64,000 nt of DNA, taken from an uncultured bacterium. GTDB lineage: Bacteria; Patescibacteriota; Minisyncoccia; Phycocordibacterales; CAIZLB01. The DNA lies in NCBI GenBank assembly GCA_903821355.1, contig CAIJKW010000030.1, positions 27,897-91,896 of the forward strand. Direction: 5' to 3'. The translations under genes were made by a program, and so were the position numbers. Shown one piece after another: positions 1 to 64,000 of this stretch. How positions within the stretch are numbered: the first letter of the stretch is position 1; every line of letters starts with the position of its first letter. Under the pieces are notes generated by a model. The model ran no database searches. It was not told the origin of the DNA and was given only the letters and a program-made list of their open reading frames with translations.

Positions 1-1
1 G

Positions 2-103
2 AAAGAGCTAAAAAAGATTGCCAAGAGGGTGGCGGAGGGGTTGCATGTGACTATTACAGAGGATAGGTTTAAGGCGATGAATAGTTTGAATACAAACAAT
101 TAA
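2..103 (+). CDS. 3' end of an unidentified protein-coding gene (partial, runs off window start)
   Basis: Open frame from window start to TAA at 101-103 (…KAMNSLNTNN*). No recognisable motif. Confidence 0.3.
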   Translation, partial: KELKKIAKRVAEGLHVTITEDRFKAMNSLNTNN

Positions 104-159
104 TTGGGTTTGGTGCAAAATCGTTTAGAGAAAATTTGGATGGAATAATTTATACGAAG

Positions 160-195
160 CAAAAACCGCCGCCAGCGTGGTGCTGGACGGCGGGG
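160..195 (-). terminator. Rho-independent terminator for minus-strand gene 225..812
   Basis: GC hairpin ccgccgcc…ggcggcgg. On the minus strand it is followed by a T-run (plus-strand A-run 161-165). Confidence 0.45.
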
Positions 196-224
196 TTGAG
201 GATTTGAACCTCGTTTTTGGCGGG

Positions 225-812
225 TCAGTAGCTCAAGCTGCAAGGGTTGCTACTTCCTTCCTGGATTTTCTCCCAGGTGAGATTTGATATCTCTCGATCC
301 TTGTCATGATAGGGTTGCAAGAGCTTGTCGCACTGGCTGGCCGACACTCTGCTAGCAAGGGAGATTTCGAAGCTGGTTTTGTCTCTTGCAAGGCTGCGAT
401 AGTTGGGATAGTCCTTAGACAATTCCGCGTCCTTCAACAGTTCTTGCGCGAACAAAACTTGGTCTATCGCAGAGTTGGCAGACCTGTCGATGTCCTCCAG
501 CTCCTCGACATATGGCCCAGAGCAGTACTTGCTGAAGCGGTATTCCACCACCGCAGGCAAGCACTCTTGGTCTATGACGCCAAGGTCATCAACTTTTCCA
601 ACCTTCTTTTCAAACGAGGACACTAGGCCCTTGAGAAGCAGCAGTTTTTCGGAGATAAGCTCCTTTTTCTTGCATTGCTTCTCCCAGGCCACAGCCTGAG
701 ATCTTTCATGGTTCAGCGTATCTTTCTGAACCGAGGTATAGGTGGAATAGGTGAGGAGGGCGAGTAGCACTAGAAGTAGCAAGCTCGCGACGAATTTGAT
801 TCTGTCTTTCAT
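225..812 (-). CDS. hypothetical membrane-anchored/secreted protein
   Basis: 195-aa ORF with N-terminal hydrophobic segment (LLLLVLLALLTY) and charged coiled-coil-like remainder. No known motif. Confidence 0.5.
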   Translation of the reverse strand: MKDRIKFVASLLLLVLLALLTYSTYTSVQKDTLNHERSQAVAWEKQCKKKELISEKLLLLKGLVSSFEKKVGKVDDLGVIDQECLPAVVEYRFSKYCSGPYVEELEDIDRSANSAIDQVLFAQELLKDAELSKDYPNYRSLARDKTSFEISLASRVSASQCDKLLQPYHDKDREISNLTWEKIQEGSSNPCSLSY

Positions 813-1211
813 GATGTGATGGTGGTGTTTGGTGTTGATCTCTTATGGTTTGGCAACTTCATCCAACCTGGATTTGATTGCACATGTCTTTGTATTAAAT
901 ATGCATAGACATGTACAATCAAAAACTTTGCCAAATAACACTTATTTCCAACCAAACATAATGTATCTATAAGGGGCTATACTGAGAAAAATACTAACAT
1001 ACAAATAGGGAATAGTCAACAGTGGTAAAATGAGCAGTGTCTGACATCAAAAACAACAAAACCCACACTTTCATGCGGGCTTTGTTGTTGTGCATCGTCG
1101 GCGCGCTTCACATCGTTTGTATAGCCAGCGTTAGCGTCAAACAGCAGTTTAACTCTAACATTGGCCGTACAAACTAGGTAAAATATGCACCTGCACTCCT
1201 TATTTTTAGTC

Positions 1212-2430
1212 TTATTTCTTGTTTTTGTCAACAAAGGCAAGAGCCATCTTTTGTTCCTTAGAATCAAATAGACTTATCTTGAATGTATAACTTTTACCAA
1301 GCTCAAGAGTTTCTTTTAGCTTTGCTTCACTACCAAATTCAGAAACGTGGACTAGTCCTGCGATTCCTTCTTCAATACTTGCAAGTGCTCCGTGCTTGTT
1401 GTACTTAATTACAACTCCAGTGACGACATCGTCTCTCTTGTATTTCTTCTCAGCATCTTTCCATGGGTTTGGCTTAAGAGCTTTGATCGATAGAGAAACT
1501 TTACCATCCTTAATTTCTATAACTTTAACTTTTATTTTTTCTCCAACCTTAAACATTGTACGAGGATCCTCTACAAGTGCCCAGTCAATTTCTGAAATAT
1601 GAACAAGACCTTCTAGGTTTTCTTCAAGTTTAACGAATACTCCAAAGTCAACTGCACCTGTGACAGTTCCTTCAACTTCATCGCCAACAACATACTTACT
1701 TGCAACTTTTTCTTTTTCTCCTCCAACACTTAAGTTTTTCTCTGAGAAAATAAGTTTACCTTCCTTAGGTGAAGCTGCAATGATTGTAACTGAAAGCTTT
1801 TGTCCAACTAGTTTTTTAAGTTCTTCAAGAATTCTATCCTTGTTTCCCTCTTCAACTCTTGGATAATTATCAGCCTTTAGTTGAGACGCTGGAAGGAATC
1901 CTTGAATTCCTTGCCATGCCATAAGAAGACCTCCCTTGTTTGCTTCAAGAACGGGAATATCATAAACAGTATTGTTTTTGATAGCACTTTCTGCTTCACT
2001 CCAAATAAGAGCCTGTTTAGCTTCTTTTAGAGAAAGTTCAATGTAACCATCTGCATTGTTAACTTCTACAACCTTTGCGGCAATACTATCGCCAATATTT
2101 ACTTTTCTTAGAATATCTCTAGCGCTTACATATTCTTTACCAAAAATAATTCCAGTTCCATATGGTTTAAGATCGATAAAAACACCCTTCTTATCAATTG
2201 CTATAACCTTACCCTCCACAATATCAGTTACACTTGGAGGAGTATGTGAGTCTGAAATAATTCTTCCCATCACACTTGCATTCATTTGTGCGATTTTTTG
2301 TGCAGTCTCTTCTTCCGCCTCAGTCATTTCTCTTTTAACCTTAACCTTTGTATCGTCTTTAGCGACACTTGTTGTTGCTTCTAATATTGTATCTTCTACG
2401 ACATTAGTTGCGTTTGTATCATTTGTCATG
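1212..2430 (-). CDS. rpsA: 30S ribosomal protein S1-like, multiple S1 RNA-binding domains
   Basis: Repeated S1-domain motifs (GKVIAIDKKGVFIDLKPYG…, GTVTGAVDFGVFVKLEENLEGLVHISEI, VVTGVVIKYNKHGALASIEEGIAGLVHVSEF). The first ATG is at 2428-2430; the ORF track's upstream TTG (2442-2444) is a less likely start. Confidence 0.8.
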
Positions 2431-2540
2431 AAATAAAAAAACAAGTACTGCTCCTGCTTGGGTCTCTGAATGGCACCGCAGGGGTTACAGTTCTTGGAAT
2501 TGCTAATAATCTGACTTAGGTATTATGCATGTTTTGGCGA

Positions 2541-2665
2541 ATAATTCAAGCCCCCAGCCCAAATACACGTCATCTGAGAGAACGGCGATTTCCTGCTGGA
2601 AATCGCCTCTGCTCACTGCAGTTCGCAAGTCTCTCAAATGACGTGTATTTGGGCTGGGGGACGGT
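2541..2665. repeat. Copy 1 of a ~120-bp imperfect-palindrome structured element (second copy at 16913..17050), upstream of rpsA
   Basis: Outer inverted repeat gcccagcccaaatac…gtatttgggctggg encloses a conserved core aacggcgatttcctgctggaaatcgcctctgctcactgcagttcgcaagtc. Copy 2 shares the outer arms and core. Confidence 0.6.
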
Positions 2666-2822
2666 AACGGTTTGCCAAAATATGCAGAATAAACCTGAGT
2701 TGGTGGGGTTTTAGGGCGGTTTGGAGATTGACAGTGGGGAGGTTGTTGTGGTATGGTTTTGGGGAACAAGCACCTTTAATAATCCAGCGACAGGTGCTTC
2801 AAACCTCAGACAACTCATTTAA

Positions 2823-3128
2823 ATGCACACTCACACAGTTCTTGTTAATGTATTGACATGTGTCTGGTACGTTTTTGTCATCATCTTTTGGATTATCAAT
2901 ACCAAGTTATGTTTACATGAAGACGGCGATGGTGGTGAATCTGATATCTTGTTCGCGTGTCGGTGTATTGGGTACACCTTTTTCACTATCGGACTCATCC
3001 TGATGCTTATCGGTGGTATCGACCGAAGTGATATGACAGCCACCATTAGCGGCTTTGTGCTTTTGACTTTTGGTCATGGCTTGATACTCTATGCACGCTT
3101 AAGACATCTGATGCCTAACGTACAATAA
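2823..3128 (+). CDS. hypothetical small membrane protein
   Basis: 101-aa ORF with 2-3 hydrophobic segments, followed by a terminator. No homology recognised. Confidence 0.35.
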   Translation: MHTHTVLVNVLTCVWYVFVIIFWIINTKLCLHEDGDGGESDILFACRCIGYTFFTIGLILMLIGGIDRSDMTATISGFVLLTFGHGLILYARLRHLMPNVQ

Positions 3129-3135
3129 CCAATAA

Positions 3136-3188
3136 CCCGTCCTGCGACGACACGTGGAAAATCCACCTGTCGCAGCAGGCGGGTTTTT
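3136..3188 (+). terminator. Rho-independent terminator
   Basis: cccgtcctgcgac…gtcgcagcaggcggg hairpin followed by TTTTT. Confidence 0.5.
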
Positions 3189-3274
3189 CAATTGAATAAA
3201 AATTTTATAAAATATTTGGTTATTCTTTATAAAAAATTTATAGAAATATCATCTCATTTTGATACTCTTGCGGG

Positions 3275-3829
3275 ATGGCAAAATCTAAGAAAAATAATAT
3301 TGCATATATTGATGGTGCAAATTTGCATAAGGGAATCAAAACACTTCCTTGGGATTTTGATCATGCAAAATTTAGAGTATGGCTTTTGGAGAAATATAAT
3401 GTAGTTGAAGCTTATATATTTTTAGGATTGGTAAGCAGTGATAAAAATATGGAGTTATATTTAAGACTTGAGTCTCAGGGTTACATACTTATTTTTAAAG
3501 AGGTTGTTGTTAATTCAAACGGAAGGACAAAAGGAAATTGCGATGCTGATTTAATAGTTCTTTTGATGCAACATCTTTATGGGGGTTTATTTGACAAAGC
3601 TATTTTGATTTCTAGCGATGGAGATTATATACCTTTAATTAAATTATTAATTCATGAGAACAAGATTGAGGTTTTGGTATCTCCGTATAACAGAAGTCTT
3701 TGTTCTATTATATTAAGAAGATCCAATGTAAGAATTGTCTATATCGATGATCAGAAATATTTACTTAAAATTGAGAATAATAATTATCTTGAAAATAAAA
3801 AAGCCGCCGATGAAGACGGAACATCATAA
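3275..3829 (+). CDS. NYN-domain (LabA/YacP-like, PIN-related) protein
   Basis: Motifs IAYIDGANLH…GNCDADL…ISSDGDY match the NYN/LabA-like acidic signature. Confidence 0.6.
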   Translation: MAKSKKNNIAYIDGANLHKGIKTLPWDFDHAKFRVWLLEKYNVVEAYIFLGLVSSDKNMELYLRLESQGYILIFKEVVVNSNGRTKGNCDADLIVLLMQHLYGGLFDKAILISSDGDYIPLIKLLIHENKIEVLVSPYNRSLCSIILRRSNVRIVYIDDQKYLLKIENNNYLENKKAADEDGTS

Positions 3830-3970
3830 GTAGCTTTTTTCTATTTGCGCGCGATGTATATATAATAGGTGCGTGCTTTTAAAAAGTCAAGAAAATGAGC
3901 AGCTTTACACCTTAATTATTTCATGTCTAAACTGAATGGGGGTTAAGTGGAGATTGAAAAAGGTTGGAAA

Positions 3971-4630
3971 ATGAGATATAATACTCCCATGATTATTACG
4001 TATTTGGGCCGTGAGGCTGTTAAAATTCAGTATGGAGATTTGGTTATAGCTTTTAATCCGCCAGCAAAGACATCGTCATATAAGATGAATAGATTTGGAG
4101 CTGATATTGCGCTTGAAACATTACCACATGAGGATATGTGTGGAGGATCTGAGATGGTTTATGGGGACAAGAAACCCTTCGTCATTTCTGGCCCTGGAGA
4201 ATATGAGGTGAATAGTATTTTTATAAAAGGTCTAGCAGGAGAGTCCTCATATGATATTGACAAAGATGATCCAAAACTTATTAACACAATATATGCATTA
4301 ACAGTTGAAGGCATTAATATGTTGTATCTTGGTGCGCAAGACGGTCCACTTCCAAAAGACACTGCGGATGCAATTGATTCTGTTGATATTCTATTTTTGC
4401 CAATAGGCGGAAACGGTGTTTTGGATGCAAAAACAGCTTACAAGCTTGCTATGAATTTGGAACCTAAAATTATTATTCCAATTCATTTTGATGGCAAGAA
4501 GGATGAGGCATTAACCTCGTTCTTAAAAGAAGCTGGAGAGCATGGTGACGCTATAGATAAATTAACAATCAAGAAAAAAGATCTTGATGGTAAAAATGGT
4601 GATATAATAGTTTTGTTACCACAACAATAA
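3971..4630 (+). CDS. metal-dependent hydrolase, beta-lactamase fold (UPF0173-like)
   Basis: N-terminus MRYNTPMIITYLGREAVKIQYGDLVIAFNP and C-terminal IIIPIHFD resemble MBL-fold UPF0173 hydrolases. The ORF may alternatively start at 3947. Confidence 0.6.
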   Translation: MRYNTPMIITYLGREAVKIQYGDLVIAFNPPAKTSSYKMNRFGADIALETLPHEDMCGGSEMVYGDKKPFVISGPGEYEVNSIFIKGLAGESSYDIDKDDPKLINTIYALTVEGINMLYLGAQDGPLPKDTADAIDSVDILFLPIGGNGVLDAKTAYKLAMNLEPKIIIPIHFDGKKDEALTSFLKEAGEHGDAIDKLTIKKKDLDGKNGDIIVLLPQQ

Positions 4631-4697
4631 AAGATTTTTAAGCTTAGAAATCACGTTAAAATCATTAGATTTTGACGAAAAAATAAAAAATAAAAAT

Positions 4698-5273
4698 ATG
4701 TTATCAAAACATTTTGAAAAAATAAGGCAAAAATCAGAAAACTATAGAATGGTCTATGCCTTTACTGTGTCCCTTGTTTTTACTGGGATTATTTCAGGTT
4801 TATGGGTCTTTTCAATGTTTATCCCCAATTTCAATAGTGATTCTAATATCGCAAATAGTGCCAATGTCTCTGGCGCAGTTGATGGAAAGGGTGTTGGTGA
4901 GAGTCAAAATTATTTAAGCCCAACTGGCGTTGTGAAGCAGGAAGGTGGAAATATCGTAGATTCTTTTTGGAATGCTATCAAAGGAATAAAAAGCAATCCT
5001 TATATGGGTGGTCAGTTTGAAGTAAGGTCTGACGGCACATCTGGATCAGAGAATTCAAATAAATTATCTACAACAACTGCAAGCGGTATCACAGTAGAAG
5101 TTGGTAATTCAAATAGTGTTGATTCAAGTGTTGGCATTATTGTTCCAAGCGGATCTACCGGTGGTGGTTATGTTAATACTGTGAATTCAGGTGGGGCGAG
5201 CGCAGGTGGTGCGAGTGCGAGCGCAGTTGACGCTGGTAACGTAAATGACACTGACAGCGCTTCAGGAAATTAA
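4698..5273 (+). CDS. hypothetical membrane-anchored Gly/Ser-rich protein
   Basis: N-terminal TM (VYAFTVSLVFTGIISGLWVF) followed by a low-complexity G/S/N-rich region. Confidence 0.45.
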   Translation: MLSKHFEKIRQKSENYRMVYAFTVSLVFTGIISGLWVFSMFIPNFNSDSNIANSANVSGAVDGKGVGESQNYLSPTGVVKQEGGNIVDSFWNAIKGIKSNPYMGGQFEVRSDGTSGSENSNKLSTTTASGITVEVGNSNSVDSSVGIIVPSGSTGGGYVNTVNSGGASAGGASASAVDAGNVNDTDSASGN

Positions 5274-5305
5274 TTATAAATTTAACAAGTAAATAAGACA
5301 AAACA

Positions 5306-7774
5306 ATGGCAAAAAAGATAGAAACTCCAGTAGAAGTGATTTCAGAAAACTCTGACAAAATCCAAGACAGAAATTTATCGCTTGAAATGAGGAAGTCATA
5401 TATTGACTATGCCATGTCTGTTATTACAGATCGTGCTCTTCCTGATATTAGAGATGGACTTAAACCAGTTCACCGTCGTATTTTGTATGCGATGAACGGT
5501 ATGCGTTTGACCGCATCTGCAAAAACAGTTAAGTCTGCCAAAGTTGTTGGAGAGGTTATGGGTAATTATCACCCACACGGAGATGCGGCTATCTATATGT
5601 CTATGGTCAACATGGCGCAAGATTTTACACTTCGTTATCCTTTGATTGTTGGTCAGGGTAACTTTGGAACTGTAGACGGTGATCCTCCTGCTGCTCAACG
5701 TTATACTGAAGCAAAAATGTCACGTCTTTCATCAGAGCTCTTAAGAGATATTAATAAGCAAACAGTTAATTTTGTTCCTAACTATGATGGATCAAGTAAG
5801 GAGCCCACAGTTTTACCTACTGCTGTTCCAAATCTGTTGTTGAACGGAGTTTTGGGTATTGCTGTTGGTATGGCTACAAACTTTCCTCCTCATAATCTAA
5901 GAGAGATTGTGGATGCCACAACTCACTTAGTTGATAATAACGATGCTTCATCGGAAGATTTGATGCAATTTATTAAAGGTCCAGATTTTCCACTTGGAGG
6001 AATTGCTTACAATGAAAAAGATATTGCAACCGCATGTATTCATGGAAGAGGCGGAGTTGTGGTTCGTGGTGAAGCTGAAATTATTGAAGAAAAAGCTGGT
6101 CAATCAAAAATTGTAATTACTTCAATCCCGTATCGCGTTAATAAATCGACTCTCATTGAAGCTATTGCTGATCTAGCTCGTGAAAAGAAACTTGAGGGTA
6201 TTAAAGATTTGCGCGATGAGTCAACAAAAGACATTAGAATTGTTATTGAATTAAAGAGTGGAAGTTATCCTCAAAATATTTTAAACTTCCTATACAAGCA
6301 CACGCAACTTGAATCAACTTTCCACTACAACATGGTCGCGCTCGTTGATGGTGTTCCGCAAACTCTCTCTATTAAGTCATGTTTGGAAGAATTTATTAAG
6401 CACAGAAAAGAAGTTATTAAGAGAAGGACAGAGTTTGATTTAAGAGAAGCACAAGAAAGAGAACACATTTTACTTGGTTTGAAGAAGGCGTTGGATCATA
6501 TCGATGCAATTATTAAAACCATTAAGGCTTCAAAAGATACTCCTACAGCTCATGTAAATTTGATGAAGGAGTTTAAGTTCTCAGATAGACAAACTACCGC
6601 TATTTTGGATATGAAGTTGCAAAGACTTGCGGGACTCGAAAGAAAGAAAATTGAAGATGAGTTGAAGGCCGTTCAAGCATTCATCAAAGAGTGTGAAGAC
6701 ATTTTGAAAAATCCAAAGAGAGTTTTGAAGATTATCAAAGATGAGCTTGCTGATATTAGAGAGCGTTTTGGTGATAATAGAAGGACAAAGATTATTAAGC
6801 ATGCAGCAAAGAACTTCTGTATAGAGGATGTTATCCCAGATGAGGAGAGCGTGCTTGTGCTTACAAGTGGCGGATATATTAAGAGAACTGATCCTGATGA
6901 ATACAGAAAGCAAAAAAGAGGTGGTGTTGGTGTAGTTGATTTGGATACTAAAGAAGAGGATTTTATAACTCATCTTATAACAACAACAACTCATAGTGAT
7001 TTGCTGTTCTTCACAGATAAAGGAAAGGCATATCAGATAAAGATGTACGATATTCCAGAGGGTAAGCGTGCTACTCGTGGAAAATCTATTATGAACTTTT
7101 TGTCTCTTTCTGATAATGAGAAAGTGACGTCTGTTCTGCCAATGCCAAAAGAAATTAAAAAGGGAAGTGGTCTTAGTTTGTTCTTGGTTACAAAGCAGGG
7201 AACTGGAAAGAAAGTATCAGTCGAGAGCTTCTTGGATGTTAGAAGAAGTGGAATCATTGCAATCAGACTTGATGCGGGAGATGAGTTGGTTTCCGCTTCA
7301 TTTGTTGAAAAGAAAGATTCTGTGATGGTTGTTGCATCTGATGGTCAGTCTATTAGATTTGACGAAGGTGATGTTAGAGAAATGGGTCGATCTGCTGGAG
7401 GTGTGCGTGTAATGAAATTGGATAAGGATGTGAGTGTCGTTGGAGCTGACACTATTGCAAAAGACGTAACTGATGCAACTGTGATGGTCATGTCTTCAAA
7501 TGGTTATGGAAAGAAAACTCCAATTAAGGAATATAAGATTCAAGGTCGCGGCGGAAGCGGAATCAAGACTGTGAAAGTCACTCCAAAGACAGGGGACTTG
7601 ATTTCTGCAAGAATTCTAACAGCAGGGCTTGAAGAGCTTGTTGCGATTTCAAAGAAGAGTCAAGTTATCAGATGTGATTTGAAAGAAGTTCCAACTCTTG
7701 GACGTGATACACAGGGTGTGAGAATTATGAAATTGCGCGAAGGGGATGGGTTGGCTTCATTGATTTGCTTATAG
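5306..7774 (+). CDS. gyrA: DNA gyrase subunit A
   Basis: Classic GyrA N-terminus ([33 protein letters not shown]), 822 aa, C-terminal beta-pinwheel repeats. Confidence 0.95.
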
Positions 7775-7808
7775 TCTTTATTTAAGTGTAAATAATATGA
7801 GACGTGGA

Positions 7809-7844
7809 AAGGGCCGCCGGACGAACGTCCGGCGGCCCTTTTGA
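7809..7844 (+). terminator. Rho-independent terminator after gyrA
   Basis: aagggccgccggacg-aacg-tccggcggccctt followed by TTTT. Confidence 0.7.
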
Positions 7845-7873
7845 TATCACGCAATTTGTTTCTGGATCAGGCT

Positions 7874-8377
7874 TTAACTCAGGCACAAGCTGAGGAGGTG
7901 GTGATGTGTGTTGTCGAGATCGAGTTCCCAGTCATATTTGACCATCACTCCATACTCCCTACGCAGTCCATGTGGTCCATCATCAATCTCCGGTGCAAAG
8001 TGCATAAGAATTGTACCCAGGAGGGTGCTCGATTCGTCCGTGTTATTAATCACAATCACATATGCACCGTTCTCAGCGGCGGACATGCGTTCTTTGATTA
8101 AAGAAGTAACACTTTCTTTGGTGAGTCCACCTCCATTCAGTTGAGAGACAATCTCGATTTCAGCGCCAAGCCCGGTAGATAAGATTTTGGTAGTCAGCCT
8201 ATCGTCTTTTCTTCCGGCCAAGAGGTGAAGCGGCATATCTCTCTTCTTGGTTTTGATTCTCTTCGCAAGCCTTCTGGTCCTTTCGCATATTGATGATTTG
8301 TAAAGATCCCGTTCCGTTATGTCAGATTCTTCTGGATTGGGGGCGCAAACTATTCCGTAAATTCTGATTTGGCTCAT
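7874..8377 (-). CDS. hypothetical protein (GC-rich, possibly acquired)
   Basis: 167-aa ORF with noticeably higher GC than its neighbours. No motif recognised. Confidence 0.45.
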   Translation of the reverse strand: MSQIRIYGIVCAPNPEESDITERDLYKSSICERTRRLAKRIKTKKRDMPLHLLAGRKDDRLTTKILSTGLGAEIEIVSQLNGGGLTKESVTSLIKERMSAAENGAYVIVINNTDESSTLLGTILMHFAPEIDDGPHGLRREYGVMVKYDWELDLDNTHHHLLSLCLS

Positions 8378-8596
8378 CTTGTGAAAATCTAGGTAACCGC
8401 CTAGTCGGGTTCAGGTTCTGAAATACAATATCACAAAAGTTCTTTGTGTAAAGAATTCAGCTTTGGAGAATCGTCCAAACGAAGATTCTGGTGACGATTT
8501 AGCAAAATCGCCACGGGGCTCGCCTACCGGGCGGTTTTGGAGAATCGTCCAAACGACGATTTTGGAGAATCGCCTACCGGGTGATATAATATTTAC

Positions 8597-9130
8597 ATGA
8601 GTTTTGTTCAACCAAAAAAGACATTGCATGATATGAATATTGCAGAAGGTATGACTGTTGTGGATTTTGATGCGGGTGCTGGATACTATACGATGGCACT
8701 TGCAGAAAAAGTTGGTTCACATGGAAAAGTTTTTGCAATTGATACCCGCGGAGATTTACTAACTAGGATTGCAAATGAAGCAAAAATTCTTCATCATAAA
8801 AATGTGGAAGTCATGAGGGGAGACATTGAGTCTCCAAATGGTTCAGGTCTTTTGAATGAAAGTGTAGACAGGGTTGTGATTGCAAATACATTATTTGTTT
8901 GTGACTATCCAGAGCGGGCAGTTAAGGAATCGATAAGAATATTGAAAAATAAGGGCAAAATTGCCGTCATTGACTGGTTAGATTCCTTTAATCATTTTGG
9001 TCCACACCCAGATTGTATAATTCCTAAAGAACATATCATTGCATGGTTTGCTAAAGATGGCATGGCACTAGAAAAAGAATTTGATGCAGGGGAATACCAC
9101 TATGGCCTAGTGTTTAAATTTAAAGATTAA
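8597..9130 (+). CDS. class I SAM-dependent methyltransferase
   Basis: VVDFDAGAGYYT is SAM-binding motif I (GxGxG). 177 aa is a typical size. Confidence 0.65.
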   Translation: MSFVQPKKTLHDMNIAEGMTVVDFDAGAGYYTMALAEKVGSHGKVFAIDTRGDLLTRIANEAKILHHKNVEVMRGDIESPNGSGLLNESVDRVVIANTLFVCDYPERAVKESIRILKNKGKIAVIDWLDSFNHFGPHPDCIIPKEHIIAWFAKDGMALEKEFDAGEYHYGLVFKFKD

Positions 9131-9146
9131 GTTATAATATTTATAT

Positions 9147-10493
9147 ATGAATAAATCATCGAGTCCTTTTCAAATCATTCTCATCGGAGTATTTATTTTT
9201 GCCGCTGTCGTTGGAGTTATAATTTTTGCCGCTTACACAAACTCTTCAAATAATTCTGCGGTAAAGGCAACAGTTTGGGGAACGGAGTCAGAAGATGACT
9301 TTAAAAATCTGATGGCTATTGTTGATCCACAAAAAAAAGCAATGGATGTAGTTTACGTACAAAAAAATGTTGATACATTTGAGTCAGAATTTGTTAATGC
9401 GCTTGCAGAGGGAAATGGTCCAGATCTTGTTTTGATCGATGATTCAAAATTGTTTTCTTGGAAGAACAAATTGCAACCCCTTTCTTTTAAGACTTTACCA
9501 CAAAGGACCTTCGCTGACACTTTTATTGATTCTGCTAACACTTTCATGACAGCTGACGGTGTTTACGCTTTACCATTTAACGTTGATCCTCTGGTGATGT
9601 ATTGGAATAAGACGATGTTTAGCGATGCTGGCATAGTTTTACCTCCAAAAACTTGGCAAGAAATGACTTCGGAGATTCCTAAACTAACACAGAGGACAGA
9701 TAGATCTGAAATAATAAAATCTACCGTTGCTTTGGGTGAGTCTTCAAACATCGATCATTCAAAAGAGATTTTTATTAACCTGATGCTTCAAGGGGGAAAT
9801 AATTTAATTCAATTTGATCCAAATACAAGCAGATATGTTTCTACGGCAAACACAGCTTCTGCTTCCGGAGTCAATGTTTTTGAAGCTGCAACAAATTTCT
9901 ACACTTCATTTTCTAATCCAAACAATGAAAGATATTCATGGAATAAGTCTCTTGTAAGTTCAAGGGATGCATTTGTTGCAGGAAATTTAGCAATATATTT
10001 TGGATATGCTAGTGAATATCCAGTTCTACAACGCAAGAATCCTAATTTAAATTTTGATGTTGCGGTTATGCCACAAGATGCAGATAGATCCTCCGGAGTT
10101 CAAGCGACTTCTTATGCAAAAATAAATGCCTTAGCTTTAGTTAAGCAATCTAAAAATCAATCAGCTGCAGTTAGTATGATGACACAATTAGTTGCATCTG
10201 GTGCACAAAAAGAATTAATAAAAATTACCAATTTACCATCAGCAAGAAGAGATCTTCTTTCTATTTCCGATGTAACTAATGCCTATACTGATGTCTTTGC
10301 TAGGGCAGCTATTCAGTCAAAGACATGGACTGATCCTAATCCAACAGCCACAGATTCAATGTTTAGAGAGTTGATTGATAATATTACGACAGGTAAGGTT
10401 TCGGGTAGTGAGGCAAGGAATACGCTAAATCAAAAACTCGAAGTTCTTATTGCTGGAGCAAATCCAAATAGTGTGAATTCCACAGGCAATTAA
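9147..10493 (+). CDS. extracellular solute-binding protein family 1-like, N-terminally membrane-anchored, no cognate permease/ATPase nearby
   Basis: N-terminal TM segment. GNGPDLVLIDDSKLFSWKNKL and YALPFNVDPLVMYWNKTMFSDAGIVLPPKTWQEM resemble SBP_bac_1 signatures. Confidence 0.55.
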   Translation: MNKSSSPFQIILIGVFIFAAVVGVIIFAAYTNSSNNSAVKATVWGTESEDDFKNLMAIVDPQKKAMDVVYVQKNVDTFESEFVNALAEGNGPDLVLIDDSKLFSWKNKLQPLSFKTLPQRTFADTFIDSANTFMTADGVYALPFNVDPLVMYWNKTMFSDAGIVLPPKTWQEMTSEIPKLTQRTDRSEIIKSTVALGESSNIDHSKEIFINLMLQGGNNLIQFDPNTSRYVSTANTASASGVNVFEAATNFYTSFSNPNNERYSWNKSLVSSRDAFVAGNLAIYFGYASEYPVLQRKNPNLNFDVAVMPQDADRSSGVQATSYAKINALALVKQSKNQSAAVSMMTQLVASGAQKELIKITNLPSARRDLLSISDVTNAYTDVFARAAIQSKTWTDPNPTATDSMFRELIDNITTGKVSGSEARNTLNQKLEVLIAGANPNSVNSTGN

Positions 10494-10511
10494 AATATTT
10501 AGTGTGGTATA

Positions 10512-10991
10512 ATGAAATTAATAACTTATATGATTAAAAATATGAAAATAACAAGGAATAAAAAGTTTTCTATGTTATTAGTTGCATTTACTATATTTGC
10601 TTCATTCTTTACTTTTATATCCAGTACTTCTGCTGCTACTACTGCCAATACAGCCGGTACAAATCCAGTCTCGGCTGTTCTGTTGAGATGTACTCAATCT
10701 GGAGTCGCTTGTGGTTTTAATGATTTTATAAGTCTAATAAATGGCATGATTCAGTATGGAATTGAATTAATAGGGATAGCATTTGTTATTGCCTTACTCT
10801 ACGCAGGTTTCTTGTATTTGACTTCGGGTGGTGACCCTTCAAAAGTCAAAAAAGTTAGAGATGTTCTCTACAAGATCATGTGGGGTATGGTATATACACT
10901 TTGTGGTTGGGTTATTGTATACTTTATAATAAAGAGTTTAGGTGTTCCAGTATCTTTTTACAATGGTCAATACGGACTTTTAAACATATAA
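10512..10991 (+). CDS. small secreted two-TM membrane protein (paralog family member 1)
   Basis: Signal peptide, then core IGIAFVIALLYAGFLYLTSGGDPSKVKKVRDVLYKIMWGMVYTLCGWVIVYF (TM, short charged loop, TM). Confidence 0.5.
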   Translation: MKLITYMIKNMKITRNKKFSMLLVAFTIFASFFTFISSTSAATTANTAGTNPVSAVLLRCTQSGVACGFNDFISLINGMIQYGIELIGIAFVIALLYAGFLYLTSGGDPSKVKKVRDVLYKIMWGMVYTLCGWVIVYFIIKSLGVPVSFYNGQYGLLNI

Positions 10992-10993
10992 AC

Positions 10994-11443
10994 ATGAAAA
11001 AAATTAGATTTATTTTATTTACGATTGTCGGTGCGGTAGTTTTGTTGTATGCAAGTAGTGCCAGTATAGCAAATGCAGAATTGTCTCTTCCTTGGGAACA
11101 AAGTAACGTTAATGCGTCTGCTGCTATAACACCTGTGCCGGTGACAGCCGCCGGATCATGCGCAACTGGAAAGATTTGTAATCCATTGGGTACAACAACA
11201 ACACTTAATCAAGTGTTAACTATTGTCATATCTACAGTCCAAGTCATTGCCGGTATATTGTCTGTTGTCTATCTTATTTTAGCCGGACTTAAGTTTGTGC
11301 TTGCAGCCGGCGACCCAGGAAAAATAACAAAAGCCAGAGCAATGCTTTTGTATGTCGTCATCGGTATAGCAATAATATTTGGCGCACAAGCCATATCCTT
11401 GGTCGTTCAGAATACAATTAAACAGGTGGGTAGTGGGCAATAG
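10994..11443 (+). CDS. small secreted two-TM membrane protein (paralog 2)
   Basis: MKKIRFILFTIVGAVVLLYASSASIANA signal peptide. Core VIAGILSVVYLILAGLKFVLAAGDPGKITKARAMLLYVVIGIAIIFGAQAI. Confidence 0.5.
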   Translation: MKKIRFILFTIVGAVVLLYASSASIANAELSLPWEQSNVNASAAITPVPVTAAGSCATGKICNPLGTTTTLNQVLTIVISTVQVIAGILSVVYLILAGLKFVLAAGDPGKITKARAMLLYVVIGIAIIFGAQAISLVVQNTIKQVGSGQ

Positions 11444-11494
11444 TTAATTGGACGAAGGATTATTCGTAAAAATTAGAAAAATAATAAGAAAAAA

Positions 11495-11809
11495 ATGCCA
11501 GATATAAAAAATTCTTTATCAGCTCAGGTTAGTAATGTTACAGACCTTAGAAGCTTGGTGGCTAGTTTGATCGATATGATCAGATACTACATCGTGCCGT
11601 TTATTATAGCCCTAGCTCTGATGTTCTTCTTGTGGGGATTATTTAAAACGATAACAGCAGCTGGCGACGGTAAAAAGAGGCAAGAGGGTATGGCTTACAT
11701 AACATATGGAATCATCGGCCTTGCTGTGATGGTTTCTGTTTGGAGTTTGGTATATCTTTTAACCTCAACGTTCTTCTCTAACGGCTTATTAATCCCTCAA
11801 CTTAATTAG
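11495..11809 (+). CDS. small two-TM membrane protein (paralog 3)
   Basis: FIIALALMFFLWGLFKTITAAGDGKKRQEGMAYITYGIIGLAVMVSVWSLVYLLTS. Confidence 0.55.
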   Translation: MPDIKNSLSAQVSNVTDLRSLVASLIDMIRYYIVPFIIALALMFFLWGLFKTITAAGDGKKRQEGMAYITYGIIGLAVMVSVWSLVYLLTSTFFSNGLLIPQLN

Positions 11810-11843
11810 TTTTCTTAAATTTAATTTTTTAATATAAAATAAA

Positions 11844-12137
11844 ATGACAAATGGACTTAGAGGTTTGATACTTTATCTAAATAGATTTATAGGTGCGATA
11901 ACGGCCTTTATCATTTCCTTGACGCTAGTATTTTTTCTCTGGGGTGTATTTAAATTGATTTTTTCAAACAAAGACTCAAAAGAGAGAGAGCAAGCAAAAG
12001 GGTTTATTGTTTGGGGACTAGTTGCTTTGTTTGTTATGATCTCTGTTTGGGGGTTGGTGAATTTGTTAACCAGTTCTTTTGGTTTTGGTAACGTCAATCC
12101 CATGTCTCCACAATTTCCAAATTCGCGCCTTATATAG
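11844..12137 (+). CDS. small two-TM membrane protein (paralog 4)
   Basis: FIISLTLVFFLWGVFKLIFSNKDSKEREQAKGFIVWGLVALFVMISVWGLVNLLTS. Confidence 0.55.
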   Translation: MTNGLRGLILYLNRFIGAITAFIISLTLVFFLWGVFKLIFSNKDSKEREQAKGFIVWGLVALFVMISVWGLVNLLTSSFGFGNVNPMSPQFPNSRLI

Positions 12138-12274
12138 TAACTTGAGGACAATTTGATTTATAAATATGTTTATATCTCTGTTTATATCTTTTGAATATTA
12201 AGGTATAATAGCGATAAGTGACATTACTGTTGCTTACATAAATATAAGCTTATCATTTAATAAAAAATTTAATT

Positions 12275-12592
12275 ATGAATAATCAACCTGGAATTAGTGG
12301 ACTTTACGCTCTATTGGCTCAAGTCACAGATTTCGTTAATAGACTGATTCCTTTTATCATCGGTCTTACAGTTCTATTCTTCTTGTGGGGAATTTTTAAA
12401 CTAGTTTTCTCAGCAGATTCTGATGCAAGAGCAGAAGCTAGAGGATACATCATTTGGGGAATCATCGGTCTTGCTGTAATGGTTTCTGTTTGGGGATTAG
12501 TAAACCTTTTGACAAGTACATTCAGTCTGAACTCAAACGTTCCTCCACCACCTGGTATTCCATCAGCAGGTGGAACAATTCAATTGAGATAG
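12275..12592 (+). CDS. small two-TM membrane protein (paralog 5)
   Basis: FIIGLTVLFFLWGIFKLVFSADSDARAEARGYIIWGIIGLAVMVSVWGLVNLLTS. Confidence 0.55.
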   Translation: MNNQPGISGLYALLAQVTDFVNRLIPFIIGLTVLFFLWGIFKLVFSADSDARAEARGYIIWGIIGLAVMVSVWGLVNLLTSTFSLNSNVPPPPGIPSAGGTIQLR

Positions 12593-12639
12593 TGTGTCAG
12601 TTTTGAATAGGTTTTTACTCTTGAATAATAAAAATAATC

Positions 12640-12930
12640 ATGTCAAATGTACCACCCGCATTGGCTTCTCTTATAAAAGGGATAGATAGATATGTCATAA
12701 ACCCTCTAATTGTTCTGGCTTTTGCTATTGCTATGGTAGTTTTTCTCTGGGGCGTTTTCAATTATGTAAGAGGAGCGGGGGATCCAAAAGCAAGAGAAAC
12801 AGGCAGAAGTCATATACTATGGAGTCTTATCGGTATGGCAATAATGTTTTCTGTTTTTGGGTTAATGACGATTATCTCAAATACGGTTGGTGGTCCAACA
12901 GGTAATATTACAAATATTCAGAAGCTCTAG
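12640..12930 (+). CDS. small two-TM membrane protein (paralog 6)
   Basis: LIVLAFAIAMVVFLWGVFNYVRGAGDPKARETGRSHILWSLIGMAIMFSVFGLMTIIS. Confidence 0.55.
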   Translation: MSNVPPALASLIKGIDRYVINPLIVLAFAIAMVVFLWGVFNYVRGAGDPKARETGRSHILWSLIGMAIMFSVFGLMTIISNTVGGPTGNITNIQKL

Positions 12931-12960
12931 TAGGTTAGGAAGCAACACGTTATAAGATGA

Positions 12961-12991
12961 AAAGCGCGAAGGGTTGTCCTTCGCGCTTTTT
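12961..12991. terminator. Bidirectional rho-independent terminator closing the small-protein array
   Basis: aaagcgcgaagg-gttgt-ccttcgcgcttt with A-run upstream and T-run downstream. Confidence 0.7.
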
Positions 12992-13042
12992 TCAGTGGTG
13001 GTGGAGATGAGATTAGCGCAGATCGTTGGTTCTCACATCCTC

Positions 13043-13465
13043 TTAGGAGTTGTTGACGAAAGGTTTCTCGTCTGTCACTCCCGTGAGGTAATCCTGCCAA
13101 GCACATCTTTGAATGTATTTTGACCTTGCCCACGATTGAAATAGATGGTTTTTCTGATCGTCCGTTGTGCATTTCTCCAGTGCTTTTTGCATCGATGGGG
13201 AGATGGAGTCACCCTTTAGACTGTTATTGTAGTTTCTGCCCTCTTCTTTTGAGAGCTCAGACAATCTTCGAAAGAACCTGAGCAGATATTCAAGTGCGTC
13301 AATCTTTGCTATCCGTTTTTTTGAATAGTGTTTTGATTCTGCAAGGTATCGGTCAATAATACCTGACATCTGCCTTAGACTTATGGGTTTATTCTTTGGT
13401 AGTGTAAAACTTTGGATTCTCGATTTCATCTTGCTTTCTGGTGGAAAGAACAGGTGCCCGAACAC
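13043..13465 (-). CDS. hypothetical protein
   Basis: 140-aa ORF with slightly elevated GC. No motif recognised. Confidence 0.4.
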   Translation of the reverse strand: MFGHLFFPPESKMKSRIQSFTLPKNKPISLRQMSGIIDRYLAESKHYSKKRIAKIDALEYLLRFFRRLSELSKEEGRNYNNSLKGDSISPSMQKALEKCTTDDQKNHLFQSWARSKYIQRCAWQDYLTGVTDEKPFVNNS

Positions 13466-13555
13466 CCATACTTAGTTGGTGTTGTGGAGCTTTCGGGAAC
13501 TCATTTGCTGGTAGTATAGCATAAGTGGGTGGAAGTCAAGCATGATAAATAAAAT

Positions 13556-13587
13556 AAAAAATATGCAGACTTGCGTCTGCATATTTT
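13556..13587 (-). terminator. Terminator downstream of the minus-strand tRNA cluster
   Basis: Palindromic hairpin atatgcagac-ttgc-gtctgcatat flanked by A/T runs. Confidence 0.55.
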
Positions 13588-13594
13588 TCATGTG

Positions 13595-13676
13595 TGGGCG
13601 AGGAGGGACTCGAACCCTCAATCCTTACGGAACTAGTTCCTAAGACTAGCGCGTATACCAATTCCGCCACTCGCCC
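13595..13676 (-). tRNA. tRNA-Leu (anticodon UAG)
   Basis: Reverse complement GGGCGAG…CTCGCCCA forms a cloverleaf with anticodon loop CTTAGGA, a long variable arm and T-loop GGTTCGAGTCC. Confidence 0.8.
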
Positions 13677-13791
13677 ATATTTTGACTTTGCTTTATATCA
13701 GCTTTTTGGTTTGCTGAAATTTAAGAATTCAATATCTATATGAAGTTTAAGATTCTGGCTTAAATGTCTTCATAGAGTTATCGAACTCTTG

Positions 13792-13864
13792 TCCGCCCGG
13801 TAGGATTCGAACCTACGACCGTTCACTTAAGAGGCGACTGCTCTACCAACTGAGCTACGGGCGG
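13792..13864 (-). tRNA. tRNA-Lys (anticodon CUU)
   Basis: Reverse complement CCGCCCGTAGCTCAGTTGGTAGAGCAGTCGCCTCTTAAGTGAACGGTCGTAGGTTCGAATCCTACCGGGCGGA. Anticodon loop CTCTTAA. The top pair of the anticodon stem is non-Watson-Crick (G·A). Confidence 0.7.
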
Positions 13865-13926
13865 ATATGTTCATTATAGTAGCAAAAAAAGGTATTTAAT
13901 ACAACTATTTACGATCATGTTTGTAA

Positions 13927-14241
13927 CTATAATTCTAAGAAGATTATTGAGCAAATTCCTAGAACCATACCGACAATTTGAAGCGGGCTTAATCCTTCGT
14001 GAAAGAATACGTAACTTACCAGCAGTAATGTAGCGACGTTAAATATAACAAATATTATTGAAGCGATAGCTATGTTTTTGTATTTGAAACTAAAAGATAG
14101 AAATATTAAGGCTATTACATAAATTATTAATCCAATGACAAAAAACCAAGTGTTATTTTTTGAAACCCATTCTTTCATAAAAATATCCCCAGCTGTTAGA
14201 ACTAAACCTCCCGCTAAAACTAAGATTATCCCAGTATTCAT
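13927..14241 (-). CDS. small multidrug-resistance/DMT-like 4-TM membrane protein
   Basis: 104 aa with four hydrophobic helices (SMR/EamA-half-like topology), embedded between tRNA genes. Confidence 0.45.
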   Translation of the reverse strand: MNTGIILVLAGGLVLTAGDIFMKEWVSKNNTWFFVIGLIIYVIALIFLSFSFKYKNIAIASIIFVIFNVATLLLVSYVFFHEGLSPLQIVGMVLGICSIIFLEL

Positions 14242-14249
14242 TTTATTGG

Positions 14250-14332
14250 TGCTCAGGGCGGGACTCGAACCCGCACAGGCTTTCGCCTACAACATTTTAA
14301 GTGTTGCGTGTCTACCATTCCACCACCCGAGC
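14250..14332 (-). tRNA. tRNA-Leu (anticodon UAA)
   Basis: Reverse complement GCTCGGGTGGTGGAATGGTAGACACGCAACACTTAAAATGTTG… Anticodon loop CTTAAAA, long variable arm, T-loop GGTTCGAGTCC. Confidence 0.8.
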
Positions 14333-14800
14333 TTTTTTATTTAAGCCTCTATGAGTTGGCTGTAAACTGTGACAATTTGGACAAAGTATCTGTAGGTTAG
14401 TTAGTCTATTGTCTCTACTATCACCGTTTATGTGATCTAACTCAAGAGGTAATCTACCATCTTTTGTGGTTTTGTTCCACCCGCACATCTCACACTTTTT
14501 TTCCTTTAAACCATCTTTAAATAATCTTTTCTTAAGTTTATAACTTTGAAATGAGCTGCCTTTTACTAAAATTTCTTTAGTTGGAATAAGTGGTATTTTA
14601 TTTTAAAATTTTTTGCCCTTACTCCAACCTCTGCCTGTAAAATGTTTTATGGATAGGCCGTATTCTAAAACATATTTCTTGATTTGAGAATAGTTTCCAC
14701 CAGCTTCAACTAATCCAAGTCTTTTCAAAACTTGTCTATAGCTTGTGGAATCAGCAACTGATTTTATTAAATTGTCTTTTGACCACTTTCTTTTTCTCAT
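14312..14800 (-). pseudogene. HNH endonuclease gene interrupted by a single in-frame TAA (plus 14603-14605); C-terminal part overlaps tRNA-Leu(UAA)
   Basis: Upstream ORF 14606..14800 (MRKRKW…SKGKKF*) is in the same frame as a downstream reading frame. That frame encodes …CEMCGWNKTTKDGRLPLELDHINGDSRDNRLTNLQILCPNCHS…, a canonical HNH motif. Confidence 0.6.
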
Positions 14801-14841
14801 TTAAGAATAACAAACAAATATGTAAAAACTACTTTTACATG

Positions 14842-14914
14842 AGGCGTAGGCCGGGATCGAACCGGCGTATAACGATTTTGCAGATCGCCGCGTTAACCAC
14901 TTCGCCACTACGCC
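14842..14914 (-). tRNA. tRNA-Cys (anticodon GCA)
   Basis: Reverse complement GGCGTAGTGGCGAAGTGGTTAACGCGGCGATCTGCAAAATCGTT…GGTTCGATCCCGGCCTACGCC. Anticodon loop CTGCAAA. Confidence 0.8.
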
Positions 14915-14956
14915 AAACCTCTACATTAAAGGGTCTATACTCACAACTAACTTTTG

Positions 14957-15292
14957 CTATTTTAGCATTCTGTCTATATTCTGTCTATTGATTTCGCCGA
15001 TATCTATTTTGAAATTAAAGAAGGGAATTATGCCCAACTTTGAATGACTTTTAACATAACTTCTGAATTCATTGCATTTTCTGTTGGCAAATTCTTCAAC
15101 CACAGGACCTTTGTCCTCAGGAAGAACACTAAGAAGAATTGTGGCCTTCTTGGCTCTATCGCCAAGAATAACATTGGTCACAGTTACAAGGGAAGTTCTA
15201 TTAGCTTCTCTTGCCATAAATTCCATCGCCAATTCTTTGACGATGTGAATTGTTCGCTCATCTCTATGTGGTTTTACTATTTTTTCTCTCAT
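14957..15292 (-). CDS. rbfA: ribosome-binding factor A
   Basis: 111 aa located immediately downstream of infB, the usual infB-rbfA order. Sequence is RbfA-like (…NRTSLVTVTNVILGDRAKKATILLSVL…). Confidence 0.7.
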   Translation of the reverse strand: MREKIVKPHRDERTIHIVKELAMEFMAREANRTSLVTVTNVILGDRAKKATILLSVLPEDKGPVVEEFANRKCNEFRSYVKSHSKLGIIPFFNFKIDIGEINRQNIDRMLK

Positions 15293-15313
15293 ATTTTTTG
15301 TGATCAGGTCGCG

Positions 15314-16894
15314 TTATTTAACAATCTTATGGAACGGCTCCAACTTATCTCCCGCAGCAATTTCCATTTTAGATTCAATCATTGTTCCAAATTCTTTTCC
15401 CTCCTCAACAGTACTAGTTTTTTCCTTTTGTTGTTGAAGCTCCCTTACTCTTCCTCGACCAATTTCAATATCTCTTCTTAAAATCTTAACTTCATCGTTA
15501 AAAGAAATTGAACCAGATTCAACTCTTCCTCCAATCACTTGTTTTTCTTTATTAACACTAAAAATCTTGAGGACCTTTATTGTTCCTTTAGATTCTTCAA
15601 TTTGAGTTCTGGGTCTATTCTCTTCAGCAAACTCCTGTAACCATTCTGTCATTTTATAGATGATGTCGAAGGTCATTATGTTGATACCATTTCTCTCCGC
15701 TAGGCTTTTTGCGCTACTATCAATCTTTGTATTAAATCCTAGGATAACGGTCCCCTCTTTTCCGGAGGCTAATTTGATGTCATTCTCTAATATATCGCCA
15801 ATACTTATTGCAACGATTTTTATTTCCACGTTATCAACCTTAATTTTATTTTCTATCTCATACACGACTGCGGCGGCAGATCCTGATGTATCGGCTTTAA
15901 TTATTACAGGTACAATGGCTGTCTGAATAATTTCTTGACCATTCTCAAAAGCAAGAGCGTTTGCTTTGTTTGTTGCAGCAATCTTTTCTGCTCCACGAAC
16001 TTTTTTGATAGCCTCTGCTCTTTCTCTTACTTTTTCTATTTCTTCTTCAACATAAGCTTCAGCAGCTTTCTTGCTTCCAAAAGTGAAGCAAATTCCACCG
16101 ACTTCTGGTTCATCTGTCCAACCAATAACCCTCACAGGTTTTGAAGGGCCAGCTTCTTTTAGTTGCTTACCCAAAAAATCTTCCATGATTCTAACAGGGG
16201 AGAGTGCTGTACCTGAAACAATGAAAGAACCGTTATATAATGTACCGTTTTTTACGATGAGAGTTGCTGAAATACCCCTTATCTTGTCTCTATTTGCCTC
16301 TATAACAACACATTCTGCTTCAGTGAAAGGATCACCACTTATGCCGTCAACCTCAGCTGTTAGAAGAATTAAATCAAGAAGATCATCAACACCTTCACCT
16401 GTCTTACCAGAGAATGCAATCCATGGAATATTTCCTCCGTAACCCTCAACATAGATTTCATTCTCTGCTAATGATAGCTTAACTCTATCAATATCTGCGT
16501 TTGGTTTATCGATTTTACTAATCCCAACAATGAATGAGAGCCCTGCATTTTTGATTGCGTTAAGGGCGTCTAATGTTTGCGGTTTAACACCATCTTCAGC
16601 AGATACTACAAGAATTGCAATATCAGCTGCTGTTGCTCCTCTTGCTCTGATTGCGCTAAAGGATTCATGCCCAGGAGTGTCAATAAAAACGATGGTCTTT
16701 TCATCTTCTTTACCATTAGCATCCATTGCCTTATGAACTACTTCATAAGAAGACATTCTTTGTGTAATTCCACCCACTTCTTTATCAACTACATTAGTTT
16801 TTCTGATGTAGTCAAGAAGTGTTGATTTACCGTGGTCAATGTGGCCCATTACGACAACTACCGGCGGTCTAGGATCTAATGTGGTGATTTCCAT
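15314..16894 (-). CDS. infB: translation initiation factor IF-2 (short form lacking N-terminal domains)
   Basis: GTPase G-domain VVVVMGHIDHGKSTLLD…DTPGHESF…; 526 aa; domain order matches IF-2. Confidence 0.9.
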   Translation of the reverse strand: MEITTLDPRPPVVVVMGHIDHGKSTLLDYIRKTNVVDKEVGGITQRMSSYEVVHKAMDANGKEDEKTIVFIDTPGHESFSAIRARGATAADIAILVVSAEDGVKPQTLDALNAIKNAGLSFIVGISKIDKPNADIDRVKLSLAENEIYVEGYGGNIPWIAFSGKTGEGVDDLLDLILLTAEVDGISGDPFTEAECVVIEANRDKIRGISATLIVKNGTLYNGSFIVSGTALSPVRIMEDFLGKQLKEAGPSKPVRVIGWTDEPEVGGICFTFGSKKAAEAYVEEEIEKVRERAEAIKKVRGAEKIAATNKANALAFENGQEIIQTAIVPVIIKADTSGSAAAVVYEIENKIKVDNVEIKIVAISIGDILENDIKLASGKEGTVILGFNTKIDSSAKSLAERNGINIMTFDIIYKMTEWLQEFAEENRPRTQIEESKGTIKVLKIFSVNKEKQVIGGRVESGSISFNDEVKILRRDIEIGRGRVRELQQQKEKTSTVEEGKEFGTMIESKMEIAAGDKLEPFHKIVK

Positions 16895-16912
16895 TTAAGT
16901 CTTAATATATAA

Positions 16913-17050
16913 TATTTTTTACGATTTGGCAAACCGCCCAGCCCAAAATACGGCCCATTGGGAACACGGAGATTTCTTGCTAGAAATCTCCTCTGCTCGT
17001 TGCAACTCGCAAGTTTCCCAATGGGCCATATTTTGGGCTGGGCAAACTAC
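16913..17050. repeat. Copy 2 of the ~120-bp structured palindromic element, immediately upstream of infB
   Basis: gcccagcccaaaatac…ggagatttcttgctagaaatctcctctgctcgttgcaactcgcaagtttc…gtattttgggctgggc. It shares the outer arms and core with the copy at 2541..2665. Confidence 0.6.
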
Positions 17051-17082
17051 CAATATCGTAAAAATCTATAGAGGTTTTATAA

Positions 17083-17571
17083 CTAGGCTTTTGGTAACAC
17101 CAACTTATCATGCGCCATGGCAATTGATTTTGCTTCTTCTTCTGTTAGTTCAAAACTGGACTTGAACTTTTGTAGGGGTTTTGCAAAGACGCTCATTCTG
17201 TCGCTTGAGTAGAGACTTGAGAATACGACTCCGTCTCCTTGTTCATTTATGAAAGCAGTTGAGAAACTTTGGTTTCCCCCAGCACCAGTTCCTTTGAAGG
17301 GGTTAAATCTAAGTGTGTCAACACCTTGAATTCCGTTTCTTAATCTTTTTTCAACTAATTTCAAATATTCTTGAGATTCTTTTTTGAATGACTCTAATTC
17401 GTCAACATGTTGGATTACAAGATTAATACTTTCCTCAAGAGATTTTGCGTTACCTTTTAGTAATCTTTTTAATCTAACTTGCAGTCTGATAACCAATATT
17501 AATAATATTAGGACTATGGCGGAAAGTGAAATTAGGCCAATAGATAGTACGTCAACGCTTAAATAAAACAT
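17083..17571 (-). CDS. DUF4446-like membrane-anchored protein
   Basis: N-terminal TM segment. Conserved-looking LRFNPFKGTGAGGNQSFSTAFINEQGDGVVFSSLYSSDRMSVFAKPL block is typical of the DUF4446 family. Confidence 0.5.
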   Translation of the reverse strand: MFYLSVDVLSIGLISLSAIVLILLILVIRLQVRLKRLLKGNAKSLEESINLVIQHVDELESFKKESQEYLKLVEKRLRNGIQGVDTLRFNPFKGTGAGGNQSFSTAFINEQGDGVVFSSLYSSDRMSVFAKPLQKFKSSFELTEEEAKSIAMAHDKLVLPKA

Positions 17572-17647
17572 ATTACTAAAGTATACAGAACCTTAGTTTT
17601 TTTGTATAGTGATGTTATCAACCTGTCGTTCAATATAAAATATAAGT

Positions 17648-18862
17648 ATGTCAAAAAGAATATATCTGGATTATGCTTCGGTTACACCAATTGACAAATC
17701 TGTGTCAAAGGAAGTTTTAAGAGTGTCAAAAAAATATATTGCAAATCCATCGTCAATTTATCAAGAGGGAGTTTTGGCTTCGGAATTTCTAGAATCATGT
17801 AGAAAGAGGGTGGCGAGTGTTCTTGAAGTTCATAGCGATGAAATTATTTTTACCTCAGGTGGTACAGAGTCAAATGCTCTAGCAATTAACGGGGTGATTG
17901 ACGGATATAAAAATTCTAAGAAAGATTTAGGAGAAGTAGAAATAAATATTCCGCACATTGTAAGTTCAACAATTGAGCACCCGTCAATCAGAGAACTTTT
18001 ATTTTCACTTGAAAAATCTGGAGAAATTGAAATCTCTTTGATTTCACCAAACGAAGAGGGAATTATTGAGCCAGAAAAAATTGCACAAGCTCTAAAGCCA
18101 AATACGCTTTTGGTCAGCATCATGTACGCCAACAATGAGATTGGAACAATTATGCCACTTATTGCAATCGCAAAGAAGCTGCGTGAATACAAGAAAAATC
18201 AAGGTAGAACTGAATTTGAGATGCCATTTTTACACACTGACGCGTCTCAGGCTGTTGCTTATTTATCCGTAAGAGTCCCATCACTCCATGTTGATTTAAT
18301 GACGATGGATGCTGGAAAAATCTATGGTCCAAGAGGTGTTGGCGCTCTGTTTGTTAAAAGAATTGTTCCATTTAAATCAATTACAAGTGGTGGCAGTCAA
18401 GAGAGTGGAAGGCGAGCGGGAACAGAAAATCTACCAGGGATTGCCGGTTTTGCTTTGGCACTTGAAAAAGTTGAAAAAGAAAAAGCAAAAGAATTTAAAA
18501 AAGTTGAGGCACTTCGCGACCTGCTTTTAGTGAATTTAAAATCGTCAAAAATAAAAAATAGATTTACGATAAATGGTAGCATGTTAGATGGTGAGCGTTT
18601 GCCAAATAATTTGAATATTTGCATTCCAGAGATTGATGCTGAGTTTTTAGTTTTGACATTGGATGCAATGGGTCTCTGTGTGTCATCCGTAACAAGTTGC
18701 AGAACACTCTCTGAAGATTCGTATTCATATGTTGTTGCTGAAATTTCTGGCGATGAATGTTCAAGATCATCTCTGCGTATTTCGCTTGGAAAATATACAA
18801 CTAAATCTGAAGTTTTGAAGGCGGGGAAAATGATTGCTGAGGCGACGGAGAGAATTATGTAG
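17648..18862 (+). CDS. cysteine desulfurase (class V aminotransferase, IscS/NifS family)
   Basis: IYLDYASVTPID…FTSGGTESNALAINGV… and PLP-lysine region DLMTMDAGKIYGPRGVGALFV. Confidence 0.8.
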   Translation: MSKRIYLDYASVTPIDKSVSKEVLRVSKKYIANPSSIYQEGVLASEFLESCRKRVASVLEVHSDEIIFTSGGTESNALAINGVIDGYKNSKKDLGEVEINIPHIVSSTIEHPSIRELLFSLEKSGEIEISLISPNEEGIIEPEKIAQALKPNTLLVSIMYANNEIGTIMPLIAIAKKLREYKKNQGRTEFEMPFLHTDASQAVAYLSVRVPSLHVDLMTMDAGKIYGPRGVGALFVKRIVPFKSITSGGSQESGRRAGTENLPGIAGFALALEKVEKEKAKEFKKVEALRDLLLVNLKSSKIKNRFTINGSMLDGERLPNNLNICIPEIDAEFLVLTLDAMGLCVSSVTSCRTLSEDSYSYVVAEISGDECSRSSLRISLGKYTTKSEVLKAGKMIAEATERIM

Positions 18863-19006
18863 TGGCCACAAATCGGCCTATATAAAGAATATTTTAAATG
18901 GATTGACAGCCAAAAGTTTGTCATTATATAATTAACAAGTCGGTAGGTAGTATCTGCAATCTGCATTATTACTGATATTTCACTAACAATAAAAAGGAGG
19001 AGACAA

Positions 19007-19390
19007 ATGCAAACGAGAAAGAGACTGTATTTGATTCAAGGGACATTTTTTCAAGGTGGTCGACATCATCAGTTTACTGGAATGATTTATCCGTCTTCGG
19101 ATAATGATGGTGTTTACGAAGGTTTGATTCACGATGACTTTGGTTACTCTAAAGTAATGGGCGTCATAATCACGGAAGGGTGTATTTCATTTAACAAGCG
19201 ATATTGCGATTGTGATAGGGGCCGTAGGGCTCGCTACACAATTAGTCAAATCTCTGGAAAAAATATTTGGGTTGGTAGACATGGTAAGGATCGTGTTGAG
19301 TCTGGCCGTGTCAACGCCCTCGTAACTGAGATATCGCCGGATTTTTTAAATACAAGAATAGTTTGTGCGGCCGATGTGATGTCGGTCTAA
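19007..19390 (+). CDS. hypothetical protein (GC-rich; strong SD AAAGGAGGA 6 nt upstream)
   Basis: 127-aa ORF with an excellent ribosome-binding site (18993-19001) and elevated GC. No motif recognised. Confidence 0.5.
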   Translation: MQTRKRLYLIQGTFFQGGRHHQFTGMIYPSSDNDGVYEGLIHDDFGYSKVMGVIITEGCISFNKRYCDCDRGRRARYTISQISGKNIWVGRHGKDRVESGRVNALVTEISPDFLNTRIVCAADVMSV

Positions 19391-19458
19391 CAGTATTCAA
19401 CCCTAAGTATTTAGTCCTAACTTTGGAAACAACCATCCGTCGCAAAACAAAAAACAAT

Positions 19459-19500
19459 GCCCGCTGAAGAGCCTAGCACCTCCGGCGGGCTCTTCATATA
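19459..19500 (+). terminator. Probable terminator after 19007..19390
   Basis: Inverted repeats gaagagcc…ggctcttc nested with cccgc…gcggg. The T-run is weak. Confidence 0.35.
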
Positions 19501-19568
19501 TCTATTTTGTCGTGGCTCAGAGAGGGCTACGTCGTTTATTCATTCGTAAGACTTTCTTTGTAATCTAT

Positions 19569-19577
19569 GCTATAATG
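19569..19577 (+). promoter_or_regulatory. Extended -10 promoter (TGcTATAAT) 8 nt upstream of the clpB ATG (near-leaderless transcript)
   Basis: aTGcTATAATgacgcccatATG. No good -35 hexamer is present, as is typical for extended -10 promoters. Confidence 0.4.
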
Positions 19578-19585
19578 ACGCCCAT

Positions 19586-22276
19586 ATGCCACCATTACAC
19601 CATTTTACAACCAAAGCTAAGGATGTCATCAAAAAAGCCCATGAGTTAGCCATAGAGCGTGGCCAAAACCATGTGAATCCGCTTCATTTGCTGACAGCTC
19701 TAGTAGTCCAAGAAGACGGTATTGTCTTGGCTATTTTGGATAAATTGGAAGTTGATACAATTCTCTTGGCAGACAATCTAATTGAAGAGATTGAGACTGA
19801 TGGAACACCAAGTAACACAATGTCTACTTCGTACCAATTGTACTTAACACCAGAGCTCGCTCAAGTTATTGAAGCGTCAGGCAGGGTCTCAGCAAGCCTC
19901 AAGGATGAATTTGTTTCAGTTGAGCACTTATTGCTTGCGCTTTTTGATGTAGCTTCATCGGCTCGTGAACTTTTGTTTAAATTCAAATTAGAGAAAGCGA
20001 TGGTTATTGATGCCTTGGAGGCGTTGAAGTCAAATAAGGGGGCATCAGCTGACATTGTTCCAAAGAAAATGAAGGCAATAATTAAATTCACTCGTAATTT
20101 AACTATGCTTGCGCGTGAAAATAAATTGGATCCTGTCATAGGACGCGATGCAGAAATTGCCAGAGTAATTCAAATACTCTCAAGGAGGACAAAAAATAAC
20201 CCCATGCTTATTGGTGAGGCTGGAGTTGGAAAAACTGCAATTGCAGAAGGGTTGGCTAACAGAATTGCAATGGGTGATGTTCCGGAGTCTTTGAAAGATA
20301 AAGATTTGGTATCGCTAGATATGGGTCTTTTGGTTGCAGGTACAAAATACAGAGGAGAATTTGAAGAGCGTCTAAAAAATATTTTAAAAGAAATTGAAAA
20401 GTCAGATGGAAAGATAATTCTTTTTATCGATGAAATTCACACTATCGTTGGAGCGGGTGGTGCAGATGGTGCGCTTGATGCTTCAAATATGTTGAAGCCT
20501 GCACTTTCTCGTGGAGAGTTACATGCAATTGGTGCAACCACACTTAAAGAATATCAAAAACATATAGAGAAAGATCCTGCGCTTCAAAGACGTTTCCAAC
20601 CAATTTATATTAACGAGCCATCAGAGGAAGATGCTATTGCAATTCTTCGTGGACTAAAAGAAAAATATGAACTTTATCACGGTGTACACATTACAGATGA
20701 TTCATTGATTGCTGCTGTAAAATTTTCTTCAAGATACATTTCTGACAGATTCTTGCCAGATAAGGCAGTTGACTTGATTGATGAGGCGGCGTCCGCTTTG
20801 AAAATATCGTTAGAGAATAAGCCACCAGAGCTCGAGGAGGCCCATCGTAAAATAATGCGTTTGGAAATTGAAAGACAAGCTCTACTTAAGGAGGCGGGAA
20901 CAAATAAGGTTGCAAAGGCTAGGGTTAAAGAAATTGAAGCTGATATTGCAAATCAAAAAGAGGGAACAAAAGAAACAGAAGCAAAATGGATTAATGAAAA
21001 AGAAACACTGTCCAGCATTAAAGAGATTAAAAAACAATTAGAGGGATTAAGACAGGATGCGGAGAGGGCAGAGGCGTACGCTGATTTATCAAAAGCGGCT
21101 GATATTAGATATGTAAAAATTCCCGCGCTTGAAAAAGATTTGGATTCAAAAATGAAGCGCCTAAAGAAATTACAAAGCTTTCGTAGAATAATAAAAGAGG
21201 AGATTACAGAAAATGACATTGCTGGTGTTGTTTCAAGATGGACTGGAATTCCAGTTTCTAGAATGTTAGAAGAAGAGGCAAGAAAGATTTCAAGAATTGA
21301 AGATGATCTTAAAAAACAAGTTGTTGGTCAAGACTCTGCGGTTAAGAAAGTTGCGGACACCATTAAACGCTCACGTGCTGGTATTAATGATCCGCAAAAG
21401 CCAATCGGTTCTTTCATTTTTCTTGGCCCAACTGGTGTTGGAAAAACTGAGTTAACAAAGGCGCTTGCCAAGTTTATGTTCGATGATGACAAGTCGCTAA
21501 TTAGAGTTGATATGTCTGAGTATATGGAAAAGCACTCAGTTTCAAAAATTATCGGTGCACCTCCAGGATACGTTGGCCATGATGAGAGTGGAACGCTGAC
21601 GGACACTGTAAGACATCGTCCATACTCTGTAGTATTGTTTGATGAAATAGAAAAGGCTCATCCTGAAATATTTAACATTTTACTTCAAGTGCTTGATAAC
21701 GGACGTTTAACTGACTCAAAAGGTAGGACTGTAAACTTCAAAAATACTATTATTATAATGACGTCAAACATTGGCGCTCAATATATCGATAATATGCAAA
21801 AGATCGGATTTGCTATTGAAAAGTCTGACAAGTCAAACTATGAGGATGCAAAAGTTAGAGTTATGAGTGCCCTCAAGGATAACTTTAGACCAGAGTTCTT
21901 GAATAGAATCGATGAAATTGTAATCTTTGATATTTTGAGTCCTGAAGCAATCAAAGAGATTGTTAAGATTGAAGTTCAAAAAGTCATTGATCGTCTTCTA
22001 GAGAAAGAAATCAAACTTATTATTTCCGACGGCGTTTACGAGTACTTGGCAAAAGAGGGCTATAATCCTCAATACGGAGCACGTCCTTTGAAGAGAATTA
22101 TTCAATCTAAGATTTTGACAGCCGTTGCATCTCTAATTATTGATCAGGGGGTTATTAAGGGTGGAACGATTAATGTTGGGATTGATCCTAAAACAACTGA
22201 GTTTACTTTTGATGTCAAGAAGGTGGTTGCCAAGAAAGGTAAAATTGTTACCAAGGAAAAGGTTTCGATAAAATAA
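19586..22276 (+). CDS. clpB: ATP-dependent chaperone ClpB
   Basis: Clp N-domain, two AAA+ modules (GEAGVGKT…, GPTGVGKTE…) and a long coiled-coil M-domain. 896 aa. Confidence 0.9.
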
Positions 22277-22329
22277 GTTACCTGAGGTAAATTTGGAAAA
22301 AACAGAAATATCTGATATGATACTTCTAC

Positions 22330-22412
22330 GCGCAGGTGGCAGAGTGGTCAATTGCATCTGACTGTAAATCAGACGCCTTCGGGCTACGTAGGTTCAAATC
22401 CTACCCTGCGCA
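22330..22412 (+). tRNA. tRNA-Tyr (anticodon GUA)
   Basis: GCGCAGGTGGCAGAGTGG…TCTGACTGTAAATCAGA…(long variable arm)…GTAGGTTCAAATCCTACCCTGCGCA. Confidence 0.8.
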
Positions 22413-22471
22413 CAAGTCCGAGAATCGGGGTTTACCCACAATTATTAGATCGGGCCAATATATATAAAAAC

Positions 22472-22627
22472 ATGTCACAAACTAGATTAGTTAAGGTAGC
22501 AAACAAAAAGACAGGTGAGGTCTACCACACAAGTAAAAACAAGAAAAAGGTAGAGCGTAAGCTAAAGCTTATGAAATACAGCCCAAAGCTTCGCAAGCAC
22601 GTGGAGTTTAGTGAGATTAAAAAATAA
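22472..22627 (+). CDS. rpmG: 50S ribosomal protein L33 (non-zinc, C- form)
   Basis: MSQTRLVKVANKKTGEVYHTSKNKKKVERKLKLMKYSPKLRKHVEFSEIKK resembles L33 (YITTKNKRN…LELKKY.P..RKH…E.K). The upstream part of track ORF 22352..22627 overlaps tRNA-Tyr and is not coding. Confidence 0.7.
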   Translation: MSQTRLVKVANKKTGEVYHTSKNKKKVERKLKLMKYSPKLRKHVEFSEIKK

Positions 22628-22692
22628 TCTTCGTTATATTTATATTTCTAATTTAAGATAAGTCTTGATCTATAGAATTAATACAAAAAACG

Positions 22693-22720
22693 CCCAATTT
22701 GTGGGTGTTTTTTGTATATA
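22693..22720. terminator. Bidirectional terminator between rpmG and the minus-strand small proteins
   Basis: aaaaaacgcccaa-atttg-tgggtgtttttt. Confidence 0.5.
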
Positions 22721-22752
22721 GTCTCTTGTATTTTGTGATTCTGTATATGATT

Positions 22753-23034
22753 CTATAATATGCCGATAATCAAATCGTAAGCAGGCTCACTTATTTCACC
22801 GTTGTCTTTTTTACGATTCAGTTCCGCAATAAGTTCTTCAGAGCTTGTTGGTTTTGTTGCCGAGTCTTTTATACTATCCAACACCGAAATAGCCTCATTT
22901 TGGCATGAGAGCATGTCCTTAGACATTTGTTCTTTGTAGGTCTGATTAAATTGACTTATGATAGCGCGCAGGTCATCGCAAACCACCTGCATGCTAAAAC
23001 TCATCTCCATAGACATTGGTCCTTCTTTTCCCAT
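22753..23034 (-). CDS. small hypothetical protein with C-terminal SHOCT-like motif (paralog A)
   Basis: C-terminus SSEELIAELNRKKDNGEISEPAYDLIIGIL, pattern L..L…G.IS/T..EY..L. Confidence 0.4.
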   Translation of the reverse strand: MGKEGPMSMEMSFSMQVVCDDLRAIISQFNQTYKEQMSKDMLSCQNEAISVLDSIKDSATKPTSSEELIAELNRKKDNGEISEPAYDLIIGIL

Positions 23035-23049
23035 TGTATTTTGTATTAG

Positions 23050-23385
23050 TTAGTAATAAGTTTGAGCCATTATTAGTCTGTAGGCTTTTTCACTCAAGGT
23101 GCCGTCTTTTTTGGCTTCATCTAACTTTCTCATAAGTTCTTCGGAGCTAATCTTGGGGCTAGTTGCTTTAATTGATTCAAGAGCTTCTGTTGCAGATCTT
23201 TGTATCTCAATTTCTTCTGCAGATAATTCTTTTTCAAATTTTTCATAACTTTCGTTGTAGCTGTGTATTGCATTATTTAGCCTGAAAGATATTTCATCCA
23301 CGTCAAAAAATGTTTCGGGTGTCTGATGTTTTTCGTTCATATTTTTGTGGTTAGTTGATAACACCCTAATTATAACAAAAGCCAC
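23050..23385 (-). CDS. small hypothetical protein with C-terminal SHOCT-like motif (paralog B)
   Basis: C-terminus SSEELMRKLDEAKKDGTLSEKAYRLIMAQ. Paralogous to 22753..23034. Confidence 0.4.
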   Translation of the reverse strand: MAFVIIRVLSTNHKNMNEKHQTPETFFDVDEISFRLNNAIHSYNESYEKFEKELSAEEIEIQRSATEALESIKATSPKISSEELMRKLDEAKKDGTLSEKAYRLIMAQTYY

Positions 23386-23524
23386 AGTATTAACAATCCG
23401 TTTCTAAGGGGGTGTAATAGGTGGGTTTATGCACGAACAGGTTGGCTTTTTGGCTAAAATAGATTAAGATAGGAGAACAAAACCAGATTTTGCAGGGGTG
23501 GTTTTGAAGATAGAGAACATAAAT

Positions 23525-23596
23525 GGGCCTATAGTTTCAATGGTAAAACGACGGTCTCCAAAACCGCAGTTCGAGGTTCGAGTCCTCGTGGGCCCG
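23525..23596 (+). tRNA. tRNA-Trp (anticodon CCA)
   Basis: GGGCCTATAGTTTCAATGGTAAAACGACGGTCTCCAAAACCGCAGTTCGAGGTTCGAGTCCTCGTGGGCCCG. Anticodon loop CTCCAAA. Confidence 0.8.
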
Positions 23597-23620
23597 CTAG
23601 AATAATGAGCGGAGCGAATA

Positions 23621-23722
23621 TATTCTAGCAGGGTGCCGCAGCGAAGCTGTGGCCCCGCGGATACCAAACTCTCAGCGAAGGGTGCCGACAGCTTGGCTGT
23701 GGCCCCGCGGAAACTAAACGTT
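23621..23722. repeat. Two tandem ~48-bp direct repeats immediately 3' of tRNA-Trp, in the leader of the MFS gene
   Basis: gggtgccgcagcgaagctgtggccccgcggataccaaac… // gggtgccgacagcttggctgtggccccgcggaaactaaac…. Confidence 0.6.
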
Positions 23723-23745
23723 AAACGAAGGAAGGTTCTACATAA

Positions 23746-25015
23746 TATGACCCCCAAACCATTTTCACTACCAAAATACAAACAAACCTTCAAAAGCACC
23801 TTTGTCTCGCTTAGAAATCGCAACTACAGACTATTCACAATTGGACAAACAATCTCAAACACTGGAAACTGGCTTACAAACATCGCTCTTACTTTACTTG
23901 TACTTAAAATTACTGGAAGCGGACTCGCAGTTGGAATAGTTTCCGCACTTCAATTTGGTCCAATACTTTTTCTTTCAATGAGTGCGGGATCTATAGCAGA
24001 CAAATCAGATAAGCGACGTTTACTATTTTGGACTCAGGGTTTAGAGATGGCGCAGTCCGTAGGCCTGGCTATTTTAGCTTTTATGCCACATCCACCACTT
24101 GCTGGATTGTATATACTCGCAATAATTAGTGGAATTCTACTTTCATTAGATAATCCACTTCGTCGTTCCTTTGTAAGTGAAATGGTTCCAAAAGAAGATA
24201 TCCCCAATGCTGTTGTTTTATATAGCACGAGTGTTAATGTGGCAAGAATATTGGGACCGGCATTAGCAGGACTATTAATTGTTACGATGGGTTTTGGTTG
24301 GTGTTTTACCTTTGATGCTATTTCATACATTGCTGTTCTAATTTGCCTTAGGATGATTCGGCCAGCTGAACTTTATAGAAAACCAAAAAGTTGTAAAACA
24401 AATGAGGGCGTACGTGAGGGAATAAAATACATCTTTTCCATGCCATTATTGTTGGTCAACTTTGCTATGCTCGCCCTAATTGGAACGCTCGCATATAATT
24501 TTACCGTTACACTTTCACTATTTGTTACGAATTCCTTGCATGGTTCCATCGATAAATTTACTCTCCTTTATTCTGTTTTCAGTTTTGGTGCCATAGTCAG
24601 TGCACTTGTTGTTGCTCGCCGAGGTTTAGTAAATATTTCTCATATTATGTTTGGTGCTACTATGCTTGGAATTTCCATGCTTATGCTTGCGCTGGTACCT
24701 AGCATAATAGTTGCCATACCGATTATTTTTCTTGTTGGCGTATCAAGTATTCTATATATGACTGCAACAACCACTATGATTCAAGTTGAAGCAAAACAAG
24801 AAATGCATGGAAGATTAACAGGATTACAAAGTGTCTTTTTAATTGGCACAGGAGTGATTGGAGGGCCTCTTTCTGGATGGGTAGCGGATGCCATGGGTGC
24901 GAGAGTTCCAATTATATTTGGTGGAATAGCATGCCTTTTTGCTGCTCTTTTTTCTTATATTGCGATGTGGTATTTTAATCGTGCGAATGCGAAGGTATTA
25001 AATCCAGCGGAATAG
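23746..25015 (+). CDS. MFS transporter (EntS/MFS_3-like)
   Basis: 12-TM profile. SD AAGGAAGG is 10 nt upstream of ATG 23746. The earlier in-frame M of the track ORF lies inside the tandem repeat. Confidence 0.75.
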
Positions 25016-25125
25016 CGCACTATAATATTATATGTTTACTTTCATAATCTTATATATTTGATATGTAAGATTATATGAGGTAAATCAAGCCCTATTGGGG
25101 AAAGGTGACATGTTTAAAAAAGTAC

Positions 25126-25150
25126 ACCCCAGCCAAAGCTGGGGTTTTTA
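25126..25150 (+). terminator. Rho-independent terminator after the MFS gene
   Basis: accccagc-caaa-gctggggt followed by TTTTT. Confidence 0.6.
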
Positions 25151-25204
25151 GAGCTAAATACGCGCCCAGCGGATGCTGGGCGCGCGCGGACTTGTAACCA
25201 CCAC

Positions 25205-25873
25205 CTATCGCTTGTTTGCCAGTAGCGACGGTGCGAGAACAGATTCCACCTCTTCAATCCGACGCCGAAGATTTCTAAGTGGCTCCAGGTTGTCTTCACG
25301 CTTTTGGACGAGCGTTTTGATGGCCGCCGAAAGACCGTACCAAATATCTTTTGCGGTGAATCCTGTGAAATCCAAGAGAGATGATTGATCAAGTCTTGTG
25401 GGCTTAATCGAAACATACTTTGGAGTCCAGCGATGGTAGAAACCGCCCGGGGTAGTCAACATGTGAGCGATCTTCGTGATGTTTCCCAAAATCTCAATGG
25501 TAACTAATTTCATGTCACGACTTAACCCGAAGGTTTTTTGAGTTAGGCCTGTCGGCTCTTCTTTGTCATCCGGGTCATCGTAATTGAACTTTCGTTGGGC
25601 CATGACGTTTCTCCCAGACTCTGGGCAAATAACCCGTAGGTCTAGTGGTAGGCCGTCGATAACTAACGACCCATCTTCGGGCTTGGATTTTTTTATCGTG
25701 CGGCTTCCAAAGTAGTCCCAGTAAAGTTCAACATCCTCGATTGATTGGAGTGTCAAACTATGCATGAGCTGTGGAGTCAAAAGGTCCAATTGGGCCTTAA
25801 CGAGTTCCATCCACTCTTCATCTGTTAACGCGACAATATGGCGGGCCATAATCGCTTGTGCTTTCGATTTCAT
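25205..25873 (-). CDS. hypothetical protein (GC ~50%, likely horizontally acquired)
   Basis: 222-aa ORF with strongly elevated GC relative to the window. No recognisable motif. Confidence 0.5.
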   Translation of the reverse strand: MKSKAQAIMARHIVALTDEEWMELVKAQLDLLTPQLMHSLTLQSIEDVELYWDYFGSRTIKKSKPEDGSLVIDGLPLDLRVICPESGRNVMAQRKFNYDDPDDKEEPTGLTQKTFGLSRDMKLVTIEILGNITKIAHMLTTPGGFYHRWTPKYVSIKPTRLDQSSLLDFTGFTAKDIWYGLSAAIKTLVQKREDNLEPLRNLRRRIEEVESVLAPSLLANKR

Positions 25874-26228
25874 GCGTTTCGTTTTTTGTTGTTGTCTCTA
25901 CCTTTTGGCGTGCCATGGTAGAGTTGTTTGTTCAGATGCAAACCATCGGGTCTGCAAGTACGCCCTGAGTTGAGCGTTCTGTATAAAACGATACCAGACA
26001 TCTAGTTAAATGTCTAGGGGGTATGTATGTGCGGGGACTTAGCCGCAGCCACGTTTCCATAGCTTGGAAATTCTTTGGCGAAGAGCTAACTAAGCGGAAA
26101 ATTATATTTATTCTTGTCGCAGTTGATGCGGTGATATTGATTGGGTTGAGCTAGTTAAGTGGTTAAGGTGATCTATAAGAAATAGGGGAGAGAGTTGTTT
26201 AACATCTTATTTAATATATGAAAACAAT

Positions 26229-27347
26229 TTAAACAAAATCCAAAAAGTTATCTTTATTTACAACACTAAATTGTGCATCTTTATAATTCTCTAAAAAAGT
26301 AAACTTATGTTTTGATCTAGTATCATTCCATTTACATTCATATCCTTGCAACTTTCCGTCCTGCTCTATTACGATATCAACTTCTTCACCTTTTTTACTT
26401 CTCCAAAAATATATTCCAAATAGTTTTCCAGAAAATACATTCTTTTTGAAAATCTCCATAAATATGAAGTTTTCAAATAGCTGTCCAAAGTCATTTCTAA
26501 CCTCCAATTTGTTTAAGTTTTGAATCAAAGCATTTCGTACTCCCAAATCATAAAAATAATACTTTTTCTTTTGAGTGATTTCACTTCTTGGATTGCTACT
26601 ATAAGGACTTACGGACTTTATGATGAAGGTCTTTTCAAGTAGGTCCAAATATTTTTTAACAGTTTTTTGATCACAGTTTGCTGTGTTTGCTATCTCGTTA
26701 TAAGAAACTTCATTACCAATTTGAAATGCAACACATCTAGTGATGTCTAGAAGTAGTTTTGATGATTTTAGCTTATCAAAAGACAAAACATCCTTGAAAA
26801 GGTAAGAGGAGACCAATTCTCCAAGTAGTTTTTCTTTTATGCTTGTATCATCAGTACTTAATATCTCTGGATATGAACCATAAATTAATAGATTCTCCAA
26901 GTTGTTTTTCTTATCAAAATCATTACCTTCACATTCTTTGGTGCTGATTGGGAGTAGTGTCATTGTAAAATGTCTTCCAGTGAGAGGCTCTCCAACCTTT
27001 TGCATAATTTCAAAAGAGGAGGACCCTGTGAGGATGATCGTTTTGTCTTTATACTCATCTATCATCATTTTTACTCCAATTCCAATATCCTCAATCATTT
27101 GTGCTTCATCAATGACGATAATTTCATAAGGTAGACAATATTGTAAAAGCTCAGCACGATTTTGCCTTTTAAACATTGAACGCAAAACCAGATCATCTCC
27201 AACATCATATCTGACCTTTTTGTCTTTATTTGAATTAAGAAAATTTTTGGCCATGGTAGTTTTACCTATACGTCTTGGACCGTATATTATTAAGACTCTA
27301 CCAGGATAGAGTACGTCTTCAATCTTCTGTATTCTTTGAAAATTCAT
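26229..27347 (-). CDS. AAA+ family ATPase (COG1373 / DUF4143-type)
   Basis: Walker A VLIIYGPRRIGKTT, Walker B IIVIDEAQ, and C-terminal DUF4143-like region. Confidence 0.7.
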   Translation of the reverse strand: MNFQRIQKIEDVLYPGRVLIIYGPRRIGKTTMAKNFLNSNKDKKVRYDVGDDLVLRSMFKRQNRAELLQYCLPYEIIVIDEAQMIEDIGIGVKMMIDEYKDKTIILTGSSSFEIMQKVGEPLTGRHFTMTLLPISTKECEGNDFDKKNNLENLLIYGSYPEILSTDDTSIKEKLLGELVSSYLFKDVLSFDKLKSSKLLLDITRCVAFQIGNEVSYNEIANTANCDQKTVKKYLDLLEKTFIIKSVSPYSSNPRSEITQKKKYYFYDLGVRNALIQNLNKLEVRNDFGQLFENFIFMEIFKKNVFSGKLFGIYFWRSKKGEEVDIVIEQDGKLQGYECKWNDTRSKHKFTFLENYKDAQFSVVNKDNFLDFV

Positions 27348-27512
27348 AGCAGTATACTATCAAAATCCCTAAAAAAGTCAAGTTTTAGAGATTGATAATC
27401 CCTAAAATAGCAATTTTATGTGGATTTTAATGGAATTTGCTCAATCATTGGTTGATTGTAAATCTTATATAATCTCACACGTTGGATATGTAGGATTCTA
27501 TCGCATAATTGC

Positions 27513-28271
27513 CTACCCCAACCCAACCACCCGCTCAAAATCCCTACTTTGCTCATACCTCTTGCCGTACGCCTTGCTCGCCTGATACAGCGCCATCAAA
27601 AGATGATTGATATTTTGATTTTCAATTTTTATGGCGACCTCCCTGAACCAATCGATAAAAAAAGAAAAATTACCAATCATAAACATCTCAGATTTTTCAT
27701 CCATAAAATCTGCAGAAACCTTAACCATGTCCTCCAGCCTCCCCGTGAATGCCTTGGCAACCAACTTAGCGTCAACTCCACTATATTGATTAAAAACACT
27801 TCTCGTCAGGTCTCCATGGACAATACTGTCTACGATAAATCTTTTATCGGTTATTGTTTGGCTAACTTCCTGAACAATCTTCTTTGAAGATCTCTTAATT
27901 GCTTCTCTAAAAGAAAGGCTTGGCTGAATACCGGTAAGCCTGCTTCCGATGGGCTCTTTAGTCACTTCCTGCCAAAGCGTCTCTATTGCTTTAGAACCAG
28001 AATATATTGTTATGGAACCAATTTTGACGATGGGGGACGGTGGCGGAATTGTTTGTTTGGTGGGGGTTTTTGAGGTGGGTAATTTATATATTTTTCTTTT
28101 CTTGTGAAGGGAGAAGGTTATTAGTTTTTTGCTGAGGAGTTTATTAATATTGTATTCGATGGTGCTTCTGGAGGTGGAGAGGCGTTTTGCGAGTGCCGCG
28201 AGGGTTCCGGGGAGAGTGAGGGAGAGGAGGATTTTTCTCTCGTGGGATGATAGATCGAGGTGGGTGGTCAT
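27513..28271 (-). CDS. putative winged-helix DNA-binding protein with uncharacterised C-terminal domain
   Basis: N-terminal HTH-like segment SSHERKILLSLTLPGTLAALAKRLSTSRSTIEYNINKLLSKKLI. The N-terminal coding DNA is G-rich. Confidence 0.4.
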   Translation of the reverse strand: MTTHLDLSSHERKILLSLTLPGTLAALAKRLSTSRSTIEYNINKLLSKKLITFSLHKKRKIYKLPTSKTPTKQTIPPPSPIVKIGSITIYSGSKAIETLWQEVTKEPIGSRLTGIQPSLSFREAIKRSSKKIVQEVSQTITDKRFIVDSIVHGDLTRSVFNQYSGVDAKLVAKAFTGRLEDMVKVSADFMDEKSEMFMIGNFSFFIDWFREVAIKIENQNINHLLMALYQASKAYGKRYEQSRDFERVVGLG

Positions 28272-28324
28272 GTGGGTATTATATCAATAGATTATGCAAA
28301 TAACCAAATTTAGTTATTTTAATA

Positions 28325-28747
28325 TTGATAATAATATTATTTCAAGCCATATTATTTAAATATTATTTTTTACATAGCAATCAAAATATCTTCCATGAGA
28401 TACTTGTTTATGTGAAAAAGATATCGATAATAATTTTAATTGGCATTTTGATTTTAATTGCTATATTATATTGGAGCAAGAAATTTAATGAAATATCTTT
28501 GACCCCTGGTCCCAGTTGTTTATATTATCAAGAAGAAATAACTTCACTACATAAAGAAAAGAGTACTGCAACAATCACTGATAGTTTCAAAGAAATTATT
28601 AAAGAAAATAATACTCCAGTGTATACAAAGCATGTTACAGAACTTCCCACTACGATACCTGTTGAGAGAATGTATCTTCGTGTTCTGGTAGTTTTAATGG
28701 AAGTTTTGGTACTGTATTTTACTTATGTTAAAGGCCAGCAATATTGA
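28325..28747 (+). CDS. possible small membrane protein
   Basis: AT-rich ORF with two hydrophobic segments. Weak. Confidence 0.2.
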   Translation: MIIILFQAILFKYYFLHSNQNIFHEILVYVKKISIIILIGILILIAILYWSKKFNEISLTPGPSCLYYQEEITSLHKEKSTATITDSFKEIIKENNTPVYTKHVTELPTTIPVERMYLRVLVVLMEVLVLYFTYVKGQQY

Positions 28748-28891
28748 TACGCCGCCGAATTATGAATAAAAATAGTTATTAGATAAGACGCTTTTTTTAT
28801 ATTGTCATGATATAATACCAAACATGAATTGTTAGAGATGATTACTGAAGCTTATATAAGATAAAATATTGTAGAAAAATAAGATAAATAC

Positions 28892-29386
28892 ATGATAATA
28901 AACGACTCCTACACATCAAAAAGAACTGGCATAACCCAAAGTATTCAATATGAAGAACTAGATAGTTTTGACGCCATTCGTTCCTTACCTGTTGGAGCGG
29001 CTGGGTCTTTTTGCTTTTACGAAAATAAGCTTGTGCTTGTATATGCCAAGGGCAGGAATTCTTGGGAGACACCCGGAGGAGGGTGTGAACCAGGAGAAAC
29101 TTTTGAAGAGAGCATCATTAGAGAAATCAGAGAAGAATCCAACATGAAAGTCCTTAAGCTTGTTCCGTTGGGTTGTGACACATTTACAAACAATGAGACA
29201 AAAGAAATTAATTACGTTCTTCGATTTGCTGCAAAAGTTGAACCGTACGGCCCATTTGTCGAGGAAACTGCTGATGGAGAAATTACAGAAATGAAGCTTA
29301 TCGATCCCAAGGATTATAAGCAGTATTTTGATTGGGGTGAGAGAAGCGATGCAATGATTAAAAAAGCTCTTGATATTCTTAAATAA
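28892..29386 (+). CDS. NUDIX hydrolase
   Basis: Nudix box TPGGGCEPGETFEESIIREIREESN (Gx5Ex7REuxEExGu). Confidence 0.7.
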   Translation: MIINDSYTSKRTGITQSIQYEELDSFDAIRSLPVGAAGSFCFYENKLVLVYAKGRNSWETPGGGCEPGETFEESIIREIREESNMKVLKLVPLGCDTFTNNETKEINYVLRFAAKVEPYGPFVEETADGEITEMKLIDPKDYKQYFDWGERSDAMIKKALDILK

Positions 29387-29388
29387 AA

Positions 29389-30210
29389 ATGAAACTCATC
29401 TCCTGGAACGTCAACGGAATACGCTCAGTCTTCAAAACCACCTTTAAGGATTGGCTTAAAAACTCGTCGCCAGATATTCTTTGCTTACAAGAAACAAAAG
29501 CAACTCACACAGAGTTGAGCAAGGAATTTAGCGAAATAGACGGATACTATTCATATTTCAATTCCTCATCGCTCAGGAAGGGTCACTCAGGTGTTGCGAT
29601 TTATACAAAAGTAAAACCGATTTCAGTTGAGACAAAACTTGGTATAGAAAGATTTGACGATGAAGGCAGGTGTCTGAAGCTCACCTTCGACAATTTTATT
29701 TTGTTCAATTTTTATATTCCAAACGGTTCAAGAGATCAGCACGATATTCCATACAAACTAGAAGTCTACAAAAAACTTTTGCAAATCATAGCCCTGATAA
29801 AAGATAAAAAAGTAATTTTGACTGGCGATTTTAACATCGCTCATACTGAACTTGATGTTTTTAACGCAAAGCAAAATTATAATAATACAATGTTTACCAA
29901 GGCGGAGCGAGAGCAAATCACTAAACTTCTGCAGGCTGGATATACTGATACCTTCAGATACAAATATCCGGAGAAAAGTGCTTACACCTGGTGGCCTTAT
30001 ATGAACGATTTACGTGAGCGTGACATTGGTTGGAGAATAGATTATTTTTTCATCACCAATTCATTATTACCAGATTTAGCAGATGCTTTTACTGAGCGAG
30101 AAAGCTTGGGCTCGGATCATGGTCCTTGCGGAATAATTTTAAATATGGATTTTAAAATTGACGAAGTCCCAATTTACGAAAAGGATGAGGTGCAGGGTTT
30201 GTTGTTCTAA
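29389..30210 (+). CDS. xth: exodeoxyribonuclease III (AP endonuclease, Xth/APE1 family)
   Basis: MKLISWNVNGIRSV…LCLQETK…LTGDFNIAHTELD…WRIDYFF…GSDHGP motifs. Confidence 0.85.
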   Translation: MKLISWNVNGIRSVFKTTFKDWLKNSSPDILCLQETKATHTELSKEFSEIDGYYSYFNSSSLRKGHSGVAIYTKVKPISVETKLGIERFDDEGRCLKLTFDNFILFNFYIPNGSRDQHDIPYKLEVYKKLLQIIALIKDKKVILTGDFNIAHTELDVFNAKQNYNNTMFTKAEREQITKLLQAGYTDTFRYKYPEKSAYTWWPYMNDLRERDIGWRIDYFFITNSLLPDLADAFTERESLGSDHGPCGIILNMDFKIDEVPIYEKDEVQGLLF

Positions 30211-30226
30211 ATTGCAGAACGAAAAT

Positions 30227-30260
30227 CCCGCGCAAGCCATTCTGGCTTGCGCGGGTTCTT
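30227..30260. terminator. Bidirectional terminator between xth and the gtrA-like gene
   Basis: cccgcgcaagcc-attc-tggcttgcgcggg followed by ttctt. Confidence 0.6.
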
Positions 30261-30651
30261 AGGTGGTGAAAATTTTGCGTGTTATGAAGTAGCTCAAGAT
30301 GCTCAAAATCAGCGTGAGTATCACTTGCGAAATGTAAAGCTGGATGTGAACCCATTCGACAAGCATGTACAGCAGTGTCGTATTCAGTAGGAGGAATAAA
30401 AGCCCCATACCTATGTATTTGATTGCTTGTACATGAACGTCCTTTGTGTCACCGTTCTCGAATGTCCACAATTTCTGCAAGATGAAATTTGTCACTTGAT
30501 TTATCACATACGCGGAAATGGCCGAAGCCACATACCACACATGAACTAATTCAGTTAAAGAGTAAAGTGTGATGTAGTACAAACCCACACCGACTCCACC
30601 CGACAAACAAAATTTAGCCACCCGTTTCAATGTTTTTGATCTGATGTTCAC
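30259..30651 (-). CDS. GtrA-family membrane protein
   Basis: 130 aa, 4 TM segments, N-terminal KFCLSGGVGVGLYYITLYSL typical of GtrA-like proteins. Confidence 0.55.
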   Translation of the reverse strand: MNIRSKTLKRVAKFCLSGGVGVGLYYITLYSLTELVHVWYVASAISAYVINQVTNFILQKLWTFENGDTKDVHVQAIKYIGMGLLFLLLNTTLLYMLVEWVHIQLYISQVILTLILSILSYFITRKIFTT

Positions 30652-30817
30652 GGGTACCTCCTTGGTTGGTTGTTCTGTCTATATATTATCTAAAATTGAA
30701 AGTTAAGCAATGTTCACCCTCAGAATATTTTCCAAATCAAAAACCCGCCGGCCACGCTCTGTATGAGAGCGGACCAAGCGGGGTTTCTAACCATTTATTG
30801 GGGTGGTTTACCCTGAA

Positions 30818-31290
30818 TCAGCCTTTGGCGTCGGATGGCGCTGTAGCTGGTGTTGTGGCTGGCGGTGTCGTCGGTGCTGTCGCAGACGGTGGTGTCGCGG
30901 GTGGTGGAGGGGTGACTGGAATCACGACAGGTTGGACTTTTTCTTCTTCGACGAAGAGGTAGACAATGGCCTTATCGTAAAGCGCGGTTTTCTCAATCTT
31001 GACCCACACGTGGTCCTTCTTGTCGTGCCTGTAGATGTTGATTGAGTTGCCTTTCTTACAGGCAATATCAACGCTGGTAGGCCATGACTCGGTATGCCCA
31101 AAGTCTTGGACCCTGAGCATTCCACCGTCCTTAACGCACCTGTCCGCCTGGCCGATCTTCATCGGCAGGTAAATTCCCCTGTCGCAATCGTGGCGCACAA
31201 TCTTGTCGCCGTTGATGTACATGGCGAGCCCGTAGCCTCCCCATATGGAAGCGGCGATGATGACTAAAATGAAGGCGTAGAAACTTTTCA
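30818..31290 (-). CDS. secreted/membrane-anchored Cys-containing protein with Pro/Thr-rich C-terminal tail (GC-rich)
   Basis: Signal-like MKSFYAFILVIIAASIWG. C-terminus PVTPPPPATPPSATAPTTPPATTPATAPS. GC is markedly above background. Confidence 0.45.
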
Positions 31291-31571
31291 TGGTGATGTT
31301 GTTGTTGTATTGTTGGTTGTTCACCCTCTTGCCCTACGGCACCTAAAGAGAGAGTGACTATTCAGCTACCAATAGGGAATTGGAAGTTCAATATTCACTC
31401 TCTCAAGCCAAATTTAAAGGATCTTTATTTGCATCAAACATAACACCTTATATGTAATAAGTCAAGTTTTATATACGCAAAATTTTGACAAAACTGTTCA
31501 TCTATGAGATGATGTCTTTGGATACATGAAGAGACGGTTCTCTTTATGGTTCAGAAGAATCAAAACAATCT

Positions 31572-31994
31572 GTGAATATGAAAACGAAAGAACCACAAGA
31601 ATCTAACATGAAACCTAGAAAAAGATCCAAGCCACAGCCCCCGAAGCCGGTGTTGGTAGTCACACGAGGGTCTACAGCTACCAAAATGGTTGGAACTCTG
31701 TGGCTAAGGGACATGGAGACGGGCGCCATGACGGAGCCGGCGGAGCCGGCGATTCGTTTTGGCGATACCGCTGAAGAGGCTTTGGGCAGTCTCGTGCTGG
31801 GTCCTTGCAGTAGCCTCTTTGAATTGAGGGAGTTCATCAAACTGAATCGCGGGTTAGTCCCCGAAACAGTTGGGAGAAATCTTCTTCAATCAGCTAGGCT
31901 TCCCAACGGTTGTCTAGTGGGTATTGAGATAGATACCCTGCAAAACCTAAACGAGTGGACTTACCACAAGGGCATTCAACCGGTGCATTCGTAG
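31572..31994 (+). CDS. hypothetical protein (GC-rich)
   Basis: 140-aa ORF with a Lys/Pro-rich N-terminus and elevated GC. No motif recognised. Confidence 0.4.
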   Translation: MNMKTKEPQESNMKPRKRSKPQPPKPVLVVTRGSTATKMVGTLWLRDMETGAMTEPAEPAIRFGDTAEEALGSLVLGPCSSLFELREFIKLNRGLVPETVGRNLLQSARLPNGCLVGIEIDTLQNLNEWTYHKGIQPVHS

Positions 31995-32047
31995 CACCGC
32001 GGTCTATATCTGAAACAAAGACCATCTGCTGGGGAAACAATATGGTC

Positions 32048-32074
32048 AAAACTCAAACTCAAACTCAAAAACAC
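32048..32074. terminator. Bidirectional terminator
   Basis: cctccg-tacccag-cggagg followed by tgtttttt; A-run upstream. Confidence 0.6.
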
Positions 32075-32139
32075 AAAACCCTCCGTACCCAGCGGAGGTG
32101 TTTTTTATTTTGACGATTTTATCTTGCAACCTTTAAAGT

Positions 32140-32616
32140 TTATTTTGTCGATCCTGAACCTTGTGGCATAACCTGCACTGGCGCTCCACCTGGTTGTATA
32201 TTAGGTCTCTGGTTGATTGTTGTAGCATTAATACTGCCATCGGCATTTGCTTGACCGTTAGCTGTTATTTGGCTTCCGACAACAATATCAGCAATTGTCC
32301 CCGCAGATGTTTTTTGTACCGCTGTACTTGAAGCGACAAAGATTATTTTTGATCCGCCGTTAGCTAGTTTAACCGTTATGCTTGTCGCGTCTTTGCTAAG
32401 TACTTCTCCAAAAACATTGCCTGCGCCACCGGCTTGTCCTCCTCGTCCACCTCTCATTCCACCTGCACCACCTGCTCCATTCAATCCTACGGCTCCAAAT
32501 TGTCCGCCTCTGTTTGCACCAGCATTTCCGGCCCCAACTTTTGTTCCTGCGTAAAATGATATTCCACCAACAAGAACCAAAACTATTATTGATATTATTA
32601 TTTGATTTTTTTTCAT
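32140..32616 (-). CDS. membrane-anchored Gly-rich protein, paralog of 36483..37055
   Basis: TM anchor, G-rich linker, and C-terminal domain with a GEVLSK…ITVKLANGGSKIIFVASSTAV… block shared with the protein at 36483..37055. Confidence 0.5.
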   Translation of the reverse strand: MKKNQIIISIIVLVLVGGISFYAGTKVGAGNAGANRGGQFGAVGLNGAGGAGGMRGGRGGQAGGAGNVFGEVLSKDATSITVKLANGGSKIIFVASSTAVQKTSAGTIADIVVGSQITANGQANADGSINATTINQRPNIQPGGAPVQVMPQGSGSTK

Positions 32617-32631
32617 ATTATTTATTATTAT

Positions 32632-33852
32632 TTATTCATACTTCAGCGCATCTATTGGATTCAACCCTGCTGCACGCCTTGCGGGATAGTATCCAAAGAC
32701 GATGCCGATGACCGCTGAAACCGTGAAGGAGAGGATAATAGAAAACCACGAGACCTGCGTTGCAATTAATCCAAAATAATTTATTAAGAACGATATTAGC
32801 CAACCCAAAATTATTCCAATTCCTCCACCAATAAATGTTAGCATCAGTGCTTCAATCAAGAATTGCAAACTGATATCTTTGTTTCTTGCGCCAATCGCTT
32901 TTCTTAAACCTATTTCACGAGTTCTCTCTGTCACTGTTGTAAGCATCATATTCATAATTCCAATTCCACCAACCACAAGTGAAATTCCTGCAACGGAACC
33001 AAGCAAAATCGTAAAAATTTGTGTAATACTTGTTGCGGTTGCGGCAATGTCTGCTTGATTGAGTACGCTAAAATCTAGCACGCCATTTTTGATATTATGT
33101 TTTGTGGTTAAAATATCTGTAATTTGAGCTTGAATACCTGCGCTAGAATTTGAGTCTGGAGCTTGCACGCTGATTGTCGTCACATATTCATCGCCAGACA
33201 GTAGTCTTTGTGCAGTTGAGAGTGGCATCCAAATTAAATCGTCCTGACTACCAAAACCGGATCCTCCTTTTGCAACTGTCATTCCGATGACAGTAAAATC
33301 CACCTTATTAATTCTAATTTTTTTACCAATCGCATCAACGTCTACGCCAAAAAGATCATCTCTTACGTTTGGCCCAATTACAGCAACCTTACTTCCAGCC
33401 TGTAAATTTTGATCTGTGATAAAGGTACCTTCTGCGATGGATACATTTCTGACCGATTGATAATCTGGCACGGTACCTGTAATTGTTGTGTTTGTGTTTT
33501 GTCCTTGAGCTGTTACTTGATAACGTCCAGAAACTTCAGGGGCGATTGCTTTAATATTTGTGGCCTGCTGTTGAATTGCAGTGACGTCTTCAAGTGTTAA
33601 TGTTTTTGCACTTCCTCTTCCGGCGCTAATTTGAACTCCAGGACCACGTTGTGCTCCAGGAGTAATCAAAATCAAGTTCGAACCGATAGATTGAATACTT
33701 GATTGAATAGAATTCTGCGCCCCTTGTCCAATTGAAAGCATGGCGATAACAGAGCTTATTCCAATCACAATTCCAAGCATCGTTAAACCTGAACGCACTT
33801 TGTTTGCGAAGATTGCTGAATATGTTTCGTGTAGTATGTCAAATATTGTCAT
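32632..33852 (-). CDS. ABC transporter permease, MacB/FtsX-like
   Basis: N-terminal TM, large extracytoplasmic MacB_PCD-like domain, and C-terminal FtsX 3-TM bundle. Confidence 0.8.
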   Translation of the reverse strand: MTIFDILHETYSAIFANKVRSGLTMLGIVIGISSVIAMLSIGQGAQNSIQSSIQSIGSNLILITPGAQRGPGVQISAGRGSAKTLTLEDVTAIQQQATNIKAIAPEVSGRYQVTAQGQNTNTTITGTVPDYQSVRNVSIAEGTFITDQNLQAGSKVAVIGPNVRDDLFGVDVDAIGKKIRINKVDFTVIGMTVAKGGSGFGSQDDLIWMPLSTAQRLLSGDEYVTTISVQAPDSNSSAGIQAQITDILTTKHNIKNGVLDFSVLNQADIAATATSITQIFTILLGSVAGISLVVGGIGIMNMMLTTVTERTREIGLRKAIGARNKDISLQFLIEALMLTFIGGGIGIILGWLISFLINYFGLIATQVSWFSIILSFTVSAVIGIVFGYYPARRAAGLNPIDALKYE

Positions 33853-33896
33853 ATGTTTTTATTTTGTTATAGCGATTTTTCGTCTTCGCCATTTAT

Positions 33897-34631
33897 TTAT
33901 TGTTTTAACGAATTTATCTTTGCAAGCTCCAAAACGGCATCTTTCTTCTTGTGATTTTTTCTGTCTTCTGTAATTTTTCCATCTCTAATAACAATTATTC
34001 TGTCTGCGTGTTCTGCAACGTCTGGCTCGTGGGTAATTAAAATAATTGTTCTACCTAATTCTTTATTTAACTTTTGAAACGTCCCCAAAACAATTTCTCC
34101 AGTTTTGCTGTCTAAGTTTCCGGTTGGTTCATCGGCCAAAATTAAACTTGGATTGTTTACGAGCGCGCGAGAAATTGCTACACGTTGAATTTGACCACCA
34201 GAAAGTTGATTGGATAGGTGAGTGAAGTGGGTTTCATCTAATCCTGATGCATGTAGAGCTTCTCTTGCCCGCCTGTCTCTTTCTTCTTCGCCAACACCTG
34301 AATAAATAAGGGGGAGCATTACGTTTCTAAGAACTGTGCTTCTGGGTAGTAGGTTGAACGATTGAAAGACAAAGCCAATTTTATCTCTCCTTATATCTGC
34401 CAGCTCGTCATCCGTTAGGGAAGAGACATCCTTGCCGTCCAAAAAGTATGTTCCTGTTGTTGGAGTGTCTAAGGCACCTAGAATATGCATCAGAGTTGAT
34501 TTACCAGATCCAGATGGACCCATGATGGCAACAAACTCGCCGTCTTCAATTTTAAAGCTAACACCATCAAGCGCAAGAAATGCGTTGGCGTCCGGGTCAT
34601 ATATTTTTGTAATGTTTTTTACGTCAATCAT
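33897..34631 (-). CDS. ABC transporter ATP-binding protein (MacB/LolD-type)
   Basis: Walker A GPSGSGKST, signature LSGGQIQR, Walker B LILADEPT. Confidence 0.85.
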   Translation of the reverse strand: MIDVKNITKIYDPDANAFLALDGVSFKIEDGEFVAIMGPSGSGKSTLMHILGALDTPTTGTYFLDGKDVSSLTDDELADIRRDKIGFVFQSFNLLPRSTVLRNVMLPLIYSGVGEEERDRRAREALHASGLDETHFTHLSNQLSGGQIQRVAISRALVNNPSLILADEPTGNLDSKTGEIVLGTFQKLNKELGRTIILITHEPDVAEHADRIIVIRDGKITEDRKNHKKKDAVLELAKINSLKQ

Positions 34632-34701
34632 GTTTTTAGGTTTTTATAGGTCAAGAAACAGTTTTTGAATATTTGTGTGATCAACACTACGATCCCAATT
34701 G

Positions 34702-36477
34702 CTATCTGCCGGCCGGTGCGCCACCACCTGTCCTTATAATACTACTTCCAGTTGAACCACTTCTATTTCCACCTGAACCAAACAGACTTGGCGCCGCCGC
34801 TGTCTTTGCAGCGGTCGCGCTTGCTGTTGATGTTTTGGTAACGATTCTATCGCCAACATTTAAACCAGAAACAATTTCTGTTGAAGTGTCATTAGATAGT
34901 CCAACCGTTATTTCTTGTTGCACCGGAGTTTCATTAACGACAACTGGTGTAGTTGAAGTTGCAACATTTGCGCTAAATACTTCAACATATTGAACACCAT
35001 TTTTTATTTTTACCGCACCATTTGGGATAACAATCACATCCTGTTTGTTGTTTGTGATTACAGAAGCGCTAACGCTCATGCCGGATTTGACTCTATCGTC
35101 CTGAACATCAAAAGTAATTTTTACATTATAATTTACGACACCTTGTGTAACAGTTCCAATCAAGTCAATTGATTGAACAACGCCGGAAATATTTAGGCCA
35201 TCAATAGCATCAAATGTGAGCGACGCCTTTTGCCCAGCGGATATCTTAGCAGCATCAACTTCATTCACTGTTATATCAGCCACTTTATTTTTTGTGATAA
35301 TTGTTCCAATAGAGCCACCGGAAGAAACCGTATCAGACGGCTTGGCTGTTATTTGCGCAATTACACCATCAAATGGAGCTGTAATAAATATATTTTGATA
35401 TGCCAATTGCGCTTGAGCAAGATTTATTTTTTGAGACGCGACATCAAGGCTGTCTGCCCCAGTTGTAATTTTATCCAGGCTCGCTTGTTTTTGCGCAAGT
35501 GTTTGAGGACCATTTTGAATAGTATTTTTTAGATCAGAAATATTATTCATCGAGCTTGATAGGCTGGATAAGTCTGAGTTAATTTTTCCAATCCAACTCG
35601 TCAAGTTGCTTGATGCTGTGTTTGCAGCGGCGCTTGCTGATGAGCTGGGTGTGCTATTAGGATCTGTGTTCTTTACATAATCCACTGTATTTTTTAATTC
35701 AACTAATACACTAGAAAGTTGCTTTGATACGTCGTAAGTTTTTTTAATTAATGAATCGGCTGAGCTTGTGGAGTCTAATCTTGACGAGCTTCTATAAGTT
35801 TGCAACACATTATTGTATGCGCTTTTTGCCTTATCGAAATTTATTCCATTGCTATTCTTTTGATTTTTTGTTTCGTTAGATCTTCCTATAAGATTTTGGT
35901 CTGACAAAAAACCAGTGCCAGAATATAACATATCATTTGATCCGTTTATGATATCTGACAAATCTATGTATGTTGAGGCAATAGAACTGTAGGCTGTGTC
36001 GTACGCACTACTTAAATCATCCGCCGATTTTGTCAGGCTTTGCTTTGTACTATTAAAATCATTTTGCGCTTGAATCAAAGTTGATTGATCTGCTGGCTGA
36101 ACAAGTTTTTGATAAGCAATTTGTGCACTTTGTAAATCCAAATACGCCCCTGGATTATCTATTTGTGCGATAACTTGCCCCGCCTTAACCTCTTGTCCCG
36201 TAGTCACATTTATTTTCAAAATATTTCCAGAAGATTTTGCTTTTAGATCAATTTGATTTGAAGCTGAAACTTGGCCACTTCCTGTGACATTGGTGACGAT
36301 TGCGCCTTTTTGAACATCAGCAATGGCATAAGTTGTAATGGTGCTTGCTGGAAAAAGAACTTTGTATAACTCATAGATTATCAAAATCAAAATAATAGCC
36401 ACCGCTATGCTAGTTTTCTTATGCTTTATTACGTATTGCTTAAATTTTGGATAATTATTTTTCATATTTGTTTTCAA
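34702..36477 (-). CDS. HlyD/MacA-family periplasmic adaptor (membrane-fusion protein), unusually long at 591 aa
   Basis: N-terminal TM and biotinyl-lipoyl-like segments (VTGSGQVSASNQIDLKAKSSGNILKINVTTGQEVKAGQVIAQID; ITAKPSDTV…) flanking a long coiled-coil/low-complexity insert. Confidence 0.6.
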   Translation of the reverse strand: MKTNMKNNYPKFKQYVIKHKKTSIAVAIILILIIYELYKVLFPASTITTYAIADVQKGAIVTNVTGSGQVSASNQIDLKAKSSGNILKINVTTGQEVKAGQVIAQIDNPGAYLDLQSAQIAYQKLVQPADQSTLIQAQNDFNSTKQSLTKSADDLSSAYDTAYSSIASTYIDLSDIINGSNDMLYSGTGFLSDQNLIGRSNETKNQKNSNGINFDKAKSAYNNVLQTYRSSSRLDSTSSADSLIKKTYDVSKQLSSVLVELKNTVDYVKNTDPNSTPSSSASAAANTASSNLTSWIGKINSDLSSLSSSMNNISDLKNTIQNGPQTLAQKQASLDKITTGADSLDVASQKINLAQAQLAYQNIFITAPFDGVIAQITAKPSDTVSSGGSIGTIITKNKVADITVNEVDAAKISAGQKASLTFDAIDGLNISGVVQSIDLIGTVTQGVVNYNVKITFDVQDDRVKSGMSVSASVITNNKQDVIVIPNGAVKIKNGVQYVEVFSANVATSTTPVVVNETPVQQEITVGLSNDTSTEIVSGLNVGDRIVTKTSTASATAAKTAAAPSLFGSGGNRSGSTGSSIIRTGGGAPAGR

Positions 36478-36482
36478 TTATT

Positions 36483-37055
36483 TTATTGTGCTATTGATGA
36501 GGTAGTTGCTGGATTTGCTGAATTCACCGAATTAGCATTACCAGTAGATGTTGCTGTCCCTGTTGTTGGTGGGGGAGGAATTAATCTAATTAATCTTGCG
36601 TTTATTGTACCGTTGTCTGTTGAAGAAGCTTCGCCTAGGACGATGATGTAATCGCCAATTTTTAAATCTTGTGTATTTAAAGTATTTCTAAATTGTCTAA
36701 TTAATGTATCGCTTGAAATACTAATTGTTTTTTCAACGTTATCAGTTGAAGCTACAATAATATTTGGTAAATTAATTGATACGATTTTTCCAACCGCTCC
36801 ATGTCCGCCAGGTAGATTTGCATCTTGCATCATGTTTCCAAAAACTGGTTGTCTGCCCATCATTCCACCTCGTCCACGATTTTCATTAAATGAATTATAA
36901 TAATTACCTTCTATGGATCCGTAGAACCTCGCTTTGTGATATCCAACAAAAATTCCAGCTTGGAAAACTGTAAAAATAATGATTAGAATGATTAAAAACT
37001 TAATTATTCCAAATCTGTCTATTTTTTCTTTTATTTTTTTGATATGTTCTTTCAT
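36483..37055 (-). CDS. membrane-anchored Gly-rich protein, paralog of 32140..32616
   Basis: TM, Gly/Met-rich linker, then GKIVSINLPNIIVASTDNVEKTISISSDTLI…GTINARLIRLIP domain. Confidence 0.5.
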   Translation of the reverse strand: MKEHIKKIKEKIDRFGIIKFLIILIIIFTVFQAGIFVGYHKARFYGSIEGNYYNSFNENRGRGGMMGRQPVFGNMMQDANLPGGHGAVGKIVSINLPNIIVASTDNVEKTISISSDTLIRQFRNTLNTQDLKIGDYIIVLGEASSTDNGTINARLIRLIPPPPTTGTATSTGNANSVNSANPATTSSIAQ

Positions 37056-37107
37056 GTCTTTAATATTTTTTTATTATTTGAAATTTGAATTTACTAAGTT
37101 GAATTTA

Positions 37108-37515
37108 TTAAGCCGTTATAAGTACTTTCTTTGCTTCGTTCATTGCCTTAAGTGTTGACCATGCAAAAACGGCTAGAATAACCAATAGCGATATTATGCT
37201 AATTGTAGGTATTGACTCTACAAGTGTAACCAGTATCTCTTTCCAATATATAATTGCCACATCAGAATCTGAGAAAATAAGAGAAAGATAATTATAAATA
37301 CCAGATTGAGTAAATGAGGCGATGACTTGAAAGATAACGGGGATAGATACTATTAATGAGACCATGGAGATAAAACTTAAGCCAAGAGTTTTAATCTTGG
37401 ATTTTTCACGATCTTTTTGGTCTAATTTCAAGATAATACTATTCACAAAGTCTTTTGGTATAGATATGTCTTGATTCTCTACTTTATTTAATAATCTTTT
37501 GAATTCACTAGTCAT
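37108..37515 (-). CDS. putative anti-sigma factor (membrane protein downstream of ECF sigma)
   Basis: 135 aa with a cytoplasmic N-terminus and two TM segments, immediately downstream of the sigma factor gene. Confidence 0.35.
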   Translation of the reverse strand: MTSEFKRLLNKVENQDISIPKDFVNSIILKLDQKDREKSKIKTLGLSFISMVSLIVSIPVIFQVIASFTQSGIYNYLSLIFSDSDVAIIYWKEILVTLVESIPTISIISLLVILAVFAWSTLKAMNEAKKVLITA

Positions 37516-37564
37516 ACTAACTCTATACGAGGTGGGGGAGGGTTTTGGTGCACATCACTGTTTA

Positions 37565-38128
37565 CTATAATATTCCCCTTAATTTTTTCAACGATCTTCC
37601 ATATTGGCTCTTAACAGTATTCATCGGCCTATCTATGATTTCCGCTATCTCTTCAAAAGTTAAATCTTCACTAATATGCAGGTGAATTATAAGTCTTTGA
37701 TTATCAGATAATTGAGCAAGAGCTTTCTTTAGGTTTTCTTCAGATTCTTTTTGCAAAAATACTTCATCAGGCAATGGTTCTTTGTCTACCAGGCTTGCTT
37801 CGAAATCAAAATTTTCTTCATCGCTTTCAGTGTCCAAGCTGGAAAAATTTATAGACTTTTTCTTTCTCAACTTATCTATTGCTGTATTTCTAGCGATGCT
37901 GAATAGCCAGGTTTTAAAATTTAAATCTGTATCAAATTTTGATAACTTCTGCCAAGCTTTTATAAATGTTTCTTGAGTAATATCCTCCGAGTCATCTTTG
38001 TTTCCAACCAACCTGAAAATAAAAAAATATACTGACTTTGCATGACGCTCTACAAGTACATTAAATGAAGCCCTACCTTGTGTGAGGTAAATAGATTCTT
38101 CAATTAATTGTAGATCTGTTTTTTCCAT
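37565..38128 (-). CDS. ECF-type RNA polymerase sigma-70 family factor
   Basis: Region 2 (FIFRLVGNKDDSEDITQETFIKAWQKL) and region 4 (LTFEEIAEIIDRPMNTVKSQYGRSLKKL). The start is taken at MEKTD; the track ORF extends to 38179 and would overlap miaA. Confidence 0.75.
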   Translation of the reverse strand: MEKTDLQLIEESIYLTQGRASFNVLVERHAKSVYFFIFRLVGNKDDSEDITQETFIKAWQKLSKFDTDLNFKTWLFSIARNTAIDKLRKKKSINFSSLDTESDEENFDFEASLVDKEPLPDEVFLQKESEENLKKALAQLSDNQRLIIHLHISEDLTFEEIAEIIDRPMNTVKSQYGRSLKKLRGIL

Positions 38129-39185
38129 TATTTTTTCGACTGAGTATTTTGTCACCTTTGTCCTTTTTGTTTTTGCCAACTAGATTCTTGCCGGTCGCGT
38201 CTTCATTACCTATAAACTTTTTGACTATATTTTCAATCTTCTTAAAGTTTGCGGGGGATGGCTTAAACCATACAATCCCTTGCCTTCTTTTGAACCAAGT
38301 TCTTTGTCTTTTAACAAAATGCCAAATGTCGTTTGCAAGCATTTGTTCAAATTCCTCCTTTGAAATTTTACCCTCAAGAACACTCGCCATATGGCCATAT
38401 TCTAGGCCAAGCTCATGCATTCTTTTATATTTTAAACCATTTTCATGTAATTTACGACCCTCAGCCAACATTCCTTTTTTCATCCTCGATCTTATTCGCA
38501 AAAGTATTCTTTCCTTGATGGTTTTATCGTCAAAATCTAAACCAATAAAAACAGCCTCAAAGTTTGCTTTGTTTATAAGAGGTGGAACTCTGCCAATTTT
38601 TGTAGCAATCTCAATTGACCTAATGAGTCTTACTCTGTTGAATTGACCGCCACCATCGTTCTTAAGTTGGTTGGCTCTATTTTGATCTAGAGACATTAAT
38701 TTTTTATAAAGATTTTCTGTAGTAACTGTGGATAACTCCTTACGTAATTTTTTATCAGGCAAAACTTGTGGAAATTGAATTCCATCGACAAGAGCATCAA
38801 TATACATTCCAGTTCCACCGCAAATTATTGGAATTTTATTTTTCTTTATGATTTCCTGCGCTACCTTTAACGCGTCCTTACTAAACTTATCCGCAGTATA
38901 AGTTTTTTTAGGATCTGCAATGTCCAACATAAAATGGGGTACACCCCGCATTTCTTTTTTCGTTATTTTACCAGAGCCAAGATCAAGACCTTTATAGACC
39001 TGTCTAGAATCAGCAGATATAATTTCACCTCCAAACTTCTTAGCAATCAAAACTGCCAAATCACTTTTACCCGTTGCTGTCGGACCACAAATTACAACAA
39101 CCTTTTTCAGTTTTTCCGAGCTTTTTTGGTGCTCTTTCTTTGTGTTTTGCTCCTTCACATCGTCCATCTTTTTAGCCTTTTCCAT
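38100..39185 (-). CDS. miaA: tRNA dimethylallyltransferase
   Basis: VVVICGPTATGKSDLAVLIAKKFGGEIISADSRQVYKGLDLGSGKIT is P-loop plus MiaA signature. Lys-rich N- and C-terminal extensions. Confidence 0.8.
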   Translation of the reverse strand: MEKAKKMDDVKEQNTKKEHQKSSEKLKKVVVICGPTATGKSDLAVLIAKKFGGEIISADSRQVYKGLDLGSGKITKKEMRGVPHFMLDIADPKKTYTADKFSKDALKVAQEIIKKNKIPIICGGTGMYIDALVDGIQFPQVLPDKKLRKELSTVTTENLYKKLMSLDQNRANQLKNDGGGQFNRVRLIRSIEIATKIGRVPPLINKANFEAVFIGLDFDDKTIKERILLRIRSRMKKGMLAEGRKLHENGLKYKRMHELGLEYGHMASVLEGKISKEEFEQMLANDIWHFVKRQRTWFKRRQGIVWFKPSPANFKKIENIVKKFIGNEDATGKNLVGKNKKDKGDKILSRKNNGKNRSTIN

Positions 39186-39188
39186 TTT

Positions 39189-39269
39189 GTGCCAGAGGTG
39201 GGACTTGAACCCACAAACCTTGCGGCGCTCGATTTTGAGTCGAGTATGTTTACCATTTCATCACTCTGG
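39189..39269 (-). tRNA. tRNA-Leu (anticodon CAA)
   Basis: Reverse complement GCCAGAGTGATGAAATGGTAAACATACTCGACTCAAAATCGAG…(long variable arm)…GTGGGTTCAAGTCCCACCTCTGGCA. Confidence 0.75.
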
Positions 39270-39384
39270 CCTATATTTTGTATAAATTGTACTACTAACC
39301 CCATCCAGTAGTAGATAGTATTATTCAATATCAACACGATGTCAACACTTTTGGCTATTTTCGGGGGTTAAATAATAAATATTT

Positions 39385-40617
39385 ATGATACAATCTAACC
39401 ATATGCAACCACAGTCACAATATTTCAATAACTCTATTTTCTGGATAGAAATAGAGAAAATCGTTCCAAACCCATATCAACCTCGTAGAGACTTTGACCC
39501 AGTTGCTCTAAAAGATTTGTCTGAATCAATTAGAATGTATGGCCTATTACAGCCAATCGTTGTTACTCGTAATGAAATAATTAAAGAGGATGGCGGGCTT
39601 GCAGTTCAATATGAGCTTATCTCAGGAGAGCGACGTCTTCGTGCATCAAAGCTCGCAGGCCTTACACAGCTTCCTGTAATTATTAGATCTGGCGATGATG
39701 ACAACAGGGTCAAGCTTGAACTGGCTATAATTGAGAACTTGCAAAGAGAGGACTTGAATGCGGTAGATAGGGCAAGAGCATTCCAACAGTTATCAGAAGA
39801 ATTTGGACTTAAGCATGTGCAAATTGCCATGAAGGTGGGGAAGAGTCGTGAATATGTTACAAACACAATTAGACTTTTGGCTTTACCTGAACACATGCTT
39901 CAAGCACTTTCAGAGAGAAAAATTAGCGAAGGGCATACTCGTCCACTTTTAATGTTGGCTGACAAACCTGAAGAGCAAGAGGTATTGTTTAAGGAGATTT
40001 TAATTAAAAAAATTACAGTTAGAGAGGCGGAGAGAATTGCAAGAAATGTTGCTGTTGATCGCGCAAGAAGAAAAGAAACATTGGAGAAAGATTCTGAGAT
40101 GACAGAAATTGAAGGAAAATTGAACGAAGCTCTTGGAACAAGAGTGATGATTGAAAGACGAGAGGTTGGTGGAAAGATTGTGATTGATTTCTTTAATAAC
40201 GAAGACTTGCATCACCTGCTTCAAATTTTGGAAGGACAAGAAAAAATGCAGGGATTTTCACAAAAGTTGAAGAGTGAATTGGCAAAAGCTGATAGCGATA
40301 AATTAACTTCAGTCTCCGAAGATTCTGCAAGCAAAAAGTGGACGGTTGAAAATTTGGTAAATGCTCCAAATTCTGAGTTTGTTCAAAATCAAAAAGCGCA
40401 AGAGGTGGAGGATGATCAAACCACACAGCTAGACCAGCTCGCTCGACCCACTCAAGCAAATTTAGATGAGCAAAACGAGAAAATGATTCAAGATCTAATT
40501 GAGAGCGATTCTGATGTTGGTTTAACTGAAAGTGGAGCACCCATCGATGATTCTAGTCCAGCGGACAGAAATGAAGACGATGAGGACTTGTATTCAATTA
40601 AGAATTTTTCACTTTAG
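39385..40617 (+). CDS. parB: ParB/Spo0J-family partition protein with long acidic C-terminal extension
   Basis: ParB box IEIEKIVPNPYQPRRDF…GLLQPIVV…GERRLRASKLAGL and HTH region. The true start may be an internal Met. Confidence 0.7.
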   Translation: MIQSNHMQPQSQYFNNSIFWIEIEKIVPNPYQPRRDFDPVALKDLSESIRMYGLLQPIVVTRNEIIKEDGGLAVQYELISGERRLRASKLAGLTQLPVIIRSGDDDNRVKLELAIIENLQREDLNAVDRARAFQQLSEEFGLKHVQIAMKVGKSREYVTNTIRLLALPEHMLQALSERKISEGHTRPLLMLADKPEEQEVLFKEILIKKITVREAERIARNVAVDRARRKETLEKDSEMTEIEGKLNEALGTRVMIERREVGGKIVIDFFNNEDLHHLLQILEGQEKMQGFSQKLKSELAKADSDKLTSVSEDSASKKWTVENLVNAPNSEFVQNQKAQEVEDDQTTQLDQLARPTQANLDEQNEKMIQDLIESDSDVGLTESGAPIDDSSPADRNEDDEDLYSIKNFSL

Positions 40618-40721
40618 TCTCATTTCCACCTTACACCTTTCTTTTCAACTTTAAGTAAAATTTGGGTTTTCTTTAGAATTTCTTTATATATTCTTAATGT
40701 CAATTTGCTAGGATTTTTCTC

Positions 40722-41348
40722 ATGAAAGAAAAAGAAACAAATGAAGTCTCATTAAGTATGGAGACTATAAGAGAAAATATTTATATTATAAGAGGACAGA
40801 AGGTAATGTTGGATAGGGATTTAGCCATGTTGTATGGTGTTACTACAAAAAGACTAAATGAAGCTGTAAAAAGAAATATCCGCAGATTTCCTGAGGATTT
40901 TATGTTCCAATTAACAAAGGAGGAGGTTGAAATATGTTCAAGGTCGCAATTTGCGAAATTGAATGATGAGGAAAACTATGAAAACTTGAAGTCGCAATTT
41001 GCGACTTCAAGTTTTAGCCCTACAAACAAAGATAACTTGAAGTCACAAATTGTGACTTCAAGTTGGGGAGGTAGTAGAAAGGGTTCTTTAGCTTTTACAG
41101 AACAAGGTATAGCCATGCTCTCAAGTGTTCTTAATAGCGACAGAGCAATACAAGTAAATATTCAAATCATAAGAGTTTTTACCAAACTTCGTGAAATGAT
41201 TGATGCTTATAAAGATTTAAGAGAGAAAATTGAAGAAATGGAGATAAATAATGAAGCAAACTTCACTGAAATATTCAGAATTATTAAGTTGTTAATCACT
41301 GAGAAAGAAAAACCAAAAGGCCAATTTGGCTTTATTGTTGATAAGTAA
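40722..41348 (+). CDS. ORF6N-domain (KilA-N-like, phage anti-repressor-type) DNA-binding protein
   Basis: IRGQKVMLDRDLAMLYGVTTKRLNEAVKRNIRRFPEDFMFQLTKEE… and SQIVTSSWGG…AFTEQGIAMLSSVLNSDRAIQVNIQIIRVF are hallmark ORF6N blocks. An internal triple repeat encodes LKSQ(F/I)(A/V)TSS. Confidence 0.65.
   Translation: MKEKETNEVSLSMETIRENIYIIRGQKVMLDRDLAMLYGVTTKRLNEAVKRNIRRFPEDFMFQLTKEEVEICSRSQFAKLNDEENYENLKSQFATSSFSPTNKDNLKSQIVTSSWGGSRKGSLAFTEQGIAMLSSVLNSDRAIQVNIQIIRVFTKLREMIDAYKDLREKIEEMEINNEANFTEIFRIIKLLITEKEKPKGQFGFIVDK
40985..41011. repeat. 27-bp perfect palindrome cttgaagtcgcaa-t-ttgcgacttcaag (inside ORF6N CDS)
   Basis: Exact reverse-complement symmetry. A partial copy lies at 40938-40960. 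Confidence 0.8.
41026..41052. repeat. 27-bp perfect palindrome cttgaagtcacaa-a-ttgtgacttcaag (inside ORF6N CDS)
   Basis: Exact symmetry. Encodes LKSQIVTSS. Confidence 0.8.
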
Positions 41349-41375
41349 AATTTTTTTAACGGCAAATAATAAAGC

Positions 41376-41410
41376 TCTCTCTAAGGTCACATATTGTGAC
41401 CTTAGAGAGA
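41376..41410. repeat. 35-bp palindrome tctctctaaggtcaca-tat-tgtgaccttagagaga (downstream of ORF6N)
   Basis: 16-bp arms with a 3-nt centre. Same core GTCACA/TGTGAC as the intragenic copies. Confidence 0.75.
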
Positions 41411-41431
41411 CGGCTAACAATAATGATCTGT

Positions 41432-41456
41432 TTGATATCACAAATTGTGATATCAA
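41432..41456. repeat. 25-bp perfect palindrome ttgatatcacaa-a-ttgtgatatcaa
   Basis: Exact symmetry; same family. Confidence 0.75.
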
Positions 41457-41483
41457 GTTTGAGGCTAAAAATATACCTAAATT

Positions 41484-41508
41484 TTGAGGTCGCAAATTGC
41501 GACCTCAA
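41484..41508. repeat. 25-bp perfect palindrome ttgaggtcgcaa-a-ttgcgacctcaa
   Basis: Exact symmetry; same family. It lies about 35 bp from the topA stop. Confidence 0.75.
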
Positions 41509-41541
41509 GATTTCGAATATGTATAAGGTAATGAGCAGGAT

Positions 41542-43749
41542 CTATTTCACCACCGGAGCTTCCTTCTTCTTAAATCCACCACGCCTTCCAACTACTTTTG
41601 GCAACGCAAGAATTTCAAGCGCACGTTCTAGTGTGATTGTATAAACATCGTCAGTTTTTAGTGATCTAAAATCAGCATCATGAACAATATAAGGACCAAA
41701 TCTTCCGATGCTTGCAGTTATATTTTTGCCGCTCTCTGGGTGCTTTCCTAAAACTCTAGGAAGTGAAAGATAAACTAGGGCCTGCTCAACAGAAACGTTG
41801 CTTGGATCAACCTCTTTAGGAATTGATGCCATTCTTGGTTTTTTGTTTTCTGGGGTTTTTTCACCAAGCTGAACATAAGGACCAAATCTTCCAATTTTTG
41901 TAAAAATAGAAAGGCCTGTTGCTGGGTCAATGCCAATCGGCTCATCGGTCTTAATCAAAACTCCTTCCATTGTTAGCGCCCCATCACATTCTGGATATTT
42001 TGAACAACTCAAAAACTTTCCAGTTCTTGCGAGTTTGATAATCATGCTTGCTCCACATTTTGGACATTTGAGCGATGGGTCAGCGTCGCCAAGATTTGTA
42101 ACTTTTTCAATATCAATTTTTTCTCCAATAATTTTTGTTAGAGGATCATAAAACTTTTTAATTGTAGGAATATATTTTGCGGTACCGGCTGCAATATCGT
42201 CCAATTCATTTTCCATTTCAGCTGTGAAATCGTAATCAACATATTTACCAAAATGCTCTTCCAAAAAAGAAATCACAACTTCTCCTGTGTCAGTTGGCTT
42301 AAGTGATTTATTTATTTTCTCAATATACTGTCTTGTCTCAAGTGTTTTTATAATACTTGCATAAGTTGAAGGACGGCCAATACCTTTTTTGTCCAACTCT
42401 TTAACAAGACCCGCTTCAGAATATCTACTTGGTGGTTCTGTGAACTTTTCAATCCAGACCATTTTTTCAAGTTTCAATTTTTCATCTTTTTCTGTTTTTG
42501 GCAAAATGACATCTTCTCCAACTGCATCAGGATCTGCCCTTAGCCATCCATCGAAAATTACACGTGATCCTGTGACAGCAAAATTTGGAAGCTTGTTGTT
42601 TGTATTTGTGTCGCCATCCGCGCATGCAATTATTTTTGTTCTAGCAATTCTTGCGTCCGCCATCTGAGACGCTAGGGTTCTTGCTCGAATAAGTGCATAT
42701 AATTTCTTTTCGTCCTCATTTACACCTGCTTTTGCAATACTTAGATGAGTTGGTCTAATGGCTTCATGGGCTTCTTGTGCATTTTTGCTTGTTGATTTGA
42801 AAGCTTTTTTCTCGGCGTATTTATCGCCAAATTCTTTTTTGATAACCTCCTCAGCTTCTTTAATTGCGAGTGAGCTTAGGTTTGTACTGTCTGTACGCAT
42901 ATAAGAAATATGTCCGCTTTCATATAGCTTTTGTGCAATACCCATTGTTCTTGAAGGAGTAAATCCAAGTCTTGACGATGCAGCTTGTTGCAAAGTTGAA
43001 GTCGTGAATGGTGGGCGAGAGGTCCTTTTCATTTCAGTTTCTTCTATATCTTTCACTTTCCAGTTAGTTTTTTCACCAAGTGCGGTAATTTCTTCCGCTC
43101 TAACTTTATCTTTTATTTCCTCCGTGCAGTTCATCTGCAACAGTGCGCCGTCTTTGTTTTTAAAATCAGCCGAGATTGGATAATAGGCCTCAGGAATAAA
43201 AGCTCTGATTTCTCTTTCGCGTTCAACAAGAATACGGAGGGCGGGGGACTGAACTCTACCAGCTGAAAGACCATATCTAACCTTTTTCCAAATGACGCCA
43301 GAAAGATCGTATCCAACAAGTCTATCAAGTACACGTCTAGCTTCCTGAGCTGTTCTCAAGTTATCATCAATTTCTCTTGGATGAGCGATAGCTTCTCTGA
43401 TAGCTTCTTTTGTAATTTCATAATAGACAACACGCTTTGGATTTTTAAGACCAAGCGCTTCTTTTAGGTGCCATGCAATGGCTTCACCTTCACGGTCGGG
43501 GTCAGTTGCTAGAAGTATTGCCGATGCTTTTTTTGCGCGAGCTCTTATATCGGCAATAACTTTTTCTTTTCCAGGAGAAACTTCATAGTGAGGGACGAAG
43601 CCTGCAGGTATATCAATTGCGATTCTGTTACTCTTTGGCAAGTCTCTAATATGGCCAACTGATGCGACAACATCAAATTCACCTTCCAAATATTTGGAAA
43701 TGATTTTTGCTTTTGAAGGAGACTCAACGATCAGAAGTGTTTTGGACAT
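41542..43749 (-). CDS. topA: DNA topoisomerase I
   Basis: TOPRIM N-terminus MSKTLLIVESPSKAKIISKYLEG…, C-terminal Zn-finger CPKCGASMIIK…CSKYPEC and tail repeats. The start is taken at the internal M; the track ORF extends to 43833. Confidence 0.9.
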   Translation of the reverse strand: MSKTLLIVESPSKAKIISKYLEGEFDVVASVGHIRDLPKSNRIAIDIPAGFVPHYEVSPGKEKVIADIRARAKKASAILLATDPDREGEAIAWHLKEALGLKNPKRVVYYEITKEAIREAIAHPREIDDNLRTAQEARRVLDRLVGYDLSGVIWKKVRYGLSAGRVQSPALRILVEREREIRAFIPEAYYPISADFKNKDGALLQMNCTEEIKDKVRAEEITALGEKTNWKVKDIEETEMKRTSRPPFTTSTLQQAASSRLGFTPSRTMGIAQKLYESGHISYMRTDSTNLSSLAIKEAEEVIKKEFGDKYAEKKAFKSTSKNAQEAHEAIRPTHLSIAKAGVNEDEKKLYALIRARTLASQMADARIARTKIIACADGDTNTNNKLPNFAVTGSRVIFDGWLRADPDAVGEDVILPKTEKDEKLKLEKMVWIEKFTEPPSRYSEAGLVKELDKKGIGRPSTYASIIKTLETRQYIEKINKSLKPTDTGEVVISFLEEHFGKYVDYDFTAEMENELDDIAAGTAKYIPTIKKFYDPLTKIIGEKIDIEKVTNLGDADPSLKCPKCGASMIIKLARTGKFLSCSKYPECDGALTMEGVLIKTDEPIGIDPATGLSIFTKIGRFGPYVQLGEKTPENKKPRMASIPKEVDPSNVSVEQALVYLSLPRVLGKHPESGKNITASIGRFGPYIVHDADFRSLKTDDVYTITLERALEILALPKVVGRRGGFKKKEAPVVK

Positions 43750-43793
43750 GTCTATAATTAATACTACATATATTGCGATTGTGCAAATTTTGA

Positions 43794-43834
43794 CAAAAAA
43801 AATGGTTGAGCGCAGCACCTTGCGCCCAACCATT
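43794..43834 (-). terminator. Strong rho-independent terminator on the minus strand, upstream of topA
   Basis: On the minus strand: GGUUGGGCGCAAGGUGCUGCGCUCAACC followed by UUUUUUUU. Confidence 0.7.
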
Positions 43835-44155
43835 CTGTGTTCGGAGTGCGGACACGAAGTCCGCCATCTTATTGAGCACGCACGCCTCCACCTGGTGGAA
43901 CGTACACCCTTCGAAGATTTTTTCTCCTCTCTGATATTTATTGCCTAAACGGCCTGTGGCATCAGATTGACCACGTAGTTCAGCCAAGATAACGAGGCTA
44001 GCTTTTACATAAGGTGCTAAGTCAAAAAGTAAGCTTACAAGGAGGCCGAGGACTGAGACAGTCCGAAGACCGGCCGGGTTTGTTTTAAACTTTTTGACAC
44101 CAATTGGGGGATACGACCGCCGCTGAACTCATTGCCATGATTTCATTGGTTTCTA
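43797..44155 (-). ncRNA. Candidate ~360-nt structured small RNA gene (identity unresolved) between dprA and topA
   Basis: ORF-free, GC-enriched. Minus-strand promoter-like TTGAAT-N17-TACTAT (plus ~44158-44190). Stable hairpins (GGACUG-UCU-CAGUCC; GCGGAC-UUCGU-GUCCGC) and the strong terminator at 43794..43834. Confidence 0.35.
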
Positions 44156-44200
44156 TATAGTATATTTTTTTACGATTTTATTCAACTCTAACTCTTTACC

Positions 44201-45223
44201 TCAGGAATTATCTTTGAAATTAACATTAGAACTACTGGTTGGTCTAGATTGAAATTCTACACTCAGCTTTGAATAAACTTTTCCATATCTCTCTTCCACC
44301 AGTCCTCGCATTTGAAGCATTGAGACAGTAACGAGGACTTTTGAAATATTGAATCCCGTTTTGTGACAAATTTCATCAGGGGTGATGGGGGATTCTAATA
44401 AATCTAAGATCTCCTTTTCTTCGCTAGAGCATGAGTCAAAAAGCGACTTAGAAACTTCTTTGATTGAGTATTCTGTAATACCAAGAGCGTCCGTTATGTC
44501 TACAGCTGAAGAAATCGGAACAGCACCTTGTTTAATTAATTCCCTTGGTCCTTCTGAATGAACACTAAAGATAGAACCGGGGACGGCTAAGACGTCTCTA
44601 TTGTATTCTGCCGCAAGCCTTGCAGTAATCATTGTTCCAGAATCTCTCTTTCCTTCTATCACAACAGTAAGATCTGAAATTCCCGCCATGATTCTATTGC
44701 GTAACGGAAAAGTCCAAACATTGGCACGAGCTTCGGGTTCAAATTCTGAAAGTAAGACGCCGCCACTTTCATAAATTTGTTCAGCAAGCCTTAGATTGGT
44801 TCTGGGATACAGAACATCCACATGCAGACCTGACCCTGGAATTGCAATACACGGAATGCCGTGCCTTAGACATAATCTATGTACAATACTATCTATGCCA
44901 ATTGCTAAGCCTGAAACTACCGCAATCTTCTCCTTATATAGTGCAAGTCCCTCGATTAACTTTTCACATGCCAATTGTCCATACTCTGTATAAGAACGTG
45001 AACCTACAATACATATGATTTTTAGGTTTTCATCATGGGAAATACGCCAGAGCAAGTTTTTATCACTTGACCTTGTGGGTTGAGTAATGTCAGCCTGCTT
45101 CTGATAATCTAGCTCTGTAGAGGGATCAGACCCTATATAATAAAGCGTCCTTGGCGGGTCACTAATTTGTCTTAATAATCTTGGATAATCCGTTGCTTTT
45201 AATTGTTTTGTTTGCATGGTCAA
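44201..45223 (-). CDS. dprA: DNA-processing protein DprA (Smf)
   Basis: Rossmann-like DprA core (IVGSRSYTEYG…VVSGLAIGIDSIVHR…) plus C-terminal winged-helix domain. Confidence 0.85.
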   Translation of the reverse strand: MTMQTKQLKATDYPRLLRQISDPPRTLYYIGSDPSTELDYQKQADITQPTRSSDKNLLWRISHDENLKIICIVGSRSYTEYGQLACEKLIEGLALYKEKIAVVSGLAIGIDSIVHRLCLRHGIPCIAIPGSGLHVDVLYPRTNLRLAEQIYESGGVLLSEFEPEARANVWTFPLRNRIMAGISDLTVVIEGKRDSGTMITARLAAEYNRDVLAVPGSIFSVHSEGPRELIKQGAVPISSAVDITDALGITEYSIKEVSKSLFDSCSSEEKEILDLLESPITPDEICHKTGFNISKVLVTVSMLQMRGLVEERYGKVYSKLSVEFQSRPTSSSNVNFKDNS

Positions 45224-45293
45224 ATTGTACTTATGTGATATGATATTTCTATAAATTATTTATAAAGAAAAACCAAAGAAAAACCACAAAATC

Positions 45294-46583
45294 ATGTTAG
45301 ATATTAAATTTATACGGGAAAACAAAGATCTTATCGATGCTGGTGCCAAAAAAAAGCATATAAACTTTGATGTAAATAAATTACTAGAGGTAGATGACGC
45401 AAGAAGATCCTTATTAACATCCATTGAAAACAAAAAAGCAGAGCAAAATAAGGTGGGGGAAAGCATAACTCGTCCAACAGCAGATCAAGCTGAAAAAGAT
45501 CGTCTAATAGGGGAAATGCGTGATCTTAAGGAGTTGATAAAAATAGAAGAAGATAGATTTGGAGAAATTATGAAAGAGTGGCAACAATTAATGGTTGCTG
45601 TTCCTAATATTCCGGACATGTCTGTTCCCGAAGGTGTTGACGATAATGATAATGTAGAAATTAGAACTTGGGGAGAAATTCCTAAATTTGATTTTACACC
45701 CAAAGGTCACATAGATTTAATGCTTGAAAATGACATGGCTGACTTTGAACGAGGAACAAAGGTTGCTGGTTTTCGTGGGTATTTTCTAAAAAACGCAGGA
45801 GCAAGACTTGAGTTTGCAGTTTGGCAAGCAGCAATGGATTTTTTCACAAAGCGTGGTTTTGATCCAATGATTGTGCCTTCACTCGTTAGAAGAGAGACCT
45901 TGCTTGGTACAGGGTACATTCCTCAGGGAGAAGATGATCTATATAAGACACAAGACACAGATTATCTAGCTGGAACAGGTGAGGTTGCAACAATGTCATA
46001 TTATTCCGATGAAGTGATTGATCTAAAAGAGCTACCAAAAAGAATGTTGGCTTTTTCTCCATGTTTTAGAAGAGAGGCTGGAAGTCACGGTAAGCAAACT
46101 AAAGGAGTATACAGAGTCCATGAGTTTTTCAAGCTAGAACAAGTCATCTTATGTGAAGCCTCACATGAAATGTCTGTAACTTTCCACGAGGAGCTTACAA
46201 AAAATGCTGAAGAATTTCTGCAAGCTTTAGGTATTCCACACCATGTTGTAATTAACTGTGGAGGAGATATTGGTCTTGGACAAGTAAAAAAGTATGATAT
46301 TGAGGCTTGGATGCCATCGGAAAATAAATATGGAGAGACACATTCATCGTCATATTTCCACGATTTTCAAACAAGAAGATTAAATATCAGATATAGAGAT
46401 GCGGAAGGAAAATTGCGATTTGCCCATTCGTTAAACAACACCGCAATTGCAACTCCTCGCGTTCTTATTTCAATCATAGAAAACAACCAACAGGCCGATG
46501 GTTCAATTGTCGTACCAGAAATCCTTAGACCATACATGAGTGGAGTCTCTGTCATTGAAAAAGGAGATGCAAAGAAACTTTAG
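45294..46583 (+). CDS. serS: seryl-tRNA synthetase
   Basis: N-terminal coiled-coil arm. Class II motifs (…FRREAGSHGKQTKGVYRVHEF…; GETHSSSYFHDFQTRRLNIRY; NNTAIATPRVL). Confidence 0.9.
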   Translation: MLDIKFIRENKDLIDAGAKKKHINFDVNKLLEVDDARRSLLTSIENKKAEQNKVGESITRPTADQAEKDRLIGEMRDLKELIKIEEDRFGEIMKEWQQLMVAVPNIPDMSVPEGVDDNDNVEIRTWGEIPKFDFTPKGHIDLMLENDMADFERGTKVAGFRGYFLKNAGARLEFAVWQAAMDFFTKRGFDPMIVPSLVRRETLLGTGYIPQGEDDLYKTQDTDYLAGTGEVATMSYYSDEVIDLKELPKRMLAFSPCFRREAGSHGKQTKGVYRVHEFFKLEQVILCEASHEMSVTFHEELTKNAEEFLQALGIPHHVVINCGGDIGLGQVKKYDIEAWMPSENKYGETHSSSYFHDFQTRRLNIRYRDAEGKLRFAHSLNNTAIATPRVLISIIENNQQADGSIVVPEILRPYMSGVSVIEKGDAKKL

Positions 46584-47619
46584 ACATACAAAAGATGTTC
46601 TTAAATATTCTGCTGTTTACAAAAAACGCAGGAAGGTAAAAATCGTGAAGATGGTCTTTTTTGGTGTTTTGTTCTTGTTTATTTTGATTGGTTTGATTTT
46701 CATTGTTAGACTTTCCACTTTTACCATATCTGATATTCAGGTAAAGGGTTTGCAGTCTGCAGACACACAGGATGTTATGAATGAAATAAATTCAAACATA
46801 AATGGAAGTTATGCCCTCGTCTTGCCAAAGAAAAATATTTTCTTTTATCCAAAAGATAAAATAAAGAATGATTTGCTGAAGAAGTTTAGTACTTTTGCTG
46901 ATGTCCAAATCAAGACCATCGATACAAATAAGCTTGAAGTAACAGTAGTTGAAAAAAACGCCATGGCTGTTAATTGCAAAACAGAGCAAACAATCATTGA
47001 TAAGACTTTTTCAGATTGTTTTTTTATCGATTCTAACGCCCGCGCCTTTCAAGCCGTTACTGGGGAGCCAGATCAGAGTCTGGACAAATACGTCGACTTT
47101 AATGTAAACACAGCATCATCAACTCTATCGGCGACTACAATGGAACAATTGCAAAAGGTTAAAATAAATTTGACTAGTAAAAATTTAATTACCCAGTTTA
47201 TTAAGATTGTCGATCTTAAGAGCGCAGAATTTCAAATAGTTGATAATGGAAAAATTAAGATTTCCATACCTGTTTCTGATGATTTTACAAGTATTCTCGA
47301 TACAGCTTTAGGTACAGATCTTCTGTTGAATTCAGTTAAATTTGAATATATTGATGCAAGATTTGGTAATAAGGTATTTTTTAAAGCAAAGGGTGCGAAT
47401 GACGAGAAGGGAATTACAAAGAATTCAACAAGCACAAGCTCATCTACATCAGCATCTCTTGTGGTTAAAAGTCTCACTACAAAGGGTGCAACCACAACAA
47501 TGAGCATTAAAAATCATGCTTCCACTTCAGCCTCCACTTCTGTACCCACAACAGTCAGAGCTGCGACCAAAAACACCAAGTCAACCACAACCAGTAAGAC
47601 TAGGGTTAAAAAAATATAA
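46540..47619 (+). CDS. FtsQ/DivIB-like cell-division protein with Ser/Thr-rich tail (assignment tentative)
   Basis: Basic cytoplasmic N-terminus, single TM (MVFFGVLFLFILIGLIFIV), and POTRA-like ISDIQVKGLQSADTQDVMNEI. The start is uncertain and the ORF overlaps the serS end. Confidence 0.45.
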   Translation: MESLSLKKEMQRNFRHTKDVLKYSAVYKKRRKVKIVKMVFFGVLFLFILIGLIFIVRLSTFTISDIQVKGLQSADTQDVMNEINSNINGSYALVLPKKNIFFYPKDKIKNDLLKKFSTFADVQIKTIDTNKLEVTVVEKNAMAVNCKTEQTIIDKTFSDCFFIDSNARAFQAVTGEPDQSLDKYVDFNVNTASSTLSATTMEQLQKVKINLTSKNLITQFIKIVDLKSAEFQIVDNGKIKISIPVSDDFTSILDTALGTDLLLNSVKFEYIDARFGNKVFFKAKGANDEKGITKNSTSTSSSTSASLVVKSLTTKGATTTMSIKNHASTSASTSVPTTVRAATKNTKSTTTSKTRVKKI

Positions 47620-47682
47620 ACAACTATAAATATCCTTTCCCTAATTTAACTATATCTGTTATAATTCAAGTAAGTTATTTTT

Positions 47683-49116
47683 ATGAACGATGAATTAGAC
47701 CAGCAAAATTCGCAAAAAAATATTTATCAAGGTAATTATGAAAATGATTACAAAGATAGTTTAAAAACCAGCACTGATTTTTCTGTTGGTAGTTTACCAA
47801 GCTCTGATCCTGTTGAGGCTCCAAATGAAGCTCCAAAATACATGAATCTCGGCGCGCCAAGAGAGAGAAACGAGGAAGATTTTGCTCATCATGAAAACAA
47901 CATGAGGTCTCTTTTTGGAGAAGATTTTAAAAAAGATTTTTCATCCCTGGGTTTTAGCTCAAAGAAAAAAATGGGCATTGTTGTGGCGCCAAGTGAGAAC
48001 GGCTCAATCTCAAGATTTTTTGCTAGATATTTTAACCTATATTTGCACGGCCCTCATTTCAAGTTAACAAAAACAAGTTCTTCAGCTACCCACACCATTT
48101 CATCAAAAATAAAATGGGGAGTTATAATGCTATTTTTGGCTGTGTCTGTCTCTTCGTTTACAATTCAATCCACTTTATTTTTGAAAGATTATTTTTTTGG
48201 TAATAAGAGTGTTGCGGTGGCTGATATAAATAATCCTCTGCAAGGTAAGGGTGCGATACAAACTGGCTCGATCAATGAATTCAAAGGATCTGACGATGGC
48301 ACAAATGCAAACGGTAGTTCTACAGGACAAAAAATTAATAGAGCTCCACAATATAGATTAAATGATATCTCACATTTTCCTACACTTTCGGCCAAATCTT
48401 TTTTGGTGGCAGATTTAAAGACTGGAGAAATTATCAAAGAAAGCCAGGATGTTGGCGTCTATCCTTTAGCCTCTGTTTCAAAATTGATGACAGGCGTGAT
48501 TGCGTACGAGCAAATGGATCCAAAACAAATGGCAACAGTATCAAGAAGTTCATATAATACATTTGGTACTGAAGGTGAACTTTTACTTGGAGAAACTATT
48601 AGAGTAAGTGATTTAATGTACCCACTACTTATGGAATCAAGCAATGATGGTGCAGAAGTTTTGGCTGATTCATATGGTCACGATAAGTTCATGTCGGAGA
48701 TGAACAAGAAGGCCCATGCGCTAGGGATGAATGACACTTACTACAATGATCCAAGCGGACTTGATCCAAAAAACGTTTCAAATGTTGAGGATCAATTTAA
48801 GCTAGCAAGATATATTTACGAAAAGGACCCCGTGATTTTTGATCTCACAAGAGTTAGACAATTTGAAATTCTAAACCACAGATGGTATAGCAAAAATGCC
48901 ATGCTCAATATAGATTCTTTTATAGGTGGAAAAAATGGTTTTATCGATGAATCAAAGCAAACCACAACTTGTTTGTTTGATATTCAGATGGCAAAAGGTG
49001 GTAAAAGAAAGATTGCAATCATGTTGCTTCGTACAAGTGACAGGGAGGGGGATGTGGTTAAGATACTCAATTTCTTAAAGAAGAACGGGTACTATGACGA
49101 GAGTTTGAATCAATAA
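47683..49116 (+). CDS. D-alanyl-D-alanine carboxypeptidase (peptidase S11, PBP5/6-like) with long N-terminal extension
   Basis: SxxK (ASVSKLMT) and SxN (SSNDG) motifs. A TM segment precedes the catalytic domain. Confidence 0.7.
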   Translation: MNDELDQQNSQKNIYQGNYENDYKDSLKTSTDFSVGSLPSSDPVEAPNEAPKYMNLGAPRERNEEDFAHHENNMRSLFGEDFKKDFSSLGFSSKKKMGIVVAPSENGSISRFFARYFNLYLHGPHFKLTKTSSSATHTISSKIKWGVIMLFLAVSVSSFTIQSTLFLKDYFFGNKSVAVADINNPLQGKGAIQTGSINEFKGSDDGTNANGSSTGQKINRAPQYRLNDISHFPTLSAKSFLVADLKTGEIIKESQDVGVYPLASVSKLMTGVIAYEQMDPKQMATVSRSSYNTFGTEGELLLGETIRVSDLMYPLLMESSNDGAEVLADSYGHDKFMSEMNKKAHALGMNDTYYNDPSGLDPKNVSNVEDQFKLARYIYEKDPVIFDLTRVRQFEILNHRWYSKNAMLNIDSFIGGKNGFIDESKQTTTCLFDIQMAKGGKRKIAIMLLRTSDREGDVVKILNFLKKNGYYDESLNQ

Positions 49117-49140
49117 TTGCAACGCTTTCAGCCAGCTAGT

Positions 49141-49240
49141 CTATGTGGGTCAGATCATCTGGTTAACCTGTGCGGGCCAAATCAGCTAGCTAACCTATGC
49201 GGGTCAGATAACCATCGCTATCGTGCAATATATCACATGT
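49141..49240. repeat. Three degenerate ~30-bp direct repeats (acctatgcgggtcagat…)
   Basis: ctatgtgggtcagatcatc / cctgtgcgggccaaatcagc / cctatgcgggtcagataacc at ~30-bp spacing. Located directly upstream of a promoter. Confidence 0.5.
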
Positions 49241-49251
49241 GATATATTGTA

Positions 49252-49285
49252 TTTGACATAAAAATGCGTATAGTTTAAAATATAA
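49252..49285 (+). promoter_or_regulatory. Sigma-70-like promoter TTGACA-N17-TAAAAT
   Basis: ttgacataaaaatgcgtatagtttaaaat. It drives a ~200-nt GC-rich leader before ORF 49498. Confidence 0.45.
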
Positions 49286-49292
49286 GTGTCAG

Positions 49293-49497
49293 AGTAAAGG
49301 TCCTTGACAATCCACCACCCAGTAGGCGATTGTGCTCAATCGCCCCTCCCGGGAAGGTCAGATTGCAAGGGCCTTTCTCTATTCCCAATATTCCAAAATT
49401 TAAATCCGATTTTCTCAGGGGGGATGAGTTAGCAATGAGCTGACAGTCTGCGTCTAGTCAACGCATACCTAAGGTCCCCCTTAATTTACAAACCCAT
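49293..49497 (+). ncRNA. Candidate structured 5' leader / cis-regulatory RNA upstream of small ORF and ZIP transporter
   Basis: GC-rich segment with hairpins (ggcgattg-tgctc-aatcgcc; GGGGGG…CCCCC enclosing a complex stem) between the promoter and ATG 49498. Confidence 0.3.
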
Positions 49498-49719
49498 ATG
49501 TTTAAAGCAATAGGTTTGGTTGTCCTGCTCATTGCGATTAAGATGTTGATGCCTGACATGTTTGGTTCGATGAATCAGGCTGGCACAAAGTTCTTTAATG
49601 CGATTGGTCGCACTGCGGATGTGGTTGATCCGGCAAACTTCAAGCTTTCTGGATTAGCAAATCCAGCCGGAGTAAATTATATTCCAAAGCCGGCACCATT
49701 CGTAAATAGCTTTCAATAG
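49498..49719 (+). CDS. small secreted/membrane protein
   Basis: 73 aa with signal-peptide-like MFKAIGLVVLLIAIKMLMP. Weak terminator-like hairpin downstream. Confidence 0.35.
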   Translation: MFKAIGLVVLLIAIKMLMPDMFGSMNQAGTKFFNAIGRTADVVDPANFKLSGLANPAGVNYIPKPAPFVNSFQ

Positions 49720-49864
49720 CTAAAGCCAATTTTCATAACAGGCTGAATAAGCCAAAATAAAACCTTATTGCACAGTGCATTAAGTGCCGCTCCATTGGGG
49801 CGGTTTTTGATTGTGAATATATTTCAATAGCCAAATCGGCAAAAATATTGTATGCTACTTCAAT

Positions 49865-50677
49865 ATGTCAATAATCTTTATTAGTATTCTTGCCTGTGCT
49901 TTCACCTTTCTTGGTGGTTTTTTTGCCTTGAAATATAAGGATAAATTACATCTTATAATAGGCTTTAGCGCCGGCGCCATCTTGGGCGTTGCTTTTTTTG
50001 ATTTAATACCAGAGGCTATTGATTTGGCGGGCGATTCTTTCGAAACAAAATCAATTGTCTCAGTTGTTGCTTTTGGTTTTCTATTATATATGCTCGCAGA
50101 TAGATTTATTATTTCTCATCATCACAAAAGCGGAGAGTATTGTGAATGTGAAAATGACGAGGATGATCACGCGCACGATCATGACGATCATGACGATCAT
50201 GGTCACGAACACAACGAGCCAGAGCAAGATGAAAATCAAAGACGCAAAGGCATGCTTGGTGCGGCCAGCCTTTCAGTCCACAGTTTTCTAGATGGACTTT
50301 CAATTGGAATCGCATTTCAAGTGTCGTCTGCCGTGGGAATAATTGTTGCCGTTGCAGTTTTGATTCACGATTTTGCAGACGGTCTCAACACCGTTAACAT
50401 GATTCTAAAAAATAACGGAGAAAGAAAACAAGCTCTGAAATGGCTGGCTGTTGATGCCCTTGCTCCGGTTTTGGGAGTTATCTCAACTTTATTTTTTACG
50501 ATTCCAAAAACGGCGCTCGGATTGATTCTAGCAATGTTTGCTGGATTCTTTATCTACATTGCATCAAGTAACATGATTCCAGAGAGTCACCACGCCCATT
50601 CCACAAAATGGACAACCATAATGACAATTCTAGGAGCCTTTGTTTTATACGTTGCAATAACTTTGGCTGGCATCTAG
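49865..50677 (+). CDS. ZIP-family metal (Zn/Fe) transporter with His/Asp-rich loop
   Basis: ZIP topology. Central loop HHHKSGEYCECENDEDDHAHDHDDHDDHGHEH. Conserved HDFADG. Confidence 0.75.
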   Translation: MSIIFISILACAFTFLGGFFALKYKDKLHLIIGFSAGAILGVAFFDLIPEAIDLAGDSFETKSIVSVVAFGFLLYMLADRFIISHHHKSGEYCECENDEDDHAHDHDDHDDHGHEHNEPEQDENQRRKGMLGAASLSVHSFLDGLSIGIAFQVSSAVGIIVAVAVLIHDFADGLNTVNMILKNNGERKQALKWLAVDALAPVLGVISTLFFTIPKTALGLILAMFAGFFIYIASSNMIPESHHAHSTKWTTIMTILGAFVLYVAITLAGI

Positions 50678-50742
50678 GTTTTTAAGGCAAAGCCCGTACG
50701 TAAATTCAAAAATGTTGTAGTAAATTTATCGATAAAATATAA

Positions 50743-52020
50743 ATGAAAAAAAATTTCTCTTTTAAAATTGAAAAGGAATTGGAACAAGGCACCATGGCGC
50801 GTGCTGGTGTTTTAAGTACGCCTCATGGAGAAATTAAAACTCCGGCGTTTGTTACAGTTGGAACAAAAGCTACAGTAAAAGCGGTTCCACCTGAGATGCT
50901 AAAAGATTTGGGTGCACAGGTTGTGCTTGCAAATACATATCACTTATATTTACAACCTGGAGAGGAAACAATAAAAAATCACGGAGGAATTCATAAATTT
51001 ATGAACTGGAGTGGTCCAACGATGACAGACTCGGGAGGCTTTCAAGTTTTTTCACTAGGTAGCGCATTTGGAAAGGGGATTTCAAAGTTGATAAAAGGCA
51101 GAAACGCTAACAAAAATTTTGGATCAGATTTTGAGAATGAAATTCCACTTCCACAACAAACTGAGCTTTCTAAAACTGAGGCGGAGGAGCAAGCAATGAA
51201 GGTTGCAAAAATTGATGCACAAGGCGTGATGTTTCGCTCAATCATAGATGGAAGTGCACATTATTTTACGCCAGAGAAATCTATTCAAATTCAGAACGAT
51301 ATTGGTGCGGATATTATTTTTGCTTTCGATGAATGCACTTCTCCCCACGAGTCTCTTCATTATCAAGCGGAAGCATTGGATAGAACTCATAGATGGGCAA
51401 AGCAGTGCTTGGGCTATCACTTGCAAAGCGGACATGCGGAGGATCAGGCGCTTTTTGCAGTTGTACAAGGAGGAAGGCATGAAGGATTGCGTCGTGAAAG
51501 TGCCAAGGCGCTTGCGGAAATGAATGTCGATGGAGAGCATTTTGACGGCTATGGAATTGGCGGTTCATTTGAAAAGGAAGATATGGGCGAAGCGGTTTTG
51601 TGGTGCAATAGTGAACTACCAAAAGATAAACCAAGACACTTGCTTGGAATTGGTGAACCTGAGGATTTGTTTGATGCGGTAGAGAATGGTTGCGATTTAT
51701 TTGATTGCGTGATGCCAACAAGAAATGCAAGGAATGGCGGAATTTTAACTCGTGCTGGAAAAATAAATATTTTAAATACGGAGTATAGGGAAGACCTTCG
51801 TCCAGTTGAAGAGGGTTGCGGTTGTTATACTTGTAAAAATTATACGAGAAGTTATGTTGCACATTTGTTCCGCGCAAAGGAAATGTTAGCAGGGACACTT
51901 GCGAGCGTTCACAATTTATACTTTTTAATACATTTGGTAGACGAGATGCGTTTGGCAATTTTGGACGGGACTTTTGTGGAACTTAAGAGTGATTTTTTGA
52001 AAAAATGGAGGGGTTTTTAG
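50743..52020 (+). CDS. tgt: queuine tRNA-ribosyltransferase
   Basis: TPHGEIKTPAFVTVGTKATVK…VLANTYHLYL… and Zn site C.C..C…H (EGCGCYTCKNYTRSYVAHL). Carries a ~50-aa insertion. Confidence 0.85.
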   Translation: MKKNFSFKIEKELEQGTMARAGVLSTPHGEIKTPAFVTVGTKATVKAVPPEMLKDLGAQVVLANTYHLYLQPGEETIKNHGGIHKFMNWSGPTMTDSGGFQVFSLGSAFGKGISKLIKGRNANKNFGSDFENEIPLPQQTELSKTEAEEQAMKVAKIDAQGVMFRSIIDGSAHYFTPEKSIQIQNDIGADIIFAFDECTSPHESLHYQAEALDRTHRWAKQCLGYHLQSGHAEDQALFAVVQGGRHEGLRRESAKALAEMNVDGEHFDGYGIGGSFEKEDMGEAVLWCNSELPKDKPRHLLGIGEPEDLFDAVENGCDLFDCVMPTRNARNGGILTRAGKINILNTEYREDLRPVEEGCGCYTCKNYTRSYVAHLFRAKEMLAGTLASVHNLYFLIHLVDEMRLAILDGTFVELKSDFLKKWRGF

Positions 52021-52029
52021 GTGCGTGCG

Positions 52030-52615
52030 GGGTCTTGACAGACTTGAATAGTATGCTATCCTATTCAGGTCGACGCAGTTAAGTCTGCTTCCGCCACGGT
52101 ACCGCCGACGCCCCATTATGTGTCACCCAGGTTGGGTTACCTTGAGGGCGGTGCGCCCTTTACCCGCGGATTGACCGACATAAAATAGAGACTTTCCAAA
52201 TTGCTTCTATCGGGCGCAGGCTTGATTTGAAGGGGTTTAGGAAAATCCTCGTTTATATCCCGCTGCAGAATGGGTTCGCCTGCAGGAAACGGAAGAGTGA
52301 AGCGAAACCTAGCCGATGGGGGAATGCATGATGAAAGCAGGTGAAATCTGCGATGCGGGACATCCCCGCTATATCTAGTTCAGTGCGATGTTGCTTCTGA
52401 GACCAGAACATCGTTTACCCACTGGGACACCGATAACAGCTAAAGTATCGGAGAAAGGCTCCCTGTGTATGCAATAGCAGGAACTCCACCGCTAACCTAG
52501 AATGCGGAAAGGAGAGAGGTTTTGCCGAGATCACGGTATTACTTTGATAAAATATTGCAATTGGTCCACCCCTATGTGGGTGATCCTCCGGTTCGCTACG
52601 TGCGGCCGGGGGATT
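52030..52615 (-). ncRNA. Candidate RNase P RNA (rnpB)-like structured RNA; strand and ends tentative
   Basis: ORF-free, GC-enriched 637-bp gap. The minus strand carries GGUCAAUCCGCGGGUAAAGGGCGCACCGCC, CAAGGUAACCCAACCUGGGUG, …CAUAGGGGUGG… and GGAAAGUC. These resemble E. coli/Bacillus RNase P RNA (GGUGAAAGGGUGCGGUAAGAGCGCACCGC; CAAGGCCAAAUAGGGG; CCAUAGGGCAGGGUG; GGAAAGUCC). The plus strand also shows short matches (GGUGAAA, AACUCCACC). Confidence 0.35.
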
Positions 52616-52657
52616 TTTGTTTTTGTATTTTGAACCTCTAAATGCTATCATCAATAC

Positions 52658-54904
52658 ATGAAATTATCGGAAAAATCTAACCCGGCGGACAAAAAATCTA
52701 GTGGAAAGTCCAAAAAGGAGTCTGGTCTAAAAAACACCGGCGTTTTTGACTTGTCTACAGAATACACTCCTGCTGGTGATCAGCCACAGGCTATTTCAAA
52801 GTTGCTTACTGGGCTGGAAAAAGGCCTAAGATACCAAACACTTTTTGGTGTTACAGGATCTGGAAAGACATACACGATGGCAAATGTCATTGCAAAAGTT
52901 GGAAAGCCAACGCTTGTGATTGCACACAACAAAACCTTGGCAGCACAGCTTGCGCAGGAGTATAGAGAATTTTTTCCAAATAACGCGGTGCATTACTTCG
53001 TATCATATTATGATTACTATCAACCGGAGGCATACATTTCTTCATCGGATACATATATAGAAAAAGAGGCGCAAATAAATGAGGAAATTGAGCGTCTTCG
53101 TCATGCTTCAACTCAGGCGCTTTTGACACGCAAGGATGTAATTATTGTTGCATCAGTTTCTTGTATTTATGGATTGGGTTCGCCAAAAGAATATGAGAAA
53201 GTAAATTTTAAAATTGAAAAAGGGATGAAAGCGGACAGGTCAGAATTTGTTAGACGTCTTGTCGGAATGTATTTTGAAAGAACAAATGCGGATTTAAATC
53301 CGGGAAATTTTAGAGCGGTTGGTAATTCAATTGAAATAATGCCGGTGAGTGAGCGAGTGGTTTATAGATTAAAGATCGATGGAGCTGGTGGGGATGAAAC
53401 TGTTTCTGAAATTACAGTTATTGATGCTATTACAAGAAATATTATAGAAGAAACAAACGCATTATTTTTGTTCCCCGCAAAGCACTTCGTTACACCGGAA
53501 AATGAAAGAGCTCGTGCGGTGAAAGATATCAAGGCTGAGCTTGATGCACGTCTGAAAGTTTTGGATGCGGAGGGAAAAATTATTGAAGCGGAGAGATTGC
53601 GCAGGAGAACCACATATGACTTGGCGCTTATCAAAGAAGTTGGATATTGTAACGGAATTGAAAACTATTCCCGTCATTTTTCTGGAATGGCACCAGGGGA
53701 GGCACCTGATACTTTGCTTTCATATTTTCCACACAAGGAAGATGGTAGCCCTGATTTTTTGACAGTGATTGATGAATCGCACGTCGCTGTTCCACAGCTT
53801 AATGGAATGTACGCAGGGGATGCATCGAGAAAAAAGAATTTAATTGATTATGGTTTTAGGCTTCCTTCAGCGGCGGACAATAGGCCTTTAAAGTTTAACG
53901 AATTTGAACAGCGCGTCGGTCAAGTCGTCTTTACCACGGCGACTCCTGGAAAATTTGAGTTTGAAAATAGTAAGCAGATTGTCGAGCAAATTATTAGACC
54001 AACTGGTTTGATTGATCCTGTTCTAGTAGTGAAGCCTGTGACGGCTGTTGCCAAAGTAAAAGCTGGCAAGGGCATGGTCGGCAAAAAAGAGGGCGCCAGC
54101 AATGGCAGTAAAGACAGCGATGGAAACACCGGCCAAATTTTTGATTTCATAGAAGAAGCAAAAAAAGTTATTAAGAAAAATCAACGCGCTATTGCTACAA
54201 CTCTGACTAAAAAAATGGCAGAGGATTTAACAGAATATTTGAAAGAGCAGGGAATTAAGACAAATTATATTCACAGTGACATTCAAACACTAGAGCGTAT
54301 TCAAATTTTGACGGATTTTCGTCGAGGAGTTTTTGATATTCTAGTTGGTGTCAACTTACTTCGTGAAGGCTTGGACTTGCCAGAAGTTTCTCTGATTGGA
54401 ATTTTGGATGCGGACAAGGAAGGATTTCTAAGATCTGAATCTGCATTGATCCAAACAATTGGCCGTGCCGCTAGAAACGTTGATGGTAAAGTTATTTTAT
54501 ACGCTGACCATATGACAGGCTCACTTGAGCGAGCGATGAGAGAGACGGAAAGAAGGCGCGTCTTGCAACTCGCATATAATAAAGAACACGGAATCACTCC
54601 TCAAACTATTATAAAAAGAATTAACGATATTACTGACCACATAAAGAGTGAACACCAAAAAACTGTCGGCAAATTGATTTTGCTTGATGAGTTAGAATTT
54701 GCAAAAAATCCAGATAAGCTAATCAAGTCTAAAGAAAAACAGATGGAAGAGGCCGTGAAGATTTTGGATTTTGAAACTGCTGCAATTTTGCGCGATGAGA
54801 TAAAGGAGTTATCAGAGCGAACACTGAAGAAGTTGAAGAAAGAAGCCAAGGAGAAGCGCGATGTGAATAAGGGTTCAAGAGCGAGGAAACAGATGTTGGA
54901 GTAG
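52658..54904 (+). CDS. uvrB: excinuclease ABC subunit B
   Basis: PAGDQPQAI…GVTGSGKT…YYDYYQPEAY, helicase motifs and C-terminal UVR domain. Small low-complexity insert. Confidence 0.95.
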   Translation: MKLSEKSNPADKKSSGKSKKESGLKNTGVFDLSTEYTPAGDQPQAISKLLTGLEKGLRYQTLFGVTGSGKTYTMANVIAKVGKPTLVIAHNKTLAAQLAQEYREFFPNNAVHYFVSYYDYYQPEAYISSSDTYIEKEAQINEEIERLRHASTQALLTRKDVIIVASVSCIYGLGSPKEYEKVNFKIEKGMKADRSEFVRRLVGMYFERTNADLNPGNFRAVGNSIEIMPVSERVVYRLKIDGAGGDETVSEITVIDAITRNIIEETNALFLFPAKHFVTPENERARAVKDIKAELDARLKVLDAEGKIIEAERLRRRTTYDLALIKEVGYCNGIENYSRHFSGMAPGEAPDTLLSYFPHKEDGSPDFLTVIDESHVAVPQLNGMYAGDASRKKNLIDYGFRLPSAADNRPLKFNEFEQRVGQVVFTTATPGKFEFENSKQIVEQIIRPTGLIDPVLVVKPVTAVAKVKAGKGMVGKKEGASNGSKDSDGNTGQIFDFIEEAKKVIKKNQRAIATTLTKKMAEDLTEYLKEQGIKTNYIHSDIQTLERIQILTDFRRGVFDILVGVNLLREGLDLPEVSLIGILDADKEGFLRSESALIQTIGRAARNVDGKVILYADHMTGSLERAMRETERRRVLQLAYNKEHGITPQTIIKRINDITDHIKSEHQKTVGKLILLDELEFAKNPDKLIKSKEKQMEEAVKILDFETAAILRDEIKELSERTLKKLKKEAKEKRDVNKGSRARKQMLE

Positions 54905-55059
54905 TCGTAGACTATTCCAATAGTCGGCTGAGACTGTTTGAATAACTTTTGTTGAGTAATTAACCTTTGTGTGCTATTTTGTCTTGGTCTTGTCCGAGTG
55001 GACAGTGGACAATTTGATCTTTACATTGTTGTTAAAATTCGAACCCCCAAATTGAAGTC

Positions 55060-55758
55060 ATGGATAATTACAAGAGATTGAGAACGGCCTTTGCCATTGT
55101 TGGTGCACCTTCGTGCGCAAAAGGAACATGCGTTAAGTATGTTTTTGAAGACTTCTGCAAAAAAGCTGGCATCACGATGATCGACATTTCGGTTGGCCAG
55201 CTATTGAAGCGACACGTCAGCGAGATGAAGGACAGAAGACTTGCTGCGCAAATCTTGGACGATATGAATTCTGGACGCTTGGTATCTGACAGCGTTGTCA
55301 ACGCTGTCTTTGCTGACGCGATGGAAGATGCCGCCTCTCTGTATGGCGACACAGACGACCCGTTGATGATCGTCCTCGATGGTGTTCCAAAGACGGCTGG
55401 CCAAATCAAGCCTTCCGTCTCCTCTGTGACAGACAAGTTCAATGTTCCGGTGTCGGAATTCAACATCGTTCACATTTCCACCCCTCCGCATATCTGTGCT
55501 TACCGCATGGGGATTCAAGGGAGGAGAGACGGTATTGTGGAAGCCATTGTCGCCACTCGTTTCAAGGAATATTTCGAGAAGATTCTTCCGGCAATCAAGT
55601 TGCTGAAGGATTTTACCGACAACTCCGAATCCGAGTTCTATGAAATCAACGGTCAGTTCATGATTGATGAAGCCTACAGTTACCAGAAAAAACTCTTCAG
55701 TCACTTGTGGCCAGAGTACTTTCCGGGAATGGTTCGGCGGATTCCAATCACTGCCTGA
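55060..55758 (+). CDS. adenylate/nucleoside-monophosphate kinase-like protein with degenerate P-loop (GC ~50%, likely acquired)
   Basis: IVGAPSCAKGTCVKYVFEDF… against the adk consensus ILGPPGAGKGTQA. The LID/NMP-bind-like region SVGQLLKRHVSE…LDGVPKTAGQ is present. GC is far above background, so an antisense ORF also appears. Confidence 0.5.
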   Translation: MDNYKRLRTAFAIVGAPSCAKGTCVKYVFEDFCKKAGITMIDISVGQLLKRHVSEMKDRRLAAQILDDMNSGRLVSDSVVNAVFADAMEDAASLYGDTDDPLMIVLDGVPKTAGQIKPSVSSVTDKFNVPVSEFNIVHISTPPHICAYRMGIQGRRDGIVEAIVATRFKEYFEKILPAIKLLKDFTDNSESEFYEINGQFMIDEAYSYQKKLFSHLWPEYFPGMVRRIPITA

Positions 55759-55778
55759 TCTTTGTTTGCGATTCTGCA

Positions 55779-55808
55779 GCCGCCGCCCTTCCAGGGCGGC
55801 GGCATTTG
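55779..55808 (+). terminator. Rho-independent terminator after the adk-like gene
   Basis: gccgccgccc-ttcca-gggcggcggc followed by attt. Confidence 0.5.
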
Positions 55809-55888
55809 CTTTGCCAATAACCCTAAAATGTTCTATACTTACCCTAACGGCCAACACGCCGGTTTTTGTCGTTTCAATATTTTAAAAC

Positions 55889-58816
55889 ATGCCTAAACTA
55901 CCCAAAAAACCTAAAAAAAGCTTGAAAAAGCATATAGAGAGTCTGACTAAAAAGAAGACTGCAGATACGCAGGTTCATAAAGAGTTGCCCGCACATGACA
56001 TAAATCACGGAGCTCTTCATGGAACTTTAAACAATCCTGCTCTCACTGGAGACATAATAAGCATAAGAGGTGCCAGAACTCACAATTTAAAAAACATTAC
56101 CGTTGATATGCCCCGTAATAAAATGGTGGTAATAACGGGATTATCTGGTTCTGGAAAGTCATCGCTCGCATTTGATACAATTTTTGCAGAAGGACAACGC
56201 AGATACATAGAATCACTTTCCTCTTATGCTCGTCAATTTTTGCGTCAATTACAAAAACCAGATGTTGATGAAATTATAGGACTTTCTCCAGCAATTTCCA
56301 TTGATCAAAAATCTCGATCAAATAACCCTCGTTCAACTGTTGCAACTATCACAGAAATTTATGACTATCTCAGAATTCTTTTTGCAAGAATTGGAAAGCC
56401 GCACTGTTTAATTTGCGGAAGAGAAATTAAAAAACTTTCTAAGGAAGAAATTCTTTCAACAATTTTTAACACAGTTACAAATTCGTCAACAACAGACGGC
56501 GCCGGTGCAAACGGATCCGTCGCAGGTACAACGACAAGTAAAGTCATGGGTGTTGATATTGATAAAGCAATGTTCAAAATTTATGCGCCTGTTGTAATTG
56601 GTAGAAAGGGTGAATATTATCAAATGCTTTATGATTTACTCGGCAAAGGTTATGAAGAAGTGCGCGTTGACGGCGCTATCAAAAACCTGCGTAGCCAAAT
56701 TATTCTTTCGAAAACAAAAAAACACAATATTGATGTTTTGGTTGATCAATTTTATATTTCAGAAATAGGAGACAACTCTGCAAGTTTCAGGGAGCGTCTT
56801 AATGAAGCGGTAGAAAAAGCACTGCATGAAGCTGATGGACTAATTAGAATTATTAGTGATGCCGATGAAGCAATTGCAAGTGGTTTTATAAACGTAGACG
56901 GCAAGGTTGTTGGTCCGGATGGCAAGAAAAGAAAAGCAAAACCTAAGGGTGATGCAGCAGAGGCTCAAGTTGGACATCTTATTTCTTCAAAATTTATGTG
57001 TCCACACGATGGATTTTCTTTTCCTGAAGTTGAACCTCGTCTATTTTCTTTCAACTCTCCATATGGAGCGTGTCCTGAATGTAATGGACTTGGAACAAGG
57101 GAGTTTTTTGTAAAAGATCCTTGTAAGGTTTGTCATGGCGCAAGACTCCGACCTGAAGCCCTTCATGTTTTTCTAAAATCGGCTGTGCCAATGCCTTCAA
57201 TAATCGATACGATTGGTGAAATAAAAAGAGGGGATAGTAAGAATATAAATATCGTTGATCTGACAAAGATGACAATTCAAAATTCTATTAAATTCTTTGA
57301 GACGCTACCTTTAACACCAACTGAAGAAGATATTTCAAGAATCGTAATTAAGGAAATTGTTTCAAGATTGCGCTTTATGGAGAATGTTGGAATAGAATAT
57401 CTATCGCTTGATAGACGTGCAAACACTCTCTCGGGAGGTGAAGCACAGCGTATCAGGCTTGCATCACAACTTGGATCAGGTCTTGTTGGTGCTATGTATG
57501 TTTTGGATGAACCAACAATCGGTCTTCATCAGCGTGATAATGACAGATTGATTCACACACTTTTGCAACTGCGTGACATGGGTAACTCTGTGATTGTTGT
57601 TGAACATGATGAAGATACTATTTTTGCAGCAGATTATATTGTCGATATAGGCCCCGGCGCTGGAGTTCATGGTGGACATGTGGTGGCCGCTGGATGGCTT
57701 GATAAACTACTTACCGCAAAGACAAATCAATCAAGCTCTGTTACTCTTGAATATTTAAGAGGAGAAAAAGTTATTGAGTTACCTGAGCGGAGACGTGATG
57801 AAAATAACGGCTGGATAAAAATTGTTGGAGCAACAGTAAATAATCTTAAAAATGTAAATGTGGATGTTCCTCTTGGCAGAATGACATCTGTTACAGGTGT
57901 GTCTGGTTCAGGAAAATCATCTTTTGTTTATGAAGTCTTGCACAAAAACTTGTTAGCCCGCCTTGATCGAGATCACAGAAGTGCAAACATTTATAATTGC
58001 GCAAGTTTTTCTGGAACAGAATATTTGGGAAGAACTGTGCTGATTGACCAATCGCCAATTGGAAGAACTCCAAGATCAAATCCCGCAACATACACTGGTG
58101 CTTTCACGCATATCAGAGATCTCTTTGCAGAGACAATAGAATCACGCGCTCGCGGATGGAAATCAAGTAGATTTAGCTTCAACGTCAAAGGCGGACGATG
58201 CGAGAACTGCCAAGGAAATGGAATGATTGAAGTTGAAATGCATTTCTTGCCAACGGTCTATGTGACATGTGATATCTGTAATGGAAAAAGATTCATGAAA
58301 GAGACTTTGGAAGTTAAATATAAAAATAAAAATATTTACGATGTTTTGAAGATGACGGTTGAAGAAGCTATCACGTTCTTTGAAGAGGTTCCTTCAATTT
58401 ATGATCGTCTAAAGACCTTGCAAGAAGTTGGTCTTGGATATTTGGAACTCGGCCAGTCCGCGACAACACTTTCTGGTGGAGAGGCACAACGTGTAAAAGT
58501 TTCTTCTGAACTTTATAGAGAGCATATTCAAAAAACAATCTATCTTTTGGATGAACCAACAATTGGTCTGCATTATGAAGATGTGCGCAAGTTAATTGAA
58601 ATCCTTAAACGCCTTGTAAGAAAGGGGAATACGGTTGTGATAATCGAACACAATATGGATATTATAAAATGTTCAGATTATATAATTGATATTGGTCCCG
58701 AGGGTGGAGATAAGGGTGGTAAGATTGTAGCTGTTGGAACTCCAGAGGAAGTTGCAAAAAATACTAATAGTTATACGGGGCAGCACTTGAATAAAGTTCT
58801 GAAGAAATGGGACTAG
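55889..58816 (+). CDS. uvrA: excinuclease ABC subunit A
   Basis: Two ABC modules (GLSGSGKSS…, GVSGSGKSS…), LSGGEAQR signatures and Zn-finger cysteines. 975 aa. Confidence 0.95.
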
Positions 58817-58925
58817 ACGTCAGATACCATACACTAATTTAAAAATATGTTGTAATATTTTGTCAAATGTATTCACCTCACAGTTTTGCTATGCTTTAAA
58901 GGTAATTTTGCAAAAAAGTACTGAA

Positions 58926-60362
58926 ATGCTAAAAAAAGACTTCGAAAAATTAATAGCGTCAAAACTGCCAGAAGCTCCTGGAATCTATCTTTTCAAAAAA
59001 GGAAAAGATCTTCTTTATGTTGGCAAGGCAACAAGCTTGCGTCAGCGTGTTCGTAGTTATTTTTCTAATGACTTAATGAAAACTCGCGGGCGGCTTTTGG
59101 TTGACATGATTGCAACAGCCGACAAAATTGATTTTCAAAAAACGGATTCTGTTTTGGAAGCTCTGATTCTGGAGGCTCAATTCATAAAAGAACATCAACC
59201 AAAATATAATACTAAAGATAAGGACAATAAAAGTTATAATTATGTTGTGATAACGGAAGAAGACTTTCCTTGCGTGCTTGTGGTGCGTGGTAGAAACCTA
59301 GAACAAAACTTGAAAAACTTGAAGCAAAATCTTGGCGAGGAAAAATACAAATACACATTTGGTCCATATCCTTATGGAGGAGAATTAAAAGAGGCGTTAA
59401 AACTTATTAGAAAAATATTTCCATTCAGAGATAAATGTACTCCATTTTCAGAAATTAAAATAAATACTAAGTCGCATTCAGGCCAGTATCTAAGGCTATC
59501 TCCAAGGCCATGTTTTAACAGAACAATTGGTCTTTGCCCAGGGGTTTGTACTGGTGAAATATCAAAAAAAGATTACGCGACGCAGATAAAAAATATTAAA
59601 ATGTTTTTTGAGGGTAAAAAACCTGCGCTTCTCAAGTCTCTAACCAAACAAATGTCGGCATTTGCCAAAGAAAAAGAATTTGAAAAAGCTGGCCAAATTA
59701 AAAAAACAATTTTTGCGTTGAATCATATTCAAGATGTATCTTTAATGAAAAGAGTCGAGTCTGAAAGAATAAGAGTGGTTACTTCTGACGAAACAAATTC
59801 AACTAGTTTGGCAAAAAACCAAAGTCTTAGAATTGAAGCTTATGATATAGCCCACATGTCGGGGCAAAATATGGTTGGAGCTATGGTTGTGATGGAAAAT
59901 GGGGAACTAGTAAACGGCCTTTATAGAAAATTTATAATTAAAGGTTTCGATAAAGCAAATGACCCCGGCGCCCTTGCTGAAACAATTAAAAGAAGAGTAA
60001 ATCATCCAGAATGGGGCTTACCAGATATTATTGTGCTTGATGGAAATCAAATTCAACTCAAGCGTGCCGTTGAGACATGGAAAGAAATATTAGGCAGTGA
60101 ATCACTAAATCGAAAATATTCAGTAAATCAAAACGTCCTGTTTTGTAGTGTGGTAAAAGACCAGTCTCATAAAGCAAGAGAAGTATTGTTTTTTGATGAA
60201 GAAATGTGGAAAAAATCGCAAATGGAAATAGAAGAAAAATTTGGAATATCAAAAAAGACCCTGCAGGAGCAGATCGTTAAAATTAATACTGAGGCACATA
60301 GGTTTGTGATTGCTTTTCATAAAAAAAGAAGAGGTAAAAACTTTTTAAGTAATGTGCTTTAA
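58926..60362 (+). CDS. uvrC: excinuclease ABC subunit C (short form; C-terminal HhH region apparently absent)
   Basis: GIY-YIG domain (PGIYLFKKGKDLLYVGKATSLRQRVRSYF…) and UvrC homology region. About 480 aa against the typical ~600. Confidence 0.8.
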   Translation: MLKKDFEKLIASKLPEAPGIYLFKKGKDLLYVGKATSLRQRVRSYFSNDLMKTRGRLLVDMIATADKIDFQKTDSVLEALILEAQFIKEHQPKYNTKDKDNKSYNYVVITEEDFPCVLVVRGRNLEQNLKNLKQNLGEEKYKYTFGPYPYGGELKEALKLIRKIFPFRDKCTPFSEIKINTKSHSGQYLRLSPRPCFNRTIGLCPGVCTGEISKKDYATQIKNIKMFFEGKKPALLKSLTKQMSAFAKEKEFEKAGQIKKTIFALNHIQDVSLMKRVESERIRVVTSDETNSTSLAKNQSLRIEAYDIAHMSGQNMVGAMVVMENGELVNGLYRKFIIKGFDKANDPGALAETIKRRVNHPEWGLPDIIVLDGNQIQLKRAVETWKEILGSESLNRKYSVNQNVLFCSVVKDQSHKAREVLFFDEEMWKKSQMEIEEKFGISKKTLQEQIVKINTEAHRFVIAFHKKRRGKNFLSNVL

Positions 60363-60402
60363 ATCGTGGACACTAATTGTAAAGTCATTTATAATTAAAG
60401 GC

Positions 60403-63400
60403 ATGAAAATTTCCTTTAAAAAGCCCTTGATGCTTTCTCTTGTTTTGTTTGTTTTTTTATTTTCTTTCTCCTTATGGACACAAAAAGCTAATGCGGAAGA
60501 TGAAGATATAGATACCTACTTTGCCACAACAACAAACGCCAGCTGTGCTGATTACTATCACTTCAATGGTGTACAAATTGATGTAAAGCCAAGCATAATT
60601 CAATCTGTTGCAGGTGCTGATATGAACTTTTCCGGATCGATATTGAACAATAATGAATATCCAGTAGTCTCAGGCAGATTATTCGTAAAAATTTTCAGAG
60701 ATAGATCTACTAAAGATAATAATGGCCCTGATGTCTTAGACGCTTTTGTTGCACAAGATGGCTTATCTATAAAAGCCGGAGAGAAAATACCAGTCAATTT
60801 TAAATGGAAAATACCTGCTTATGCCTTGGGTGGAGATTATAAGATTGCCACATATTTTATTACTAGCGATAAATTCAACTTGGCTGGTCTTAGTTTTACG
60901 GACGATGTTGTTGCCGGTCTTTCAAGTTTTAAAGTTCTAGGACAACAAGATAAAGGGGTTTTTTTGAAAAAAGACGGAGTCAAAGTAAATAACAGCACCT
61001 ACGCTTTTGCTGCATATCCTCCAATACAAAGCCCTATTGATCCCGTAACAATAACAGTGCCTGTGACAAATACTACAGCAGAAAGAGTTGCTGTAAAAGT
61101 AGAATTCAACGTTTATAAATGGGATGCGCAGTCTTCTGAAAATAAAATAGATACTAGCACCAAAGTCGCAGTGATTGAGCCTGGAAAGACAATTTACATG
61201 CCGATGGTCATAAATGATAATAAGTCTTCGGTCTACTATACTGAAGTTGTATTGAAATATATGGATAGCAAATCCATATTGGGTATTAGATTTGTTAGAA
61301 ACGGCGTCACAATGCCAAGGATTAACTTTCCATCGATAAGTTCATATCCACTAGTTTCTGGACAAAAAAATAATATATTTGCTTGTTTTCATAATGCATC
61401 AAATAGCAACGCTCCAATTGACGGTAAATTAAAGATTGATATTTTGGGAGAAGATAATAACCCAATTTTATCATATGAGTATGATGGAAAAATTATAGGG
61501 GAGATGAGTGCTGTAAAACAAGAATTTGTTCCGCGTTCAACATACAAAGATTTTAAAATTCACGCGTCTTTATTTGAAGGATCGAAATTGGTAGATGAAG
61601 TATATATTCCATACAGCTGTAAGGAAATAGATCCAAATAATTGCGGATTTAACTTTGGTGATATATCTTCAAGTAAATGGCTGAAGCTTGTATTAGAGAT
61701 TGTTGGTCTACTAATATTGATTGGATTAATTGTTTTGTTTGCAAAGAGATCTAATAAGTTCAAGGAGTGGTATTCAAAATTAAGGATAAACAGAGTGAAG
61801 ACTTTCTTGTTTGTGTTACTTTTGATTATGTTTATGGGTTCAGGGTCTAGAGCTCATGCGGCCGCTCAGTTCACATTGACGGTTACAAATTATAATCCTT
61901 CATCAGGTACGGTCTCATACACTCCTAATCAAGCTAATTATGCTAATGGTACTAATGTGACGATTACTGCTTATCCAAATAGTGGTTATTCCGTTTCTTA
62001 TTTTAATGGTGGAGGGTGTCCAACGAATCCCGCTAATAACACTTGTGTTGTTAAGGTGACCGGAAATATAACTGTGTATGTTAGTATGAATCAAACAGCC
62101 AGTGGTAGTGGCAGCTCTAGCGGCAACTCTAGCGGTAGTGCCAGTGGTAGTTCTGGTAGTGGTGTTGCTGCTGGTTGCTTTACAATTAGTACTACAAACC
62201 CACAGAATACGACGACTTGTAATTTATGGCACTCAACTCTGAATCCAACAAATGATTGTAGTGTCAATAATCAAGTTACAGTCGATGTCACTGGTACAAA
62301 CTTGATGAAGGTTGGATATTCTAGTATGGGAGGGTACCCGGTTAAAATATTTAATCAAACAGATAATTCGATGAGTATCTCGTTTGAGAGATTGTCAGGT
62401 GAATTGGCTCAAAAGATAAGTTTTGCTGATACAAAGTTTTTTTCAAAATGTACTGGGTTTGGGGCGATTACTTTTGCTTGCAAGATGCCAACAATTACGA
62501 GTATAACTCCAGTCTTTGGTCCTACATCTGGAGGTACTCTTGTCACAGTCACTGGTACAAATTTTAATAATGCCAAATCTGTAAAAATTGGCCACGTCAC
62601 TGTGAGTAAGGCAAACACTACAATAATCAATGATAATACTTTAACTTTTGTAACTCCAGCTGAAGCCCCAGGATGGAAGAGCGTCAGTGTTCAGGGTAAT
62701 TGTTGGCAGAGTAAGTTTAGAAATTCAGATGCTGTGTTGCCTAATGCGTTTAATTATCAAAAAAATCTTAAAAATCCACCCTTTCCACCTGATGATGTTT
62801 GGAATTGGGACGGGAACTATAATACCGGAAGTGTATCCATTACCAATCCATACCTTTATTATTGGGCAACAACTTCACTGACTAGTAATTTAGATGGTGG
62901 TAGTTGGGCTAAGGCACTTGGAGATAATAATGCACAAATAAATTACGATTCATCCGTTACTTATTCTGATAGTGGTGTTGTTGTGCAAGATCAAGCGGTA
63001 ATACCCGCTGGAACAAAACTTCATTTTAATTTTGATGGAAGCACAATATCATCATCTCCATCACATGCATCACAGAAGATATCTTGGAATGGAACAGGCT
63101 TTACAGAAGACACACCTTATGGCAGTTGGGTAGATGATGCGGCATATCCTGATCAAGTCTGTACCAATGACAATTTTGTCACAAGTCAAACGGTTATCGA
63201 TCCATCAAGTGGCTTAATGAGGTCTGCGGATATATTTATACCACTTTCTGTTAATCCACCAGGTCAAGAACTTTCTTTCACTACAAGCACATACAGCGTT
63301 AATACAGACACTACTGAATGGGGTGCTCCACCTATAAAAAGTACTGATTCAGCAAGTTGGAGTTGTGATTCTCCAGATTCTTCATCCCCAATCTGTACTC

Positions 63401-64000
63401 CAGTGGTTGGTGGAATAAAGAAAATTAATATGTTTTATGCTCCTACTTATGGGTATTATTACTATGGATGGAGATGGACAAATCAACCAAGTGGAGTTTG
63501 TCACACAAACAATATTGCCCTAAATCAAAAGAAACAGTTGGTTGTTAATAATGGTGCTCTGCCTCAATATGATCTTGGCTCGGGTACTTGTATAGCCGGC
63601 GCCCTTGGTTGTACTAAAACATTTTCAGATTCATATGGAAACGTAGTCATGTGTTCTAAAACATATCCATATTATAATCCAGAAACTAATCACTGTTACT
63701 CAAATATTTCTGATTGGGTGGCATCTCTTCATACAGACTTAAATATTCCTGGCCAAAATTTTTTAGCTGATTATTACTACCCATACAAGTTAAAATTTAG
63801 AGAGTCAGTCTATAGTCTAAATTTAAGTGTTATTGCAACATCAACTACTGAAAACAGAACTCCCTCAGAGCCAGTGATTACAGGACCAAAAACAATAAGT
63901 GCCAATGTTCCTGCAACCTTTAGTGCTGTGTCCAACCTAGTTGTTGCAAAAAGTAAGTCAAATTCAATGTTAGCATCGGCAATATTTGCTATTAAAAAAT
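60403..64000 (+). CDS. very large cell-surface protein (at least 1,199 aa; partial, runs off window end) with IPT/TIG domain
   Basis: Uninterrupted frame from ATG 60403 to the window end. N-terminal signal peptide. Internal TM plus a second signal-like hydrophobic segment near 61690-61850. GS-rich linker. IPT/TIG-like block PTITSITPVFGPTSGGTLVTVTGTNFNNAKSVKIGHVTV at ~62490-62620. Cys-rich repeats further on. Confidence 0.6.
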   Translation, partial: MKISFKKPLMLSLVLFVFLFSFSLWTQKANAEDEDIDTYFATTTNASCADYYHFNGVQIDVKPSIIQSVAGADMNFSGSILNNNEYPVVSGRLFVKIFRDRSTKDNNGPDVLDAFVAQDGLSIKAGEKIPVNFKWKIPAYALGGDYKIATYFITSDKFNLAGLSFTDDVVAGLSSFKVLGQQDKGVFLKKDGVKVNNSTYAFAAYPPIQSPIDPVTITVPVTNTTAERVAVKVEFNVYKWDAQSSENKIDTSTKVAVIEPGKTIYMPMVINDNKSSVYYTEVVLKYMDSKSILGIRFVRNGVTMPRINFPSISSYPLVSGQKNNIFACFHNASNSNAPIDGKLKIDILGEDNNPILSYEYDGKIIGEMSAVKQEFVPRSTYKDFKIHASLFEGSKLVDEVYIPYSCKEIDPNNCGFNFGDISSSKWLKLVLEIVGLLILIGLIVLFAKRSNKFKEWYSKLRINRVKTFLFVLLLIMFMGSGSRAHAAAQFTLTVTNYNPSSGTVSYTPNQANYANGTNVTITAYPNSGYSVSYFNGGGCPTNPANNTCVVKVTGNITVYVSMNQTASGSGSSSGNSSGSASGSSGSGVAAGCFTISTTNPQNTTTCNLWHSTLNPTNDCSVNNQVTVDVTGTNLMKVGYSSMGGYPVKIFNQTDNSMSISFERLSGELAQKISFADTKFFSKCTGFGAITFACKMPTITSITPVFGPTSGGTLVTVTGTNFNNAKSVKIGHVTVSKANTTIINDNTLTFVTPAEAPGWKSVSVQGNCWQSKFRNSDAVLPNAFNYQKNLKNPPFPPDDVWNWDGNYNTGSVSITNPYLYYWATTSLTSNLDGGSWAKALGDNNAQINYDSSVTYSDSGVVVQDQAVIPAGTKLHFNFDGSTISSSPSHASQKISWNGTGFTEDTPYGSWVDDAAYPDQVCTNDNFVTSQTVIDPSSGLMRSADIFIPLSVNPPGQELSFTTSTYSVNTDTTEWGAPPIKSTDSASWSCDSPDSSSPICTPVVGGIKKINMFYAPTYGYYYYGWRWTNQPSGVCHTNNIALNQKKQLVVNNGALPQYDLGSGTCIAGALGCTKTFSDSYGNVVMCSKTYPYYNPETNHCYSNISDWVASLHTDLNIPGQNFLADYYYPYKLKFRESVYSLNLSVIATSTTENRTPSEPVITGPKTISANVPATFSAVSNLVVAKSKSNSMLASAIFAIKK

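Follow-up and report, generated by a model that had tools for sequence, protein, structure and literature searches.

A conserved leader RNA with two predicted, mutually exclusive pairings upstream of a small membrane protein gene in Patescibacteria

The locus and its transcription signals

We analyzed a 64-kb stretch of DNA (the window) from an uncultured bacterium of the Patescibacteria (CPR); all coordinates are positions in this window. A preliminary description of the sequence had reported three tandem repeats, a promoter of the form TTGACA-N17-TAAAAT, a structured leader, a 73-aa open reading frame (ORF), a terminator, and a gene for a ZIP transporter. All of these elements are present (Table 1), and the coordinates given for them were essentially right, except that the repeat array starts at 49128 and not at 49141. 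One further element, a palindrome just upstream of the promoter, had been overlooked. Using homologues of the small ORF, we found related loci that share a gene order: serS, an ftsQ-like gene, a gene for an S11 peptidase, the intergenic region, and the small ORF.

Table 1. Features of the locus, in window coordinates
Feature	Position	Strand	Remarks
Three tandem direct repeats, 27-nt period	49128-49155, 49155-49182, 49182-49209	.	Lineage-specific; outside the conserved element
Perfect 24-bp palindrome CAATATATCACATGTGATATATTG	49226-49249	.	3 nt upstream of the -35 hexamer
Sigma-70-type promoter TTGACA-N17-TAAAAT	49253-49281 (TTGACA 49253-49258; TAAAAT 49276-49281)	+	11 of 12 consensus matches
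5' leader RNA, ~210 nt, four segments	49288-49497	+	Predicted, conserved RNA-switch architecture; no Rfam 15 match
Helix 1:2 (domain D1), long irregular hairpin	49291-49380 (segment 1, 49291-49317; 3' strand, 49356-49380)	+	Minimum-free-energy fold
Segment 2, CCCCUCCCGGGAAGGUCAGAUUG	49343-49365	+	5' strand of long-range helix 2:3
Segment 3, AAAUCCGAUUUUCUCAGGGGGGAUG	49402-49426	+	Shared G-rich strand; partner of segment 2 or, via AGGGGGGAU, of segment 4 (P1)
Domain D2, three-way junction	49417-49482	+	P1, 49417-49425 with 49474-49482; P2, 49428-49444; P3, 49446-49468; J3/1, 49469-49473
Gene for 73-aa small membrane protein	49498-49719	+	N-terminal transmembrane helix; C-terminal NYIPKPAP tail; family unannotated
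Intrinsic terminator	49786-49812 (stem, 49786-49804)	+	8 pairs, 6 of them G-C, then TTTTTG; ends the unit of leader and small ORF
ZIP promoter-like element TAGCCA-N17-TATGCT	49828-49856	+	Ends 8 nt before the ATG at 49865; neighbor of the switch, not part of it
ZIP gene	49865-50677	+	Pfam Zip, E = 2.5e-34; 146 nt downstream of the small ORF

Judging from sequence variation, the small ORF is a real gene under purifying selection. It has 11 close homologues; by codon position, the variable columns number 40, 22, and 61 of 73, and insertions and deletions comprise whole codons. A wider family includes proteins of 51-97 aa in Patescibacteria. The protein has no match in Pfam, NCBIfam, or the PDB; profile matches to giant repetitive proteins (1366-2340 aa) were judged to be spurious sums over repeats, and the AlphaFold model was of low confidence (pLDDT 63, pTM 0.27).

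Downstream of this gene, the terminator had been called weak, but it is a good one, and homologous or analogous terminators lie 3' of the small ORF in all of the relatives examined, with or without ZIP. The ZIP gene itself, which had been recognized correctly, appears to have its own conserved promoter: in seven relatives, the region upstream contains AAAAT(A/G)TTGTAT(G/A)CT at a constant distance from the ATG. With a palindromic box of the Zur or Fur type in mind, we inspected this conserved block by eye; it resembles a promoter and shows no dyad symmetry, and the inverted-repeat search listed nothing at this place. ZIP is adjacent to the small ORF in close relatives; other genes intervene in L004, L005, L006, and L020. 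In the distant loci L028-L033, the leader and the small ORF are flanked by the S11 peptidase gene and by tgt, and ZIP is missing from the locus.

The promoter of the leader is conserved in both hexamers and in geometry in all close relatives for which we have upstream sequence (L004 and L005 have TTGACG). Because the same TAAAAT+ATAAGT directly precedes an ATG elsewhere in the window (17636-17650), we place the predicted transcription start, by analogy, near 49288.

The palindrome is unique: none would be expected in the window by chance, and we found no other copy there. (A partial match at 58260 lies inside a 975-aa ORF and was rejected.) Its arms, AATATATCA and TGATATATT, are retained in every close relative with upstream sequence, and the distance from GATATAT to TTGAC is 5 nt in all of them. 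The candidate operator motif is ATATCAYATRTGATAT. The 17-nt spacing, the conserved hexamers, and the dyad-symmetric site at a fixed distance are those of a sigma-70-type promoter with an operator, whose activity and protein binding are predicted from sequence. The palindrome is probably an operator for some dimeric DNA-binding protein, and it would add transcriptional control through such a regulator. The corresponding RNA is predicted to fold with an energy of -12.9 kcal/mol (z = -2.65), and it could also be the hairpin at the end of transcripts from the S11 peptidase gene upstream.

The tandem repeats had been proposed as sites for a regulator, and a search for further copies had been suggested. 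The copies are 64-86% identical to the reference copy (the TRF score of the array is 82), and the window has no further occurrence of their 15-mer core. No relative has them in its intergenic region, not even the closest one, which shares 90% protein identity and in which the palindrome lies almost directly after the stop codon of the upstream gene. The repeats thus belong to this genome only, and they seem to be a lineage-specific tandem duplication rather than regulator sites. A 41-aa ORF across the repeats was also considered, but it is not conserved, and its Kazal matches were below threshold.

Shine-Dalgarno sequences precede 3 of the 29 genes in the window, and several of the window's genes have a -10 box 6-9 nt ahead of the ATG. 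Many genes of this genome look leaderless, and a leader of ~210 nt is unusual there.

A conserved, structured leader RNA

The leader has a G+C content of 0.41-0.51, versus 0.31-0.40 in the flanks. Its minimum-free-energy fold has an energy of -72.3 kcal/mol (z = -5.15), and none of 200 shuffles was as good. We found homologous leaders in four lineages (16-17 leaders); all of them belong to a single bacterial group and a single syntenic locus, and the shuffle statistics are inflated because the sequences are related. Orientation and distance relative to the small ORF are constant in all 17 loci. A structure conserved in relatives, whose absence would have counted against the preliminary description, is present and is supported by covariation.

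That description had also called for an Rfam scan, and the leader matches no family. At gathering thresholds, the only matches in the window were seven tRNAs, and a permissive scan of 48900-50100 gave nothing inside 49117-49497 at E <= 10. The distant leaders L028, L029, L030, and L008 had no relevant match at E <= 5. For the leader, neither NiCo, yybP-ykoY, M-box, purine, 6S, and SRP RNA nor the other Rfam 15 families reached the gathering threshold. Hammerhead, SRP RNA, 6S RNA, and mimicry of the tRNA-Thr anticodon were dropped by eye, with core motifs or Rfam support missing. In literature searches, we found no description of this motif, and the window holds no second copy of the leader and no target-like site. 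When we scanned collections of GTDB genomes and JGI metagenomes with a narrow D2 pattern (which requires GGGGGGAYGA), we obtained only loci from the same clade and in the same context, besides four other metagenome matches that are due to chance. A scan of viral contigs with the P2 core gave two matches, both of which are chance occurrences in phage coding sequence.

The leader is predicted to contain two domains. In the first, D1, helix 1:2 comprises 11-31 bp in all 16 leaders, and RNAalifold identified compensatory pairs (for example, U-A in 8 sequences and C-G in 4). The apex of D1 varies in length and carries a conserved C-rich motif.

The second domain, D2, is a three-way junction, with the loops AAUGA on P2 and CUAGUCA on P3 in the window. 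With a covariance model, D2 is found in 17 of 17 distinct leaders (42-113 bits), and covariance model R1 detects it in distant relatives with E = 6e-12 to 3e-8. The strands of P1 vary, from AGGGGGGAU/GUCCCCCUU to GGGAGGG/CCCUUCC to GGGGAGAGA/UCUCUUUCC, and an A-U pair in P2 is replaced by G-C in four sequences. G-U pairs in P1 and P2 point to the + strand as the functional one. J1/2 (GA), L2, and L3 are conserved; J3/1 has 3-11 nt and is poorly conserved in sequence among lineages, and L008, which at 135 nt is the minimal form, lacks P2. A J3/1 of variable length and sequence would be unusual for a small-molecule pocket. P1 is followed by UUAAUUU in close relatives and by GCCAAAAUCC, CAUAACAC, and ACCAAAAGCC in L028, L029, and L030, respectively; a terminator scan found no intrinsic terminator at P1.

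Two predicted, mutually exclusive pairings

Segments 2 and 3 can also pair with each other. In the window, this helix 2:3 has 19 bp and an energy of -26.7 kcal/mol (z = -4.3), and none of 300 shuffles was as good. All 16 leaders have a long-range helix of 19-25 bp, with energies between -24.6 and -33.2 kcal/mol and z scores between -3.8 and -7.2 relative to shuffles; compensatory changes include CUC/GAG, UUC/GAA, AGAG/CUCU, and GGGA/UCC. An energy-only test of cross-complementarity with 14-mers was not discriminating, because G-rich and C-rich strands pair generically, so we used base-pair counts and extended segments instead. With these, each of the leaders from distant lineages (L028, L029, and L030) pairs better with its own partner than with any foreign partner.

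By base-pair counts, 98.4% of cells are paired in D2 (17 sequences; 39-50% in slid controls) and 14 of its 23 pairs have changed on both sides, while in the 13-bp core of helix 2:3, 88.9% of cells are paired (versus 75.2 +/- 1.8 in shuffles) and 8 of 13 pairs have changed on both sides; both counts lean towards the proposed structures, since we chose the register of helix 2:3 manually and fitted the D2 alignment to the model. In a shuffle test of D2, the observed value was not reached for four of five measures, and for the fifth, it was reached in 1 of 500.

Helices 2:3 and 3:4 need the same G-rich nucleotides, so they are mutually exclusive, and two folds are predicted. In fold A, D1 would arise from segments 1 and 2, and P1 from the G-rich segment 3 and the C-rich segment 4; P1 would close the three-way junction, whose hairpins P2 and P3 have the loops AAUGA and UAGUC, respectively. 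In fold B, segments 2 and 3 would form the 19-25 bp long-range helix, which would block P1 and free segment 4, a pyrimidine-rich stretch that ends ~16 nt before the AUG. The junction would sense some ligand or protein. The output would be the initiation of translation, and freeing segment 4 would make the start region more accessible. Because the leader could adopt two competing shapes, it probably switches the small-ORF gene.

When we enforced each helix in turn, folds A and B were within about 2 kcal/mol of each other in 8 of 16 leaders, and fold B was the minimum in 4. In the leader from the window, fold A is favored by 16 kcal/mol in the nested model, so switching there would need a factor or a pseudoknotted form. 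A 1:4 pairing, which would make fold B fully nested, was no better than in shuffles.

Overall, we have moderate confidence in a joint explanation in which the leader is a cis-acting four-segment RNA switch for the small-membrane-protein gene, and in which the palindromic operator, the near-consensus promoter, the ~210-nt leader, the 73-aa gene, and the terminator make up an independent transcription unit. The start site and both folds are predicted, as is cotranscription of the leader with the ORF. The output is probably at translation initiation, and this is the weakest step of the explanation, because we found no conserved pairing that would turn the switch into start-codon sequestration and because a hairpin at the start codon is only partly conserved. 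Although most relatives are predicted to form this hairpin (CAAACC with GGUUUG), RNAalifold gives it no support, and an A-to-C change in L010 and L012 is not compensated; we keep it as a possibility. Most genes of the organism for which we propose this translational output have no Shine-Dalgarno sequence.

The preliminary description had labeled the leader a candidate riboswitch or attenuator. This is a fair label for a structured RNA with covariation and competing helices. The leader does not match any metal riboswitch in Rfam. Two generic features of riboswitches are present: D2 is a structured, aptamer-like domain with covariation, and helix 2:3 is an alternative pairing that overlaps an aptamer helix (at the 5' strand of P1). 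By definition, a riboswitch also changes its fold when a specific small molecule or ion binds to it; here, the junction would be the candidate site. We tentatively suggest, as a specific version that we consider possible but rather unlikely, that the leader represents a new class of riboswitch confined to Patescibacteria, in which the junction would bind a metabolite or ion and the ligand-stabilized P1 would outcompete the upstream anti-P1 helix.

Alternative explanations

First, the leader might be a stand-alone or dual-function small RNA, trans-acting or protein-binding, with D1 and its exposed C-rich apex as the functional unit. The near-consensus, conserved promoter suggests high expression, a leader of ~210 nt stands out among many seemingly leaderless genes, and C-rich loops are typical seed regions in some Gram-positive small RNAs. 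L029 has a canonical terminator between D1 and D2 (GCGCUC-N6-GAGCGC and U6), and in L008 a U-rich run lies directly after D1. However, the internal terminator is confined to L029, and helices 2:3 and 3:4 join D1 physically to D2. Also, the RNA keeps its orientation and distance to the same ORF in 17 of 17 loci, D2 is linked at its 3' end to the start region, and the window has neither a second copy nor a target-like site. We consider this explanation improbable.

Second, and to our minds just as improbable, the structure could be static: it would stabilize or process an abundant mRNA, with helix 2:3 as a constitutive pseudoknot and no regulation by a switch. Protection of bacterial mRNAs by 5' stem-loops is known, fold A is strongly favored in the window, and a pseudoknot is conceivable given that the basal stem of D1 and helix 2:3 do not overlap in sequence. 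But helices 2:3 and 3:4 cannot coexist on the same G-rich nucleotides, and both partners follow changes in the G-rich strand (as in L029). That two exclusive partners were kept over four lineages is hard to explain without switching.

Third, the G-rich segment 3 could be a Shine-Dalgarno sequence for the AUG in L2, so that a tiny upstream ORF or ribosome decoy would decide the fold by ribosome loading; we view this as quite improbable. GGGAG or AGGAG does lie 6 nt upstream of the L2 AUG in L028, L029, L030, and L031, and gene callers start some homologues at this AUG (protein P0039 begins with MSR, corresponding to AUG AGC CGA). However, the upstream ORF would have 2, 6, or 19 codons, its peptide is not conserved, and its AUG sits within a 5-nt loop closed by a conserved 6-bp stem. 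Protein P0050 reads GNKLT where GNELT is expected, which implies the loop AAUAA, without an AUG (a weak argument, as it is deduced from a protein sequence). Similarly, there is a GUG at the predicted +1 in the window, but its mini-ORF (GUG-UCA-GAG-UAA) is missing in L001 and L010 and varies in length elsewhere. Shine-Dalgarno sequences are also rare in this genome.

Finally, we regard the metal-responsive unit of the preliminary description as very improbable. In that model, a regulator would occupy the repeats, the leader would sense metal as a riboswitch, and attenuation at the terminator would limit read-through into ZIP. ZIP is 146 nt downstream on the same strand and close relatives retain this adjacency, but the repeats are found solely in this genome, no Rfam metal riboswitch matches, the terminator follows the small ORF with or without ZIP, genes intervene in four relatives (L004, L005, L006, and L020), and the link to metals is unsupported because ZIP seems to have its own conserved promoter and because L028-L033 keep the leader and ORF without ZIP, which contradicts it by synteny. 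The metal-riboswitch story looks like an artifact of adjacency in one clade.

Significance and comparison with known systems

Patescibacteria have tiny genomes and are almost all uncultured, and to our knowledge, very few regulatory RNAs have been described in them. This locus offers an uncatalogued leader RNA, with covariation support and two conserved, mutually exclusive pairings, ahead of an uncharacterized but conserved small membrane protein. With about 140-270 nt, the RNA is a concrete target for synthesis and then for probing, ligand screens, and reporter fusions. The analysis further corrects gene calls in which the small protein starts too early, within the leader. If the leader were a new riboswitch class, it would regulate a small membrane protein beside cell-envelope genes (the ftsQ-like gene and a D,D-carboxypeptidase), and it would be a first handle on the function of this protein and on signaling in these reduced, uncultured bacteria.

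The tandem repeats resemble the iterons of plasmid and phage origins in having three or more direct copies (here, three 27-nt copies) with regular spacing. Unlike iterons, they have no initiator gene, no signs of an origin, and no conservation among relatives: the array is flanked by the S11 peptidase gene and the small ORF, and the GC skew has no clear inflection, only small oscillations around 49100-49450. We therefore rejected this identity.

Like metal riboswitches (NiCo/czcD, yybP-ykoY for Mn2+, and M-box for Mg2+), the RNA is a structured leader near a metal-transporter gene. Unlike them, it would control the small ORF, the adjacency of ZIP is lost in distant relatives, and there is no match in sequence or structure.

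Ribosomal-protein leaders and the thrS operator also directly precede the regulated start codon, and they too have stems and loops that are conserved in sequence (here, GAGUURGCAAUGAGCYGAC in P2/L2 and UAGUC in L3), as expected for recognition by a protein. In contrast to those systems, the downstream gene encodes a small membrane protein and not an RNA-binding protein, and we identified no candidate binding protein.

Three-way-junction aptamers such as the purine riboswitch (RF00167) are similar in predicted architecture: a P1-P2-P3 junction of ~66 nt in a 5' leader, two hairpin loops conserved in sequence, and a P1 whose stability competes with an alternative helix. However, the competitor of P1 is upstream here and pairs with the 5' strand of P1, instead of lying downstream. 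The junctions also differ (J1/2 is GA, J2/3 is 1 nt, and J3/1 is 3-11 nt and poorly conserved), one relative (L008) is without P2, and there is no Rfam match.

The four-segment attenuators of trp, pyrBI, and his differ from this leader in two ways. They have a leader peptide, whereas we found no conserved leader-peptide ORF over segment 1. Also, their helix 3:4 is a simple hairpin with a U-run, while here it closes a three-way junction with two hairpins and is not an intrinsic terminator with an immediate U-tract; because no U-tract follows it in distant relatives, the output is probably not intrinsic termination. What the leader shares with these attenuators is the succession of overlapping alternative helices, 1:2, 2:3, and 3:4, in which 2:3 excludes 3:4.

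Gene order at the locus

All of the elements listed in the preliminary description are present: the repeats, TTGACA-N17-TAAAAT, a structured leader, a 73-aa ORF, a terminator, and a ZIP transporter gene. Of its interpretation, a structured regulatory leader with a promoter stands, but the repeats as regulatory sites, attenuation of ZIP, and a metal signal do not. The source contig is 108.7 kb and is from an uncultured bacterium. The 73-aa ORF has 11 clusters of close homologs (65-90% identity), and all of their contigs share the order serS, ftsQ-like gene, S11 peptidase, intergenic region, small ORF, sometimes an extra gene, ZIP, and tgt. Members at 39-45% identity (loci L028, L029, and L030-L033) retain serS, the ftsQ-like gene, S11 peptidase, the intergenic region, the small ORF, and tgt; the ZIP gene is absent from these loci.

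Features of the locus (window positions)
Feature	Position	Remark
Peptidase_S11 (D,D-carboxypeptidase) gene	47683-49116	precedes the stretch under study
Stretch under study	49117-49864	between S11 peptidase and ZIP genes
Three tandem 27-nt repeats	49128-49209	
Perfect 24-bp palindrome	49226-49249	3 nt from the -35 hexamer
Promoter TTGACA-N17-TAAAAT	49253-49281	
Helix 2:3 strands	49343-49365 / 49402-49426	
73-aa ORF	49498-49719	
Intrinsic terminator	49786-49812	good
ZIP transporter gene	49865-50677	then tgt

A conserved, structured leader

The leader is relatively G+C-rich, and its fold (-72.3 kcal/mol, z = -5.15) is far more stable than those of shuffled sequences. The preliminary description proposed a riboswitch or attenuator here. 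No family in Rfam 15 has a match in the window or in the distant leaders. The structure is conserved among relatives. Across 13 distinct close leaders that could be aligned, RNAalifold predicts a three-way junction (D2, with helices P1, P2, and P3) as well as the basal stem of D1, a long 5' hairpin; 13 of 34 pairs are compensatory. A covariance model of D2 (R1), built from the close clade only, detected D2 in four distant leaders (E = 6e-12 to 3e-8). The resulting alignment of 17 sequences had been fitted to the model and is made up entirely of syntenic relatives, which makes its statistics optimistic. In it, D2 has standard pairs in 98.4% of cells, and both sides changed in 14 of 23 pairs. 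On four of the five measures, none of 500 shuffles did as well as the real alignment, and on pair types one did; if partners were slid by 1-3 columns, 39-50% were paired. Despite the optimistic statistics, conservation of the structure is qualitatively clear. P1 alters as a unit (AGGGGGGAU/GUCCCCCUU to GGGAGGG/CCCUUCC and to GGGGAGAGA/UCUCUUUCC), an A-U pair in P2 is replaced by G-C, and all 8 pairs of P3 covary. The frequent G-U pairs identify the + strand as the functional one. P2 with its loop L2 (GAGUURGCAAUGAGCYGAC) and loop L3 (UAGUC) are conserved in sequence.

The apex of D1 (49312-49342; L018:2750-2840; L019:3370-3440) varies from 0 to ~90 nt, with apparent tandem duplications of a module containing AAUCG(C/U)C; the copies form extra small hairpins. 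One hairpin, GGCGAUUG-UGCU-CAAUCGCC, is common to the window and L019.

The leader might instead be a stand-alone small RNA. A true terminator lies between D1 and D2 in L029 (2855-2890; AAAAAGCGCUC-CGAACC-GAGCGCUUUUUU, of the canonical bidirectional type), but this is in the variable D1-D2 linker and in this relative only, and we consider a small RNA unlikely.

A competing long-range helix

We sought the best upstream partner for the G-rich 5' strand of P1 in 17 leaders, and in 15 of them it was the conserved C-rich motif at the D1 apex. If D1 is helix 1:2 and P1 is helix 3:4, this pairing is helix 2:3. In one register, set by hand, every one of the 16 leaders has 10-13 of 13 positions paired. 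This 13-bp core is 88.9% paired, versus 75.2 +/- 1.8 in shuffles and at most 68% in slid controls, and both sides have changed in 8 of its 13 pairs. Examples of matched changes are CUC/GAG, UUC/GAA, CUU/GAA, AGAG/CUCU, and GGGA/UCC; in L030, UUUUU pairs with GAAAA, and in L031, U-G became C-G. With 32-nt segments, helix 2:3 has 19-25 bp in every leader (-24.6 to -33.2 kcal/mol; z = -3.8 to -7.2, with at most 1 in 300 shuffles as good), and in L028, L029, and L030, the leader's own partner is better than any foreign one. The extended helix also accounts for two conserved blocks that had been puzzling: AAGGUYAGAUUG in D1, and the U-run plus AAUNNRA that precedes D2.

Because its second strand includes the 5' strand of P1 (49417-49425), helix 2:3 cannot coexist with P1. 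D1 is found in all leaders (11-31 bp), and its inner part overlaps segment 2. We enforced each helix in turn in a nested energy model. Fold A (1:2 plus 3:4) and fold B (2:3) differ by no more than ~2 kcal/mol in 8 of 16 leaders; 4 leaders have fold B as their minimum. For the window, this model favors fold A by 16 kcal/mol, due to an extra stable apical hairpin in D1. That the leader is a static stabilizing structure or a pseudoknot seems improbable.

Promoter, palindrome, and repeats

The promoter of the preliminary description stands: in every close relative with upstream sequence, the -35 and -10 elements are kept (the latter as TAAAAT followed by ATAAGTG), as are the palindrome arms (AATATATCA and TGATATATT), and the arm-to-TTGAC distance. 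The palindrome, which was overlooked previously, changes mostly symmetrically at its center (CACATGTG to CATATATG) and is probably the operator of a putative regulator. As RNA it folds at -12.9 kcal/mol, and it could have an additional role as the end hairpin of the S11 transcript. Other dyad elements lie at the leader promoters of distant relatives (L028:2706-2735; L029:2736-2770; L030:2700-2735), such as GCATGAC-N7-GTCATGC inside the spacer in L028 and a perfect palindrome (CCTTGACATATGTCAAGG) overlapping the -35 hexamer in L029. The operators and their regulator may have co-evolved.

The gene at 17648 has an identical TAAAAT+ATAAGT (17636-17650) directly before its ATG, and many other genes in the window have a -10-like box 6-9 nt before ATG (further TATAAT- or TAAAAT-like examples are at 9147, 19586, 28271 (-), and 27347 (-)). 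Just 3 of the 29 long ORFs in the window have a Shine-Dalgarno-like motif. These patterns suggest that leaderless or near-leaderless mRNAs are widespread in this organism. By analogy, transcription of the leader would start near 49288, and a 210-nt leader is exceptional in this genome.

The 27-nt repeats, which had been proposed as regulator sites, are in none of the relatives and have no further copy within the 64-kb window, and they do not qualify as iterons. The palindrome adjoins the S11 stop codon in several relatives, among them L014, the closest (90% protein identity). The repeats are thus a lineage-specific tandem duplication. L012 (835-1050) and L017, which are the same species-level sequence, have another insertion on the upstream side of the palindrome, and it carries repeats of its own (copies of TGTAAACAAAGT and TTTGTTTACAT), so the interval from the S11 stop codon to the palindrome seems to be a hot spot of lineage-specific repeat insertions.

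There are four copies of the 8-mer GGTCAGAT in the window, counting both strands: three are within 215 nt (49148-49155 and 49202-49209 in the repeats, 49356-49363 in leader segment 2), and the fourth is near 27216 (-). The repeats may be derived from, or interact with, the leader sequence, or this may be chance. A mechanically called 41-aa ORF (49117-49242, TTG start) spans all three repeats and has a 9-residue periodicity (SLCGSDHL, NLCGPNQL, NLCGSDNH) and sub-threshold Kazal matches; it is conserved in no relative, and we regard it as chance.

Proposed mechanism

The leader has four segments with conserved helices 1:2, 2:3, and 3:4. D2, with its conserved P2/L2 and L3, would sense a ligand or protein. 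Stabilizing P1 would release the D1 apex; forming helix 2:3 would release segment 4, a pyrimidine-rich tract that stops ~16 nt short of the AUG. The start region of the small ORF is weakly structured, and a free segment 4 beside it would favor 30S loading, given that Shine-Dalgarno pairing is rare. This output step is the weakest-supported part of the mechanism, as no conserved pairing was found to connect the switch directly with the AUG. Termination control is an unlikely output because distant relatives have no U-tract after P1. Control might instead involve a Shine-Dalgarno decoy or a tiny upstream ORF: distant relatives have GGAG 6 nt ahead of the L2 AUG, but the encoded peptide is not conserved, and we consider this alternative very unlikely.

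The small membrane protein and ZIP

The variable columns of the 73-aa ORF by codon position (40, 22, and 61 of 73) and its whole-codon indels show that it is coding. The protein has no relative in Pfam, NCBIfam, or PDB. Full HMM and profile searches found a wider family of 51-97 aa (consensus MFRAIGxVIxLIAIRxLMP...FF...YIPKPAPLP), with source names of Candidatus Taylorbacteria and Patescibacteria group. Apart from a disordered tail, all that AlphaFold (pLDDT 63) predicts is an N-terminal helix that is followed, after a kink at Pro19, by a second helix.

For several homologs, the public gene calls have N-terminal extensions translated from the leader RNA (P0001, 84 aa; P0006, 88 aa; P0039, 95 aa, beginning at the L2 AUG; P0050, 93 aa; P0060, 86 aa); their start codons are probably mis-annotated. 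The profile also gives 9-17 weak repeat matches in each of the giant repetitive proteins P0034-P0038 and P0044 (1366-2340 aa), which look like compositional or repeat artifacts and not homology.

An intrinsic terminator follows the small ORF in every lineage, and the ZIP genes of the close clade have a common promoter-like block of their own, ending 8 nt before ATG; these findings argue against the proposal that the terminator attenuates ZIP. The predicted transcription unit is monocistronic, with a conserved promoter and putative operator. We give almost no weight to metal-responsive control of ZIP through the leader, which synteny contradicts, as distant relatives have the leader and ORF at loci without ZIP.

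Comparison with known systems

In function, the leader is similar to the classical four-segment attenuators and to riboswitches in which P1 and another helix compete, but it does not belong to any catalogued family. Unlike leader-peptide attenuators, it has no conserved peptide, and helix 3:4 is not a terminator. It has the structural features of a riboswitch candidate, although its junction is poorly conserved. This uncatalogued RNA switch has good support. It occurs in an understudied phylum and has a narrow known distribution: present evidence confines it to a single group of Patescibacteria, where it is in effect a new family of cis-regulatory leader RNA switches.

Follow-up and report, generated by a model that had tools for sequence, protein, structure and literature searches.

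An adenylate-kinase-like gene with a degenerate P-loop in the uvrB-uvrA spacer of a Parcubacteria genome

Genes and predicted transcription signals at the locus

We analyzed a 64-kb stretch of DNA (64,000 nucleotides, here called the window) and focused on an adenylate-kinase-like gene, ADKL, that starts with ATG, encodes 232 amino acids, and lies between uvrB and uvrA, with uvrC starting 43 bp after uvrA (Table 1). This arrangement had been described in an initial annotation of the same DNA, and Pfam identified all three uvr genes. That annotation extended the gene to 55808; the open reading frame (ORF) itself ends at 55758, and the longer interval also spans a terminator hairpin (55779 to 55803) and its T-rich tail. 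ADKL is a real gene rather than a chance ORF, given its match to the Pfam ADK family (PF00406, residues 13 to 183, E = 5e-10; 40.1 bits, where the gathering score is 26.8), its six full-length homologues, and a dN/dS ratio near 0.1 in the pair with the least saturation. Neither a frameshift nor an internal stop interrupts the full-length reading frame. The public gene call at this locus begins at Met40, which hides the unusual P-loop. We rejected an antisense ORF at 55201 to 55857 (218 aa) as a second gene: the codon-aligned antisense frame contains 5 to 8 stops in most orthologues, so that the ORF is best regarded as a shadow produced by the high GC content at third codon positions (GC3) of ADKL.

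Table 1. Features of the ADKL locus, in window coordinates
Feature	Position	Strand	Description	Basis
uvrB (context)	52658..54904	+	Excision repair gene	Pfam UvrB, UvrB_inter, Helicase_C, UVR
Hairpin GACTAT-TCCA-ATAGTC	54910..54925	+	Just 3' of the uvrB stop codon; putative end of the uvrB unit	Sequence
Predicted ADKL promoter	54952..54980	+	-35 TTGAGT (54952-54957), 17-nt spacer, TG-extended -10 TATTTT (54975-54980)	
6-bp hairpin TTGTCC GAGT GGACAG	54990..55005	+	GAGT loop; at the predicted mRNA 5' end	Alignment A3
ADKL	55060..55758	+	ADK-fold gene	ORF, Pfam ADK, AF2 model, Foldseek, profile vs PDB
Degenerate P-loop	55102..55128	+	G15-A-P-S18-C-A20-K21-G-T23	Read from sequence
L106-D-G-V-P-K111	55375..55392	+	LDGFPR in canonical enzymes; K111 in place of the arginine for the AMP phosphate (E. 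coli R88)	
Short LID segment	55504..55560	+	R149...Q153-G-R155-R-D157-G158...R167	HMM-alignment mapping to E. coli residues
C-terminal extension	55699..55755	+	LWPE(Y/F)FPG motif, which ordinary adenylate kinases lack; low pLDDT	
ADKL intrinsic terminator	55779..55813	+	GCCGCCGCCCT-TCC-AGGGCGGCGGC then ATTTGCTTTG	Terminator scan
Predicted uvrA promoter	55811..55839	+	TTGCCA-17-TATACT	10/12 consensus matches; conserved in L002, L090
uvrA (context)	55889..58816	+	Excision repair gene	Pfam UvrA_inter, ABC_tran x4
uvrC (context)	58860..60362	+	Excision repair gene	Pfam GIY-YIG, UVR, UvrC_RNaseH_dom

Genes for adenylate kinase (adk) usually sit in the ribosomal-protein/secY-adk-map cluster, unlike ADKL, which occupies the uvrB-uvrA spacer. 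Neither another ADK-family gene nor a ribosomal-protein operon was found within the 64-kb window.

The spacer holds a series of conserved elements, which we compared with the loci of the closest homologues (the core family described below). The hairpin that follows uvrB has no T-run and may serve as the uvrB terminator; at the same place, locus L090 carries GACTAC/GTAGTC, a compensatory change. The ADKL promoter was overlooked by a simple consensus scan (8/12 matches). A block reading TTGA..TAAT...TATGCTATTTTGT is nearly invariant across four aligned core-family loci (alignment A3), and this conservation, together with a likeness to the TGCTAT -10 elements that precede uvrB and the 52.0-kb transcript, suggests promoter function. 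In the hairpin at the predicted mRNA 5' end, pairing is preserved despite changes on both sides (alignment A3), the arms being GTCC/GGAC in the window and L002, GCCC/GGGT in L001, and GCCT/GGGT in L090. Downstream of the gene, the initial annotation had noted a terminator of its own, and both the terminator scan and conservation bear this out: the hairpin has 11 bp, 10 of them G-C, ahead of its tail and is kept in L001, L002, and L090; the L002 version shows a C/G swap that is compensatory (alignment A4). The separate promoter predicted for uvrA suggests that ADKL and uvrA form separate transcription units, and ADKL is probably transcribed alone, from its conserved promoter to its conserved terminator. 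Searches of the ADKL leader and flanks gave no Rfam matches, and a comparison of the regions upstream of uvrB, ADKL, and uvrA for a common operator or SOS-like box found only the general TGCTAT -10 element to be shared.

Relatives, synteny, and base composition

The relatives of ADKL are few. The core family comprises seven proteins among 5.8e9 clusters, and an exhaustive profile search of 1.84e9 representatives returned one core and five outgroup representatives (E values of 1e-46 to 1e-26). A profile of the core proteins separates the family (E values of 1e-130 to 1e-26) from ordinary ADKs (E values of at least 1e-12), and residues invariant throughout the family include C146, R149, R155, D157, E161, R167, and P177. 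A scan of GTDB species representatives with the UvrB C terminus provided taxonomic placement and comparison loci; no relative with the core-clade motifs was found among these representatives. The outgroup is made up of uvr-linked proteins from Parcubacteria metagenome-assembled genomes (MAGs), one of which (P0164) is labeled "MAG: adenylate kinase [Candidatus Parcubacteria bacterium]" by NCBI and "adenylate kinase family enzyme" by JGI. These proteins share with ADKL the slot, the orientation, the size class, and a raised GC content, as well as a serine at the G32 position, the loss of R36, and a conserved C146-x-x-R149; they differ in that their P-loop is the canonical GPPGCGKGT and that R88, R123, and D159 are all present. 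The WPE-FPG tail is missing from most of them, and their identity to ADKL is 24 to 33%. A phage, plasmid, or defense origin was rejected, as phages and plasmids gave just generic ADK matches (24 to 33%), no relative was found in IMG/VR, and there was no significant match to PADLOC or PHROG families. When metagenomes were scanned with a back-translated pattern, which amounted to a generic P-loop, none of 80 loci among the matches listed was a member of the uvr-linked family.

The position of the gene is strongly conserved. The uvrB-uvrA slot is used, on the same strand, by the window and by 11 other loci with informative flanks. Seven other Parcubacteria loci carry relatives 24 to 33% identical to ADKL in the same slot, and UvrA, where present, is 70 to 79% identical. 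The outgroup form lies downstream of uvrB in L083, L084, L085, L086, L087, L088, L089, and L091 and falls between uvrB and uvrA wherever these loci extend to uvrA. Within the core family, four of the six homologues (L002, L090, L092, and L093) are flanked by uvrB and/or uvrA at 82 to 92% identity. The sole exception is L001, in which the gene adjoins an ISL3 transposase in a different context and whose flanks matched neither the window nor any of the other loci. Every sampled locus with a UvrA at least 70% identical carries ADKL, whereas more distant Parcubacteria (UvrA 63 to 66% identical) are without it, their spacers being empty or filled with unrelated genes.

ADKL diverges in step with its neighbor: distances between ADKL copies correlated with those between UvrA proteins (Spearman rho = 0.64), at a median ratio of about 4. 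In the least saturated pair, L001-L090, dN was 0.090 and dS 0.93 (omega of about 0.10), the dN of ADKL being 4 to 5 times that of the uvr flanks. Synonymous distances were saturated in nearly all pairs; for all pairs involving the window copy, they either exceeded 1.4 or were undefined. On the estimate from L001-L090, ADKL is thus maintained under purifying selection.

The base composition of ADKL is atypical for its surroundings. Its GC content is 0.481, against 0.402 for uvrB, 0.384 for uvrA, 0.344 for uvrC, and 0.383 for the whole window, so that the contrast reported initially (about 50% versus about 36% for the neighbors) was right in direction and slightly overstated in size. Its GC3 of 0.575 compares with 0.35, 0.27, and 0.28 for uvrB, uvrA, and uvrC and stands 2.3 standard deviations above the other 46 ORFs of the window (mean of about 0.33). 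ADKL is not unique in this, as eight other small ORFs of the window are also GC3 rich. GC and GC3 are raised in every positional orthologue. We rejected drift toward a neutral composition as the source of the high GC3, because the intergenic DNA has a GC content of just 0.37 and a low GC3 occurs in some orphan ORFs. The lasting GC3 excess goes beyond what vertical descent alone explains.

The initial annotation held that ADKL was probably acquired horizontally, as a foreign, GC-rich cassette recently inserted between uvrB and uvrA. The GC3 offset of the window copy (z = 2.3) would fit such an event, as would the self-contained unit running from promoter to terminator, the L001 homologue beside a transposase elsewhere, and the variability of the uvrB-uvrA spacer among Parcubacteria. 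The comparison across relatives speaks otherwise. Members down to 24% identity occupy the same slot, so that the arrangement of uvrB, an intervening gene, and uvrA, which the initial annotation had proposed to check, proved to be ancestral in the clade; the divergence of ADKL follows that of UvrA; and the GC offset, found in all orthologues although dS is saturated, means that ADKL is not an un-ameliorated recent import. We found no insertion scars (flanking direct repeats, an integrase, or other mobility genes) within 54600 to 56100, no mobility genes in the window, and no tRNA closer than the one at 39.2 kb. Recent horizontal transfer is therefore largely refuted, and we give it very little credence; a high GC3 and a gene's own promoter and terminator are not, at this locus, signs of recent horizontal transfer.

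Fold and active site

ADKL belongs to the adenylate-kinase (ADK) family, and its modeled structure has the CORE, NMP-binding, and LID architecture of the ADK fold. Besides the Pfam match, this assignment draws on an AF2 model of moderate quality built from a 7-sequence alignment (pLDDT of 74, pTM of 0.70), on a Foldseek search of the PDB in which all of the top 50 matches were adenylate, uridylate, or UMP-CMP kinases (probability of 1.0), and on a profile search of the PDB that matched a short E. coli AK (8pvw, E = 8e-18). The adenylate/NMP-kinase-like fold proposed in the initial annotation was thus confirmed. The best structural fits were short-LID forms (target-normalized TM-scores of 0.70 to 0.72), with M. 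tuberculosis Adk (2CDN) and the engineered short E. coli AK (8PVW) at 0.71 to 0.72. With these short-LID bacterial enzymes of PF00406, ADKL shares the CORE, the NMP-binding domain, and the short LID, along with the Walker lysine, G-x-L-V-x-D, (L/V)DG-x-P, and the equivalents of Q92, R119, R156, D158, and R167. It differs from them in its P-loop (GAPSCAKGT instead of GxPGxGKGT), in the replacement of the R36, R88, R123, and D159 equivalents, and in a 20- to 30-residue C-terminal extension with LWPEYFPG; its identity to solved structures is 14 to 23%. Eukaryote-type UMP-CMP kinases came close as well: human CMPK1 (7E9V/1TEV) was the top Foldseek match by E value (7.7e-09), yeast Ura6 (1UKY) scored 0.70, and they share with ADKL a short LID with an R-x-x-R-G...R-x-D-D pattern. 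Unlike them, ADKL keeps the adenylate-kinase-type "PRT..Q" motif, and we saw no sign of pyrimidine specificity here.

ADKL nevertheless falls far below the cutoffs of all 16 NCBIfam models listed for adk and UMP-CMP kinase, the best adk model being TIGR01351 (51.5 bits against a cutoff of 168) and the UMP-CMP kinase model TIGR01359 giving 33.6 bits against 207.6. In score, P-loop, catalytic arginines, and location, ADKL departs from a bona fide adk. A standard housekeeping enzyme with native codon usage, which the initial annotation had allowed for, is not what we found: there was no convincing alignment to adk, and the codon usage is non-native.

The P-loop GAPSCAKGT and the motif LDGVPK can be read directly in the sequence, as the initial annotation had reported. 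At position 18 of the P-loop, glycine is present in 13/13 outgroup proteins and in 96/118 ordinary ADK-family proteins, and the core family has serine or cysteine (7/7); at position 20, glycine (13/13 outgroup, 113/118 ordinary) gives way to alanine in all seven core members. The Walker lysine K21 is kept, and T23 is replaced in P0004 (A) and P0005 (K). Other changes are confined to the window copy. The site of E. coli R88 has arginine in 117/118 ordinary, 13/13 outgroup, and 6/7 core proteins, the one lysine being that of ADKL. In the LID, R149 (E. coli R119), R155 (R156), D157 (D158), and R167 are kept, and only the window copy has Q153 in place of R123 and G158 in place of D159. Mapped onto the five catalytic arginines of E. 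coli (R36/R88/R123/R156/R167), the window copy reads K50/K111/Q153/R155/R167, and D158-D159 becomes D157-G158, so that three arginines out of five and one aspartate have given way to other residues, with K21, D107, Q115, R149, R155, D157, and R167 retained. It has six private changes at sites where the other 19 members do not vary, against 0 to 1 in each of the other core members; three of the six affect catalytic residues (R88K, R123Q, and D159G in E. coli numbering), and these three are known from one contig, P0001 coming from the same contig. "Divergent or repurposed kinase" was therefore a fair description, and the erosion exceeds what the initial annotation had noticed.

The C-terminal motif is a further mark of the core family, in which P218, E219, F221, and P222 are invariant; it reads MWPAYFQ in the sister protein P0012 and is absent from the remaining outgroup members. 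In the window copy this motif and the hydrophobic core are intact. We also considered whether C19 and C146 form a special redox or metal site and rejected the idea, as cysteines are common at both positions in ordinary ADK-family proteins.

Possible functions of the protein

The reading that we favor, with a probability of roughly 55%, is that ADKL is a vertically inherited, lineage-specific paralog of the NMP kinases whose catalytic site is eroding, making it a pseudoenzyme or a weak kinase. As a positional orthologue, it would have been carried in the uvrB-uvrA spacer since before this Parcubacteria (Patescibacteria/CPR) clade diversified, passed on vertically and evolving about four times faster than UvrA. 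The older members retain the canonical P-loop GPPGCGKGT and four catalytic arginines out of five, and their NMP site is altered (G32 to S, R36 largely lost); it is plausible that they are active NMP kinases whose acceptor site has changed. The subclade of seven to which the window copy belongs would then have replaced two glycines of the P-loop (GxP[S/C]CAKG) and conserved the LWPE[Y/F]FPG tail, and the window copy alone would have gone on to lose the residues that correspond to R88, R123, and D159 in E. coli (now K, Q, and G). From these replacements we infer a loss of activity: most likely, the window protein does not carry out efficient ATP:NMP phosphotransfer. Purifying selection on the fold would retain it as a nucleotide-binding or otherwise noncatalytic protein, or at best a weak kinase. 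Two points temper this view, namely, that the serine and alanine of the P-loop, being small, might still make up an anion hole and that the R-to-K change at position 111 is conservative. ADKL would resemble P-loop-kinase pseudoenzymes as a general category, in which a fold under purifying selection has eroding catalytic motifs; the literature that we searched yielded no description of an ADK-family pseudoenzyme. If this reading is right, the series from a canonical site through a remodeled P-loop to the loss of three catalytic residues would trace a route from a housekeeping-type kinase fold to a pseudoenzyme. The same series could reveal which NMP-kinase activities Parcubacteria really have. 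The stakes are modest.

That ADKL instead still works as an NMP kinase despite its unusual P-loop, supplying CMP, UMP, GMP, or dTMP kinase activity or using another phosphate donor, seems to us possible but doubtful. The retention of K21, D107, Q115, the G-R-L-V-x-D NMP hinge, R149, R155, D157, and R167 is consistent with it, as is an omega of about 0.1, and the family-wide remodeling of the NMP site (G32 to S, R36 variable) fits a changed acceptor. CPR bacteria, Parcubacteria included, have a minimal nucleotide metabolism. Parcubacteria genomes often seem to be short of such activities: adk is common in them, but cmk, gmk, and tmk are reported to be poorly represented (Nelson and Stegen 2015, PMC4508563). 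Single P-loop glycine changes can also be tolerated, as with the change of the first P-loop glycine to alanine in mycobacterial CoaE, although the effects of P-loop substitutions vary (PMC3019153). Against a working kinase stand five deviations (G18S, G20A, R88K, R123Q, and D159G) at sites that are 81 to 99% conserved in 118 ADK-family proteins, the additional lack of R36 in the window copy, the replacement of T23 in two siblings, and the scores far under all NCBIfam cutoffs. Mutants at the equivalent arginines of AK1 or E. coli Adk lose orders of magnitude in kcat, which counts against it too. It is unlikely that the gene is simply decaying in this genome, with an intact ORF under relaxed selection and on its way to a pseudogene. 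The private substitutions at invariant sites point that way, as do the lowest identity to the outgroup (28.1%, against 31.8 to 33.1% for the others) and the highest GC3 in the family. Decay is hard to reconcile with an undamaged frame, with the conservation of the promoter, 5' hairpin, and terminator, with an intact hydrophobic core and C-terminal motif, and with dN values between the window copy and other core members (0.24 to 0.31) that are no larger than those between other subclades.

The neighborhood invites the thought of a link to nucleotide excision repair (NER). A noncatalytic sensor of nucleotides or energy charge, partnering the UvrA and UvrB ATPases, would combine abandoned phosphotransfer, purifying selection, and a new C-terminal motif, and it would be the first ADK-derived pseudoenzyme tied to NER; we consider it quite unlikely. 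More improbable still is a general NER accessory, serving either as a local ADP-to-ATP regenerator or as a nucleotide sensor for the same ATPases, which would explain why ADKL stays in the uvr cluster. The slot and orientation are kept in 12 of 12 loci with informative flanks over deep divergence, and some genomes hold a second ADK-family paralog in the same spacer; a precedent for an ADK-fold NER accessory was not found in our literature search. Arguing against such a role are the gene's own promoter and terminator beside a separate uvrA promoter, the lack of an operator motif common to the regions upstream of the three genes, and, for ATP regeneration in the window clade, the erosion of the catalytic site. 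The position itself is a poor guide, as the functionally unrelated tgt is equally syntenic and, in other lineages, the spacer holds unrelated genes encoding HIT, cupin, iPGM, TrmB, and PG-binding proteins.

Fold, family and distribution of the uvr-linked gene

The adenylate-kinase-like gene between uvrB and uvrA (ADKL) is a genuine adenylate kinase (ADK)-fold gene and not a standard adk. Its product scored 40.1 bits against the Pfam ADK model (PF00406; gathering score, 26.8) and fell far under the cut-offs of every one of the 16 NCBIfam models for adk and UMP-CMP kinases (best, 51.5 bits versus 168). The family alignment was used to build an AlphaFold2 model (pLDDT 74, pTM 0.70); when this was compared with the PDB using Foldseek, the top 50 matches were all adenylate, uridylate or UMP-CMP kinases (probability 1.0), and the highest target-normalised TM-scores went to short-LID forms (8PVW, 0.72; 2CDN, 0.71; 1UKY, 0.70). 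The family profile also matched the short E. coli AK (E = 8e-18), and E. coli residue equivalents are taken from that alignment. The P-loop sequence is G15-A-P-S-C-A-K-G-T23, and L-D-G-V-P-K111 stands in place of 'LDGFPR'. The initial annotation had described a divergent kinase of this fold between uvrB and uvrA, with a degenerate P-loop, an LDGVPK motif and its own terminator; the ORF and Pfam calls, the structure comparison, the active-site survey and the terminator hairpin bear this out. The public NCBI/ENA gene call (P0001; 55177-55758, 193 aa) begins at Met40 and so misses the P-loop and the conserved N terminus; because all homologues keep the full N terminus, 55060 is the correct start.

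Seven proteins, P0001 among them, were found in 5.8 billion protein clusters and form the core clade. When 1.84 billion representatives were searched exhaustively with a profile, one core-clade representative and five more distant ones were returned (E values of 1e-46 to 1e-26), with the general ADK background appearing only from E >= 1e-12, and a second profile search added eight further distant members. No relative was found in the GTDB species representatives (scanned with core-clade motifs), IMG/VR, PADLOC or PHROGs, and phages and plasmids gave nothing past generic ADK matches (24 to 33%). The UvrB C terminus puts the window among the Parcubacteria/Paceibacterota (best species representative, 72% identical over the segment). 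These results indicate a very small family that is restricted to Parcubacteria.

Features of the window and of relatives' loci (L numbers)
Feature	Location	Strand	Remarks
GC3-rich small ORFs	225-812, 7874-8377, 13043-13465, 25205-25873, 27513-28271, 30259-30651, 30818-31324	-	
GC3-rich small ORF	31572-31994	+	
Tandem membrane proteins	10512-12930	+	
tgt	50743-52020		Pfam; upstream of uvrB
tgt-uvrB intergenic stretch	52040-52615	+	
Terminator of that stretch	~52583-52625		hairpin + T-run
uvrB	52658-54904	+	Pfam; GC 0.402, GC3 0.35
ADKL promoter	54952-57, 54975-80		TTGAGT-17-TG-TATTTT
GAGT-loop hairpin	54990-55005		6 bp
ADKL ORF	55060-55758	+	232 aa; GC 0.481, GC3 0.575
ADKL terminator	55779-55813	+	11-bp hairpin, 10 G-C pairs, then T-rich tail
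uvrA promoter	55811-55839	+	TTGCCA-17-TATACT
uvrA-leader hairpin	55848-55867	+	CGGC-CAACAC-GCCG, then GTTTTT
uvrA	55889-58816	+	Pfam; GC 0.384, GC3 0.27
uvrC	58860-60362	+	Pfam; starts 43 bp 3' of uvrA; GC 0.344, GC3 0.28
ISL3-family transposase	L001 986-2191	-	directly 3' of homologue's terminator
Second ADK paralog	L085 5716-6480; L087 1243-2019; L086 2081-2872		
Gene order	L083/L084		tgt ... uvrB - ADKL - large PG-binding protein - uvrA
Gene order	L085		uvrB ... ADKL - second ADK paralog - uvrA - uvrC
Gene order	L086/L087		uvrB - second ADK paralog - small ORF - ADKL - uvrA - uvrC
Gene order	L088		tgt - uvrB - ADKL - uvrA - uvrC
Gene order	L089		uvrB - ADKL - uvrA - uvrC
Gene order	L091		uvrB - ADKL

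Descent, base composition and transcription

Distant members, only 24 to 33% identical to the window protein, occupy the same uvr position, and UvrA of outgroup-form loci is 70 to 79% identical to that of the window. In four core loci (L002, L090, L092 and L093), the uvrB and/or uvrA flanks were 82 to 92% identical at the protein level, whereas ADKL was only 54 to 66% identical. ADKL and UvrA distances were correlated over 36 locus pairs (Spearman 0.64, median ratio near 4), which are non-independent, so that the P value is indicative only. The next Parcubacteria outward (UvrA 63 to 66% identical) keep tgt-uvrB-...-uvrA-uvrC and have no ADKL. Their spacers (L004, L005, L008, L009, L010, L011 and L015) span ~0.1 to 2.5 kb and hold unrelated genes (among them HIT-family, cupin, MGMT-like, YdjC and small membrane proteins); the uvrB-uvrA spacer is a site of recurrent gene gain and loss within an otherwise conserved tgt-uvrB-uvrA-uvrC block. 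In some Parcubacteria it also carries, beside ADKL, a second ADK-family paralog (254 to 263 aa), which was not found in the window. This paralog has a long N-terminal extension, and its motifs are GPQGSGKTT (P-loop), SVGEILR and EGFPRT..Q.

Horizontal acquisition, which the initial annotation thought probable, does not agree with this pattern. The check it proposed, a search for the uvrB-uvrA insertion in relatives, revealed ancestral synteny, so the gene is no recent insertion, and no direct repeats or mobility genes were found flanking the window gene. One core homologue, sharing 63% identity with the window protein, is an exception and the sole member seen outside the uvrB-uvrA slot: at L001 the unit of promoter, gene and terminator has an ISL3 transposase as its neighbour, and neither flank resembles the uvr context or matches anything else. 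The GC contrast with the neighbours held in direction, its size having been slightly overstated. ADKL GC3 was 2.3 standard deviations over that of the other 46 window ORFs, with GC1 and GC2 ordinary; GC was 0.383 for the whole window and only 0.37 for intergenic DNA. In all loci ADKL was richer in GC than its neighbours (0.435 to 0.484 versus 0.35 to 0.42), as it was in GC3 (0.40 to 0.575 versus 0.21 to 0.37). Because the offset is present in every locus and synonymous sites between members are saturated (dS above 1), un-ameliorated import does not explain it; the raised GC belongs to the gene family and is no scar of transfer. A long antisense ORF, considered as the source of the GC3 offset, was rejected, as it was not conserved. 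We show that ADKL, an ADK-fold paralog specific to this lineage, has descended vertically and resides in the uvr cluster.

That residence makes a functional link with nucleotide excision repair a weak lead, position being the one point in its favour. The upstream alignment of four core loci gave a nearly invariant ADKL promoter, followed by the GAGT-loop hairpin, whose pairing is preserved via changes on both sides, and the terminator is likewise conserved; in L002 it shows a compensatory swap. Judged from these predicted signals, ADKL is a separate, conserved transcription unit. Against a tie to repair stand the separate ADKL and uvrA promoters, the failure to find an operator common to the ADKL and uvrB or uvrA upstream regions and the miscellaneous spacer genes of other lineages.

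Active-site erosion and selection

We compared the active sites of 7 core members, 13 outgroup members (more distant uvr-linked Parcubacteria proteins with a GPPGCGKGT P-loop) and 118 ordinary ADK-family sequences.

Active-site residues, numbered as in the window protein (E. coli equivalents in parentheses)
Position	Ordinary	Outgroup	Core
P-loop position 18	G 96/118	G 13/13	S or C 7/7
P-loop position 20	G 113/118	G 13/13	A 7/7
K50 (R36)	R 97/118	R 3/13	R 2/7
K111 (R88)	R 117/118	R 13/13	R 6/7; K in window only
Q153 (R123)	R 116/118	R 13/13	R 6/7; Q in window only
G158 (D159)	D 113/118	D 13/13	D 6/7; G in window only

G32 is replaced by S family-wide. K21, D107, Q115, R149, R155, D157 and R167 are kept. 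Six substitutions (S46G, R111K, L127F, R153Q, D158G and T175I) are private to the window copy, at sites that do not vary among the other 19 family members; each sibling has 0 to 1 such changes, and the window copy is the member farthest from the outgroup. The P-loop threonine is gone in two siblings (T23A and T23K), and the C-terminal tail LWPE(Y/F)FPG is conserved in the core clade and also in its sister P0012. In the least saturated pair (L001-L090), dN was 0.090 and dS 0.93 (omega ~0.10), and ADKL dN was 4 to 5 times that of the uvrB/uvrA flanks in the same genome pairs (0.24 to 0.31 versus ~0.06). These results indicate that the family is maintained, though less tightly constrained than the repair genes.

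Going by these residues, the outgroup proteins are probably active NMP kinases whose acceptor site has been remodelled, a reading in keeping with the report that cmk, gmk and tmk are scarce in Parcubacteria (PMC4508563). The core clade, the window copy above all, appears to be without features needed for efficient phosphotransfer, and its members, the window copy foremost, are probably pseudoenzymes or weak kinases; P-loop substitutions are not inactivating in every case (PMC3019153). Fold and family were already known, automatic annotation naming relatives 'adenylate kinase' (one distant member is 'adenylate kinase [Candidatus Parcubacteria bacterium]' at NCBI). The uvr-linked subfamily in Parcubacteria, with its progressively eroding catalytic site and persistent GC3 excess, is new; a literature search found nothing on it.

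Other features of the window

UvrC is short (500 aa), with GIY-YIG, UVR and RNase H-like endonuclease domains; Pfam found no C-terminal helix-hairpin-helix domain, and UvrC of relatives is likewise 452 to 499 aa. At the predicted 5' end of uvrA mRNA, just past the -10 box, L002 and L090 conserve the hairpin with a variable loop; it is possibly a leader or attenuator element.

The GC-rich (~0.50) tgt-uvrB intergenic stretch, roughly 560 nt, opens with a promoter-like site, TTGACA...TATGCTAT, carries a strong terminator and contains no plausible ORF. Its predicted fold is at -196.8 kcal/mol (z = -3.5 versus shuffles). Rfam gave no match at E values up to 10, ARAGORN detected no tmRNA, and none of the relatives retrieved had a matching sequence. 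The stretch is a candidate lineage-specific structured RNA.

Eight further small ORFs have GC3 of 0.46 to 0.66 (typical genes here, ~0.30). Most are without a Pfam family, the exceptions being a GtrA-like protein and a weak HTH, and several close with GC-rich hairpin terminators resembling that of ADKL; together they make up a class of stand-alone accessory genes set apart by composition. Finally, six small membrane proteins (~96 to 187 aa) with similar C-terminal halves lie in tandem, one matching the T4SS pilin/TrbC family (PF18895, PF04956).

Follow-up and report, generated by a model that had tools for sequence, protein, structure and literature searches.

The long open reading frame (ORF) at the end of the window, which is the whole 64,000-nucleotide stretch of DNA analysed here, is a real gene that joins two neighbouring surface-protein genes of Patescibacteria/CPR, referred to below as A and B. 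We consider it likely, with a probability of roughly 0.7, that this fused two-gene module yields a product that is cut into an anchored A part and a released B part, which together would serve in an attachment or coat complex. In this proposal, the product of gene A starts with a signal peptide and three Ig-like beta-sandwiches and ends in a transmembrane (TM) anchor with a short basic tail in the cytoplasm. Gene B would normally start only a few bases from the stop codon of A; its secreted product, which lacks an anchor, would consist of a signal peptide, a novel core of ~255 aa and a PKD domain, together with variable modules and, at the C-terminus, a small conserved domain. The lineage of the window would have lost the stop of A along with the start of B and the beginning of its signal peptide, and because of this loss A and B would be translated as one chain.

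The ORF of the fused A-B precursor runs on the + strand from ATG 60403 to base 64000, where it leaves the window. A frame check of the window sequence counted 1,199 codons and no stop, in agreement with the uninterrupted frame reported in a preliminary description of this DNA. From the lengths of relatives, the full ORF is estimated at 1,495-1,820 codons, which would place ~295-625 residues past the window end. On the opposite strand, the longest ORF across the same span is 73 aa. A promoter-like site, TGGACA-17-TATAAT (60367..60395, + strand; 11/12 matches), precedes the start, and because its -10 box ends 7 nt 5' of ATG 60403, a leaderless or very short-leader mRNA is suggested; many other starts within the window have this layout too. 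UvrA and UvrC are also encoded in the neighbourhood of the fused ORF.

Part A begins with an N-terminal signal peptide (aa 1-31, KANA|EDED; 60403..60495, + strand), called from the sequence and appearing in the structural model as a helix at residues 6-24. The ectodomain that follows (60496..61620, + strand) is modelled by AlphaFold as three tandem Ig-like beta-sandwiches, with sub-domains at about aa 32-182, 183-302 and 303-406 (pLDDT 89.8, pTM 0.80). Fold comparison of this model retrieved generic beta-sandwich matches only, and the A part had no sequence matches in Pfam, NCBIfam or PDB. A short membrane-proximal stalk with a Cys406/Cys414 pair in nearly invariant columns (61621..61683, + strand) leads to TM1, the anchor helix of A (aa 428-447, model helix 423-449; 61684..61743, + strand), and the window product in this way contains the complete A module of three beta-sandwiches and then a TM anchor. 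A TM follows C414 in all informative loci, and the counterpart of TM1 in relatives with split genes is their C-terminal anchor. Searches with the A part retrieved 44 homologues (E=2e-157 to 3.7e-36), which are often stand-alone proteins of ~430-520 aa with a TM at the C-terminus. A genome scan found the A family at 179 loci, nearly all in MAGs labelled Patescibacteria/CPR, with the closest locus 68% identical to the window and none identical to it. In an independent gene-call library, the family appeared as 1,326 cluster representatives of an unannotated Patescibacteria family.

Part B opens, immediately behind the second hydrophobic segment, with an InlB B-repeat-like domain (Flg_new_2, PF18998; aa 494-558, 61861..62082, + strand), whose match is marginal though above the gathering score (28.3 bits against a cut-off of 23.6). 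The preliminary description did not contain this domain, which a comparison of junction tails identifies as a window-specific insertion absent from five same-clade relatives (L001, L002, L004, L005 and L006). A Gly/Ser-rich linker (62083..62178, + strand), which all five relatives also carry, is followed by a Cys-containing module (Cys592, 606, 619, 683 and 693; 62179..62484, + strand) that is conserved in the window's clade and could be assigned to no family. Next comes an IPT/TIG Ig-like domain (aa 696-766; 62485..62757, + strand), which matched Pfam PF01833 with 53.9 bits against a cut-off of 20.9 (E=1.8e-14) and is shared with L004, L006 and a further sequence, P0045. With these modules, a signal peptide, an ectodomain of ~390 aa, a TM, a basic loop and a second hydrophobic segment, every element listed in the preliminary description was recovered.

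The B-core (about aa 797-1150, starting DDVWNWDG...; 62791..63852, + strand) was recognised by BLASTP against partner sequences, 48/61 of which matched with E from 1e-18 to 7e-4. In these partners its counterpart sits directly after the signal peptide (AEA|KSVxWN...); in the window, extra modules stand between the signal peptide and the core, and the B module is present there nonetheless. The first ~255 profile positions of the core had no match in Pfam or PDB, a metagenome scan with the core as query returned no relatives, and an AlphaFold model built from a three-sequence alignment was set aside (pLDDT 29.6). The window ends within a PKD-like domain (63853..64000, + strand) that was placed by the family profile, positions 260-360 of which match the PKD domain of 4xed (E=6.6e-20); PKD_4 was matched by 10/49 family members, and the window's own piece, cut at the window end, is too short to score. 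Overall, B is far more variable than A, with a mean column identity of 17% versus 33%. A C-terminal hydrophobic segment was found in 3/50 complete downstream or fused sequences, two of these being short non-B ORFs. The conserved C-terminal end of B had no match in Pfam and NCBIfam, sorting-signal models included, and no LPXTG/sortase-type sorting signal was found in the C-termini of relatives, the window's own C-terminus lying past the window end.

Fused and split states were counted in the best 80 of the 179 genome loci. Of these, 78 were informative, with A and B separate in 40 and fused via the same hairpin in 38. Because of these counts and the frequent stand-alone A homologues, the origin of the TM-loop-TM hairpin by fusion of two ancestral genes, as the preliminary description had proposed, is strongly supported. 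Where split, the genes often overlap: in 24/40 such loci, the ORF downstream of A has an N-terminus resembling a signal peptide and starts -38 to +53 nt from A's stop; all but two of these 24 starts fall between -38 and +22 nt, and several are ATGA overlaps. Among the same 24 ORFs, 22 exceed 300 aa, and BLASTP links 16 to the B-core. A neighbour-joining tree with parsimony, a quick tree without support values, gave at least 11 switches between fused and split states. In one sub-clade, a single 28-nt gap separates fused from split sisters, deleting the stop, the spacer, the ATG and the n-region while correcting a +1 frame offset. The independent gene-call library gave a similar division, in that 115 of the best 150 representatives are long (881-1,965 aa), with the hairpin in 114/115, and 32 of the remaining 35 short ones end in a TM. 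No third conserved neighbour gene was found, the maximum recurrence being 8/80 loci, and because no other neighbouring gene is conserved, A and B form a self-contained pair. Adjacency together with repeated fusion is a classic sign of proteins working together, and on these two grounds we infer that A and B do so and that B binds A.

At the junction in the window product, TM1 is followed by a basic loop (aa 448-466, KRSNKFKEWYSKLRINRVK; 61744..61800, + strand) with 8 K/R and 1 D/E, and then by an internal signal peptide or second TM (aa 467-486, TFLFVLLLIMFMGSGSRAHA; 61801..61860, + strand). The stretch spanning the loop, this second segment and the predicted mature B reads ...SGSRAHAAAQFTLTV... 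in the translation. The A-B frame alone is open here, the two alternative frames being riddled with stops, and the junction is in frame in five independent contigs of the same clade, the five relatives named above. Overall identity of the same-clade relatives with a conserved loop peptide is 56-68%. In four of them (L001, L004, L005 and L006), uvrC (63-66% identity) lies upstream and the frame continues uninterrupted across the TM, the loop and the second hydrophobic segment. In L002, a homologous loop peptide is encoded by the frame, which stays open 5' of the called ATG.

These comparisons bear on the possibility that an error in sequencing or assembly, or else a recent pseudogene-like accident, produced the long ORF, with two genes in reality and a stop lost by error. 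In its favour, many relatives do have two genes (40/78), and errors or decay do occur in such contigs, since the close relative L001 is frameshifted further downstream, inside the TIG region. An error at the junction would nevertheless have had to arise with the same in-frame reading and conserved loop peptide in five independent same-clade assemblies and with the same hairpin in 114/115 long representatives from unrelated samples, at a place where stops fill the other two frames. We regard such an artefact as extremely improbable, and the hidden stop or frameshift that the preliminary description had named as its own refutation, one which would split the ORF in two, finds no support in the open junction and the loop peptide conserved in all five relatives.

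Separate translation of B from an internal start within the fused gene, namely GTG 61795 (codon 465), is also very unlikely. A Shine-Dalgarno-like AAGGA does lie 8 nt 5' of this in-frame GTG, just before the second hydrophobic segment. Such motifs are found at only 2/36 ORF starts in this genome, chance alone puts them in front of 4-15% of internal in-frame start codons, and none is present at this place in L001, L004, L005 or L006. Further, the loop has no in-frame start codon in 18/36 fused loci, and the vicinity of the junction has no promoter-like site. Internal initiation is unlikely because half of the fused loops lack a start, Shine-Dalgarno motifs are few and no promoter-like site was found at the junction; AAGGA-N8-GTG 61795 was dropped as a candidate ribosome-binding site given the rarity of such motifs in the genome, their chance frequency of 4-15% and its absence from relatives.

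We return to the reading of the fused product as a precursor that is cut into A and B. By rule, the internal segment has the features of a signal peptidase I substrate, with an n-region, an h-region (TFLFVLLLIMFMG), a c-region (SGSRAHA|A), 8 K/R upstream and small residues at -3 and -1. The predicted site is AHA|AAQ after aa 486, and the predicted N-terminus of mature B in the window is AAQFTL. All signal-peptide and TM calls are based on hydropathy and the -3/-1 rule rather than on a trained predictor, and cleavage sites were checked by eye against the comparison of fused and split loci. A lipobox was not found, there being no Cys near either predicted cleavage site. The basic loop corresponds to A's basic tail and at the same time to the n-region of the internal signal peptide; across fused forms it has a median length of 10 aa, with medians of 5 K/R and 0 D/E. 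A -3/-1 site of the signal-peptidase type follows the second segment in 37/38 fused loci, with Ala at -1 in 32, and is likewise present in 22/22 signal peptides of free partner proteins.

The same segments could instead form an uncleaved double-pass protein, in which the second segment is a permanent TM2 and both ectodomains are carried on a helical hairpin. This arrangement fits the sequence equally well, as the segments are 20 and about 13-20 residues long with a basic loop between them. Since B relatives mostly have no anchor of their own (3/50 with a C-terminal hydrophobic segment), a tether would also explain how B is retained in fused forms. Against it, the -3/-1 motif is kept in the fused loci at a frequency matching that of the stand-alone partners, old fused clades included, and a covalent tether is not required, because B works untethered in split genomes. 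We therefore think a permanent double-pass product rather unlikely, though it deserves consideration.

Under the cleaved-precursor reading, an out-in-out layout is predicted because of the positive-inside rule: A would be outside, TM1 would cross inward, the basic loop is predicted to be cytoplasmic, and the former B signal peptide would cross outward and restart export, which would put B outside too. Since a signal peptidase I site is preserved after the second hydrophobic segment, this enzyme would cut the precursor at AHA|AAQ after residue 486, leaving A anchored by a two-helix hairpin and releasing mature B, which would probably remain attached to A and form the variable outer portion of a complex at the cell surface with a role in attachment or as a coat. 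The preliminary description had called the product a giant adhesin-like protein. Its domain content fits a surface protein with a putative adhesin role. Given the signal-peptidase site retained in the internal signal peptide, the window product probably does not exist in the cell as a single giant chain. What results may resemble the "two ordinary secreted proteins" that the preliminary description gave as its alternative, made here from one ORF.

The pair might also be read as a two-component S-layer, with A as anchor and B as canopy, rather than as an adhesin. An Ig-like anchor with a C-terminal TM and an adjacent anchor-less partner does recall such S-layers. In the SlaA/SlaB system of Sulfolobales, two adjacent genes encode a beta-sandwich subunit with a C-terminal TM that holds a large anchor-less partner, a layout like that of A and B. 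The Sulfolobales system is archaeal, however; A has no coiled-coil stalk, no homology or specific fold similarity to known S-layer subunits (SlaA/SlaB-like) was found, and SlaA/SlaB is not known to occur in fused form. A preprint, which gives no comparable accession, reports new classes of S-layer proteins in Paceibacterales that were picked partly by multiple Ig-like domains and anchoring segments (10.1101/2024.05.28.596244). Several MAGs hold 2-3 divergent A/B paralogues, and this, like the high variability of B, points more to variable adhesins or receptor-binding proteins than to a protein that forms a lattice. An S-layer role for A and B is accordingly judged unlikely.

Other known systems resemble the fused gene in part. 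The SlpA precursor of Clostridioides difficile is a single ORF giving two surface subunits that stay together after cleavage, as we infer for A-B. It is cut after export by the cysteine protease Cwp84 and not at an internal signal peptide, has no mid-protein TM hairpin and shares no homology with A-B. The polyproteins of flaviviruses, pestiviruses and bunyaviruses, which the signal peptidase of the host cuts at internal signal peptides, have the same order of ectodomain, TM anchor, short cytoplasmic segment, internal signal peptide with a -3/-1 site and ectodomain, but they operate at the eukaryotic ER and have no sequence relation to A-B, which is a repeatedly fused bacterial chromosomal pair with a putative cleavage. 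Surface proteins with IPT/TIG, PKD and InlB B-repeat domains share with the window protein the design of a string of Ig-like domains; A and the B-core, in contrast, match no described family, and the pair has no LPXTG, lipobox or other known anchor signal, its anchor being the separate or fused partner.

Surface building and host contact in CPR/Patescibacteria are largely unknown, and most of their surface proteins are unannotated. The A/B pair defines a large self-contained two-gene module in these bacteria (1,326 representatives and 179 genome loci, with no Pfam or NCBIfam family). A literature search of incomplete coverage, and thus weak evidence of novelty, found neither the family nor any internal cleavable signal peptide of a bacterial chromosomal gene described; viral polyproteins were the only precedents for an internal signal peptide in the literature searched. 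More speculatively, the fused genes may be natural bacterial "polyproteins", in which an internal signal peptide restarts export and is cut by signal peptidase I to give an anchor and a variable outer subunit; remaining together, these two would make up the principal complex with which Paceibacteria-type CPR cells contact a host or coat themselves, a possibility we hold only tentatively. If so, repeated switching between fused and split states would offer an easy means of adjusting stoichiometry and coupling. The family also supplies more than 100 natural cases of a complete signal peptide in mid-protein, directly after a TM anchor, in bacteria. Should cleavage occur, they would be a natural test set for the action of the Sec translocon and signal peptidase I on internal signal peptides, and would give gene annotators a rule against splitting or mis-merging such genes.

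The open reading frame that begins at ATG 60403 on the plus strand is continuous, as the preliminary description had it: translation of 60403-64000 gives 1,199 codons without a stop, the longest ORF on the opposite strand of this interval is at most 73 aa, and across 61650-61900 a single frame is open, with many stops in the remaining two. All of the elements listed for the protein were likewise found. An N-terminal signal peptide (aa 1-31) is followed by an ectodomain of ~390 aa, a transmembrane segment (TM; aa 428-447), a basic loop of 19 aa with eight K/R (aa 448-466) and a second hydrophobic segment (aa 467-486) whose C-terminal end reads AHA; C-terminal to this lie a GS linker, Cys-containing modules and an IPT/TIG domain. 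Domain annotation with Pfam recovered the TIG domain (PF01833, E=1.8e-14) and additionally placed an InlB B-repeat-like domain (PF18998) adjoining the C-terminal end of the second hydrophobic segment, and the window protein belongs to both families. The gene has its own promoter-like site, TGGACA-17-TATAAT (60367-60395, plus strand), which ends 7 nt 5' of the ATG, and is preceded on the same strand by uvrB, an adk-like gene, uvrA, and uvrC. The adenylate-kinase-like ORF (55060-55758) gave a weak ADK match (E=5e-10), and the uvrC ORF (58860-60362) is short (478-500 aa), scores 276 bits, slightly under the TIGR00194 cut-off of 285, and yielded no detectable helix-hairpin-helix domain. Seven tRNA genes lie at 13594-14914, 22330-23597, and 39189-39270, four of which (Leu, Lys, Leu, Cys) form a loose minus-strand cluster; no other Rfam family was detected within the 64-kb window.

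We refer to the N-terminal half (signal peptide, three Ig-like beta-sandwich domains, TM anchor, and basic tail) as A, and to the secreted partner usually encoded just after it as B. The nearest relative of the window's N-terminal half, P0001 on contig L001 (56% identity, uvrC upstream), is also continuous across the TM, basic loop, second hydrophobic segment, and GS linker. The nearest relative of the C-terminal half, P0045 on contig L002 (71% identity), has its called start at an ATG 36 nt into the contig; its frame is open across the preceding 36 nt as well, which encode VFFSKLSKSRAK, homologous to the loops of L001 (MFFIKLFKSRAT) and the window (EWYSKLRINRVK). At three further loci (L004, L005, and L006), with uvrC upstream and A-domain identities to the window of 57-66%, the fused ORF is complete (1,430-1,462 aa). 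Because all of these read through, the junction is in frame in five independent assemblies; a frameshift or missed stop there, which the preliminary description had wanted checked, is not supported, and by this comparison the junction is inherited and not a sequencing error. The fused ORF of L001 (859-2703) ends at the point matching the TIG start in the window; it overlaps an ORF in a different frame (2669-5017) that comes next, and most of the TIG is absent. The region L001:2640-2760 has either been misassembled or carries a true frameshift together with a deletion.

The gene is one of a large Patescibacteria family that lacks annotation and whose anchor and secreted-partner genes have repeatedly been fused, the join consisting of a TM, basic loop, and signal peptide. 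A word-indexed protein search with A retrieved 44 homologues, nearly all 430-520 aa long and none with a Pfam domain. An A profile retrieved 1,326 representatives (911 at E<=1e-30) from a library of 1.84 billion proteins, and a genome scan gave 179 loci, the best 80 of which are nearly all from MAGs labelled Patescibacteria/CPR (e.g., Paceibacterota, Kaiserbacteria, Moraniibacteriota). The TPA MAGs of L009, L014, L053, L060, and others are titled Saccharibacteria or Bdellovibrionales; these titles look automatic and may be wrong, since the other named relatives are Paceibacteria-type CPR.

Fused and split states were scored by script in the best 80 of the 179 loci plus the window. In 40 split loci the A ORF ends 32-69 aa past the conserved Cys414, as soon as the TM and a short basic tail are complete, and in 38 fused loci it runs on, up to 1,512 aa, via the basic loop and second hydrophobic segment. 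These relatives support the earlier suggestion that the hairpin reflects fusion of two ancestral genes. Fitch parsimony on a neighbor-joining tree of the A domain (a rough tree with no support values) gave at least 11 changes between the states, with the window's clade uniformly fused. In one sub-clade, a single 28-nt gap separates fused L061, L074, and L076 from split L069, L071, and L078, their sisters. Lost in it are the last codon and the stop of A, a 4-nt spacer, the B ATG, and the n-region of the B signal peptide; as 28 = 27 + 1, the gap also corrects a +1 frame offset between A and B. After fusion, the n-region of the internal signal peptide is supplied by A's basic tail. Fused and split paralogues co-occur within one MAG in CAZLQC01 (L069, L074) and JBAYWG01 (L025, L047, L050), and in several MAGs the A/B module is present in 2-3 divergent copies. 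The gene-call-based library lends independent support to the two states: among the best 150 of the 1,326 representatives, 115 are 881-1,965 aa long, 114 of them with the TM, basic loop, and second hydrophobic segment, and 32 of the 35 short ones have a C-terminal TM. The architecture and its evolutionary lability are well supported.

Of the 40 split loci, 24 have a downstream ORF whose N-terminus resembles a signal peptide and which starts -38 to +53 nt from the A stop (-38 to +22 nt in all but two, several being 4-nt ATGA overlaps). Twenty-two of these ORFs exceed 300 aa. A mature start like AEA|KSVxW is common among them and likewise follows the hairpin in fused loci. The conserved region of B (B-core; window aa ~797-1150, DDVWNWDG...) matched the partner mature region in 48 of 61 sequences (BLASTP E 1e-18 to 7e-4). 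Between signal peptide and B-core, the window's clade has an additional GS linker, Cys module, and TIG, and the window alone an InlB B-repeat. The B-core profile consists of a novel part of ~255 residues, with no match in PDB or Pfam, and then a PKD domain (4xed, E=6.6e-20). No third neighbor is conserved, no gene recurring in more than 8 of the 80 loci, so A and B make a self-contained pair. A is much better conserved than B: column identities average 33% in A, against 17% in B-core and 10% in the B C-terminal region. This would fit a constant anchor whose outer part varies, of the kind seen in adhesins or receptor-binding proteins.

The loop of the fused forms (medians of 10 aa, 5 K/R, and 0 D/E) is predicted to stay cytoplasmic under the positive-inside rule because it is short and strongly basic, which would leave A and B both outside. 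A -3/-1 small-residue site follows the second hydrophobic segment in 37 of 38 fused loci (-1 is Ala in 32), as it does the signal peptides of stand-alone partners (22/22, Ala in 19); the window's predicted site is AHA|AAQ, C-terminal to aa 486. We therefore favor cleavage of the precursor by signal peptidase I after this segment over the segment being a permanent second TM, which would give no reason for such retention of the site. Independent translation of B from an internal start is unlikely: the loop has no in-frame ATG, GTG, or TTG in 18 of 36 fused loci, and the surroundings of the junction contain no promoter-like site. An AAGGA-N8-GTG at 61795 could be read as such a start, but is not meaningful given that Shine-Dalgarno motifs precede only 2 of 36 ORF starts window-wide (longest-ORF starts) and fall by chance before 4-15% of internal in-frame start codons. 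This scarcity, together with TATAAT-like boxes ending 6-8 nt upstream of many starts (e.g., 8597, 9147, 19586, 27513 on the minus strand, and 60403), suggests that leaderless mRNAs are widespread here. B seems to have no anchor of its own: of 50 complete sequences, downstream or fused, only 3 have a C-terminal hydrophobic segment, and two of these 3 are short ORFs of 148 and 163 aa without homology to B. From the adjacency and repeated fusion of the two, we infer that A holds B at the cell surface; cleavage, A-B binding, and function are all predictions from sequence.

The protein shares the TIG, PKD, and InlB B-repeat vocabulary of ordinary bacterial surface proteins and is of a known kind, the multi-domain Ig-like surface proteins. 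Its two conserved cores, A and B-core, match no described family. No lipobox is present at either predicted cleavage site, and no LPXTG or other sorting-signal end was found in B relatives. The mechanism proposed here would work like that of viral polyproteins, which are cut at internal signal peptides and show no homology to A/B; our literature search found neither the A/B family nor such an arrangement described in bacteria. The anchor-partner logic resembles that of SlaA/SlaB, which form two-component S-layers, and of the SlpA precursor, to none of which A/B show homology; that A/B form an S-layer is a minority reading. A preprint that mentions a novel class of S-layer proteins in Paceibacterales (10.1101/2024.05.28.596244) gives no identifier for comparison with A/B.

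The window's last 120 aa align with P0045 532-651 (of 1,274) and L004 1018-1135 (of 1,430), so about 295-625 residues would lie beyond the window, for a total of about 1,495-1,820 aa. Past this point relatives have the remainder of the PKD-like domain and more Ig-like modules. P0045 (L002:37-3861) carries at aa ~800-1100 about eight propeller-like BNR/Asp-box repeats (YIYTSTDxGxTW), absent in the other close relatives L004, L005, L006, P0084, and L001. In all window-clade relatives the C-terminus is formed by a small Cys-containing domain bearing the motif ...KCSK.P.VIE[KR], and most B proteins family-wide close with a related [VIL]-x-P-x-[IVWF]-x-E-x or NWKEVAP. In an alignment of B C-termini from L004-L082 (A4), most likewise have a small Cys-containing terminal domain with no TM after it. 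This domain matched no Pfam or NCBIfam model, and it could be the part that retains B on the cell.
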